Program-made: the position numbers and the translations under genes
Origin: Geosiphon pyriformis uo1
Taxonomy: Eukaryota; Fungi; Glomeromycota
Length of the DNA stretch: 64,000 bases
Assembly: GCA_016748015.1 (NCBI GenBank)
Contig: JAAOMT010000714.1
Location: 1-64,000, forward strand
Direction: 5' to 3'
The notes under the pieces: model-generated
The model's input: the letters and a program-made list of their open reading frames with translations, nothing else
Databases searched by the model: none
Told to the model about the DNA's origin: nothing
Part shown: positions 1-64,000 of the stretch, in pieces
How the letters are laid out: each line of letters starts with the position of its first letter
Position numbering within the stretch: position 1 is the first letter of the stretch

Positions 1-179
1 TCAAAGTAGTATAATAAGTTTCATACTAGGAAACTTTAATAATTTGAAAATAATCCTTTCATCTCTAAAAGAAGTGGTTTGCAGCAAAAAAAAAAAACAT
101 TTACCTTGACCCCACCAATATCTAGTATAACTGTCTGCCCACAATCTAAAAACATAGAAATTGACTTTTTATCAGCCAT
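1..179 (-). CDS. BTB/POZ (KCTD/T1-type) protein, 5' part only; exon 1 179..105, intron 104..26, exon 2 25..1 (runs off window edge)
   Basis: Spliced translation MADKKSISMFLDCGQTVILDIGGVK|YETYYTTL; GTAAAT...CCTAG intron at the same position (after GGxK) as in the neighbouring BTB gene. Not in the ORF track. Confidence 0.85.
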
Positions 180-453
180 TTAACATTAACAATTGGTAGA
201 ATTATTTTTCGTTTCTATCTGAAGAAGCAGCGGAGTTAAAAAAGATATCAAGTAGCTTGGCATCCGATGCATGACAAGCCATTGTAATTAACTTTTTTGG
301 CAATGAAGAAGGTGATCAATCATCAACATTAAAAATAATCCTGTTTCTCGATTCAGATTGACTTTGCATATTTCTCTTCTCATTATCATTTCCTGGGAAA
401 ACTAAAAAGAAGAGAAATTTAACAAAAGTTATACTTTTGAGCAAGTTACGAAA

Positions 454-2100
454 ATGGAAAATCCTAAAAATCACGATAATCCTTTAAACTTGATTAAACC
501 AGAAGAAATAATTGTGATAAATGTTGGTGGGATTAAAGTAAATTTTATAATTTCCTTCATCTACCTTTGATGCTATGACACGAAATTTTTATTTTCTGCT
601 AATCATCAAAATTTCTCAAGTATGAAACTTATCCTTCAACACTCACCGCTTATCCTGAAACACTTCTTGGTGCCATGCTTTTAAAAGGAAAGGAAAATGG
701 TCGAAAAGAAAATCAGCTTTTTTTTAAACGAAATGGTCGTGCTTTTTATTTTATCATGGAATATTATCGTACCACAAAGTTTTTATGGTCACCAGATCGG
801 CTTGTAGAAAATCAAACAGTATCTCAATATGAACTAGAAAGTGAACTACACTATTTTCAAATGCCTATCAACATTGAAAAGAGTGAGTACGCAAGCTCAA
901 AGGAAAAGTTTAAAAAATCAATTGAAACGACTATAATTGAAGCAATGAAAGAATGGAATCATATTATTCAAATTGGTATTTTTATGACCGAAAAAACCAC
1001 GGTGAACTATGATGGTAAAGTTATTCATCATGATATCGAGGAAACACAAATTCCTATTTTTCTATTGGCTAGCCTTTTTAAAGATGAGATTTGTGGACAT
1101 ATTGAAGAGATTTTCGAGGGCTGCCAATGTAAACAAACCTTTGGCGAGGGCCAAACAACGTTTTTGATATTTTTGAAATATGATACAAAAATTATGCGGA
1201 AACTTGCTAGAATGATGCCATATGTGAGTAAAAAAATTTAATTGTTGTTAAGTCAAAATTCTGGTGTTTACTTTTTGAAAATTTCTTCAATAATACAACA
1301 TGAATTGACAACAGGAGATAAATGATTCTAACTTCATTTCTCAAGGTGATTCGAGTAACGAGAAGAAACTCATAATTTTGAATGTGGGTGGTTTCAAGGT
1401 AAACGAATCAAACACGATAATCAAGATTTTCAAAACATTCTGATTATTGTTGGTTTGTTTCCTTTAGCATGAATTGTACCCTTCAACTTTCAGTCGGTTT
1501 AATAATAGCTTTCTTGGGGTAATGTTTTCTGATCGTAATAGTAAACTTTTACACCCAAGGAATGGAAATGAATTTTTCATCGATAGAAATGGCCAAGCCT
1601 TTCATTTCATTCTCGAGTATTATTTCACTGGAAGAATTACGTGGTCCCCTTCTACAATTGTTGCAGGAAGTACCATCACGAAGCAAGAGCTTGATGAAGA
1701 ACTAGACTATTTTCAAATATTGAATCCAGTAATTGATCATGCTGAACATCTCACTGCACATTTAGAGCTTGGTGCTGCCTTGAAGCGTTTAGTTTCGGCT
1801 ATAGAGGGTGTTATTACTTCAGGAATGGAACAATCTCGTGATTTAATTCAAATTGATATCTTTCGTGACACTCCCCCGGAAGCAAATATTACTGGAATCC
1901 CCGAAAATTTTTATATTCCACTCGAACAAAAACTTTTATGGGACCTCACCTTCCATCATGCTGCAGCAATCCAATCTCATCTTGAGATTGTGTTTGAGGG
2001 ATCTCATTGTGAATACGATTGCAGCGCTGAAACTTGCTACTTTAGGATGCTCCTTGTATATGATCATGAATTGATTACTCGTTATGCAGCACTGACTTAA
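454..2100 (+). CDS. Tandem double BTB/POZ (KCTD/T1-type) protein, ~467 aa; exons 454-537, 621-1223, 1315-1398, 1468-2100 (alternatively two adjacent BTB genes)
   Basis: Module 1: IVINVGGIK|YETYPSTLTAYPETLLGAML..FFKRNGRAFYFIMEYY. Module 2: IILNVGGFK|HELYPSTF..FFIDRNGQAFHFILEYY. Three phase-0 GT-AG introns (538-620, 1224-1314, 1399-1467) all keep the frame. Confidence 0.8.
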
Positions 2101-2706
2101 TTTACAGTTGCCACAATTATTTAACGAAAATCAAATTAAAAGAATTGTATTTGTAGATTTTTCCTTGTAATTTTGTTTCAATATCATTTTATAACTGTGA
2201 TATTACAATTAAGTTTATTAAGGATTTTTTGTTCAAAGTGCTGATGATTACGACCAAATTTTTGTTCTGAAATCAAAGATTGAAAACTTAAAAAGCCTTT
2301 TATCAGACTTTTGATTGAATAAAAAGCATTTTTCTTAAGCCCTGATGAAACAATTACCCTACTCAATTCTGACCAAAATTTACCTTAACAAAAATTAAAT
2401 CTAATTTAAAATGAAGAAACCTTCATTGATCAATAATTAAGGTACTCGAAATGACCAATTCTAGGTAATATATAAAAATGTTTGGCTGCTATAAAAATGT
2501 ATGTATATCTTAAAAATTTGCATTATTAAAAAAATTTATTTTGACGGATTAATCGCTTGAATTCCATTTTTGATTTTTTTAAAATATTTAAAATTAAAAT
2601 ATCATTTGTTTTTTCCTGCATCTTCAACATAATTTACTTTTATGTATTGATTGATTTACCAAACTTTTTTCGATAATATATATAATGATATTCTGTAGAG
2701 TTTTCC

Positions 2707-2823
2707 GAAACAAACAAACAAACAAACAAACAAACAAACAACAACAACAACAACAACAAAAACAGCAACAACAACAACAACAGCAAAACAAAAGACAAAC
2801 AAACAAACAAACAAACAAACAAA
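2707..2823. repeat. Compound microsatellite (CAAA)n-(CAA)n-(CAAA)n
   Basis: Directly visible; explains the three low-complexity ORFs at 2624-2891. Confidence 0.95.
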
Positions 2824-5353
2824 TAATTTATGCCCGAGAGCAATTCAATGTTTTTGAAAGGAACCATGTCAGAAATGGTATGAAAAATTAATTTCCAAGA
2901 ATTTTTATTTTAGAAAGCAAAAAAGAAGGGAATCTGAATCTCGTCCTGATATCTCAAAAAAAATAATGACCTATTTAAAAACACTGCGGGTGTTATTGAT
3001 AAAATAGTGGATGGAAGCTTACTTGGTTGGCAGGTTATTGTCATAGATCATTGCAAAAAATTATCCGAATTTATCTTTCTCGTATTTTTCAAAATATTAA
3101 AAAATCTAGCGTTATCATGACTGGGATCCAAGATATCAGTCTGAAGGGCCAAAGGGAAAGGCTCACATAAAACTTAGTTTTTCGATAGACTCTAGAGTTT
3201 TATGCTTTCTAGAAAATGCATTTTTATAATGAGAAATGGTTGCATGATTTTTTTCGAAGATAAGCAATCTTTTACCTTTTGGGGTTTTGTCCACTTTTAA
3301 CGGTTGCTTGTATATGATCAGAATTGTAGAGCTCACTTTATAGCACCATGGACGAAATTTTTTATACGAATCGGTGCTTATAGAAGATTTGTCTGTTCAA
3401 AGAACACGTCGTTAAACCTCTTTCGTCCAATGCTTGTAAATTTTAGCCAACTTTAACTGTTTAATTCGGTTTACTTTATTAATCGTTGACTTCATACGCA
3501 CTATTTAGGAGTTTTTATTAAAGTACTAGTGAACATAGGAGTTTAGATTTTAGATGAAATTTCGGCAGTAAACAGATATTTTGGTATTGACTTTCTGGAG
3601 AATTAGACGTTAAGCACGTTTATTAACAATAGATTTTCTACTAGTATTATTTTTTTTATTTCTGATCGTTTAAGACAATTTTTTAACAAAAGTAACGGAC
3701 CGTCCAAAAGTGCGTGTAATTTTTGCGGCGGATATACCCTCTTTCTTGAGCATTTTTACCGTACAACACAATTGTTTTTATCAAGGTCTTTTTGGCGACC
3801 CATTTGTGTATATGTCTCAAATTTTTCCAAGTCCCTCTTTTAATCAAATAATAAATTAAACATAGATGAATATCTTTTAATATTAAAATAACAACGCAGG
3901 GACAAATTTTAAGGTTGTTAGTATTATTAGATTATTTGAAATTATTCACAATTTAGAGTAAATTGACCTAACATGTGTAGTTTTCTCTAGCGCATATAAT
4001 CATAATCATATTTTAAAATTACAAAATTAAATTTTACTTGTGTCGATTGGACAAACTAATAGATTTCTTAATAGATTATAGGCTCTCGTTTCTTTTTCTT
4101 TTTTTAGAAACGTAAAAAAATAGATTTATTTAATTTATGAATTAAAGGGGGACATCCCCAATCGAAAACTTAATTGAAGTTATTCCATCCAAGAAATCTA
4201 CGCAAAAGGGATAGTTTCAGTATTTAAAATTGAAAATGGTTATGAAGTTGGATAAACAAAATTTTTTATTTAAAACTTTATTTTAAGCTTGTAAATATAT
4301 TAGTTCTTTGACGAATCTCCACATCGATCAGTGATTAGTAAAGATTTGCGGCAAGGGAAATTTCCCCATAAAATCAGCAGACTATAAAGTTTCGAAATTC
4401 CCTTTTACACAAAATATCTCATCGCAGTATTCAATTATTAATCAAATGACTAATTAAAATAATGCGTGATACGCATGAAGTATGATACACGTTGTTTCAT
4501 ATTTCAAGAATTATGAGGAGAGAATTTTGCATGCAGGTAATCCATTTTTTGAAACTGAGAACTCTTTGTGTTTTAAAAGAGAACAAATTACTGCAGTATG
4601 CATGTAATTAGTACCAATTATTTATCAGAATTTGAATTCAATAACTATATAAAAAATTTTTTTTTAAACTTTATTAAATGTCTGCTAATGGTACGATATG
4701 ACGAATTTTTATTAACATATTGACCTACTTTTCTCGATAATCTTTTTATGATGAACCCTCACAGTTGTTATTTAATTTTAACGCCACACTTACCGCAGCA
4801 ATATAATTGGCTTCTGTTTGTTGCATCCCTTGACTAATAAATCAAAGCTCATCATCTCTTTAATCACTAAGTTATTTGTCACACATACGATAGTAAATAA
4901 TATCAGATGAAATATTCAAGAAATTTGTTGTTCTCTTTACCTTGCATATGAACAAGAATAATATATGATGTTAATTTCCTTATATTTGTGAGAGGTATTC
5001 ATGGAAATTGGAATATTTTACTTTATGAAAATAGTTTCAAATTTTTAATATTTTAATAGTTGTTTAAAAGCTTTTCTCTTTTTACTATTGACTTTAATTT
5101 CATAAGCATTTAAACTTGATATAATGGCGTCTCTCATTTGCCACCATATTTTTAATCATTATAACGTTGAATTAAAAAGAAAAATAATAGATAGCTTAAT
5201 TCTAAATTCTAAATTCTAAATTCTAGATTTTAAATTCAATACCAATCTTAACCTTTAACAAAGCCTAAGCCACAGTTTCCGAAGCGCACCGAAAACACAC
5301 AAACATCGTAAAGCATATTTAAATAATGATAATTCGGGAAACAGGCACAAATG

Positions 5354-5437
5354 AACAGAATAGAACAGAACAGAACAGAACAGAACAGAACAGAACAGAA
5401 CAGAACAGAACAGAACAGAACAGGACGGAACAGAACA
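5354..5437. repeat. (CAGAA)n pentanucleotide microsatellite
   Basis: Directly visible; shorter arrays at ~23910-23970 and ~58025-58067. Confidence 0.95.
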
Positions 5438-5970
5438 TAAACTTCATTATTCATATATGCTTTAGGTGTTGTATGCGTGTGAGTGAAAATGTGGTGGTCT
5501 TGCCAGCAATCTAAGAGTAGGTATGAATATGTACTAATTCTAAAAGGAAAGCCTTACAAGTACAGGAAAATAAGTGGGTCTATCTATCAATTTAAGAGAG
5601 TTTTAGTCATTTAATGAGGGAGAGAGAGAGAGAGGGTAGAGGGAAGGAATGAAGAAAGCGTACTGGAACAGATGAGAAATTGAAAATGAACGAGTTACTT
5701 TAAAATTAGTTTTTCTATAAAAGAGAATGAGAAATTACAAATGTTCTTCATCAAGTAACTATAAATTGATAAAAAAATGAGGAGGGTATATGTTGTTTTC
5801 TCAACATCTAAAGTCACAAGAAAACGCGAAAAAGGAGTCGAATAGTGATCAGTCTATCATTTAAAATTTCTCATAAAATTAGTATAGATGATTCGTGCAG
5901 AAATGATTGAGTTATTTGACTTGGTTGTTTAGTTGGCTTCATAAGTCAAATATAAATTGTTTATAGATAA

Positions 5971-6273
5971 TTAATTTGGATTCGTAAGTCTGTAGCAATA
6001 GATAAAGGTTGGTTCGAGGAATTCTTCTTTTACTGTAAAATCGATATTCTGCGCATCGAGAATTGTTGGTATATTTTCACCAGGATTATTATGTACTGGT
6101 GGTGGGTTTTGAGCGGGGTTGTTGATAGGGGCTGGTTGCTGATTATTGGGCACCATTAGTTGGTTTGGTAATTGATTAACGACCTCACGATTAATTCGAC
6201 TTAAATCAGGGCATCTATCAATTTGGGGAGCTGTAGATTGAGTATATCTTGCTTTTAGATTATTTTGATTCAT
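5971..6273 (-). CDS. 100-aa Asn/Pro/Gln-rich hypothetical micro-protein (family copy A)
   Basis: ATG at 6273; same length as 53790-54092 and 82/100 identical to it; TATATAAATC ~190 bp upstream. Confidence 0.55.
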   Translation of the reverse strand: MNQNNLKARYTQSTAPQIDRCPDLSRINREVVNQLPNQLMVPNNQQPAPINNPAQNPPPVHNNPGENIPTILDAQNIDFTVKEEFLEPTFIYCYRLTNPN

Positions 6274-7015
6274 GTTTAACAACAACAATTTTTTTGATGT
6301 TTGTATGGAGAAAATGATAATATAAATTTTGACTTAATGAGTTGAGAAATTTTAAAAGGTATCAGAACGGCAAATTTATAATAAAAAAATTTGTGCGTCA
6401 TTAAAAGCCTCTACTATTTATTTCTATTGAAGTGAAATTCATGAACTTATATCAGTTGATTTATATAATGTGGAACAAAAAAAATTAGGTTTTGAGTCTT
6501 TATACCAATGAAATTATTCCAAATGGTTTTTTTTATATTAAAAAGTGAACACTGATTTGTCAGGGGAAGATTTTTTTATAATTAAGATTAACTAAATGGG
6601 TTTTGAATAATCATGTGGGAATCATTTTGATAATTGTATTGTCGAAGTATTTGAAAATATCAAAGAATCACGACAAATGTACTATTCTAATTTTTGAGAA
6701 ACATTTCCTAACCATTAACTCTCGCATGCCCTGTTTTTTTTAATTTTTTATTAGTATTATGTATGGTGGTATATTTATTACCATTTGAATTCAGTTGCAG
6801 TTCATATCTCTTCATTCTACAACTATGATATAATTTAACAGTGTGTTTCTTGGCATTTTGTAAGAATTTTTTCGAGAATGCAGAAAAATTTAAAAATTGA
6901 GCAGAACACAAGCTCAATATTGTATTTCACTTTTCGATTATAAAAAATGACGATGAAACAAATTAATAATCCAACTTTTTAAGAAACCCAAGACAAACCT
7001 CGGAAAAGATTCTAA

Positions 7016-7180
7016 GAATACAATGGTATCACATTTCAGACTCTGATAGTAACACCAATGCTCAAATCGAATTAGGAAATTCTTATTATTTGAGAAAGGG
7101 GGCGCGACAACATAGTAAAAAAGTTTTTGAATGCTACTTTAAATCAGCAGAGGCTGGAAATTCTACGGTTCAGTATTATT
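7016..7180 (+). pseudogene. Sel1-like repeat fragment
   Basis: Translation QWYHIS..NTNAQIELGNSYYLRKGARQHSKKVFECYFKSAEAGNSTVQY fits the Sel1 consensus; no intact gene around it. Confidence 0.7.
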
Positions 7181-8149
7181 CGTCAAAGTACTAACCAAAT
7201 AAAGAAAGAAACTGTCGGGTATTATACATATCTTTCCCAATCAAAAATTTTTCCATTAAATTTTGAAAAGCAGAAAAAATTTTTCGCGAAAATTTAAAAA
7301 AAAGGTTTACATGATTGTTCACACATAAGTTTTTCTAAATTAGGTTATTCATTATAGCAAACACAGAATACCGAGGAATTATTTATTTTGATTATCCGGA
7401 GAGACTTCCAGAGGACTAACCACTAAAGAAATTGTATGTATGCATGCAATATAAACTGTAAATAGCAGTAAGAATAATTTGGCCTTAATTCAATTTTCAT
7501 GATAGTGGCACAAATTTTCACTTAGATCGCTGAATTCAAATTTTCTGATTCAGAAAAGGCAATTTTTATAATCCTAACTATAACCCTAACCCTAACCATT
7601 TATTCATGTAACAATCACGCATTGTCGTGAAAACCTGCATGAAATATTCTAAATTTTTAATAGATAGAATGATAATCCGATTTCGTTTATTTGAATAATA
7701 ATATATATAAAAATTAGAATTATTTGCATTCTATATAGTTGACTAGAAATTTTGATTTAACTAGGATTTTTAGAAAATTTTCTTAAATAATAACTAGAAA
7801 TTATGCATCTAATTAATTTTGTGAGTTTTGGATTGGGACAACCTTAAAATATTAAACAGTTATGGAAATATTGAAATTATTCAAAATTTTTTGTTTAAAA
7901 TACGAACAAAATAAGTTTCAAGTCAAAAAACGTATGAATTTATAATTAAAATTAAAATTTTCGTTTGAATAATTAAAATTTTTGTAACTTAAAAATTTTT
8001 AATTGTGAAATAATATTTGTATTTATTTTGAATTTTAAATAATTATTAATAAAACTAAAGTGATTTTAAACAATAAAAAAATTATTGATATTTAAACTTG
8101 ATAATTCATTAATTTTAAAAAAATTCAAGTTAACTATCTATTTCTTTGG

Positions 8150-8800
8150 TAGATCGGAAGTTAAACTTTCAAAGAGGTATCCGAATATGAACGTTGTCAA
8201 TGATATTGATTTGGGATAGAACAGTTTTGGTCTCGCATCTGAATTTGCATCTCTCAAATCTGGGTCAACTAATGCCAAGACAGCTGGTCTTTGTACTTAT
8301 GCTATGAAAGTGCTGCATGGTAGACTGCCTGTCGGGGAACAGAAAAATGTTGTAAGACATTAGGTACCCAAACAAGGCCTGCATCAAATGTGGGGAAGTG
8401 AGCAGAATCGACATCTTTTCGAATTTGTGGGATTGATTGGTTGAATTAGTCTGGGCTGGACACCCATGAATCTAAGATCTTGAAAAACCTTTCTGAGCTG
8501 ACATTTCGTGACGGAATTTGCAATTCGATGATTATAAACTGGCTGTATATGGTTCTGGTGAAAGGGGTTTGTGTTGAAAAAATGGTTCCATGAAGCTTTG
8601 AGGATGTTTAAGGGTGCTAATATGACAACTACCAAATTTGTGGAGTTTGTCCAATCAATTATAATTGCTCACAGGGAGAGAATTTGGGTGTCGACGTCTA
8701 AATCGAGAGCGGATTATGAGAAAAATGGGTTAAATATATGTCAAAGATCCAAGGATCGCTACTTTATCGGATGAGAGTTTATTTAGTATAGGCATCTAAT
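8150..8800 (+). mobile_element. Degenerate LINE ORF2 3' fragment (C-terminal Cys/His region)
   Basis: LCTYAMKVLHGRLPV...YPNKACIKCGEV resembles the LINE C-terminus at ~51070-51200 (YFMKTLHYCLPV..YLSVICIQC); frameshifts present. Confidence 0.7.
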
Positions 8801-9970
8801 TGTGCCAAATTCCGCGCTAACGGTAAACTTTTTAAAGATTAAAAAGGAAAAAATAATAATAATGAAATGGCAAAAATCCCTCATTGATGGTTTTTTTTTC
8901 GAATGACTTCATTTTGCGCAAAATAAACCCGGTTTTAGGTAATGAAATTAGTTTGCATATTTGTGAATAAATTAAGTTTGACTCCCTGTGAGGAAATTTT
9001 TGGTTCATTTTCATTTGTTCGATTAACCCATTTTAAATTAAATTATGAATAATTTAAAATCTGAAAAGGAAATCTTTGAACAAATACCATAAATTAATAA
9101 TAACATAAAAAATAAATCGAAATCTTTAATATCTGTTACTTGACTAAAGATTTTTCTTTTTCAAAATATAATAAAAATGTTCATAATTAAGTAACTATAA
9201 ATCAATAAAAAAATGAGGAGGGCATATTTTATCTTTTTGATTTTTAAATTCTCAAGACAAAGTGAAGGAGATGATTAATCTATCATGAATTTTCGCGCAG
9301 AAATAGAATGGATAATTCGAAAAAGAAAAAGAACATTCCAAAGAAGTAACATTGAAATGAAGATGATAAGTAATGAAAAATGCTAAAATTACAAACACAA
9401 AATGCTAAAGTTTGAAGAAGGTGGAAAAATTGAATAAATGCAATGAATTATGCGACGAATTATTTAGATCCTCAATTTTATGCATTTTTTGAATAGAAAG
9501 TCCAAAAAACATATAGAGAACTAAGTAAAGAGAAGAAATACAAAAAAAGGCAAAAAGAATGTAAGTTGGGGATAATTAAAAAAAGATCAGAAAGTATAAA
9601 AATGCAAATGTTCATGTAAGGTGATTTGATTATCTAAATTATTAATATATCTAAGTTAGGCAATTGAAAATAAATTATTTGGCTCAATTATTTAGTTGGT
9701 TTAATAAGTCAAATGTAAAAAGCTTATAAATAAATAGTTTTAATTAGTAGGTCTGTAGGAATAGACAAAGGTTGGTTCGACGAATTCTTCTTTGACTGTA
9801 AAATCAATATTTTGCGGAGAGAGAATTGTTGATAGGAGCTGGTTGCTGATTATTGGGCACCATTAGTTGGTTTAGTAATTGATTAACGACTTCACGATTA
9901 ATTCGACATAAATCAGGGCATCTATCTATATGGGAAGTTGTTGATGAAGTATACATTGCTAGTGATTCAT
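8790..9970 (-). repeat. Dispersed repeat module B
   Basis: Colinear with 52460-54080; matches 17200-18270 inverted. Confidence 0.8.
9738..9965 (-). pseudogene. Micro-protein family copy B (frameshifted)
   Basis: Homologous to 53790-54092 but with a 56-bp deletion between two TATCAACAA direct repeats. Confidence 0.75.
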
Positions 9971-12900
9971 TTTTAAAACTTTTAGTAAATTTTATATGCC
10001 CACATTTCGGTTGAGCTTTTAAAAGAAATATTGAAAATTTACCTACCGATTAAGATATTTAATTTCTCCAGGGTTCATGAAATTTAATAGCGAAAAAACT
10101 TTTTATTCTTATTTCAATGATCGTAATCACTAAACTCCCCATTTAGTAACTTTTTTTTAATTATCTTGATTAATTAATTGTTTACTTTATTGATTAAATT
10201 TTAAGGAGACATATAATTATAGAAGCTGTGTTATCTTCTGTTGACAATTACAAAATATTAGCAATTGTGATTTTATGAGATTGATCACATTAATTGTATT
10301 ACTTAATTATTATTCCATTTGCTCTCTTGTTTAAATTCTCCTTGATTATTTCTATCATTATACAGCAATAAAAAATTAGGTTTTAATTGATGGAGTTAAA
10401 ATATTTTGTATCATATGTCAATGTTTGGTTTTGAATTGAATAGTATTTTTATTAAGTTGCATAAATAGCATTTTTTGATTTTAGTTAAAGATTATATATG
10501 TTAAGTTTTATAGCAATTGAGAACTAGTCAAATTAATTTATTAATCATCTTATTTAATCCAAAGTTTTATTTTAAATACTTTATATATACTTTTTCAACA
10601 TAAAAAATTTATTTAAAATAATTACAAATTTTTGAAAATATGTTACAAAATTAACAGGTCAATAATAAATAAAAATATTTTGTAATTGAAACGGAAATTC
10701 AAGAAATTGTTTAAACTTTACAGAACAAATAAAAAAATCTGAAATTATTTTTTATTTTTAGAATTACTTTTTAAAATATAATAATTTTATTATTTTATAA
10801 TTTTAGAACAGTATTAAGTACAAACTTTACGATAAATACGATCCACTCAAATGATATAATAATTACACAAACATCTTTTTAAAACTTGCTAAACAAGCAT
10901 GTACCTATTTAGCTATAAACACAATTATACAATTGGTTGAATCTTTTAAATGTTTAAACCTTTTTTTTTTCCAGAATTGAAAGACGTAATTTTGATTGGT
11001 AACAACAATAAATTCATATAATCATGTTATTTTAAATTTAATTTATATAATAATAATGCTAGGCAATATTCCGATTACAAAATTGGTTTGTTGATTTTTA
11101 TCAATGAACTTAGATGATACAATATTCATTTATGTTTCTCTAAATCAGGTTATTAATTATAGCAGGATTTGTACAATGGCTATACCGAGGAAATTTTACA
11201 TTGCTTGACAACAAAATATCGAATCTCGTGTTGAATGTTCTTGGTATGTTGAATGTTCTTGGTACGATCACATATCGGGGAAATTATTTATTTTAATTAA
11301 TCACAGAGATTTTAAACAGATAAAAGATTTATTTTCAGGACCAATGAGGAAAGAAACTGTATGCATGCATGCATCCATGCATTATGAATTGAGAAATCAT
11401 GGTTTAAACTGCAGATTATAAAGTTTTCGAAAATTCTTATAGAATCATAGAAGGTTATAGCTTAAGTATTATTCTTTACTGACTTTTCATATTAATAGCG
11501 GCATAAACCTTAAAAATTTCCGATTCAGGATTGAAATACAGTCAACTTAATTATTAATGATTATTAGATTAGGTTTTTTTGTTTTAAGTTTTGATCATGA
11601 TTATTCCTTAATTCATTGAGAAAGGACCAATCAAAATATTAAATCGATTCGTTCACATGGGTGATACGATGCGAACTATGATGCAGCTGTTTTTATGCTT
11701 CAAGATTCTATTGATAGATGTTAATTGAACGGAATAATGTTGAGAGAAATTTAAATTCATGAAGCTTTTTTTAAAACTTAGAAAATCCGAAATGCAGGTG
11801 TATTCAACATCATTTTAATTCCCATTCTTTGTTGACCAAAGTTTTTTTAAGCTTATTGTGTGCTGATTATGTTTAGATTACCGCTTCTGGTCAGTCAACA
11901 AAAGTATAGAAGGTCGAAACGTTGATTTGATGGAAAACCTTTTGATTGGGAACGATATGTTTAATGTTTTTCCATACCTTACAGTTTCTTTCCTGGTTTG
12001 GTTGGTACTTAGAGGTCTGTCTTGAGTTTCTTAAAAAATTGGATTAAATTTTTTTTAAATTAGACGTTTCCGATTATTAGAATCTTGATTGTAGAATGAA
12101 AAAACCCCTTATTATTTTCGGAAAACACAAACGAGACAAAAAAAGCTCGAGAATGAGGATTATTTGCAAATTGAATTTGGCTAAAGTTTAAATGAATATC
12201 TTATGACGAAATGATATAAACTTTAACAGTATAAGTATTGATTAGCCGTTTAAATAATTTCGTTTCTTTATCATTGTTCAGAAATAGATCAGTCTCTAAG
12301 CATATAAGTTATCAAGAAAAGAAAGGGGAAAAGAAATAGTGAAAAAAAATGATAGATAAAGTATAATTTTGTTAATAAGCAAAATAATGCCCTGAAGCCA
12401 TTTAGTTGAAAAAGTATGAATATTCGTTTCACTTGAGTTTCAAAAGCACAAGCATTTAAATTACTTTTTTCGTTTCTTCCATTTTAAATCTATTTCATCT
12501 CATATTTGGAGACAAGCACGTAAAAAAGATGGACTCTCATAAGTAAAATCAATCTTTTCGATTTCTTCTTTCAACTATGCAAGTTATTGCTGATAAAAAT
12601 TATTACCCACATTCAGAAATGTCGATGAAGAAACGACCTAGGGTTTCTGACAGAATTAATAAATTATTTCAATACTATAAGTAGCTTTTTATAAAAAGGA
12701 TGAGGAACGTTAAAGTGTTCAGAGCAAGATTTAGAAAAAAAATTTCTCATTGTCATTTTTTAGTATCAGGAAGATTTTCCAATTTTTCTACCAATAATTA
12801 AATCTCGAAAAGTGAAATACAAAATTGAACTTGTGTTCTGCATTTATTACGCAATTGTTAGAATTTTCTTACATTCTTTTAGAAATAAAAGTATACGTGA

Positions 12901-13489
12901 CTTTACAAGAACTTTTATTTTCAATCGAATCTAAATATAAGGTTTACTTTGAAAATTGATTTCCTAACTTATTTGAGATGAAAATTTTACATACAAGGAA
13001 TCCCATAACCTATAATCAATTTATGGTTACATCAACGTATATATTGTATTACGCATACTAATGAGTTTGTACCGAGACTTTTTCTCCCGCCTGGAACGAA
13101 GTTTCACCAGTTTTGGTTAGATCGTGGCGAGGTAAATTGAATATTTTACATCTATTTTCTCGAAAAAATCCTTGTTAAATTGTATCATATTTTAGAATGA
13201 AGAGATATGAAATAAAATGGTAAAAAATATATCATTCATGATACTCTTAAAAAACTCAAAAAAACAAGAACAGCGAAACAAGCGAGGTAATGGTCGGCTA
13301 CAAAAAATTATGAGAAATGTTTCTTTGATATCTTCAAAAAATTTGACAATAAAATTATTAAAGTGAATAAGTGTTTCCCATATGATTATTCAAAACTATT
13401 TAGCTAATCTTGATTATAAAAAAATCTTCCCTTTGCAAACCAGTGCTCCACTTTTTAATATATAAAAATTTGCATGTGGAATAGGTACA

Positions 13490-13860
13490 TTGGTATAAAG
13501 GCTCATAACCTAATTTTTTTTGTTCCACACTATATAAATCAACTTACATAAAGTTCATGAATTTCACTTCAAAAAATAATAGGTAAAAAGTTTTTGTTTT
13601 TGAAATTATTAGTAAAGGCTTTTAATTATGATACCTTTCAAAATTTCTCAACTCATTATGTCAAATTTAAATTATCATTTTCTCCATCCCAAAGTCCAAA
13701 AAATTAGTTTTTAAATATGAATTACGATAGTCTGCGAGCAAGGTATAGTTTATCCCGTATTATTTCGAGTTGATTCTGGCGTCGTTGACCCATAATAATC
13801 CTTCTGAGTAATTCTCAATCCTCAGAATATTGATTTTACAGTCAAAGAAGTATTCATCGA
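13490..13860 (+). pseudogene. Inverted, truncated micro-protein family copy with its upstream region
   Basis: MNYDSLRARYS...ILNPQNIDFTVKEVFIE; upstream DNA matches the reverse complement of 6290-6510, including TATATAAATC. Confidence 0.7.
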
Positions 13861-16388
13861 GACTGCGAACCTTGATCAGTTGATTGACTTATTGAACCTT
13901 GGCCACCGTAAGAACCTGATGTAGATTGGGAATCTTGATCTGTTGTTCCTTGGCTTCCGGAAGTCGTTAAACCTTGATTAGTTGAACCTTGATCTGTTGT
14001 ACCTTGGCTTCCGGGAGAAGTTGAAGCAGACTGCGAACCTTGATCAGTTGATTGATTTGTTGTGCCTTGGCCACTATAAGGACCTGAACCTTGATCTGTT
14101 GTTCCTTGGCTTCCGGGAGAATTTGAAGCAGACTGCGAACTTTGATCCGTTGATTGACTTGTTGGGCCTTGGCTACTGTAAGGATCTGAACCTTGATCTG
14201 TTGTTCCTTGGCTTCCGGAAGTGGTTGAAGCAGACTGCGAACTTTGATCCGTTGATTGACTTGTTGAACCTTGGCCACTGTAAGGACCTGAACCTTGATC
14301 TGTTGTTCCTTGGATTCCGGGAGAAGTTGAAACAGACTGCGAACCTTGATCCGTTGATTGATTTGTTGTGCCTTGGCCACTGTAAGGACCTGAACCTTGA
14401 TCTGTTGTTCCTTGGCTTCCGGGAGAAGTTGAAATAGACTGCGAACCTTGGCTATTGTAAAAACCTGATGAGGATTGGGAACCTTGACCTGTTGTTCCTT
14501 GGCTTCCGGGAGAAGTTGAAGCAGACTGCGAACCTTGATTCGTTGATTGATTTTTTGTGCCTTGGCCACTATAAGGACCTGAACCTTGATTTGTTGTTCC
14601 TTGGCTTCCGGGAGAAGTTGAAACAGACTGCGAACTTTGATCCGTTGATTGACTTGTTGAACCTTGGCTACTGTAAGGACCTGATGGGGATTGGAAATAT
14701 TGACCTGTTGGACCTTGGCTAAAGTAAAAACCTGATGGGGATTGGAAACCTTGACCTGTTGGACCTTGGCTAATGTAAAAACCTGATGGGAATTGGAAAC
14801 CTTGTCCTGTTGAACCTTGGCTAAAGTAAAAACTTGATGAGGATTGGGAACCTTGACCTGTTGTTCCTTGGCTTCCGGGAGAAGTTGAAACAGACTGTGA
14901 ACCTTGATCCGTTGATTGATTTGTAATGCCTTGGCCACTATAAGGACTTGAACCTTGATCTGTTGTTCCTTGGCTTCCGGAAGTGGTTGAAGCAGACTGC
15001 GAACTTTGATCCGTTGATTGACTTGTTGGACCTTGGCTACTGTAAGGACCTGAACCTTGATCTGTTGTTCCTTGGCTTCCGGGAGAATTTGAAGCAGACT
15101 GCAAACTTTGATCCGTTGATTGACTTGTTGGGCCTTGGCTACTGTAAGGACCTGAACCTTGATCTGTTGTTCCTTGGCTTCCGGAAGTGGTTGAAGCAGA
15201 CTGCGAACTTTGATCCGTTGATTGACTTGTTGGACCTTGGCTACTGTAAGGACCTGAACCTTGATCTGTTGTTCCTTGGATTTCGGGAGAAGTTGAAACA
15301 GACTGCGAACTTTGATCCGTTGATTGATTTGTTGTGCCTTGGCCACTATAAGGACCTGAACCTTGATCTGTTGCTCCTTGGCTTCCGGGAGAAGTTGAAG
15401 CAGGCTGCGAACTTTGATCCGTTGATTGACTTGTTGGGCCTTGAGTTGAAGCAGGCTGCGAACTTTGATCCGTTGATTGACTTGTTGGGCCTTGAGTTGA
15501 AGCAGGCTGCGAACTTTGATCCGTTGATTGACTTGTTGGGCCTTGAGTTGAAGCAGGCTGCGAACTTTGATCCGTTGATTGACTTGTTGGGCCTTGAGTT
15601 GAAGCAGGCTGCGAACTTTGATCCGTTGATTGACTTGTTGGGCCTTGAGTTGAAGCAGGCTGCGAACTTTGATCCGTTGATTGACTTGTTGGGCCTTGGC
15701 TACTGTAAAGACCTGAACCTTGATCCGTTGTTCCTTGGCTTCCGGAAGTGGTTGAATCTTGATTAGTTGTTCCTTGACTATTGGCAGAATCTGTTGTGGA
15801 TTGCGAACTTTGGCCTGTTGCATCTTGGCCTGTTGCACCTTGGCCTGTTGCACCTTGGCTTTCGAAAGAAGCTGATGATTGAACTGTTGTACCTTGACCA
15901 TCAGAAGAACCTGAGGATTGATTCGTAATTTTTTTGCTGTCAGATGAGCTAGAAGAAGATGCTGGATTTTGAACTTTTCCGTTGATAATTATTGGGCCAC
16001 TTGGGATATCTCGAGATTTTAAAGATGTATTTCTTCGCCTTGAGAATTTGTGAAAAAAGATAGGTTTATTTCAGTCGCTTTTGTAATTTATTATTAAAAT
16101 ATCAGTTTTGATGGATAGTAATTCTAACAGATAATAGGCTTTGTCTTCCTCAATTTGTCCATCAAGGAAACGATATTCTAACACACAATATCAAAGTTGT
16201 ACGAGATTCCAATTTTATGAATCCAGGATAATTTTAACCCATTCCTAAATTATTCAAAAACCCAAGTACCTTGATAGTCTTTTTACGGAACCTTTAATCG
16301 CATCAGTATGTTCAAAGAACAACGATAAGATCAAAAAAATTGCGGTTAAAAGGAGCACAAAAGAGCCGGTCATCATAAATTTCGCCAT
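13854..16388 (-). CDS. Secreted Ser/Gln/Gly/Thr-rich tandem-repeat (mucin/sericin-like) protein, ~767 aa; exons 16388..16270 and 16038..13854
   Basis: Signal-peptide-like MAKFMMTGSFVLLLTAIFLILSLFFEHTDA. A phase-2 GTACTT...CTCAAG intron joins it to a frame continuous with ORF 13854..15104. Repeat units of 32, 17 and 16 aa. Confidence 0.75.
13860..15860. repeat. Coding minisatellite array (96-, 51- and 48-bp units)
   Basis: About six identical 51-bp units at ~15392-15697, many 96-bp units, and 48-bp aromatic variants at ~14670-14860; all unit lengths are multiples of 3. Confidence 0.95.
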
Positions 16389-17199
16389 ATTTTACTGACA
16401 CTCGTGTAAATAATTGTCTCAACAAAGCAAAAAGAAAAATTGCAAAGCGACGCGTCGAAATGTACCAAGCTTCGTAACCATTTTATATGGAGAAAAATGC
16501 AAATCATTTCTATTTATACAAATTTTAATTTTAATTTTTCGAGGAACTCATAAAAATGAAAGCATTTCGGCCAACGCTAATATAAAACTAGATACTGCCA
16601 AGATACTTGTAAACACCATTCAGGAATTTGTTTTGAAAATGATATATTAATTTAACCCATTTTCATAGGGTACAGTTGCCTTTCTTCACAAGAGTGGTTT
16701 AGTATAAAAAGAATGATTCCTCATAAATTGAAATAATCTATTTTCTAAGCCACGTAGTTTATCACATATAAACATTTCAAAACGCAAACAAAATAACAGT
16801 TTTGATTTAGTCCCTTTTCATTGTTACCCGATCTTCGAAATTATTATGCATAAACGGTTGAAAATTTTTTCGAAAGAATCTCATTGATGATCAATTCCTA
16901 ATATGTATCAGTATAGAATGCTTTGCCTGATTTCTATAGCTAAAAAAAAAAAATATTGTTTGTATTTTAAGATAAACTTATTTTTTCCAAAAAGATTTGT
17001 TAGATAGATTCAAAAAAGGAAAATATTCTTGGGCTTATTTTCAAAAAAGAGATCATTTAGCCTACACATGCAACCTATTTTTGAAATTATCTAAATGAAT
17101 AGAGGTCTCCTTTCGAGCAGGATATATTCTCTTTCAGAATTACAACATCTTTATTTCGTTCAAGACGTTTTAAGTGTAGAAGGTTTCCCATTGGGAATG

Positions 17200-18270
<1,071 letters not shown>

Positions 18271-19634
18271 CATCAATAAAGAGCTATTAGGAAACCCTTG
18301 TCAAGAATTGATGAAAAATTTTTTATTTAATCAATAATGAAGCTCAAAATATAAATATTCATTAATTTTTGGCGCTTACCATTACTTTGTTGACAATGAT
18401 AAGTACACATTTAGAATTTTTATAGTTTCTATATGAACTGAAGAATTTTAGCATCAAAAGTATTCTGCAAAACCTGTACATCATAACAATATTATTATGA
18501 TAACAAAAGTTTGAGAAAAAGAAATTCTTAGAAAAATTATGTAACACGTATGGCTGTTCAAATTTAATCTACTATAAATTCTCTAATTCTACGGATGTAT
18601 ATGATTGCTCAGTTGCATATCTAAATTTTTCCGTAAAAGAATATTTGAAGCATCATTGAGGCGGGAAAGTTTTATTCCAAATAGATTGAAATACCAAACT
18701 TTATTTATCATGTACAGTAGAATTTAATTAAAAATTTTGTATTATGACCGATACTATATAAGTTTAATTGAAAATAATATTAAATTGGGGTAATGAGATA
18801 TAAAGTTAAATTTATTTCATAAACTAACCTATTCTAAAACTTTAAAACCTGTCCATTGTTCTCTAACATAATAGAATAAGCTTAACAATAATAATTTTTT
18901 CTTTTAGACCTTAAAAAGGCACGATAAAAGAAACTAGAATTCGCACTTATAATATTGACTCTAATATCTGAAATTCAAAAAGGATCCATTACAATTCCGC
19001 TTTACTTGCTATATATTTTTGTATCTATGCATACAGATTACCAATTTTGACTATATTTTGAACATCCACTTAGATAAAGCCCTTTTTGCTTAAACTTCAG
19101 AGGCATGACACCGAATTTTACATGAAAATTGAGCATTTTATTTAAAATTATATTTTTAGATTTAATAATTTTGTCAAAATATATTACACATAAGAAATTT
19201 AATAAATATTGGGTAGGATTAGTATTAACTCATTTCGTTTTATCGTGGTATCATTTCTTGGAATGATACTTCTTTTCGGCTATACTTACATGACTTCTGC
19301 CAAACCCTTTCTCTCAAGATATACCATTATATTGGTAGTGCAAATAAACAGCAGAAATTTAAACAATTTGTGAATTTGTAGATTAGTGAAAATTCATTAT
19401 GTGTTAGGTGTTACAATGGAATATTCCTCTCCCGCCAAAGTTGATGCAGGGAGAAACATCTCACATAATCCATCGTTTCCAATCATGAATTAGATTCAGA
19501 AACTTAAACTTTTTTTTATTAATTACTCATATACTAGAATTTTCCCCTTAAAATTTAAATTCCAATATATTTGCAAAGTAAAATCACTAAATCTTAAGAT
19601 TTTTCGATTCCATATTTTCCTTTTTTATTTTAGT

Positions 19635-20250
19635 TAACTACATATTTTCCTCGGTATATGAGGCATAATAAAAGTTCCATATTCCTCTGAAAAAATAGTC
19701 TATAGTAATGAGGTCGGTATCCACAGTACTTAAAGTAAATAATAAGTAACTTTCTTTTAAAGATCGTGCACGAACTTTTATATCATTTTATTTACAGCTG
19801 TAAGTTAGGTATTATTTACTATATTTACAACTTAATATTTGAAGTTTTGATATTTTATACATAAAATCTAGAAATGGGCAAAATTTATTGATTATGGGGT
19901 TTCAAGAAGAAAATCATATTAATATTGGTAGGCTTAGTATATTTGTTCGAATTTTCTGATTAATTTTTTTTTTACATTTCTATCATTGAAATTATTTCAT
20001 CATAAGACGAATAAAAAGGGATGAAAAAAAGATGATGATTAAAGAATGAGTACTGTTGTCAAAATGGTCAATGTCGGATAAGAGCTATTCGAGGATGAGC
20101 TGGTCATTCCTACTAGTTAATTTGACATATCATGAATAAGATGTAGAATACCATCAATTTGCTTTTGATAAATAGGGTCATTCTCTTTCATGATAATGAA
20201 TAGAAGAATTTTATTGAGAGTTCTTGATCCAACAGTAATTACAGTATGAT
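19635..20250 (+). repeat. ~600-bp dispersed duplication (partner 56205-56865)
   Basis: Shared blocks such as TATAGTAATGAGGTCGGT-TCCACAGTACTTAAAGTAAATAATAAGTAA and AAGAGCTATTC-AGGATGAGCT. Confidence 0.85.
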
Positions 20251-21554
20251 TGAACTACATTTGTATTTGATTCCAAAGAAAAATTAAACATAAAATCTAA
20301 TTGAAATTCATCAAAAGATCGGCAAAAAATGATTTGATTAGGATAAACGACGGCGTTGGTTTGATAATAATTATAAAAATAGGGATCCCAATCGAGAATA
20401 CCGGGAGAAATTTGTGGGCTAATACACGCATTTGTAGAATTAGAATTTAACGAAATTTTCATCCTAGTTTTATCCTCATAAAAAGTCATGTAATTTGAAT
20501 TTTTATGATTCTTGTTATCAAGGTAAGAAAGTTACCTTCGAAATTTTTGTTACTTTAGATTTTAGTAAGAGATTGAATTTGTTCGTTCGTCAAAGTTGAG
20601 GATCATCATTCTTACGAAGTGATTTAGCAAGGCGATCCTTTTTTGAATCAAGATTTTCAGGGATCATTATAAATTTTTATTATTGAATAAATCTTAAAGA
20701 TTTATACTTTTTGGTTAGATAGAAAATTTATAATGTTATTTCTGTAGAATTGAAATGAATTTTCTGCAAAATTGAAGTATAAATCCATGAAAAATGTATC
20801 ATCAAGGACTTTTTTACCTGAACTTTAAGGAATTAATTGGTGTACATACATCGCCTTCGAGGGGTTAAAAAAATTCAGGCTAAAAGTATTTTTTTATCTT
20901 TAGAACTAGTTTTGTCCTTTCTCTTGCCTTATGTGTAGTTGACACAAAATTCTCAAGAGTTCTAGATCTACTGTTTGGAATTTTTCTTATATGATAAACA
21001 TTTTTGATAATTAATTACACAAAATAACTTATTATCATATGAACTACCAATAGTTATTATAAACAAGAAAATAATTATTAAGTAATATTTTTCATATGCA
21101 TTATTAAAAAATTAAAAGCAATTGATTTTATTACTAAAAAATTTAATATGTCATTTTTTTTTATTTTCATTATTGATAATTGACTTGTACTACTAAAAAT
21201 TTAATTTAATAAATTATTAAAGGAATATATTTTAAGCAAACATGTAGTTTGTTTCATTACAAAATAATTGTGTTGATAAAATATAGTAATCTATATAAGA
21301 CCATTGCTTAGAAATTTCAACTAAAAAAGGAATAAGCTTTTTCTTATAAAAACTATAAAAAGTCAGATAGATGAGAACTCCCAAAATTAATTGAAACCAA
21401 TAATGACCTGTTTAAAATTTTAAAAAAGAATTATAAAAGCAAAAAACTATTCATTAGGCAAAAAAAATTTGGATATAAAAAATTGCCAAAAAAGAAGTTT
21501 ATGAAACAAGAAAAATTGAAGAACCATCTATCAGCTTTTTGATTATGAAAATCT

Positions 21555-21640
21555 AGATGCTTTTCCCACCACAACTTCAGGCATCCGATATTATCTACAA
21601 GAAAAGGAATAGCCAAAAATTTGTAAAACCTCCGGAATGA
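21555..21640 (+). pseudogene. Possible relic of a MATA-HMG-type gene (pre-HMG motif only)
   Basis: MLFPPQLQASDIIYKKRNSQKFVKPP* resembles the FPP....D......PP motif that precedes AM-fungal HMG boxes; the box itself is not seen. Confidence 0.3.
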
Positions 21641-24059
21641 TAGAGATTTCAATGGTGATTGGTTTTGTTTGGAAAAATGAACCATCTCATATTTGGAAGA
21701 TGGTATGATGATTTCCCACAAGAGGCTGATAATTGAATGGATGAAATCTATCTCATCATCTAACAAGCAAAATTGGATTCAATGAAACAGCAATTATCAA
21801 TTTTAAAATGTTAATCAAAAAAAAGATTAAACTCCCCACCACTCGTTCACATTCTTCAGGATTTAATACTTGTAGAGAGCAATTTAATTTTCAAACTCGG
21901 CTAAAACAGAATGTGGAGACAAGCTATGAAGAACCTCCCCAATTCCAAACTTTGAAAAAAGAATTATCTTTATCTTTTAAAAGCCAATAGAAAGTAGGAA
22001 GATGTATTCATTCACCCCACAAACCAATCCTGATCAGAACTCAAAGGATCTTTCATCCATTCTATCAGTCAATATAAGCAAGAAATTACCAATTTTTTGA
22101 ATCAAGTAGATCTTTGCAAAAAAGCAAATAAAATAACAGAAAGGTAATAATCTAATTTAATAAAGTCACAAAAACTTTAAAATGTACACATCCCCCAAAA
22201 TTGCATTGAGAATATTTAATTTTCAACTATGGATTTATCAAATTTACCAATTAATCAATAGTATATATATCTCTTAAACCTTTAATCGTTCCTATTACCT
22301 ATAGCTATCAATGTGCAAAAAACTTCTTAAGCCAAATTTAAAACCTTTCACCTGATTATTTTGAGGGCAAACAAAAGCATTTCAAAGATATCATGCAAAA
22401 ATCCAAATTTGGATGAATTGCCTAATCCAAGAAGTAAAGAGATATATGTTTCCAAAAGTTATTAATGCTAAATGTGTTTGCTTGTCATTTTCAACAAGAT
22501 ATTTAAATAACAACAGGCAAAATCAAACTCAATTTTTTTTTTTAAAACGTGAAAGATGTTTCAAGTGTTTGGCATGTAAAAATTCTAAATAAAGTGATAT
22601 AATGGTTAAAGAGTTTTAATATAAAATTGTTTGAAATCATGTCGAAAGCTAGACTTTTTACTATAAAAAAAGTCAATAGCTAAAAATTTTATCGTATTAG
22701 TATATACAATTTTTAATGAGCCCACCAAGTTGTATAAAATAAAATATTCTTTTTTCAAATTCTAATATTTGAAAAGTAACAAGCCCAAGATATGAAGTAA
22801 TTTGAAAAAATATTAAAAATTCATTGTTTATTTCATTATTAATAAATGAACAGTATTATGGCACATTCCTAGTTACAGGTTTCACCAACAACCATCTGAT
22901 TCAAAATGCGACTTACCTGACTCAGGAAGTGCCAAATTAGACTCACCTGATCATATAATATTCATTTCAGCCCGTCTTTTTTGGCACATTGATTTTCAGC
23001 CAAAAGAGATCAATGTTTGAATTCTCTGTGACCAGAAACTAGATTATTCATGAAAGGGTACGATAATAGCTTTCAAGATATCTTAAATTAAATTTCGAAC
23101 CTCGGGAGCAAAGAAATAAAATCAAATTGCAAGAAAGAGAAATCAAAAATTCAAGTCTTGGAATGCATAATTCAAAAAATATTTTTGAAATATGGTTGAT
23201 TTCCTATTTGCATTCTATACATTTTTGTTATTCAATCTTTATAGCTAATACATTTCTTTGAAAATTCATAGTATTTTTTATTACATCAAGTTTTTTTTTG
23301 AATATTATTATTACTCCTAGAATAAATAAAAGATTTTATTAAAAAAAAGGCTTATGCTGGTGTTTCATTATATATTAAAATAATAAACTCTGTCAAGTAT
23401 TTTATCTTTTCAAGTAAAATTTTCTTTTCTTTCTATATATAAAATTTTTATTCACTTTTAAATGGCAATGAAACTCTTACGAAAAGCCTTAAATTTAAAT
23501 TTATTCAAGGTTTTGGATATATATTTATTAAAATTATTTTTGATAAAATACATTTTAAGCTATTTCAATTTTCGAAATTTTTATTGCAGTTTATGGAATT
23601 TACTAAAATTTTTCAAATGTCAATAAGGCTAATGAATTATGCAATATAATATAGGAAAGCTTTGCTACTTAATTTCCTAACAAATGAAGTAGTCTCCTCT
23701 TTTTCTTCTCTAAGCCCTAATAATAACATGCCAAGTATGTGTAATATATAATTTAGATAAAATATTCAAAATAAATTCATGAAGTCATAGTTTATTTTAA
23801 AAATTTATAAAGTCATAGCTTATTTTAGATATTCATAAAGTGAAATTAAATATTCGAAAAACATGTTAAAATTTGCCGAAATTCTTGCAAAAATTGCGTA
23901 AAAAAACAAGAAACAGAACAGAACAAATATGAAAGAACAGAACAGAACAGAACAAATATGACGGAACATAAAAAATTACAAAATATGATTATTTATTCAA
24001 ACCTTAAAATTCAAAAAGTATCTATAAATCAAAAATATGTTATTTAAAGGATAGAAAAT

Positions 24060-25456
24060 CTAAATTGACTTTTCAGTTAACTTTAAATTACCTGGCTTAT
24101 TTTTATCATAGTACTCTTTAACTTTTGAAAAAAATAATGGTTGACTATTATAAATAGCTCGAGTATGAACTTTCGGCTTTTCAATTAACTTGTTTCCAGC
24201 TTCAGAAAATTGTTGGGAAATAAGTGTCGGTAAAGGATTATCACAAATATCGGTAATCCATTGACTAAAAGTTTCATTTAGCTGAAAGGCAGTTGGTCTT
24301 TTCTTTGGATCTTTATCCCAGGCTTTTTGCATTACTTCCGAGTATGCTTGTGGAGTATTCTCTAAGATTACGGGACGTTTGCCCAGACAGATCTCCAATG
24401 CTAAGTGACCGTCATGTGCGACATTTGCAAAAGGCCGCTGTCCAGCAGAAATAGCCCACATAAGGATTCCAAAACTATATATATCCGCTTCCTTAGAGTA
24501 AGGGTCCCCCTTTAACACTTCTGGAGCTACATAGGGGAGAACACCGTAATGAGTTGTAAGAGTGGAATTTGCTGGTCCCCAAATGCCTACGTCAGATATT
24601 CTGGCATCAATAGAAATTGCCTCGTCCTCAATCATGAGATTTCCGCCATGAATGTTACCATGATAAAGATCAAAATTATGAATGTTTTCCAGACCAGAAA
24701 TTACACCCCAAAGCAAATCAACTTTATCTCTCCAACTAATGTCCCCAAGAATATGATCCAAATAATTATCTAAGCTACCGTTTTCATAGAATCTCATTAC
24801 AAACATATAACAGCCTGTATCATCCTTTGTTACACCAAAAGTATCTGTTAAACTCCCAGACTGAATGCAATGATGATAAATTCGAATCTATAAAATAAAA
24901 AATTAATTAATTAATTTTGAATGGCACTTAATATATTTTACTCTAAAAATTATTTAATTACTTTTTCTAAAAATTCCTGACTTAATTCTTGGGAATTATC
25001 CAATCGTTTGAGAGCAACTTTTAATGGTCCGCTCCTAATCCATTCTTGAGCTATCTCATCCCAATCCCATCGAGGCCCGTCCAGCCATATCGCAGAATAG
25101 ACAGCGCTCCAAGTACCTTTTCCGTAAAATTCAATTAGCTCAAATTGATTGAAAGGAATCCACTCTAAATAATCAGCACTTTGATTCGCCTCCATTTGAG
25201 TTAATTGAATAATCTCGTCTAATATAGTGTTTTCGCTAGTCCAAGTTGAAAATTTTTCGGCAAAGTATGTTGTTTCGCATTTTTTACACCAAGCGAAATT
25301 AGTTCTAGGCTGATTACATTCAAAACAATTTTGGTGTATAATTTTTTGATTATCAAAATGTAATTTCGTATCCCTCTCAAGGTCAGGATCAAATCTTGTC
25401 TCGTTTAAAGATATATTTCCGGATTCAAAAAATTGGCTTATGTAATTATTATTCAT
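24060..25456 (-). CDS. TKL-type protein kinase-like protein (probable pseudokinase), ~440 aa; exons 25456..24962 and 24887..24060
   Basis: N-terminal CFEC..WCKKC..WTSEN..LEWIPF typical of AM-fungal kinases; GKGTWSAVY, VALK, YHGNIHGGN, DVG, YVAPE, DIYSFG; phase-0 GTAATT...TATAG intron joins the two ORFs in frame. Confidence 0.92.
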
Positions 25457-25829
25457 ATTGCATTTTCATTTACATGTAAATACAATTATTGGAGGGATTT
25501 TGCAGATTAAGCTTTAATAATTTGTACTTTTAAAATGAAAAGAAAATATCCGATCTTTGAATCATAAAAAAGATAATTATACAAATTTGCTGAGGCGCAT
25601 TCATAACATTCTTTGTTGACCTTGATACACGACTTGTGTATCTATTTTTGACTCCTGATAGACACGTGAAAAATATTTGGCTGTTGTTGTTTAGATTAGC
25701 CTCCTTTTAAACTCATGATTGTACATGCTTTTTTCTGTTCCCACGCTGCTTGTTATTATTCCTGTCTTTCTTGTTACTAAAACTAAACTCATTACTATAC
25801 CATGTCTTTTTTTCTGTTATTTTTACTCA

Positions 25830-27640
25830 AGATGCTCCTATTATCATGTTGAACTCCCGTGAGCACTATTTCAATGTCACCAAACCATTTGAACTCTCCA
25901 TTGAAAAATTTAACAATGATTGGATGCTTGTCAACAACTTTTGGATCAGATTCAATAGAAATGAACGGTGATGAATAGAAAACATATGTCTGTCAGCTCT
26001 CCAAACCTCAGAAATCAAGTGGGCATAAAAATAATATTCCTTCTGAAAATCTTTGCATAATTTAGAAGTGGCCTTCTATCGATTGCAAGGCTAGAATAAG
26101 AATAACTTGGTTTGCTATGACAATGAAAATTTGAATTGAGAGAGTAAAAGACATTTTCAATCATAATTATCCCCTTGATGAATGTGACATGCGAAAATGG
26201 TCAAAATTTGTTAAGAATATTGTTGCCAAAGAAGCATTCAAAGATTATAAGCCACAAATAATTGCCAATGTTGTCTGAAAAGAAATCGAATGATCATATG
26301 AAAACTTGGGTGTTAAGTATCTAAAAACTAAAGAAGTCTTTAACATCAAACACAAACTTTTAAGTTTAATGAATTCTCATCTTATTGGTGAAGTTAATCT
26401 AGAGGCTGATATTCTCAGTGCCAATAAGTTTTTAGCTGAAAGAAACTATAGGGTAGAACAATTTATTATTCGAAAACTTGTCAAGGTTTTTTTTGTGACT
26501 TTAGAACAATTTGTAAATTTGGTATGTTATGGATGGCTAACTCTGATCGATTCTATTCACAATACCAATAAACATAATTGGCGCTTGTTTACTATATATA
26601 TTCGTGATGGCTGTGGGTGTTGGAATGTTGGTGGACATTTTTTCATCAATAAGAATAACAGTGAGGCAGTTACAGCAGGATTAAAGGCCATTCGAACATT
26701 TGCTCCCCATTAGACTCCATGATACATGCTTCTTGATCAAAGTAGTGTCAAAGCAAACAGTATTACAGCTACTTTTCCTGGTCTTTATAGAGGAGAGCAA
26801 AAGTGTGATGTTATTCTTTGTACGATGTATGTTATTCGAACATGAATTAGAAACATTTATCATAGCCTAACTCTTGATAAGATGATACAAGCAATACACA
26901 AAACAAAACAAATTGGCTGTATCGATACTATTCAAGGTGCTATAACTAACTGTTTGGTCCAAGTGAATACAAAGTATATTTCAAAAAATTACTTAAACAA
27001 CTCCAACAAATAGACACTTTGGGCTTGACAACATTTGCCCCTCTTTTTTCAAGTAACTACACAAACCCTCTTGAGTCTTATCAAAATGAACTCAAAACGA
27101 AAATTTCTTATATACATAGTCTTATTGGTAAGATTTATTTTGTTGTTTTTTATAACCAATTTTTTGAATTCAGAGTTTTCATTAGATATTACATTTTTTC
27201 AATTGCTTTCATTACATTTTTATTAATATCTTAATTATTTTATTGATTATTACATTTACTGATTGCTATCATTTTTTTTATTGTAGGTAGATGTCATATG
27301 ATTTTGGAAGTTAATGCCCACTGTAAAAGAAGTTGCTCTTAATTTTCGCACCAGAACAATTTCCATTGCCAATTTAAGTCCTGAGATTCTTACTGAAATT
27401 CACAAGTTTCCTTTTCCTGTCCAGAAACTTATTGCAAAAGAGGTGCATGCTGTTTTAAAGAGATTGCAAGAAGGAAAAAAAGTGCCAGAACTTTTATTTA
27501 CAGAATGCAATTGCAAGTTTTTCTGCCAATACATGCTTCCTTGTCGTCATATCTTTCACAAACAACTTTGTGGCAATATTGATATTTTAACATCTGAGGT
27601 CTTAATTTTAGAGTTATATTTTTTGCTCTTTGGGTAAATT
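25830..27640 (+). mobile_element. MULE/Mutator-like transposase relic with SWIM zinc finger (pseudogene)
   Basis: TLIDSIHNTNKHNWRLFTIYIRDGCG (MULE D-x-T-H-x-T-N motif); SWIM CNCKFFCQYMLPCRH; multiple in-frame stops. Confidence 0.8.
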
Positions 27641-29898
27641 TGAAAAAATGGAAAAAAATTCAATAATATCAACCTTTTAAAAAATTACAAAAGTTTTATA
27701 TTGGGAATTTTGGCTAGGTTATATTTAAATAATTAATTAATTAATAATAAATAATAAATTACAAGTCACACTAATAAATTGAGTCAAGTTCATGTTTATG
27801 TTTAGTAAAATTTATTTTCGTTTTTGGGAATGAAGAAATTATCAACTTTTAATATATCTCTATCTTTGCAAATAAATGGTGGAAAGAAAAATTTGAATTT
27901 TTATTATTGTATAAAAATAATCCTTGAAATTTCTTCATTTTTAATTCAAAACCGAAAAGGGAAGGTTTTCAAGACTTTATTATTTACCGATTAATTGATT
28001 GGTGTCCCTGATTAAAGTTTGTGAAAACCGGATTGCCAATGTGATCAAATAATGTTACAAAGCTTTATATACATCAAACTTTCTTGAGGACATGAGAAAC
28101 TAACTTAAAATGTCCTTTTATGAATGCCCACACATAATATTGAAAATGTTTTCACCAGAATTTAAGTTAAGGTCTATGCGGATGAATTTCTGTTAACAAA
28201 GAGAAAAAGTGGAACGTGCATTTTAATAATTATTAATAAATGGAATAACTCATGCACTCACAATTTATACATGTTTAAAACTAGCCAGAATCCTTGTTTT
28301 TTGAACATTCTTTATACATTAGTACTAAAAAATTAATATTTGTCCACCCTTTATATCTTGATGATACTTGTATTACTAATTCAATAAAAATTTTGAACCT
28401 ATGTCGTGTTTTATACTCTAAAATATTTTTTATCGAGTGAAATCACAAGATAAAAAAATTCTTGAATAAATTTTAATTGTAATAATTTGCATTTTTATAA
28501 AAATATTTTGTTTATTTTTCAATTAAATAAATATAAAACATATAATTTTAACTTTTTTATTAATGTATTTTTCTTTTAATTATATTATTTATTATATTTT
28601 TAATTAAATTATTAATATACATTTTTCAAATTAAATTAATATTATATTTTTTAAATACGATATTATTATTATATTAATTGAATTAAATAATTCTTATATA
28701 TTTTTAATATATATATATATATTTTAAATTAAAGAATCATTATAATTTTTGATTAAAAATAATTACTTAATTTTTCTGTTTACAAAATAAATTCCCAATA
28801 TTTAACATAATTTTTATATTATGTATTATAATTTATTAAAAATTACATATATAATCTTTTATAATTAATAAAAATTTTAATACTAACTATTATTTGTAAC
28901 TTTATTTAATAATCTATTTTCCATATTTTTTGAAATATTTTATTATGTATATACATATAATCAGAAACTATAAATAATAGTAAAAAAATTTTGTTTTATT
29001 AAAAAATGTTAATAAATTTATATTATATTATTAATTGATGTTATTTTTTTAAATTTTAAAACAATATTTTTGAGAATATAAAAATTACCTTAATATCCTT
29101 TTAATAGTTTCAAGCTTAACCCGTTTCAGCATAGCCTTAAATTTATTCAAAATAAGGTAGGAAATAAATCTTTAAATTAAATAATACCTAAAACTGTATA
29201 TGAAATGAAAAAAAAATTTACATTATTTGAAAAAAAGAAAAAGTTTTATTAAAATACCATAGATTTAAATATAATACTTATTTTCAATTTTAACAATTAA
29301 AAACATTAAGAGATTAATAAGCCAAATTGAAAATTTTTAAAAAATTATTGGTAATTTAAAAATCATATAAATGACTTATTAAAATATTTTGAAGTAACAA
29401 ATACCTTTCTTATGTAAAGGTTATTTAAAAGCATGATATTCTTTTTAAAAATTGACAAATAGTTTATTGTGAAAAAAAAATTTTATTGAAACTACCACTT
29501 TCGAATTAAATAAAAAGAAATAAATTATTTTCAAAACATAAAGTAATTTTCACTATTTACTCATTTTTTGATAAGGTAAAAAGTTCATATGCTTGAATGC
29601 AGAAAAAAATATATGTAGCAAAGAAAAGAATGGGATTATTAGATTATCAACTAATTATTAAAGAGAATATTATAAACAGTAATTACGAAATACGAATTAT
29701 GAATCAAAAAATTTCTTCACTAACTGATGAAATATGAATAAAATAATTAGTTTATAAATCAAAAATAAAGCTCTACTTTTAGAGTTCTTGAATGCTACTA
29801 AAATAGAAATAAAATTTGAGAATTATATATTTAATTAAAATTACATATTTATTCTCTTTAAAAGATCCAAGCAATATCCATTCAGGAAGTTGAATATG

Positions 29899-31192
29899 CT
29901 AAGAAATAATACTATCTTCAAAATATGGTCCGTAATGCGATTGAAAATTGGTTTTATATAAAAGAGATTTGTTAATACATTCCTAAAAAATTATTTAAAA
30001 GAAAAAACTATTAGATCCAATTAATTGCAAAATAATATTGTATTTCAAAATATTTTACTTTGCTCTCAAGAGTATCTGCCGGATTCTCTGATTCTTGCTC
30101 ACCCTTGCATTCATAAACAGTATACTCGTCACATTCACATTTAGCTGGAATCCAATATTCAGTATCATGATGTCGGAGTTCAATAAAGTCTTCTAGAGGT
30201 AGTCGAGGAACAATATCGTTGTTATATGTAACGCGGTATATTTTGAAAGATTTCACCGAGTTTAAAACTAGCATGTTAATGAACTCTACAAAATCTTTAT
30301 TTCCTATACGAGGCTGACCAAGTGTAATCACCCTGATAAATTTTTTAGCATTTGTATTTTCTTGTTTCTTTGGAGGATGTGTCTTATTCCGCCTATCATC
30401 TTCGACTTTACTTTCATAAGCTAATTTGCTGTAAGTATTAACTGCGTGCAAAACAGCCAAAACTAAATGTGAAAGAGAAAATTTGGATAGGTCTATTAGG
30501 TCTTTGATAACTAAAAGTTTGTTAAAAAGATTTGAAAATTTACCGCCTCCTGTACCGTGACCGTAGAAATTAAGACTTGAGATTTTAGGGGAATTAAAAT
30601 ATTTCAAAATTTGGCTTGCCATACTTTCTTTCGTATCTGAATACATCTTATAAAGTTCCTTATCAATGCCAGATTTTGAAAACTCCTTTGGATATGAAAA
30701 CCTTATTTTTCTATTTAGCCACGTGCTTTGATCCCATTTAGGGCCTTTGAAAACAAAATTAAAATTTTCTTCATCTTTCGTTACAATTAACGCTATTTTA
30801 TTTTCAGCTGAAACCAAGGGTTCGTCTTTCGTTACAATTATCGCTACGTTATTTCCAGCTGAAGTCGAGGGATTTCTTATGTTATTTTCAGCTGCAATCG
30901 AGTGGCCCACGTTTATAAATCCAACCGCTTCTGAAATCATCGCCACAACTATATTTGGCACTTTCGTCTTACTACCAGGTTTTCTTTCACGGCTATGCAA
31001 TTGAATTGCTTCACGAAAAAACGGATTTTCATCTGAAAGTTGAAAATTTAAATTAACAAGAGTCTTTGTATAATTTTGATAAGTTAAGATTAGTTGGCTT
31101 TTTATCTCTTTTCTTTTAATCAAATAATTTAATAAATATATTAAGAAAAAAATTAAAAAGATAAATAAAATGTATTTTTTCATAAGCTTCAT
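29899..31192 (-). CDS. Lipase class 3 (alpha/beta hydrolase)-like protein with N-terminal signal/anchor, ~378 aa; exons 31192..30544, 30462..30059, 29982..29899
   Basis: FVFKG, FYGHGTGG(V)LAVL, ITLGQPRIGNKDF, RVTYNNDIVPRLP, HHDTEYWI; the last exon gives ECIN..SHYGPYF; two GT-AG introns. Confidence 0.88.
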
Positions 31193-34100
31193 ATTTTTCT
31201 AAATGAATCGGCAATTTGTGGATTATCGAATTGACAACCAGATGTTTAAATAAAGCTTAAAAATTTTATCCGGAAATTTGTTAAGAATTTTTTACGCTTA
31301 TCAAACAAATAAAAAAATAATAAATTTTTGCAAAACCCTTTTTATTTCATTGTATCAATACCTAAATTAGATAATTAAAATAATTAAAAAAGAACACATG
31401 CTCTGTTAATTTTATACTATATATATCAACGATGAAAAAGATTTATTATTGTTCCCTCTATTTTATTACAAACAGTATATAAATTTAAGAATTATTCTCG
31501 CCAAAGCTTTAATATCGATTTATAATAAAGGAGAAATTATCTGGTTTCAAATAAATGAACAAATAATAATAATAATAATAATAATAAAAGTTGTTTTAGA
31601 TTTTCATTTTCGGAAAAAAAGACTTATTTCTACATTATGAAAATATGAGGCTCAAAATATTTTAATAAAGTAAAACTAAAACTAATAAATTTTATACTTG
31701 TTTATTGTTTAAAATAAAGTGATTTATTTTAAATTCTTATCAAAAAAAAATTTTATTAGATTAAACCATAAATTTAAAATAAAATGATAAGATATTGACT
31801 TGAGTACTTTTAATTTAATTTAGGATTTAGTTCAAATTAAGAGGAGTTTATTTTCGAGTAGTTTCTTTGATAATTTTGATTTTCAACTGACTTTAAGAAA
31901 AATTATAAAATTTCTCATTTTTCTAATTTTTCTAATTTTTCTAATTTTTTTTTGCAAAAAGCAAGATAAACCTGTGAATATAATTATCCATTTTAGTTTT
32001 AATCCCGCAATGCAAATTACTACATGTAAAAATTATAGGCTTTTTATTTGACGAATATTAATAATAATATGGAGCGAACTACTTTTAGAATATTAATCTA
32101 GTCTATTGATATGTTTTGAAAATAAAATAAACAAAATCCTGGTCATTCAGAATTAATATTTGAAATTCCTATTTTTCAAAAAAAAAAAAAAAATTAAATC
32201 GTTTGTTGATTTTGAATAAATATTTTACTTAATTGCCATTTAATCTTTGAATCGTATTTAATAATTAGATAGAAAAAAATTTAATATTTTTAAGTGTTCT
32301 ATAATGCCTGGCAATAAATTTTCATTACTCAAATAATTTAAAGTTTATTAATCTCTCTTAAGCTATGTTTTTAGGGAAGGGGACCAGTAAAATAAAACTT
32401 TCTTTGAGAAATCAATCAATCAATTATATATTACACTTATAATCAAGACCTGGTGAAACAATGGTTAATATTTGAGGGTTTTAATGCTTTTAAAATATTT
32501 ATTTGGTCATTGATTCGAAAATTCTAAACAAAGAATTTGTTTATCGGGGCAATAAAGATTTTAGTCAAAAAGTTTTATTTGAAAAATATGGAAAAAAGTG
32601 TATTTGCTAATTTAGCGATCAAACTTCTAAATTGAATGTTAATTTTTTAAACATAAATTTTTGAACTTATGGCACTAGACTATAACAACCTAAATGGAGG
32701 GATCAAAATCTATAAGAATTCTCAATTTTTTTTAACATATTTAATATATGATATAATTAACAAAATGTTATTCAAGATATTTTTGTTTATTAAAAATTTA
32801 TTATTCTGAAATATATTAATAAGTAAAATTCAAATTTTATTTGAAAAAAAAATATTAGTATAATTATTAAATTTATTTATAAAATTGGTTTTTTATATTT
32901 TTTTTGCTTTTTTGTTTTTAAATAAAAATATGTAAATTTTAATTTATTATTCAATTAATCAATCAAAAAAAATCATAATCAAATTTGAAATATAAAAATT
33001 CAATACTAATCATATCAATATAAAACTGAAATCTTGATTTATTTAAATTCAAATCAATAATACATTTTATTTATTATTTACAAAAATTTTTTGATATATA
33101 AGCAATACATTTGACTTTAATTTTTGATTAAAACTTCATATTTTTTTGGTTTTTATTGTTTGGTTTTTGTTAATAAAATTTTAATTTGTCTTACTGATAT
33201 ACAATTAACATAATGTATTTTATGTTTCTGATAGAAATATTGTAGTTTTTTAATCTGTCAATTAATTCTTAATAATTAACAGAATATTTATTCAAAATAG
33301 ATTATTATTAAAATATCTAATTAATTTTATTAAACATTTTTACTCATAAATAATTGCTTGAAATTTTTTTTAACTCTGCAAATAAAAAACAATCAATTGG
33401 TTTAAATTAAAACTCTTTAGATGGGGCACTTTAACCCAATTTTTGATAACAACAGTTGTCATTATATAATAAAGATATTGAAATTATTTTATATTATCAA
33501 TTGGTCACGGCATAATTGATTTTAGGTATTCAAAAAATATTCCCTACTTCAAACTCATTGAGATGCATGTTTACATAGATTATCACACCTTTCATAAGTG
33601 GTTTAAGATTTTTAAACTTAAGATTTTTTGGTCGATAGCTAATGGATCATTTCAAATTGAAAAAATTTTTTTTAATCAAGATACTTTTTTTCAAAAGCTT
33701 AAATGGAAAGATGGCTAAATATTAACACAAAAATATGCCAAAAGATACTAAATTCTCTCAAAAGTTATGAAACTTAATCAATAGGAAAAAAATGATAATT
33801 TCTATATATATTATTTCAAAAAGTTTTTTTAAATTTTTTATGATACTTAATATTTTCAATGAATTTCAGCCAATAATTAAAACCTGATCCTTAACACTTA
33901 TCATTTTTAAAATGTTTGGAATTAAACTTTTCCTAGATGTTAAAAATTTAGTTACACAACTCAAGTCAAAATTCTAAAGTTTGCCTTTTTTACATCATTT
34001 TAGTTTCCCATATAAAACTTGACCAGAATTATTCATTAAACTACTAAGAAATAATTGAATAATAATAAAAAAATGAGATGGGTTGTCACGTTTTAGCACC

Positions 34101-35255
34101 TTGATCGCGGATACGATTGAAATGATTGACGATATCTTGGTATAAAAGTCCCAGAACTTTCCGAGTCATAGATTGCCCAATTGAGAAATTATGCTTGGAT
34201 GATCGAGTTATGACGAAAGCAGAACAATACACAGATTTTCTTTCGCTAACACAATGCATTTTATAATATAGCCTTTTTACATTGATGCTCCCTCAACGGT
34301 GAATTTTCTGCCAATTAAACTTTAAAAAATTCTCCTAAAATAGCTGTGTCATAAATATGATATTCTTATAAAAAGTCTTCTTTTAATCAATAGAAAATAG
34401 AAAATAGAAAAAGTTTAATGATTTCAAGTTTGGTATGTTTAATCGAAAACTTTAATTTACCTTCATGTCACACCACATAGAAATCTATGCAAAAGGGAGC
34501 ACCTATCAAATTTAAGTGCAGATTTAACTAGACTTTTAAGTTTCTAATCCGTTCATTAGATATTTTAAAAAAATATGTTGGTGGAATCAACCGGAGTGAC
34601 TTAAGTGATATTATGCAATAATAAATAACAATTTTAAGGTAGATAATTATGGAACAACCTTTTAAGTTTCATTTTGGCCTACACGTTTGAGTGTTTTAAA
34701 ATAGGGATGAGGCATGAGATCTCAAAATGTACACAATTTTCGAGATATCTATCAAATATCCCCAGATTTCTATTAAGATGTTCAAATTAAAGAACCATAT
34801 TGTATTTGTTTTGCCAAACTTATTTAATATTATATAAAAGTTTAACTATTTTCATAATTTTAATTGTAAATTAGTGAAAGCTAAACTAGATTTTCACTTA
34901 AAGAACAGCTAGTTTCCTAAAAACAAACCATACCTTAAATTTTACTCCTTAAGATAATCACCTATTTTCTGTCTTAATGGATGTACAGATTACCGCCAAC
35001 TCAATAGTGTGACAATCGAAGATGCTTATGCACTTAAAAGGAACTCATTCTATCTTTCATATATTCTTTTGGCAGAAAAAGTTAGAGTTGTAACGGAATT
35101 AGAGCATATACAGTAGATTGATTTACTGGATAAAGGTTGTTTTTTCCAATTGATCAATTTGCTTTATGGGATATATATAAGCCAACAAAGTGGTTGTGTG
35201 GTAAACGTTGCATATATTTATTGGGCTTTCTCGAATCTGTTTATTAATGTAAACA

Positions 35256-35259
<4 letters not shown>

Positions 35260-35291
<32 letters not shown>
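35260..35291. repeat. (ATT)n microsatellite
   Basis: Directly visible. Confidence 0.9.
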
Positions 35292-35293
<2 letters not shown>

Positions 35294-37558
35294 CTAAACT
35301 TTATAAAAGTTTGATGTTTGATTGGCAATACCTTGATTGATCATTTTCATTTGTTATCAATAAGATTATGAAAATCAGTTAGGCTCAAATTTTTTTTATA
35401 AAATAGATTTTTTCTTTCTTTCTTATATCTAAAAACCCACCAAAAAGTACCTTTGTTGATAAGAAGCTTTTTAATCATTTAGGACAATAAATCCAAATCT
35501 TTTTTGCTCAATTACAAGACTATTGTTGGTCCTAGTATTGCTGTTATAAAGAAGTTTATTAAGAATTCTGGCCTTGGCAATAATAGCAAACAAGTTTTCT
35601 TTAGGAAAAAAAGAAGAGGTAGTGCTCTAAAAGACAGTGTTAAGAACAAGATAATTTCTACAAAAACTTTGAGTAATTACTCTTAGAACTCTAAAACTGG
35701 TAATATTATTGAATCTAATAGTATTGATATAAAAAAAGAGTGTTTGGTAAAAAAAACTAGTGTTGACTATAGTGAAAGCAATACTTATAATAGAAAAAAG
35801 TCTAATTGAACACCAAAAATCTATGAATTAAGACCAAGAAATTATTGGAGATGTCTTTAGAAAAAATTAACTTCTTGAGTAATAAAGATAATGATGTTCT
35901 GTTAGATGTTCTGCCAGCTCTTCTCTTTCCTTTCAAAAATTTGATCAAATTTTCTGCTAGGAAGTCATTTGCTTTAAATATTAGTTTAAGTAATATTGTT
36001 GAAAAATTTTCTTAAGACAAGTTTTTAATAATCAGAAAATTATTTTCAAAAATCAATGATTTTGGAAGGGTATCTATCTTCTCAAAATTTGCTAAGATTA
36101 TTAAAGTTATATTTTCTTCCAAATTTAGCTTAGTGCAGATAACTAAATTGGCAAAAGCTAAAAACATTATTGTAAATACTAATCTTAAAAAATCAATAGT
36201 GTATTTGAATCAGGCTGTGATAGTAAAAAAATCTCAATTAAGACATTGGCTGAGACTATACATGCTGTATTATTTGAATTTGGAGAGATTAAGTTAATCA
36301 AAATACAGCTGATAAAGCTGTAACAGAAAGTTGTGATTGAATTTGGTTACTCAGATTATACTAATTTAGTTTCAATATTGTGGTCTGTCTTAATTAAAAA
36401 GAATACAGTATGTATAGCCAAAACTAATATTAACAAAGAATTTTGGAATGCAAAGAACAAAAATAGAGCACTGTTTTATATATTGTTAATAGAAACAAAT
36501 ATTCACAATATTTGGGATTTTATTGGTTTTATAAGTAGGAAAACATGTATTATAGATTACTTTTTAGTCATATATATTTGAGCTAAGTATATAATAATTT
36601 GTTTTAATTCTGCTAAATTATTGGAGACTGTTATAGTAACTACATTAATACTAAAAAGTGCCAATTTGTATTAGTTCTATCTGGATTTGGCTAAATATAT
36701 AAAGTATAAAAATTTAAGTCATATATTATTAAGTTGTACTATAAATGAAAAAATGTTTTTTGGTGACTTAACTTATAGAAGCTTATCAAAGACAAATAAA
36801 AACAGATTGATAACTATTTATGCCAATTGTTTATCTTGTTTTCTTTAATAGTATTTCTTGAACTAAATTAGTGAATTCTTTTTTCTCCTCTTTTTGTACA
36901 AAGTAGTTCTGTAAATTTTGGCTCCTTTTTAAAGATAAAGCTTATACTGCTCATGTCTAATGAATTGAATATTAAGTTTGCTGCTCTTGAGCACAGTTTT
37001 ACTAGTCTTATAAGACAAGTTAGTAAGGTGGCTAAGAAGTTAGATACACTTGAACCAATAGTTTCTTAGTCTAGTTCTGAATATTAATTATTAATGATCT
37101 TTTTATTACAGAATCAAGGAGCAAATATAGTAATAAGTAAGAGTTTAGATGTGATTATTAGTGATGAAACTGTTGTAAGAATGGTATTTTTGAATAATTT
37201 TTAGATTGGAAAACAGTTTAAGAAGTCTTTCAAATACAGTTCTATGCTTTTTGACCAAAGTAAACAATAAGAATTTGGGCTTAAATTTTTATTTATCTCA
37301 ATAACTAATCTTATTTGGAAAATTACTACATGTAATATTTAAAATATTAATATTTCTGTTAAGCAGAAAAATGTTTTTTATTGGTATATAAATAATAAAT
37401 GCTTAGTTTTAATTGTTATAAAAACAAAGTTAAGATTTAATTGCAGGTCTTGAATAATAAACAAATTTAATAAGATTTGGATCTTTACTTCTGAACTGGA
37501 AAAAAACTTTTCAAGTATTAGTATGGTGGTAATTTTAAATGTCTTTTTAGCTCGTCAT

Positions 37559-38361
37559 TGTTACCGGAGGTTTTTGGTCTCTTTTCTTAAATGTTGTTAA
37601 TGTCTGTTTGTTGTAAATTCACGTTTTCTAGAAGTAGTTGAACCTCCAATAACTGAATTTATTTTCAAATTATCTTCTATAATTTGAACTGCTGGGCTTA
37701 TGAGTGGAATGGCCAATTCCGTGCCAGTTGCTTTATGTAGTTATGTTGTAGTAAACGTCAACTCTTTCCCAGGAATTGCTCGTCTGGAAGCTCACTAAAA
37801 ATGTGTAGTTACTTTGCTGTGAAAGTCAACTCTTCTACAGGAATCTCGTCTGTAGGCTACCCTAATGATTGTAATAAAAAAATAAAAGAAAAATAAAAGA
37901 AATGTAAAAGAAATAGAATTTTGTCAAGAGAAACGTTTTCTATCCAGGCCTGGAGTCACTAACAGCTTATTGAAATTGGTAGCTAATCAATTTCAAAACG
38001 TTAGTTGTGNNNNNNNNNNNNNNNNNNNNTCTTTGAACTTGCACTTTTCTCTTTGCTACAATTTGGGTGAACTAAAGATACATTTTGGCAAATTTACAAG
38101 TTATTTCACTGAACTATTGATTATTTCGGCGAATTTTCATTAATTTCGGCGAATTTTGACTATATTAAATGGTTCAGGGTATTGTGTAATTTGATCATCT
38201 TAATTTCTAGAGTACAAATCGGATTATTGATTGAGTAATAATATTTGATAATTTGGCTAATTTAATAAGTGATAATCGAAATGATAATAATATGCTAATT
38301 AATAATAGGAATTATGAAGATAATTTCGTGCTAATTAATAGCTAAAATTCTACTAGTAACA
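37559..38361 (-). repeat. 3' LTR (20-N assembly gap at 38010-38029 stands for ~186 bp)
   Basis: Colinear without indels with 46310-47278. Confidence 0.95.
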
Positions 38362-38842
38362 TAATCTCCTCCTTAAGACTGAGCTCTGTCATAATCCAAG
38401 CACTATCTGTGATGTCAAGATAATAGTCCAGAATAATTGAAGTGATTTGGTCTGAAAATTGTTGAAATTTCAGTTCTGTGAGTTTGCCAATGTATTGAAC
38501 TTTCATTGGTTGCAGTATTAAATTTTGTAGGACCTTTTCGCAAGTGTTGAACAAATTATAGAGTCTAAAAGCTGCTCTAAGTTTGTAGCGAGTGTTTGTT
38601 GGTCCAGCTGCTGCCTTAAATTCATTGTGAATTTGTTTTTGTACAGTCTCAGAAGTGATGTTGGTTGCTTCAAGTTCCAGTTTTCGTTCATAAAGTGTTT
38701 TTCCCATGTGAAAATATCTATATATAGGGGTATATTCATTGTTCTGTTCATTGAGGAATAGTAAAAGTTTTTGTTGCAATGTGGCATTTGGTGGAATGTC
38801 AATAGGGGCAATTAAAAAGTTTTCTTTTAGTGCTTGCTTCAA
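38342..38842 (-). CDS. Extra 3' ORF (ORF3) of the Gypsy element, function unknown
   Basis: 166 or more open codons between integrase and 3' LTR (open upstream to ~38945); reads through the PPT into the LTR; no in-frame ATG start identified at the 5' end. Confidence 0.6.
   Translation of the reverse strand: MKQALKENFLIAPIDIPPNATLQQKLLLFLNEQNNEYTPIYRYFHMGKTLYERKLELEATNITSETVQKQIHNEFKAAAGPTNTRYKLRAAFRLYNLFNTCEKVLQNLILQPMKVQYIGKLTELKFQQFSDQITSIILDYYLDITDSAWIMTELSLKEEIMLLVEF
38365..38374 (-). other. Polypurine tract
   Basis: AAGGAGGAGA, 3 nt before the 3' LTR. Confidence 0.8.
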
Positions 38843-39339
38843 AAGTTCTGGTAATCTATTTCCAGAGTGACTTCTTGTTTTTCTTCTATAAGAGTGATAG
38901 TTCTGAGAATTATTTACTATTGGGCTGTGATTTCTTTCTGAATGTATTTAATTTGACTTCCATTAATCGTTATGGACAAGTCAGGAAGTGTTTTCAAAGC
39001 TAACATTAATTTTTGAGATATTTGTTGAATATTTTGGGGAATAATCATGATAAAATTGACTAATTAATGAAAAGGGAGAATAAAGAAATTATTTTTGGAT
39101 ATGGGGTTTTATTTGTTTTTGGGTTTGGGTGTTTTTGTAATTATATACTATTTTTGTCTTTGTGTGTTATTAAAAGATTATTGTAAAATTATGTTGAATT
39201 AAGTGTTCAAGTTTGGTTGTTGTTCTATTATAATTATTGGTTCTAAATTTCGGGGAATATCTTCAGGATTAATTAAAGGGGAATGTGTACCAATTTGTGG
39301 AATTAATAGTTCAGGATTGTTTTTAGAATGATAGTGTTT

Positions 39340-40400
39340 CAATCTGTCTCCATGTGCAACTTTTGCTAGTATTTTGTCATCAAGTCTTAACTTGTATGAT
39401 CCATTGCCTAGAATATCGTGAATATAAAATGGTCCATTCTATTTGTTTTCAAATTTTCCACTCCATTGTTTTTCAGCCTTAGTTCTGTGTAAGAGAACTT
39501 TATTTCCAACTTTAAATTCGTTGGTAATGGGTGGTAATTTGTTGTCATGTCTTTCTTTTTGTTGAGCTTGGAAATGTTCAATGTGAGTTGCTGCTATCTT
39601 TCTTTTTTCTTCTAGTGTACTAAAAAGAGTGTAGACTCTTTTTTGGAGTGTTTCTTAAAAGTTTTTTTCATTGATTGGTTGCATTAGGTATGTTTCCACT
39701 GTGAAATTAATTGGTAGTATTGCTGTCTTTTCATAAGTAAGATCAAATGATGTGTGTTTCATAGTATCTTGTTTTAGTGTTCTGTATGCTAGTAACACTG
39801 ATGGAATAAAAATATTCCATTTCTGCTCAAAATCTGTTGAGACTTTGGCTAAAGATTCACACAATGTTCTGTTGAAATGTTCTACAAGTCCATTTGTTTG
39901 AGGGTAATAAGGTGATGATAGAGGTTTTTTGATATTAAACCATTCAGAAATTTTTTGTATCAAGTTGTTTACAAAATGTGTTCCTTGATCAGATAAAAGT
40001 TCAATTAAGCATCCATGTCTACAAATAATGTCTTCATAAATGAAATTTGCTACTGATTTTGCATCTGCTCTTTGGATGGCTCTAGCTTCAGGCCATTTGG
40101 TAAGATAATCTACTGTTACTGCAATATAGTGATTTCTTTGGGTTGTAATAGGTAATAGTCCAACTAAATTAATTTCAACTCTGTCAAAAGGTTGTCCAAC
40201 TTTGATTGGATTTAAAGGTTCTGTGAGGCGAGTTCCTTCTCTTCTTTGACAACTATCACAAGATTCCACATATTGTTGAATGTCTTTTTGCATATAAGAC
40301 CAAAAATAATGTTCAAGAGTTCTTTGAATTGTTCCATCTCTTCCCAAGTGTGCTGAAAAAAGATCTGTGTGCATGTTGTATAGAATTGTTTCTTTTTCAT
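39340..40400 (-). pseudogene. pol: Gypsy integrase (H2C2 zinc finger, rve core, GPY/F-like tail)
   Basis: MH..AHLG..CDSCQ; RVEINLVG, LSDQG, NGLVEHFN; GPFYIHDILGNGSYKL; stop codons present. Confidence 0.92.
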
Positions 40401-40699
40401 TTTCCTGTACTAATCTGAGTGATTGGTTTAGATTTTTACAATTTTTGTAATAGATTTTGTTGTGGTGTATAAAACATTGTTTGGATTGGTGTTATAATTG
40501 ATGTTTTTCACTTGGAAACCAATTTTCTGGCATAGTGAGAGTTTCCAAATAGTTTTTAATGTTGTTGTAATTTTTTGGATCTATTGTTGTTGATTTTGTT
40601 GTTTGTTTTGCTGTTAAATTTGTTGGTGTTTTGTTGGTTTTAATATTGTCTCATTCTTGAGAGGCTGTCAATATTAGTGTGTAGTTTTCCTGGTTTGTG

Positions 40700-41950
40700 G
40701 TATACAATATATTTGTAGTCTGCTAAGAAGTCATTTCATCAAGACTGTTTGGCACTTTGTTCAGTTTTCTTTTTATTAAGCCATTTGAGACCAATATTGT
40801 CAGTTATGATATTAAATTCTTTTCTATTTTTCAGATATTGTTGAAAATGTTTAAAAGCCCAAATAACTGCAGCAGCTTCCAATTCAGTTGAGTTATATTT
40901 GAGTTCTGTTGGCTTGAGTGTTCTACTGGCATAGGCAATAACTTGTTCCTGGCTATTTTCATCTAATTGTGATAGGATGGTACCAAATGCTATATGTGAA
41001 GTATTAGTGGCTAGTTGGAACCATTTGTTGAAGTCTGAGTAAGCAAGAACTGGGACTGTTGTCAATCTTGTTTTGAGAGTTTCAAAAGCTTTTTGTTGTT
41101 CTTTCACCCATTTGTATGACACATTTTTGTTGGTGAGATAATTGAGTGGTTTTGCAATTTCTGAGAATTCTTTAATGAATTTCCGATAGTAGGAGGCTAA
41201 TCCTACAAATTTTTATAGCTCTGTGGTATTTTTGGGAGTTTGGAAGTTTTTGACAGCACTAATTGTTCTAGGGTTTGGTTTGATTCTATTTTTGCTCACA
41301 ATGTGTCCAAGAAAGATTAAGCTTGTTTTTTCAAAGTGATATTTCTTAATGTTTAACTTTAATCTTGTTTTCTATAATTGTTGAAAAACTTCTCACAAGT
41401 AAATGAGATGAGCTTCAAAGCTTGGTGAGTATACATTAGTGTTATCAAGATAAACAACTACTGATTGCCACAAGAATTCTTCATATACAACATCCATGAG
41501 TCACTGGAATGTTGCTAGTGCATTGCAGAGTCCAAAAGGCATAACATTGAACTCATAGTTTTCTCTTTGGGTAGTAAATGCTGTTTTGGGTCGGTCTTTT
41601 GGATCTATTTCGACTTGCCAATATCCATTTTTCAAGTCTAAAGTTGAGAAAAACTTGGCTTTTCCTAGAGCATCTAGTATGTCATCAATTCTTAGAAGAA
41701 GATAAGCATCTCCAATTATTACACTGTTCAATTGGTGATAGTTAACACAAAATCTGATTTTTCTATTTTTCTTTTTGACAAAGACTACTAGTGAGACCCA
41801 AGGACTTCTTGATGGTTGAATCAATCCATTATTGAGTATTTTCTGAACTTCTTCTCTGATGAATTGGTGGCTGGCAGGTGGTACTATGTAAGCTTGTTGA
41901 CATTTTGGTAGAGCATCTTCTGTATGAATCTAATGTTGAACAATATCTGT
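40700..41950 (-). pseudogene. pol: Gypsy reverse transcriptase and RNase H
   Basis: PSRSPWVS, RFCVNY, LDLKNGYWQ, MPFGLCNA, VYLDN (from YLDD); RNase H LATNTS..VIAYASRTL..ELEAAAVIWA. Confidence 0.93.
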
Positions 41951-42484
41951 TTTTCCCAAGTTATTGTTGTTTTTTGTGAATATATCTGCAAATTCAGCTA
42001 TCAATTGTTTCAATTGTCTTTGTTGTTGAAGTTCTAAGGGACCCATGTTGATTTGAGAGAGTTTTTCTTCTAAAAGGTAATAGTTTTCAGTGGTGAAAAT
42101 GATATTTGGATTTGGGAATAGAGTGTGCCTTATAATTTCGATGAAATTAGAGACAATTTGAGAGTTTTCATCTTGAAAAATATTGCTGTATATGATTCCA
42201 ATTTCTAATTTGTTTAATAAGACAATAGGGTAATTATTGGGATTGTAAAATGTAACTCAAAATTTTTTCATTTCTTTGGAAATATAAACGTTTGGAATTG
42301 AGATTTCATGCTTCAAACAAATTTGTTTATTGGATTCAAAGATTTGTTGGGTAATAGTGGGTTTTGAGCAAGTGTAAATTTCGTGATGTTCTCCAAAAAG
42401 TAAAATGGTAATTGGTTGAGGAAGTTAAAGAATCTGGTGAAATTCATTTTGTATATTAAGAGCTATGTTTACTGGAACTGTAAA

Positions 42485-42890
42485 TCGTCTAGTTGAACCA
42501 AAACCTTGCATTCCTCTTTCACTTTTTCCCAATTGTTCTCTGTTGTTAACTGATTGTAGACCCGAAATATTGATTAAGAGTAGGTAAATTGCTTGAGCAA
42601 TTTTTTCAGCATGTTTAATCTTAAATGGTTTGTCTGTTTCATTCTGCAACATGATAGTAATGTCTCCAGTGTATCTTGCATCTATAACTCCTTCTCTAAT
42701 ATTGATTTCTTTGCTTGCCAATGATGATCTGGAGGCAATTTGAACCATTGCTCCTGGTGGTATTTCAAGAGCAATTTTGAAATTGATTTTTGTCAAGGAC
42801 TTTGGTTGAAGAACCAAAGTATCTTTTCCTGGGTATTTTAGATCATATCCAGCATCAATTTCGTGTGCTTTTTCTGGTCTGATTCCTTGG
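42485..42890 (-). pseudogene. Trimeric dUTPase domain inside pol, between protease and RT
   Basis: All five motifs are recognisable: AGYDL, SRSSLA, GVIDARYTG, KIAQ, RGMQGFGST. Confidence 0.93.
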
Positions 42891-43859
42891 CCATGGTTGT
42901 TAAAATATTTAAGTTGTAGAGGTGATTGCTTTTCAAGAAGATAGATGGGGGTGGTTGGTAGTTTTTCTACTAGTTCAGATACTCCAAATTCGATTTCATT
43001 TTTATCATTCTCATCTGGCAGAGGAATGCTAAGAGCATAACATTCTAAACACCATTGGTCATCACAAGACATAACACATTCTTTACACAATTGAATATTT
43101 ATTTGCTCTAATCATTGAATTTGAGCTTCTTTGGTTGGGTATGTATGACTTGCAATTTGGTAATAGGTTTCTATTTTCATCTTCATAATCAAATCCAGCT
43201 AATTCTATGGTATACTCAATGTATTCAGCTTCTTTCATTTGGCAGACATCTTCTTGGGTGGCTCCATTGATCAATGCTATTGTTAAGTCAAAAATCATTT
43301 CAGTATTATGAGGGTAGTGGTAAAGTTTACTGAGAGCACTGTTGTATGCTGTATCAAATAGTGTTCCTCTTCTGACTTTTTCTGAAATTGATAGAGCATA
43401 TTGACAGGTCTGATTACATACTCCTCCTTTCATTGCAACATCAATTCAGTTGCATTCTTCTGATAACATATTTCTACATATAAGGCAAGGAGTGTTGTCC
43501 TATTTTCCACTCCTTTTAGAATATCCAAATCGTTCTTTATGGCATGCTTTGCAAAAGTAGCAGGTACAAGTTTTATATTCCTCTTCTGGAAAAATACATG
43601 CTCTCATTGATGAAAGTTTCTTGTTGTAATCTTTGCATTTAAGTGGAATATAGGGTGGTTGTTTCTGTGGTTCTGGAGTAAAATATCTAACTTTCTTCCA
43701 TCCTCTTGATTCTTCAAAAATCTTTTGTTTTGTTTTCTCAGCCCAATTAGATGTTGATCCAAGAGCCATGTAGGTTTCAGTAAGTAGCATTTTTTTTTTC
43801 TCTTCAAATTCAAATACTGGGGCTTTTTCTGATTGTTTGTTAAAAGTACCATAAGTAGC

Positions 43860-44230
43860 AAGTACTATGGTGTATTGTCCTTGGTATGAGATTTTTAGTT
43901 CTTGAGTTTCCCAATCTAAGTTTGCATTGGCCTTAAGAAGCCAATTATTTCTGACCAGAGCTTAGTATTAGGGTGCATCCATGACTAAAACTTTGACTGG
44001 AATGATAATTCCATCAATGGTAAATGGGAAATTGTCAATTTCTCCTACTGGTGTCTTTTTCATATCATCTGCTATAACAATTACAGTTTGAGCTGGTCTG
44101 TCAACAGTTCTTTGAAGCTGTTACATTAATTGGTAGGTAATAATACTTCTGGCTGATCTACTGTTTAGAATTAATCGGATGGGTTTTCCTTTTACTGTAG
44201 CTTCAGTGTACATGGCAGTGATAGTTTTTT
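43860..44230 (-). pseudogene. pol: Retropepsin-type aspartic protease
   Basis: MYTEATVKGKPIRLILNSRSARSII (degenerate LILDSGSAGS). Confidence 0.85.
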
Positions 44231-44779
44231 GTTCATTAGCTGCTGCATTATTAAGCAAGAATGGTGATTCATTTGCTTCAAATTCGAATGGAAATATATC
44301 TGAAAGATTGGCATTTTGGGCAATTTGGGCTGGTGGAATAGTATTGTTGGAAGGGTTTAATCTTGGTGCTACAACTTTACCTTCAGAAAGTGCAGATTGT
44401 TGAAAATCCGATCTTTCAGGCATTATAAGATAACTGGGTTGAATGTGATAGTGATTGGGTTTTTGCTGACCAGAATTTCGGGGAACCAACTGGTTATTTG
44501 TATTGATTCTATTGTTGTTATTTTGAAATTGATTTTGAGATGTAAATGAGTTATGTTAAACCAATCTTCTGACTAGTACTTGATATTGTTAAATGGGTGG
44601 TGTCTGATATTGCTGAATTGGCAAAGGTTGCTGATATTGTTGCTGTATTGGTTGTAAAGCTGGTTAATAGTAATTGTTTTGATTTTGTGGTCTTGGTAAA
44701 TAATAAATTGGTAGTGAAAGTTGGTAATAAGATTGTTGTGGTGAAGAATAACGTTGATTACTCTTATTTTGTTGGTCTC

Positions 44780-46264
44780 TTTGCAATTTCTTGCAATCTC
44801 GTTTCCAGTGTCCTGGAATTTCACAATAATGACAATTTTGAAGTTGGTTGTTGAATGATAATCCAAAATTGTTTTGGTTGCATTATTGTGGAGGTGGATA
44901 TCTTTGTGGTGATTGTTGCTGTTGTTGTTGGTTTGTGAAGTAGCTTTCAATCTTCTTTGTGAGTTGGTTTATCTTTTTTTCAGCTGCTGAACTGGTTTCT
45001 CTAATAGCTAGATTGACAAGTTTGGTGTGATTTGCTTCTTCCATAGCCATTTCATAGTTCTTTGTATGTCTAATGACTGTTGCTAAGTTTTCTGGAGCAT
45101 GTGGGCAAACTTTCTTGATTAATTTGTTCTTTAATCCTGCAATAAACTGATCCAAAATCTGGGCATCAGAATAGTAATCATTGGTTTCCAATTGTCGAAT
45201 CTGTCGAAGGAGTTTGTTGAATCTTCCAAGATAGATTATAACAGTTTCAGATGTTTCTTGTTTAATATTGTGAAAGTAATTACAGAAAGTAATAGAGATG
45301 TTGTTGTCAATAAATTGTTGTAAGAAAGCATTTTTAAATGCTTGCCAGTTTTCAAATGGTTCTTCTAAATTTTCAAATCATTTTTCTGCTGTTTCTTGGA
45401 AAAAGTAAGAAATTGCTTTGAGCATTCTTGCTGCATTCCAACTATTTGCATCTCCTGCTTTTTGAACTTTGTCAAGCCATTCTTGAGGACTGATATCATT
45501 ATCTTCACCAGTAAATTCTGGAATCTTTGCAATGTAAGCAGTTGCTATTTTTTTTTGTTTCCTGTAGTTTTTTCTTGTTCTGATTCAGTTTCTTCACTTT
45601 TCAGACTCTCTGAATGATTACTTTTGTTTTCTTCTAAGTAATCAATAATATTGGCACTTGTTGATATTGGTTCCTGCTGTTGAGTAGAATTTTTAGATGA
45701 CTGATAATCTTCTAGTCTGGAGAAACAGTTAAGTGGTAAACTTGGTGTTTGTAGTTGAACAAGTGAAATTGGAAATAGTGTAATAGAAAGTAGTAATTTG
45801 ACACTGGTTTCTTGTTCAGGTGTTTGCAAGTGTTTAGCAGTTGTTTTTTGTAGTATTGGAGTGTTTGAAGTGGTTCTTGAGTATTGCTTCAATTTTTGTT
45901 TGCCTTTGTTGCTTGTTTCTGTCTTTGATTCAAAATTAATAGAGTATTGAGACTGTACTGGGTAATTTTCTTTACAATACTCAATAATGTTAAAATTAAG
46001 TTCTTGAAAATAGGTAGCAAGTGTTTTACTGTTCAGGTCTTCTGTTTTCAATTGTGAATAGTGCACTAAATTATTGTAGAAGTTGCTTCTAACTTCTGAA
46101 ATATTGTAGTTTCTAAAAAGATAATTGTTGATGCAGTTTTCATTGTATTGGCATACTGATTTCTTGACAACTTCAATTCTGTCTGAGATGTTGAATCTTT
46201 GCTTGTAGTGGATATAAATTGACTGATAATACTCTAAAGTTGCTGTGTTTGGTGTGGTCGCCAC
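44780..46264 (-). pseudogene. gag: Gag (long N-terminal extension, retrotransposon gag domain, CCHC knuckle)
   Basis: KIPEFTGED..PQEWL; ILDQFIAGL; CHYCEIPGHWKRDC at ~44790-44835. Confidence 0.88.
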
Positions 46265-46291
46265 TTTGAATTTGTTATTGCTGTGTTATTT

Positions 46292-46307
46292 CCATGGGAG
46301 AGCACCA
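46292..46307 (-). other. Primer binding site
   Basis: TGGTGCTCTCCCATGG, 2 nt after the 5' LTR; complementary to a tRNA ending ...GAGAGCACCA (tRNA not identified). Confidence 0.8.
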
Positions 46308-46309
46308 AA

Positions 46310-47278
46310 TGTTACTGGAGGTTTTTGGTCTCTTTTCTTAAATGTTGTTAATGTCTGTTTATTGTAAATTTACGTTTTCTAAAAGTAGTTGAACCTCCAA
46401 TAACTGAATTTATCTTCAAATTATCTCCTATAATTTAAACTGCTGGGCTTATGAGTGGAATGGCCAATTCCGTGCCAGTTGTTTTATGTAGTTATGTTGT
46501 AGTAAATATCAACTCTTTCCCAGGAATTGCTCGTCTGGAAGCTCACTAAAAATGTGTAGTTACTTTGCTGTGAAAGTCAACTCTTCTACAGGAATCTTGT
46601 CTGTAGGCTACCCTAATGATTGTAATAAAAAAATAAAAGAAAAATAAAAGAAATGTAAAAAAAATAGAATTTTGTCAAGAGAAACGTTTTCTATCCAGAC
46701 CTGGAGTCACTAACAGCTTATTGAAATTGGTAGCTAATCAATTTCAAAACGTTAGTTGTGTTGAGGGAATTTCAAGTGTAATAATTTAAGGATTTGGTTT
46801 TCGAATATTTAATTTTGATTTGATTTTGTAAAAAGTGATTTGTTCTAATTAAGATATCTAAAATAAGATACTATAGTAAGATATGGGAAGGATACATTTT
46901 CTTGAAGAGAGAAGCTCTTCTTTTATACAACTTGTTGTAGTACTAGTCTTTGAACTTGCACTTTTCTTTTTGCTACAATTTGGGTAAACTAAAGATACAT
47001 TTTGGCAAATTTACAAGTTATTTCACTGAACTATTGATTATTTCGGCGAATTTTCATTAATTTCGGCGAATTTTGACTATGTTAAATGGTTCAGGGTATT
47101 GTGTAATTTGATCATCTTAATTTCTAGAGTACAAATCGGATTATTGATTGAGTAATAATATTTGATAATTTGGCTAATTTAATAAGTAATAATCGAAATG
47201 ATAATAATATGCTAATTAATAATAGGAATTATGAAGATAATTTTGTACTAATTAATAGCTAAAATTCTATTGGTAACA
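46310..47278 (-). repeat. 5' LTR, 969 bp
   Basis: TG...CA ends; 21 substitutions versus the 3' LTR over ~783 comparable bp. Confidence 0.96.
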
Positions 47279-50200
47279 CCATATGTCTAAAGTCAAAGAA
47301 ATTTTAGGCCATTTGATCTCATTTTGACTACTTTTTAAGAATAAGCTTTTAGTAATGATTTTAAACTTATATACATATGCAAATACAATAGTATAAGCTG
47401 AGCAAGCAACAAAAGTAAATGTGCTTATTGCTAAAACTGTAAATTTTAGTTTTTTTGTGATTATAAGTGAAAATTTTAATAAAAATAGTTTCAAAAAGAT
47501 TTAAGTTATAAATTTTGTTTGAGTTTGGGTCTAGTTAATGTCCTCAAAGATTAGTGTTTACTTAAACTGCTCACATAGTACAATTTAAGAGAAGCTGCAA
47601 AAGTTATTAATTATTTATTTGTAAGTAAGAATTTTTTGTTATTATTGACCAAACAAATGGTTAAGGATGTTTTTAAGTTTTTTAATACAGATTACAGAAC
47701 TGTCTAGTTCTCTGTTAGACTGGATGGCCTTCTGGATGTACAATTAAGTATTGTTCAGAAACAGGCTAATAAGAATTGTTAGAGATTCAAAATTAAGGAT
47801 ACAAATAATTTTAAGTAGACTAGTTTTGGAATTTATTTATTATTTAGGCTTTTTTTGACAAAAAATAAGTTCAATAATGCCAATATTAATGGTAATTTAA
47901 GCACAATATAGAAAATTTTACAAGATATAGTATTAGATTTAGCAAATGAAATGTTTTCTAAATTTAATACAATAAAGAAAGATGCTTTTCTAATAAACAG
48001 TTATCACGATTTTACAAGTTAAAGTTATTAGTTGTCAAGCTTATCAAAACCATGAGTGTTGGAGACAAAACAAAATTTGATTATCTTTTACAAATTTGAC
48101 TGATTACTGATTATAATAAGGCTTTGAAAATCCAGAGTTTAATTCAAGATAATATAAAATCAACTAACATTTTTTGTTGCTTGTCAAAGATTAAGAAAAG
48201 ATATTATAAGTCTAAGTTGTATGAATCAAGAGTTGTTAAAGCTGTGGATATTAATGCTGTTATTAAAAAAAGAATGAAAAATTTTTGTTTAGATAAAGAC
48301 TGTATAATCAAAAATATACTAAAAAAACTCTTTTGCAAAGTAGTTGTAAATTACTTGGTAATTAATAAGAAACTGATTTTAAAATCTGATAAAATCAGAG
48401 CCAAGATGAATGTAAAAATAAAAAACTGAACCAGAAAATAGAGGATTTTGGAATCTGTTTCTGGAATATAAACAAATTAATATATTCTTTTAAAGTACAT
48501 AGATAATTATATTTTTTCAAACATAATAGTTGTTATTAATTATAATAAAATGTTTTAGATGGTAAAAAAAAGTTGCTGAATGAAAAAGCTGTTGACTTAA
48601 GTGACATATTTAATAAGTTGTAAAAACATTATAGGAATAATGTTTTAAAGTATTTATTAGATCTGTTAAATTCTCATTTATCTCTGAGTAAGATTTCTAT
48701 ATTGTGGAGATGTGTTTGAGTCTTAATAATATTTAAGCTATATGATTAGAAAAAGGTATTAATAAATATTCAACTTATTACTTTAATCAAAATAGCAAAA
48801 AAAATTTTGTCCAAAATTTTTTCTGATAGAATTTTTATAATTTACAGCAAATTTAATGTGTTTCATAAAGACAATTTTTCAGTACTAAAAAACACTTTAA
48901 TACAGACTTCAATTTTGGCCATAGACTCTGTAATTGAAAATGCTTTGAAAAAAAAAAAATTATGGCTGGTTTTATAAAATATATATAAAACTTATAATTT
49001 AATTGATTGGTAACATTTATGTAACAGCTTGATTAAAATAAAGATGTGTAAATATTTAATCAAATTTTTTGAGAATATTTATAATGAGATAATTAATTAG
49101 ATTATAAAAAATATTGAACTTTTAAATAAATATGTAATTCATGATAAACTCGATCAAAAAAAAGTTTTTTTTCATTATTATAGAGAATTTTTTATGATTC
49201 TTTGCTTTGTAAGATTAAAAAACATAAACAATTGTATAGTTACAAGATAAATTCAAAATTTTTACAAAAACTAATAGAACTGATTTTACAGATAGCAAAA
49301 CTTTTTTTCTTGCTATGAATGTTTTTGTTAATAATACTATCTGGATTAAAAATTGCATGACAGTAATTTAACACATTCTAAATATTGTAAGTGAGTTTTT
49401 TTCTATTAATAATATTTTAATCAATACTAACAAAACAATTGTTATTCTTATCAATTAAAAAGTTAAAAAAACTGTGCTGTTTATTAATAACTCAAAAATT
49501 TTAATAGCCAAAAAAGGTGAGTTTTATAGATATCTAGAAATCTCTTTGTTAACTGACAACTTGTTTAAACCAAACTTAACCAAAGCTTATCTTAATATTA
49601 AGTTTTTTTCAAATGTAATTTTAAGGAAGGCTATTATTAAAAAACAATTTTATATCTATTATTTGCTGTTCTGTAGTTTATAATTGGCTATAAAATGCAG
49701 TTTAATTGGATTTTAAAAAATATATATAAAAAGTGAGACAAGATATTAAGGAAAAGACTAAAGCTTAAAGCTAATTTCCTTAAAGATTTTTTTAATAAAG
49801 TATTATATTATCTTATATTATATAATTTTAAAATATTTAAGCATATGCTGCTTAAGAATCTATTGGCTAATCTAATCTATTTTGCTAATACAAATAAAAT
49901 CTTTGGCAGTTTATTCAAACACAAAACTATAGTTTTATAGATTATTAGCTGAATGTTCTAGTACTCTTTTCGAATTTTAATTAAGTTGCTGATTAATTCT
50001 ATAAATTGTTTTCTGATGAGTATAACATGTGTTTTTGTTTTTTGTAATTTGTTTTTAGGTGACAATTTGTTTAATGTTTTTTAAACCAGAGATAATATTG
50101 TAGTTTTAAATATGTTGAGCTTGGATGGTTATATAAATGTAATAAGATTTCTTAGGAAATTTAACATAATTTTTGTAAATCAATTTCTAGATTAGCATAA

Positions 50201-52837
50201 TACATGTTTCACATAAAACATGTTTTGCAAGTAAAAAAGACTGGATCTTAAAGATTTAATTTTTAGCTGATTTAATTTACTCACCAAATTTATTAATAAT
50301 AATGATTTGGTAAATACTAAAGTATTAGTCTTTTGTCTTACTTCTGTAGACTACTCTTGTAATTTCGGTTATGTTAATGAACATTTACTAAATTTTGGGT
50401 TAAATAATATGATTATTTATACAGATGGTTTTGTTAAAAGTTTAAATTCAGTAAATGTGTATAGAAGTGTTGTTGCTTATTTTTTAGATGTTAAAATAAG
50501 TGTTGAAGTTAGAATAAATAGTTTGTTTTTCTCAAATTTGGTGAAATTACAGATTATTGTTCTTATTTAAAATTGTGTATCTGTTTTAAGCTCTATTATT
50601 CTGTTTATGAACAGCCAGACTTTGCTGAATATGTCTTATTTCAATAGGGGTGTATTTAGTTCTAATTTTTGTAGTAAATACTGGATTGAGAAAGAACATA
50701 TTTGTTAAATTATTTTAAGAAAAAGTTTGTTGGTTTCTTAAAAAAAGATTAAAAATCATGCAAGTGTTATTGGAAATAAACATGCAGATTTTTATGTCAA
50801 TATTACTATTAGTTCTAAGTTTACTTTGCTCTTTTAAGTGCTGTGCTATTTTTTAAGTATTGAAAATAGATCTGTTTCTGAAAACACTTATCATTTTTTC
50901 AGAAACTTGTTTAATGTAGTTAATTTTGTTGGTTGGGAATTCAGATGTAATAATAATGCCATAAATATAAATGCTAACAGTATTTTTAACATAATTTAAA
51001 CTTTTAGTGTTTGGCACTTTGATGGCAAGATCTATTTTAGCTATATTAGCTTGTTATTAATGACACTTCAATTATATTTCATGAAAACATTGCACTACTG
51101 TTTACCTGTAACTAAAAAAAAAAAATTGTATAAGCTAAAATATTTAAGTGTAATTTGTATCCAATGTAAATTTTTGAAGAACTTTAATCACATGTTTTCA
51201 TGTATACATGATAGTAATACCAGAAAAGTATTATTGTTAAACACTATTCTGAAGTGAAATGAATTATTAAGTACATCTGCAAAGAGGAATGTAGTCATTT
51301 AGACTTTGTATAAAGCCAAGTTTTCTGTTAAATTGTACATATTATTGGTTAAGAGCTTTATGTTAAAGAATTGGATGGTTGACACAATACAATATTTGGA
51401 TGCTGGATCTAATAATAATGCTTTGGTTGTCAAATTGGTCTGTGGTTTTGCTGAGAGTTACAGATCTGTTATTTGGTTGCTGGCCACTAAGTTGAGATCT
51501 TACTATAAAAAACATAATTTTTTGCTGTAAAATGAATCTGTTTCTCTGACTTCCAATTTATTGTCTTTGTGGTCCGCTGAGTTGATTCACAGTTTCAGTG
51601 TTAGATTAGATATCTATGCTTGCTTTGGGTTACATTCATGTTTGTCCAGATTGTGTTTCAGTTTTTTGAAAGATGTTCCTTCTGTGAGCAATTTAGGTGT
51701 GTAGTGCCGCCTTGATTGGCCCGAGTGGTTGGTCACGTGTAGAAAAAGCATGAGCCATGCTTAATTTAGAATCTTGTTTGATTTTATGTCCTTAGGTAGT
51801 GGTTGGACTGCACTCGTAAATCAAAAAAAAAAAAATAGATTTTAAATTTTAAAGGATGAATTATTGAATGATAAAGTTTTTAAATGAATGTGACTCTTTA
51901 TTAATATATATCGGCAATTTCATATCATAAATTCACCAACAACCATATTTATAGTATATTTATTGAATTTATTAAATGCGTTAATTTAATAATTACATAA
52001 AATTCAAAAGTTTTTTACGGGAGTTAAGAAACAATAAATATTTTCATTTCATTAGCACATAATAAGATTTTTATTTACAGTTTTTAGATTACATTCACGT
52101 ATTATCTTTAAAAAAAAAAACAATAGACCCATGATATATATTATAAAAAAAAAAATTTTCCTAAAGCACAAAATAGAGTTGAATATTGTACCTTGATTCT
52201 GAAAAATATATAGTGCACAAAAAGATGATGTAAAAAGTGTTAGTGACCAGCTATATAGAATTGATTGTTTTATATATCACTATTCAATCTATCACTATTC
52301 AATAAAACGAAACGTGATATCCCTCTATCACAAAAAATGCATAAACTAAACGGAATTTAGCTATTGATAATTTTCCATTTTAACATATTTTTTTTTGCCC
52401 ATATCCATTCTAGAATATTTCTGCAGTTTCTCAACATGGTATTACCATAGTAACCGGAATTTAAAAAGAATAAATAATAATGATGAAATGGCAAAAATCC
52501 CTCGGAGTTTCCGGTAATGAAATCCGTTTGTCCGATTAAATAATTTTGTTTTACGTTCACAAATATGCTAAAATCTTGATTAGAAATTTTTTTTTAACGC
52601 ATCCCATAAATCAATAATATAAAAAATAAATTAAAGTCTTTAATATTTGTTACTTGACTAAAAGTTATTCTTTTTAAACCTTTCGAAATGTAATAAAAAA
52701 GAATTGCTTGAAATATCGAGCTAAAACAGCCCATTTTAAGCATTGAGCTTGATATTACAGCGTTCTCATTTTGCCGTCATTATGTAAATGTTAAAACCAA
52801 ATAGAAAAATAAAAAAATATCGGTTAAATTTTTATTT

Positions 52838-53200
52838 GAATATTGAAAGTAAAAAAGAGATTTATTATTTACTAATTCTAATCAATCCGTTGGTACTAAT
52901 ATGTGCTAGTCTTAAAAGGAAAACTTTGCAAATATGTGAAAAATAAGAGGACTTATTTATTTGGCTTAAGAGGGTTTGAGTCATTTAATGTGTGTGTGTG
53001 AGGGTAGAGTGCGGGAATGAATATTGAAAGTAAAAGAGAGATTTATTATTTGCTAATTCTAATCAATCCGTTGATACGAATATGTGCTAGTCCTAAAAGG
53101 AAAACTTTGCAAATATGTGAAAAATAAGAGGGCTTATTTATTTGGCTTATGAGGGTTTGAGTCATTTAATTTGTGTGTGTGAGGGTAGAGTGCGGGAATG
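52838..53200. repeat. ~180-bp tandem duplication
   Basis: GAATATTGAAAGTAAAA...GAGGGTAGAGTGCGGGAAT occurs twice head to tail. Confidence 0.9.
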
Positions 53201-53789
53201 AAGAAAGCGTATTGGAAAATTTGAAAATAAATGAGATACTTTAAAATCAAAGCCTTTAAAGTATCTTATAAGAGAATGAGAAATCAAAATAGTCGGTATC
53301 TTTTAAAGAGAATGAGAAATCAAAATGGTCGGTATTTTATGAAGGGAATGAAGAATCAAAAATGTCCGTTATCAAGTAACTGTAAATTTACAAAAAGAAC
53401 ATTACCAATGGGACACTCCAAAGAAGTATCATTAAAATGAAGATAAGTAATGAAAAATGCTAAAGTTTGAAGAAGGTAGAAAAATTGAATAAATGCAATG
53501 AATTATGCGACGAATTATTTGGATCCTCAATTTTATGCATTTTTTGGGTAGAAAGTCCAAAAAACATATAGAGAACTAAGTAAAGAGAAGAAATACAAAA
53601 AAAGGCAAAAAGAATGTAAGTTGGGGATAATTAAAAAGAGATCAGAAAGTATAAAAATGCAAATGTTCGTGTAAGGTGATTTTGATTGTCTAAATTATTA
53701 ATATATCTAATTTAGGCAAGTGAAAATAAATTATTTGGCTCAGTTATTTAGTTAGTTTAATAAGTCAAATGTAAAAAGCTTATAAATAA

Positions 53790-54092
53790 CTAGTTTGGAT
53801 TGGTAGGTCTGTAGGAATAGACAAAGGTTGGTTCAACGAATTCTTCTTTTACTGTAAAATCAATATTTTGTGGAGAGAGAATTGTTGATATATTTTCGCC
53901 AGGATTATTATTTACTGGTGGTGGGTTTTGAGCTGGGTTGTTGATAGGGGCTGGTTGCTGATTATTGGGCACCATTAGTTGGTTTGGTAATTGATTAACG
54001 AACTCACGATTAATTCGACATAAATCAGGGGACCTATCTATATGGGAAATTGTTGATGGAGTATACATTGCTATAAGATTATTTCGATTCAT
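53790..54092 (-). CDS. 100-aa Asn/Pro/Gln-rich hypothetical micro-protein (family copy C)
   Basis: Intact ATG-to-stop ORF; paralogue of 5971-6273. Confidence 0.55.
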   Translation of the reverse strand: MNRNNLIAMYTPSTISHIDRSPDLCRINREFVNQLPNQLMVPNNQQPAPINNPAQNPPPVNNNPGENISTILSPQNIDFTVKEEFVEPTFVYSYRPTNPN

Positions 54093-54258
54093 GTTTAAGA
54101 AAGTTGAGAAAATATTAAAGATTAAAATTTCAAAAGATCATATTTCTGTTCATAACCGACCAATTGAAAATTGTTAGCGAAAACTATAAATAGATGTTCA
54201 AATTAAAATATATATTTCCTTTTATGTAAGATATGTATAAACTATTTTGATTTTGTAT

Positions 54259-54332
54259 GGTTTGGTTTGGTTTGGTTTGATTTGATTTGATTTGATTTGA
54301 TTTGATTTGATTTGATTTGATTTGATTTGATT
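54259..54332. repeat. (GGTTT)n-(GATTT)n microsatellite
   Basis: Directly visible. Confidence 0.95.
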
Positions 54333-55079
54333 ATTATTTCATTTTATTGCAGAGCCCCAACGCCACATGTCAAACTATAAAAGATTATCCTGCAGCTTTA
54401 GGATCCCGCCATCGGGGATTTGCGAGGAATTGAAAAACTTTTACCTAATTGTATTCTAAAATTGAAGCATGTAACCTTTCGAAGAAAAAAATCTTTTAAT
54501 AAGATCTTTGCATTGAAAGTTTTAAAATTTCTCTCGAGCGTTCAATTAAGATGAACAAATAAATAATCAAGCAATCTTTAAAACAAATTTTTCTAGAAAC
54601 AAATATATTAAAAAAATATGTATAGTTGTTTAAAAATTCAAAATATTTTTACTTATCACCTTAATGACTTCATTATACAGTAGTGTATCTTTCACAAATA
54701 TATTATCGACAACAAATAAAATAATCTTTTATTGGGTTGATTAAATCCGCTTTCAATCATCCGGATACTTTTTGAGCCCATCACACCTCAATCGGGTGAA
54801 AATACCCGGATCGGCAAAAATTCCTGACGAAAGGATAAATCCTAAATCGGTCTAAAATGGAAAAGGTATTGATTAAAAAAAATCTCATATTCATCTAAAA
54901 ATTAAGTTTCAAGTTTACAACTTTTTAGCCACAAAGATTCATATATAATAAATAAAAATCAAACAGGTTTTAATTAATCATCTTACAAAATTTTTATGTA
55001 AATCTCTATAGAAAATCCCACACTACTCTGAAATTAATATCAATTTTCGTGGAACAACGGCCTTAATTGTATACATTCA

Positions 55080-55119
<40 letters not shown>
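55080..55119. repeat. (CAT)n microsatellite
   Basis: Directly visible. Confidence 0.95.
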
Positions 55120-55296
55120 GACTTTCATAGGTTACCGAGCCTCCCTTTGAGAACTACAGCATGACCTGGTGGGTTATCAGAACGTCTGGTAGAAAACAAA
55201 AAGGTATTATTTCCAATAAATTTTTCTTTGTGTTGATCTGTACTTATATCACAGCTTGGGCAATAAAAATTTCCTTCTAATGGTCTGAGGTAAAAT

Positions 55297-55302
55297 AGTA
55301 GC

Positions 55303-55385
<83 letters not shown>
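55297..55385. repeat. (TAG)n microsatellite
   Basis: Directly visible. Confidence 0.95.
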
Positions 55386-56204
55386 ATGAAATATAAAAGG
55401 GTTTTCTGCTTTCTATTAATAATTTAAATTATAGTACATTGGGAGGTAAAAGTTCAATTTTCGAGGATGTTTATTATATGAAATTATTTTCATAATTACA
55501 AATGGGTATTAAGAAATTTTGTCAGTGCCAGAATTTAGTATATTATTTATTTTGAAAATAGAAAGGTTTTTACACCATTTTTTGTTTGGTCAAAGAAAAT
55601 TTTACTTTCAACTTACTCATTGAGAGAAAATAATTTTTCTGAAGCAATTTCTATTCCTGATAGAGTTTAATGTTCTTAATATCAAAAAGAATGAGTTTTA
55701 GTTGATAAAATTTATTATCAAATTGTTACCGGAATTTAATTTAAAGAGTTCAGCGACGAATTAGTATTTAAAAAAATGACCAATTTACTTTGCAAAGGTA
55801 GAAAAAATAACAATTTCAAGTAGGATTTTCTAAATGGTCCAGATGTAGTTTAAAAATTTTTCATTAGAAAGATGTGTTCTTTAAAATTCTCCATTTGTCA
55901 AGATAAATCCCAGAAAATTTGATTAGATAATTTTATCTCATGAAAAACTTTGAATTCATTAATTGATTTTTGATAATTCAATTTTTACATGATTTTAAAA
56001 TTATCAATGATATTTTATTACTAATTGATTTCATGTTAATTAAATGAATTAAGTTAATTCAAATTATGTATTGTTACTTAACAGAATTTTCTTTGAGACA
56101 AGAAAACTTAAGAGACGTGTGATAGTTATAATGGGAATTTGAATTTAATAACTAATTTTCAGTATTTCCTACTTGGTAAACTAAATTTTTGATCGCATGT
56201 TTTC

Positions 56205-56865
56205 CAGCTACATATTTTTCTCGATGTATGAGGCATAATAAAATATGATCTTATCAACATGATGTTCTCATATCCCTCTGGAAAGATAACTTATAGTAAT
56301 GAGGTCGGTGTCCACAGTACTTAAAGTAAATAATAAGTAAATTTCTTTCAAAGATTGTACATAAACTTTTAAATCATTTTATTTACAGCTTTAAGGTAGG
56401 TATTATTTTTATTATATTTACAACTTAAGAGTTGAAGTTTTGATATTTTATACATAAAATCTAGAAATAGGAAAAGTTTATAAATTATAAGGTTTCAAGA
56501 AAAAAATTATTTTAATATCAGTAGGCTTAAGGAGTTATATATTTTCTAACTAAATTTTTTTCATTGAAATTATTTCAAAATAAGACGAATAAAAAAGGAT
56601 AAAATAGATAAAATAAATAAAATAAAAAATGATTATAATTATTTTATCAATTTATAAATCAAAGATGATGATTGAAGAATGAAATACTATTTTTTAAAGA
56701 TGGGTTAATGTTAAATAAGAGCTATTCAAGGATGAGCTAAGGTCCAAAATTAAAAGGTCATTTCTACTAGTTAAATATTGACATATCATGAAATAAAATG
56801 TTCATGATGATGAATGGAAGAATTTTTTTGAACGTTCTTGTTCCAATAGTAATTACAGTATGATG
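56205..56865 (+). repeat. ~600-bp dispersed duplication (partner 19635-20250)
   Basis: Colinear shared blocks with small indels. Confidence 0.85.
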
Positions 56866-57699
56866 GAACTAATATTTCATATCGCAGAATTTATAGACAT
56901 TTAAAATCACTTGGATATATGAAAAACCTACCAATTACTACGCCCAATATTGACGAAAGTTCAAAACAGAAACGTGTTGAATTGGCAAAATTTCACTTTA
57001 ATGAAACAGCATTTCAACTCTTCTCAACACAATTGAACATTAGTACAGAGGAAAATGGTCAGTTCGTCCAAGATCAAAATATCGCACAAAATTTTGACGT
57101 AGGACAGTTTTTCTATGAAGGGAAAAATTATCATGGATTCTAAGTCTTATGCTGAACCTTTGCAACAGCATGTTAGGAATATTTGGCAAGTGACTCTTTT
57201 AACAAGATAACAATCCCAATCATAAAATCGAGTAACTATGGCGTTTTTTGCAAAAGATTTACCCCGAAAAAGAATGATGTTTTGGCTAATATCCCTTATA
57301 TACATCTATTATGAGCAAGAACAATTTGTATCTTATTAAATTCAAGTTATCAGTGAACTCTATCTAAATTCACGTCGTCTGAACCGACCCTAGGTCATGC
57401 ATTTAAAGACCATAATTTTTAAATACTAGATCATATAACTTGGTTGCATTAGGGGGAGTTGACTGCTTCCATGCTCTTTTAGTTCGAATTGAGTTTCCCA
57501 ATTCGTTTATTAGGTTTAAATTATCGAATCAAATCGGAGTAATTTTAGGTAATAATAAATGATAATTTTAAGGTAGATACTTAAGGAAATCTTTAAACTT
57601 CATATCAATTTTCTTTTTACTCTTGTCATAAGAGAAACTTTCAAAGTGGAATAGATAAAAATTGTTTGGTATATTGCTTGAAAGAAAAACTTTTGATTT

Positions 57700-59090
57700 C
57701 ATAAACATTTGAACTTGATATAATAATAATATAATTATAATGTTGAATTCAAAAGAAAAATATTAAATTTTTTATTTAAAATGCTAAAAAATAAAAAATA
57801 AATATTATAATTATTAATCTATTTGGGTATCAATTAGTATTCTAAGCGTTATACATACTTTAACAGCTAATATTTCAAATCAATGTAGGATTTTAAATTC
57901 TAAATTCAATACCAATCTCAATCTATGACAAAGCTTAAGTAACAGTTTCCGAAACATACCTAAACACACGAACATGTTCAAAGCATATTTAAATAATAAT
58001 AATTCGGGAAACAGACACACAATAACAGAACAGAACAGAACAGAATAGAACGGAACGGAACAGAACATAAACTTCATCATCTATATATGCTTTAGGTGTC
58101 GTATGCGTGTGAGTGGGTCTTGCCAGCAATCTAAGAGTTGGTATGAATGTGTACTAATCCTAAAAAGGAAAGCCTTTCAAGTACGTGAAAAATAAGTGGG
58201 TCTATTGATTGGCTTAAGAGAGTTTTAACCATTTATTAAGAGAGAGAAAGAGAGAAGGTAAAATGAAGAAATGAGGAAAGTGCACTAGAAAGATGAGAAA
58301 TTGAAAATTAGCAAGATACTTTAAAATTAAATTTTTTAAAGTATCTTAAAAGTGAATTATTAACTATAAATTAAAAAAAAATAAGAAGTGCATATATTGT
58401 CTTCTTTGATTATTAAAGTCTCAGATAACGTAAAGAAGGGTTTGGACAATGATCAATCTATCATGAATTTTTGGCAGAAATAGAATGAATGATTCGGACA
58501 TTCCAAAGAAGTATAATTGAAATGAATAAATACAATAAATTATATGACGAATTATTTGGATTCTCAATGTAATGCCTTTTTTTGATAGTCAGTTCGAAAA
58601 ATACATAAAGAACTAAGTAAAGAGGAGAAATACAAAAGAAGCAAAAAAAAAATCAAAGTTGGCGATAATTAAAAAAGGTCAGGAAGTATAAAAATTCAAA
58701 CCTCCGTGTAAAGTGATGGATTGTCAAAGTTATTAATATATGTGAGTTAGGCAAGTAAAATGTAAAAAGGCATATAGATCAATTAGTTTGGATTTGTAGA
58801 TCTGTAGGAATAGACAAAGGTCGGCTCGATGAGTTCTTCTTGAACTGTAAAATTAAATATTCTGCCGATTGAGAATTTTTGATACATTTTCACCAGGATT
58901 ATATTGTACTGGTGGTGGGTTTTGAGTGGAATTAATAGGGGCTGGTTGTTGATTATTGGGGACTATTGGTTGGTTTTGGTAATTGATTAATGACCTTGGG
59001 ATTAATTCCACATAAATTAGGATATCTATCGATATGTGAAGCTGTTAATAAAAATATATATTGCTAGAAGACTATTGTGATTTATTTTTA
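57700..59090 (-). repeat. Dispersed repeat module D
   Basis: 57890-58340 matches 5228-5720 including the (CAGAA)n site; 58500-58780 matches the module B/C flank. Confidence 0.8.
58783..59070 (-). pseudogene. Micro-protein family copy D (frameshifted)
   Basis: NNQPAPIN..QNPPPVQYNPGENVSKIL..TVQEELIEPTFVYSYRSTNPN, with small indels. Confidence 0.75.
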
Positions 59091-60398
59091 AAATATTGGG
59101 ATTATAATGTCAAAAAATCTCGTTTACAAGAAAGATTGAAAAATTACTTAATAATACAAAATTATGACAATGGAAAAATTTATTATCCCTGATCATCTAT
59201 TAATTCCATAAATGGGGTAAGTAAAAATGTTCCTATTTGTAAAATTTTCCAGAAAAACTGTAGCAGATATATATATAACAAAAAACATTCTTGTCAAGTT
59301 TGATTTAGTGATGGTCCTCTCCCAAACAAAATATATACACAGCATCCTATTCGTGGTACATAAGTATGATCAACCCAATTTATTTATCGATTCTAGGTTA
59401 CATATGTCTCTTTTACATATTGCTAATTGAAATAATATTTTTCGTTTTCATAAAAAGTGATAGACACAACAGCTAAGATGATAATGGATTTTAATAATGA
59501 ACTTAATAACGAACTTGAAGAATTAAGAGTAGATGATTCAATTTCGAATGTTCCAAATGTATTCAATACATCAATACTTTCTACATCAACAAAAACGACA
59601 TATAAAAAACACAAATATAATTAAATATTATTATTAAAATGCACAATATTTAAACTATATAATATTAAAAAAATTTGTGAAAATATTTAATAATTTACCA
59701 AAATGTATAAAAAAAAAATTTTTTCCTCTAAAAAATATATTTTAACTTTAATATTTAAATTTTTTAAACATATTTACAAGAAAATTAAAAAAAAATCTAA
59801 AATTCTTTTTGAAATTAATTATATTGTAAATTAATTAAAAGTTAATTAGCTACCAATTTTAAAGAAATTATTTTTGTTATATTGTATTATAGTAAACCAA
59901 AAAAGAAAAATTAATAATCAATAAAAACTAAATAATACAAAAAAATTAAAAAATTGAATATTAATAAACTGTATAATTTTACAAAAAATTTAAATAAATT
60001 TGTTAATAATTAAAATTTTTTATATAAATTTATATTTATTTTAAAGATCTTATTTAACTATTCTATTTCTGTTACTTTTGTTTAATTTACTGTATTATTA
60101 TAATTAAAACATAAGTTTATTAATTATTATATTGAAAACTTTGGTTTTTATATTTTAAATATAATTAATATAATTTTGCTTATGGTTTTTTAATAAATGT
60201 GGTGTTTTTAAAAGATTTTTTAAATTTATTATTATTTTTTTAATATAAATTCTTAAAATAAGAAAATATAATTAATTTCAGTTGATTTTAAATAAAATAT
60301 TGTTTTTTTTTGTTGTTTAAAAGTATTTTTATAATAAATTTCGAAACTATTTTTAAGTTAAAGTTTACTAAATAATATAAACTTTAAGCAATTATTCT

Positions 60399-61275
60399 AT
60401 TCAAATTCGAACAACTGGTAATGACAAAAATCGGTTTACTTGTGTCTTGGCTATAACAGCAGATGGCGGCAAACTCCCTCCTATGATAATTTTCAAAGGT
60501 GTACGAACTCCTCCTAATCTTTCTAAAGACGTTGTCGTATATATGCATGAAAAAGCTTGGATGGATGAAAATTTGATGTGTGAATGGATAGATCAAATTT
60601 GGAACAAACGTCCTGGAATATCAACAGCATCCAAAACTACCTCTTTACTTGTTATGGATTCATTTGAAGGGCACAAAACTGAATCAGTACGCCAAAAATG
60701 CAATGTTAATAATACTCATGTGGCAATGTGAGTTTGAGAAAGGAGAAAATTACCCCGATGGCAGCAAACACACTTTAGAACAAGATATTCCTGACGGTTT
60801 AACATCAATTATTCAACCTTTGGATGTATGTATAAACAAACCATTTAAAGACAGATTGAGAGAAAAATGGCGATTATGGATGAGTCATGGAGATTTTCAA
60901 TTGACTAAAGGTGGAAATTTAAAAAAACCCCAATATAATTTGATTTGCCAGTGGATTTTAGAGTTATGGAAAGATATTCCTTTAGAAATGATTATTAAAT
61001 CATTTAAAAAATGTGGAATTTCTAACGCATTAGATGGAACTGAGGATGATTTATTATATAGTTCTGATACAGAAATTAGTAATCAAATTGATGATTTAAA
61101 TGAAATAGTAAATGAAGATAATATTTCTGCTGAAGAATTAGAATTAGATAAATAAATAAAAATTTATTTTGGTATATATAAAGGGGTTGCTTATTCAACT
61201 TTTCTAAGACTTTTAGACTTAAAAAGGGAGGGTTGCTTATTCACAGGAATTGCTTATTCACGGGAGTTTACGGTA
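60399..61275 (+). mobile_element. 5'-truncated pogo/Tigger-like (Tc1-mariner, DDE_1) DNA transposon with right terminus
   Basis: TGNDKNRFTCVLAITADGGKLPPMIIFKG, KAWMD, LLVMDSFEGH, IPDGLTSIIQPLDVCINKPFK, SFKKCGISN; three TTGCTTATTCA subterminal repeats; ends GAGTTTACGG followed by TA. Confidence 0.9.
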
Positions 61276-64000
61276 TTAAAATTAATATTGTATTCAAAAT
61301 TTTTGTAATTAATTTATTAAATTTACATTTATGTTAATATTACTATTTTAATTATATCTATTTTTGTTTTTCTGAAAGCTTAAATTAAGTGTATTATTAA
61401 TTCAGTTACTACTATACTTAAAAAATTTTATCCAATTTAAAAATATGTATAAAACTTAGAAAATTAATACTTGTGGTTTTGGTAATTAATAAAAAAATAT
61501 TCGCAAAAACTTAATAAAAATAAACAGATTTTTACTAAATACTTTGATAAAATTAAAGCATTAAGTGTTTTTGGTTTAAAAAATAAATATTTATTTATTG
61601 GCTTAAGTTTAATTAATTATTTATGTATTGTAAAAAATGTAAACCAAATCTTTTGTTTGACTTTTAAAAATAAAAATAATGTAGGTTTTGGGGTAAAATT
61701 GCACTTAATTAATACATAATAATAATAATATATTGTTTGATAAGTAAATAATTTAAATAAAATAAATAAGTTTTATTTTTTTTGGTTTTATAACTAATTT
61801 TGACAAGTAATTTGTATAATGTTTAATTATTTTATTAATTTATTAGTCTATAAATAATATAAAATTAGTGATTTTTTAATTCTGAATTTTGGCTAAGTTT
61901 TTTAATTTAATAAAAGTTTTTATATTTGTAAATAAGTATTAATAATATTATTAAAAGATTTTATACTTATTTAATTGCTATTAAGATTGTTTTTGCTTTA
62001 AATTTTAAAATTAATAAAAGTATTATTAAAAATATTTTTTTCTATTTTTAATCTATAAAATATTAAACTTAAAATAAAATAACCAATTCTATGTTAATAA
62101 ATATTTTTAATTATTTTACAATAAAAGTTAATTAATTTAACTATAAGTTTTTTAAAATATGTATTAGTTACTTTACAATAAAAATCAATTCTTTTACAAA
62201 AGAACTTAATTATAGGCTTTTTATAATAATAATAATAAAATAAAAAATAAGAATTAATTAAAGTGAATTTGTTTTAATTATTAGTTGCAATAAACCTTGT
62301 TTAAGCTTAAGAGAAATAAATAAATAATTTTTTAAAATTAGTAATACATTTTAAGATTATTAATTTTAATAATATGAATTTTAAAAGAATGATTAATTTT
62401 GATAACTTGGAGTTTTCAATTCCAAAACTCTATTTTAATAATTTGTATTGTAAATAATTCTAAGAATTATAATTCTTATTTAAATACGTTTTTTAAAAAA
62501 AGAGCTTTTCTTTTACAATTTTTTTTATAGAATTATTTTGAATTTTAATATTTTTTTTGTTAATATTTAATAAATTTTTGAAAGCTAAATATATATTTTG
62601 GCAAACTATAAATTATTTTAGTAAATTATTAAATATTTTAGTAAATTTTTAAATATTTTAATAAACTTTTAATATTTTATAGTTGAGATTTTGCATTATA
62701 TTTAATCATACTTATGGATTTATATAATTAAATTATTAATTAAATAATAATAATTAATAATTTGGCTAAATATTATTTAATTTTTGTGGCTATTGTAAAT
62801 ATGACTAAAAAAATTTATAAATCTTTTACATATTTTAATTTTACAAAAACGGTTAAGGAAATATAGCCAATTTATTAAATTATATATCTTATACATATTT
62901 TGCAAAACTATTTAAAGCTTTTTATTATTTTTTAATATATTGTTAATAATTGGACTTACTATAAAAGATATTTGTATAAAAATACTTTTTAACACTAAAA
63001 ATTTTTTATTATAAAAAATATTATTAAGCTTATATACTAATAAAATCTTATTAAAGAATATTTTAGACGAAATCTTATAAGCAGTATTAATAAATATAAT
63101 AGACTGGATATTAAATTAATATGTTTTTTTGTTAAATAATTTGAGAATTATAAAAAACAATGTTTTTTTCAAAGATTCAAAACTCTTTTCTTTACTAAAT
63201 ACAAATTAAATTCAAAAGTAAATCTAAAACATATTGGTTAAAATGTTTTTAAAACTTATTTCGAATTTTGAATAAATCTGTTGTTTTTTTATCAAGCAGA
63301 TTTTTAATTATTTTAAAGAAATTTTACTTATAATTTTTATATAAATATTGTTACTAATATACTTTAAAAGAATATACTGTTCTTCTAAACAGATAAAATA
63401 TCTTCAGACATTTTTCTTTTTGTCCAATTTTTCATAGTATTAACATTATATTTGACTTTTACAGAATTAAAAATTATATTATTATTAACAATTATATTAT
63501 TTAAAATAACTTTAATAATACATTTTTTATCTAAAACAAAATTATTTATCTGTTTTTTAATAGCATTTTAATTTTTAAATCTTTTATTATTTAAGCTTTA
63601 AATATTTTCGACCAGTAATAAAATTTTTTAATTCTTGTAACTATCTGTTCAAAACATATATTAAAATCTAATACAATAAACAAAATCTAAAATTTGGTTT
63701 TTAAGAAAATTATTGGCAAAAAAACTATTATTTTAACTAACAATTTTTACATAATATTTAAATTTATATTTAATTTCAATTTTTTATATTTGTTTACAAT
63801 ATTTAAACAAAAAACCAGTATAAATTTTTCAAATTTGGACCAATTTTTTGTATTAGTTTGGCTTATTTAAAATTTTCAATGGTTTTTGTCAATTTGCTTA
63901 TAAATTATATTAATTTTAATATTAAACAAACCATTTAAACTTATTAAAACAAAAACAGTCTAATAATTTGTATTAAAAACTTTACTAATATTATAAATAC
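61276..64000. other. Extremely AT-rich ORF-less tract, probably eroded repeat DNA (similar tracts at ~28450-29800, ~32720-33400, ~59620-60398)
   Basis: Almost no CpG, no ORF of 60 aa or more, and not a simple repeat. Confidence 0.55.

Follow-up and report, generated by a model that had tools for sequence, protein, structure and literature searches.

Repeat-induced point mutation (RIP), the RID- and DIM-2-dependent process of Neurospora crassa and other Pezizomycotina, changes integrated repeated DNA by C:G>T:A transitions, on both strands over time, and inactivates transposons through stop codons and lost catalytic residues while spilling slightly into adjacent DNA. In its Neurospora form it prefers CpA, which shifts the standard RIP indices, is triggered by duplication as such (any duplicate above roughly 0.4–1 kb and 80% identity, genes included), leaves tracts in which the mutations of one event lie on one strand, and acts in the pre-meiotic dikaryotic stage. 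Outside the ascomycetes, retroelements of Pucciniomycotina such as Microbotryum undergo RIP-like TpCpG hypermutation, which has a 5′ T preference and is thought to be linked to methylation. RIP-type signatures in basidiomycetes have been reviewed as not attributable to RID or DIM-2 (PMC13297926). In plants and vertebrates, methylated transposons decay by deamination of 5-methylcytosine, with CpG depletion and clock-like single-site events on both strands, whereas APOBEC3 enzymes edit retroviral and retrotransposon cDNA before integration, with a preference for a pyrimidine 5′ of the C, and inactivate retroelements by G>A/C>T changes. Published kingdom-wide screens found RIP-like composition signals only in ascomycetes (PMC12543289).

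Here, we analyzed a 64,000-nucleotide window of the AT-rich genome of Geosiphon pyriformis uo1 (contig JAAOMT010000714.1, positions 1 to 64,000), a fungus of the Mucoromycota/Glomeromycotina type. We found that LTR retrotransposons decay after insertion almost only by C-to-T changes, in every sequence context and on both strands, whereas the other duplicated DNA that we examined shows ordinary mutation spectra. These results point to a transposon-directed cytosine mutation process in a lineage in which the published screens detected no RIP-like signal. The starting observation, that the two LTRs of one element differ only by transitions that are mostly outside CpG, was confirmed exactly. The accompanying interpretation, a RIP-like defense or an all-context 5mC pathway, was supported only in part.

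An LTR retrotransposon decayed by transitions

The element is a dead Ty3/gypsy-type LTR retrotransposon on the minus strand. Its 3′ LTR lies at 37559–38361 and its 5′ LTR, of 969 bp, at 46310–47278, with TG..CA ends (TGTTAC...GTAACA). BLAST alignment of the two ends matched 37559–38009 with 46310–46760 (451 bp, 13 mismatches, 0 gaps) and 38030–38361 with 46947–47278 (332 bp, 8 mismatches, 0 gaps). The sequences flanking the assembly gap at 38010–38029 are therefore colinear parts of one LTR, with a start-to-start spacing of 8751 to the left of the gap and 8917 to its right, and the 20 N stand for about 186 bp, equivalent to 46761–46946 in the other LTR. The 4-bp target-site duplication reads TCAT on the left (37555–37558) and CCAT on the right (47279–47282). 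The internal region (38362–46309) is broken into short ORFs by stop codons and has the domain order expected of this class. It contains, all on the minus strand, a 239-aa 5′ ORF at 45548–46264 with no family match, placed at gag by position only; the protease active-site region at 44157–44165, in an ORF piece that Pfam itself did not match; a dUTPase domain at 42428–43090 (PF00692, E 2.2e-22); a reverse transcriptase piece at 41441–41824 (RVT_1, 41504–41824); an RNase H piece at 40742–41122 (RT_RNaseH_2, E 1.3e-32); and an integrase piece at 39658–40374 (Integrase_H2C2 and rve). As originally described, the catalytic motifs are decayed, and each differs from other copies by G>A on the sense strand. 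The protease reads NSR where other copies read DSG, the reverse transcriptase reads YLDN at 41441–41452 (YLDD in 7 of 13 copies), the integrase reads EIN at 40168–40176 where most copies read GID, and the dUTPase reads ARY at 42671–42679 where most copies read AGY.

The two LTRs differ at 21 of 783 sites, and all 21 differences are C/T or G/A, with contexts CpA 8, CpT 6, CpG 5, and CpC 2. The reported survival of CpGs in both LTRs also held, in that TTTCGGCGAATTTT occurs twice in each LTR. The probability of 21 transitions among 21 changes is 1e-5 at the transition share of the in-window controls (0.58) and 0.009 even at a share of 0.8. Seventeen of the A/T alleles lie in the 5′ LTR, as the original prediction had cautioned, but this 17:4 asymmetry shrinks to 11:4 plus 6 unresolved sites after polarization and is not significant. 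The original prediction also raised the possibility that the LTR bordering the gap is a collapsed consensus. Consistent with this concern, the gap does lie inside that LTR, and the low-coordinate third of this copy carries fewer derived alleles than the rest (5.4% against 12.8% of C/G sites). However, short contigs at single-copy depth argue against collapse at three places, namely 37111–37584 (across the flank/LTR junction and including C at 37565), 38362–38437, and 39583–39650. These contigs, which come from the only public sample, probably the source of the assembly and hence not independent, agree with it with no differing letters, although no listed contig bridges the gap. Because thirteen other elements without gaps show the same spectrum, and because an artifact would not produce transitions only, we consider an assembly artifact very unlikely.

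Spectrum across the family

The pattern extends to the family as a whole. Fourteen sister-LTR pairs, including that of the window, gave 652 transitions to 45 transversions (Ti/Tv 14.5 overall and over 20 in the youngest pairs). When polarized against other copies, 448 of 524 changes (85%) were C:G>T:A, compared with 39 A:T>G:C and 37 transversions, which corresponds to 6.0% per C/G site against 0.21% per A/T site, a 28-fold difference. The rate is uniform along the element, at 10–15% of C/G sites per copy, and every copy examined is inactivated. The changes fall site by site, and they have destroyed the catalytic motifs and created stop codons. A related family has been changed in the same way. 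Perfect 4-bp target duplications in three of six elements of the family show that these are true sister LTRs, and the other three duplications differ only by transitions, indicating that the changes reach the adjacent target duplications, much as RIP leaks into flanks. Transition and transversion counts correlate across pairs (Spearman rho 0.55, p 0.04), as expected of gradual accumulation, and there is no significant excess scatter between sister LTRs (chi-square p 0.11).

These data contradict editing of the cDNA during retrotransposition or errors of reverse transcription, and the original argument that APOBEC-type editing is excluded was upheld. Sister LTRs, which are identical at integration, differ by these changes; C>T and G>A occur within the same LTR (8 and 9 in the 5′ LTR) and in nearly equal numbers overall (218 and 230); and the host target duplications are affected too. 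Copies do also differ by shared changes that predate insertion and are mostly C>T/G>A, but we regard this explanation as very improbable.

The context of the changes departs from that of Neurospora RIP. Mutation rates were 5.3% for CpA, 5.8% for CpT, 7.6% for CpC, and 7.8% for CpG, such that there is no CpA or other 3′ preference and 89% of the changes lie outside CpG. The RIP indices are negative (TpA/ApT 0.80–0.82; (CpA+TpG)/(ApC+GpT) 1.36–1.38). The order of C>T and G>A along copies is nearly random once local C/G availability is allowed for, with runs only about 3% below random (combined z −1.96), and thus there are no strand tracts. Instead, there is a 5′ neighbor preference of T>C>A>G (23, 17, 12, and 8% of sites; chi-square 95.5), a threefold range. 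In contrast to the TpCpG pattern of Microbotryum, the 3′ G is not required, as TCG (7.7%) is no hotter than TCA, TCC, or TCT (7.3–9.8%). CpG is nonetheless the fastest context, by 1.3–1.6-fold, and the family is strongly CpG-depleted, with a CpG o/e of 0.19–0.23 and a TpG+CpA o/e of 1.26, against 0.72 and 1.08 in the rest of the window.

Duplicated DNA in the same window and in Rhizophagus

To ask whether this spectrum is simply the genome-wide bias of an AT-rich genome, we compared it with other duplicated DNA. A low-copy dispersed duplicate, here called famX, has copies at 5862–6290 (plus strand), 9380–9975, 53435–54110, and 58480–59100, and gave 104 transitions to 75 transversions, including alignments of 437 bp at 95.7% identity and 368 bp at 87.5%. 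Tandem repeats of 51/102 nt inside a long minus-strand ORF (13860–15808, GC 46%) gave 29 C:G>T:A, 12 A:T>G:C, and 38 transversions. Ti/Tv in these duplicates is thus 1.1–1.4, against 14.5 in the LTR pairs (Fisher p 2e-28), and the excess of C>T over all other changes in the LTRs is about 15-fold relative to the controls. A GC>AT bias does exist, as the window is 14–33% GC in most 2-kb bins. However, the famX spectrum implies an equilibrium GC of 0.30, close to the 0.266 observed in the window outside the element, whereas the LTR spectrum implies 0.036, far below any part of the window. These controls carry ORFs or are tandem and do not include unique non-coding DNA of this genome, so they are not ideal neutral DNA, although selection on coding controls would be expected to raise their Ti/Tv rather than lower it. 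On this evidence, the LTR spectrum is not the background spectrum, and a genome-wide bias is an unlikely explanation.

A similar contrast was seen in Rhizophagus. LTR pairs gave transition:transversion counts of 4:0, 2:0, 8:1, 2:0, and 24:1, and two R. clarus copies gave 428:36, whereas tandem arrays, including non-coding arrays next to hypermutated elements, and tandem gene duplicates had Ti/Tv of 1–2.6. A 1.6-kb tandem gene duplicate in R. irregularis showed an ordinary spectrum. The escape of low-copy duplicates and tandem repeats suggests that the trigger is transposon or chromatin targeting rather than homology alone, and a purely homology-triggered RIP is not supported. However, the lengths are near the Neurospora threshold, and this is not a strong departure from RIP.

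Possible sources of the cytosine changes

Our results are most consistent with a model in which the host marks transposon chromatin with dense 5-methylcytosine in CG and non-CG contexts, using DNMT1 together with DIM-2-type or other DNMT paralogues, and methylated cytosines then deaminate to thymine, either spontaneously or with enzyme help, faster than they are repaired. In this view, the outcome would be a slow decay that inactivates transposons, with the same effect as RIP. We hold this model with only moderate confidence. The spectrum, its timing after integration, its restriction to the transposons compared with other duplicates, and the presence of DNMT genes were demonstrated here, whereas methylation as the intermediate and the way in which transposons are targeted are inferred, in the absence of methylation data for this organism. 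A profile search of the genome identified a DNMT1 with RFD-BAH-BAH-methylase order at 420027–423692 of contig C371 and a BAH plus methylase locus at 1326200–1327926 of contig C702. It also returned methylase-only matches, left unclassified here, at 788280–789372 and 820713–821336 of contig C657, at 684535–685894 of contig C646, and on contigs C666 and C692. The original statement that only CpG-type methylation is described for arbuscular mycorrhizal (AM) fungi is incomplete: LC-MS found 32.5–49.5% of cytosines methylated in R. irregularis, and AM fungi are reported to keep DNMT1, DNMT2, DNMT5, DIM-2, and RID (PMC8298701). Because methylated CG sites account for only 13.8% of genomic cytosines (PMC8647823), there is room for much non-CG methylation, although non-CG methylation of AM fungal transposons has not been mapped in the papers we consulted. 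The CpG depletion and the faster CpG rate are signs of methylation, but other features fit less well. Remaining CpGs mutate only slightly faster than other contexts, which is odd if CG methylation is the densest mark; the 5′ preference is not a known property of DNMT1 or DIM-2 and resembles deaminase preferences; and the bias is stronger than methylated transposons of plants and vertebrates are known to show.

An active, RIP-like enzymatic process is not excluded, but it is the more doubtful reading. Under this model, RID/Masc1-type or DIM-2-type DNMT paralogues would deaminate cytosines of transposon copies, perhaps in a cryptic sexual or pre-meiotic stage, with a relaxed context preference that differs from Neurospora. 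The predominance of C:G>T:A, the inactivation of copies, the spread into the target duplications, and the presence of several methylase loci are compatible with it, copies share 85–92% identity, within the range that RIP recognizes in Neurospora, and the size of the excess is easier to reach with an enzyme. The absence of a CpA preference and of strand tracts, the negative indices, the lack of significant excess scatter between sister LTRs, the apparently gradual accumulation, the unaffected duplicates, and the restriction of RIP-like composition signals to ascomycetes in the published screens argue against it, and the term RIP-like in its strict sense is not supported. The lineage also lies outside the Dikarya, and a sexual stage is not known to be involved. 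It remains possible, although we consider it unlikely, that Glomeromycotina-type fungi have an active genome-defense mutator that is blind to sequence context, is aimed at transposons rather than at any duplicate, and would probably run on their RID/DIM-2-type paralogues. Such a process would have escaped notice because every published screen looks for dinucleotide (CpA) signatures, and if it were tied to a pre-meiotic stage, it would also be a molecular footprint of sex in a lineage long debated as asexual.

Finally, an unrecognized DNA cytosine deaminase, or poor uracil repair in compact chromatin, could act on unmethylated cytosines of heterochromatic transposons and would explain the all-context spectrum, the weak favoring of CpG, and the 5′ T/C preference. 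Profile searches of this genome found no APOBEC_N, OTT_1508, Bd3614, or DYW deaminase match (PF08210, PF14441, PF14439, and PF14432) and only five generic CDA-fold loci, although for PF14441 and PF14432 the control genomes did not respond either, and absence is not proven. UNG and a TDG/MUG-type glycosylase are present, the strand tracts that single-strand deaminases usually leave are absent, and the CpG depletion of the family points to methylation; we therefore consider this explanation unlikely. One feature in its favor is that the element family encodes its own dUTPase, upstream of reverse transcriptase in the polyprotein, as in the dUTPase-encoding Ty3/gypsy elements described in basidiomycetes, a different host lineage. 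By analogy with retroviral dUTPases, this would suggest pressure from uracil in DNA.

A decayed retrotransposon and its two LTRs

The region 37559-47278 is one LTR retrotransposon on the minus strand, with LTRs at 37559-38361 and 46310-47278 that have TGTTAC...GTAACA ends and are flanked by TCAT on the left and CCAT on the right. The reading frame is broken into pieces of at most 239 aa, which we searched separately without reading through any stop codon. Pieces on the minus strand match dUTPase (42428-43090), reverse transcriptase (41504-41824), RNase H (40742-41122) and integrase (39658-40374), and a protease-like motif lies at 44157-44165. This is a Ty3/gypsy-type element that encodes a dUTPase. 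The low-coordinate LTR contains a run of N at 38010-38029, but the sequence on both sides aligns without indels to the other LTR (37559-38009 with 46310-46760, and 38030-38361 with 46947-47278). The two sides are therefore parts of one LTR, and the gap hides about 186 bp rather than 20. Contigs from the only public sample holding this DNA agree with the assembly with no differing letters, although that sample is probably the source and does not provide independent support. Contigs at single-copy depth lie at 37111-37584, crossing the flank/LTR junction, and at 38362-38437 and 39583-39650, whereas no listed contig bridges the gap.

Over 783 comparable bases, the two LTRs differ at 21 positions, all of them transitions, with no indels. 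Our recount of the contexts of the mutated cytosines gives CpA 8, CpT 6, CpG 5 and CpC 2, the same as the counts in the original prediction, and 17 of the A/T alleles lie in the 5′ LTR, as had been claimed. The CpG-bearing 14-mer cited as an example of surviving CpGs occurs twice in each LTR. The decayed motifs YLDN, NSR, EIN and ARY are also present. In an alignment of 14 copies they differ from the commoner YLDD, DSG, GID and AGY by G>A on the sense strand, and other copies carry their own, different G>A and C>T hits in the same codons. The observation was thus confirmed, whereas its interpretation as a RIP-like defence was only partly supported by the analyses that follow. One irregularity of this copy is that its low-coordinate third, next to the gap (37559-39800), has lost 5.4% of its C/G sites relative to the majority of copies, compared with 12.8% for the rest (40759-46250). 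Recombination between lineages, gene conversion or a local assembly problem are possible causes, although the single-copy-depth contigs support three places in the low part.

Cytosine-to-thymine change across the family

The genome (128 Mb, 792 contigs) holds many copies of the LTR, and we collected 13 further elements that have both LTRs. Perfect 4-bp target duplications (CCAT, CCAG, ACAC) in three of six elements checked confirm that the pairs are true sisters. In the other three elements the duplications differ only by transitions. In total, five of the 24 duplicated host positions differ between the two sides, all by transitions, and the process therefore reaches at least 4 bp beyond the element. 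The 14 pairs give 652 transitions and 45 transversions, and the youngest pairs give 21:0, 23:0 and 30:1. An assembly artefact at the gapped LTR is contradicted by these data and is very unlikely. We then polarised each difference by the state of the other copies, using per-column counts rather than a consensus sequence. This yielded 448 C:G>T:A changes, 39 A:T>G:C changes and 37 transversions, with 173 sites left unresolved because the same cytosines are hit in many copies. Per site, 6.0% of C/G positions changed compared with 0.21% of A/T positions, a 28-fold difference. C>T (218) and G>A (230) changes are balanced, so both strands are hit, and editing of cDNA is likewise contradicted and remains only a remote possibility. 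An alternative count restricted to singleton changes among 14 full-length copies proved misleading, because C sites are hit independently in several copies and singletons under-count C>T; it was replaced by per-column counts against the majority state and by the sister-LTR comparisons.

The change depends only weakly on the 3′ neighbour. Polarised rates are 5.3% for CpA, 5.8% for CpT, 7.6% for CpC and 7.8% for CpG. Without polarisation, the shares of sites that differ are 16, 15, 18 and 26%, respectively, and 89% of the transitions lie outside CpG. The 5′ neighbour matters more (T 23%, C 17%, A 12%, G 8%; chi-square 95.5, p 1e-20), and TCG is no hotter than TCA, TCC or TCT. The family as a whole is strongly CpG-depleted, with an observed/expected ratio of 0.19-0.23 compared with 0.72 in the rest of the window, and shows an excess of TpG/CpA. 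The classical RIP indices are negative, with TpA/ApT at 0.8 and (CpA+TpG)/(ApC+GpT) at 1.37, which explains why index- or k-mer-based screens would miss the process.

The mode of accumulation looks like many independent single-site events accumulating with time. Against the majority state, each full-length copy has lost 10-15% of its C/G sites to C>T, evenly along the LTRs and coding region. An apparent clustering of hits by strand (summed z about -4.9) shrank to a combined z of -1.96 once the local supply of C and G was modelled, so that the order of C>T and G>A hits along a copy is almost random, and there are no long single-strand tracts. Transitions and transversions rise together across the 14 pairs (rho 0.55, p 0.04). 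Sister LTRs do not differ in hit number more than chance allows (p 0.11), and after polarisation the 17:4 asymmetry of the window's pair becomes 11:4 plus 6 unresolved sites, which is not significant (p 0.12).

Comparison with other duplicated DNA and with Rhizophagus

Three lines of evidence indicate that this is not simply the background mutation spectrum. First, a low-copy duplicate family in the same window, which we call famX, shows 104 transitions to 75 transversions on three-copy parsimony, and its rate of C:G>T:A per site is only about twice that of A:T>G:C. Its copies lie at 5862-6290, 9380-9975, 53435-54110 and 58480-59100 and are 80-96% identical, and a genome search reported about 30 matching places, mostly fragments. 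One small contig of the genome (C40, 8850-9220) matches the famX query with the same score and identity as the window's copy at 5912-6282 and has further pieces at 7226-9596, suggesting that it may be an allelic or duplicated version of this region. The famX spectrum implies an equilibrium GC of 30%, close to the 26.6% of the window outside the element, whereas the LTR spectrum implies 3.6%, lower than any part of the window. Second, the 102-nt tandem repeats inside the ORF at 13860-15808 show 29 C:G>T:A changes, 12 A:T>G:C changes and 38 transversions. This long minus-strand ORF (644 aa, 13854-15901) is built of 51/102-nt tandem repeats, has no Pfam match and, at 46% GC, lies far above its surroundings. 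Third, the contrast between the LTR pairs and famX has a Fisher p of 2e-28 for Ti/Tv and of 6e-45 for C>T against all other changes.

These controls carry ORFs or are tandem and are therefore not perfect neutral DNA, although selection on coding sequence would be expected to raise Ti/Tv rather than lower it. The control for unique DNA is indirect: as a candidate for a cross-strain or cross-species comparison, the lipase_3 ORF at 30014-31192 was not on record elsewhere and had no homologue at E 1e-20 except itself, and only the source sample holds the DNA. Nonetheless, a genome-wide background bias is contradicted by the available data and seems unlikely. Although only one family was analysed in depth, other repeats in the flanks of its copies, including a related dUTPase-bearing gypsy family, show transition to transversion counts of 5:1 to 24:1, and the process is therefore not confined to one family. 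The window also contains an ORF with a DDE_1 transposase match at 60649-61155 on the plus strand, a pogo/Tc1-like DNA transposon remnant. BTB-domain ORFs and a protein kinase ORF, which belong to gene families that are expanded in AM fungi, lie at 675-2100 and 24060-25456.

The phenomenon appears to be shared among AM fungi, with a stronger CpG component in Rhizophagus. The integrase piece has its best named relatives in Rhizophagus irregularis and R. clarus, at 50-52% identity, and a kinase ORF of the window falls in clusters that are mostly Mucoromycota. This fits a glomeromycete-like fungus that is not Rhizophagus itself. In loci from public Rhizophagus assemblies, LTR pairs give 4:0 and 2:0 in R. 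irregularis and 8:1, 2:0 and 24:1 in R. clarus. Two R. clarus copies of one family differ by 428 transitions and 36 transversions over 7.3 kb. Between them, the share of sites differing is 31% at CpG against 8-15% in the other contexts, and 61% of the transitions are non-CpG. In the same loci, tandem arrays and a 1.6-kb tandem gene duplicate have Ti/Tv of 1-2.6. Tandem Laminin_G_3 gene duplicates and long tandem arrays next to LTR elements (positions 14001-17706 of the R. irregularis locus L049, and 433-3687 and 12400-16336 of the Rhizophagus loci L058 and L056) keep an ordinary Ti/Tv (1-2.6) although they are repeated DNA.

Candidate genes and possible mechanisms

Our results support the view that a cytosine-to-thymine process acts after integration, in all contexts and on both strands, and that it falls on LTR retrotransposons and their immediate edges while sparing other duplicated DNA. 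This much is shown by the sequence comparisons; any mechanism is inferred, and in the absence of methylation data for this organism the role of methylation belongs to the inference. The most economical mechanism, which we consider somewhat more likely than not, is dense methylation of transposon chromatin in CG and non-CG contexts, followed by deamination. By domain co-location, the genome contains a canonical DNMT1 (RFD, two BAH domains, methylase) on contig C371 at 420027-423692 and a BAH plus methylase locus on contig C702, and there are methylase-only matches on contigs C657 (two), C646, C666 and C692. LC-MS found 32.5-49.5% of cytosines methylated in R. irregularis, and AM fungi are said to keep DNMT1, DNMT2, DNMT5, DIM-2 and RID (PMC8298701). 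Nanopore calling, done for CG only, found mCG equal to 13.8% of cytosines (PMC8647823). Taken together, these figures leave room for abundant non-CG methylation.

An active RID/DIM-2-type mutator remains possible, if less probable. It would better explain the size of the excess, but it does not fit the missing tracts and the escape of other duplicates. An unknown deaminase, or poor uracil repair in heterochromatin, would explain the 5′ T/C bias but has no candidate gene and appears unlikely. Searches of this genome for the APOBEC_N, OTT_1508, Bd3614 and DYW families found nothing, and only five generic CDA-fold deaminase loci were detected. We also considered whether the genome lacks uracil-DNA glycosylase. 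The Pfam UDG model found only a TDG/MUG-type gene, but the UNG model found a multi-exon gene on contig C609 at 277695-278345, and this idea was rejected.

Prior work states that RIP signatures were not detected in AM fungi (PMC8647823, citing Venice 2020), and a 2025 kingdom-wide screen found RIP-like composition signals only in ascomycetes (PMC12543289). We found no paper describing transition-only LTR decay in AM fungi, although our search did not cover subscription journals. In contrast to those screens, the direct sister-LTR test used here shows a very strong C>T process restricted to transposons relative to the duplicates examined, which index-based screens cannot see because it has no 3′ dinucleotide preference. 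These results provide a concrete, testable link between the unusually high 5mC content of AM fungi, their retained RID and DIM-2 homologues, and transposon control in genomes full of repeats. If the process proves to be stage-specific, it would also bear on the question of sex in AM fungi. One practical consequence is that LTR and Kimura-distance ages of transposons in these genomes are inflated. In the window's element, all 21 LTR differences belong to this process, and no change of any other kind has accumulated.

Finally, the dUTPase domain lies upstream of RT both in this gypsy-type element (42428-43090, minus strand) and in a related family nested in another copy (8698-9984, minus strand, of the locus L038 from contig C733). 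The presence of an enzyme that keeps uracil out of DNA in elements that die by C>T may or may not be a coincidence. In two places, on contig C733 at 933825-953785 (loci L038 and L039) and on contig C411 at 209966-230665 (loci L042 and L043), the family's LTRs are about 19-20 kb apart with a different dUTPase-bearing gypsy element between them, and these are nested insertions of one family into the other.
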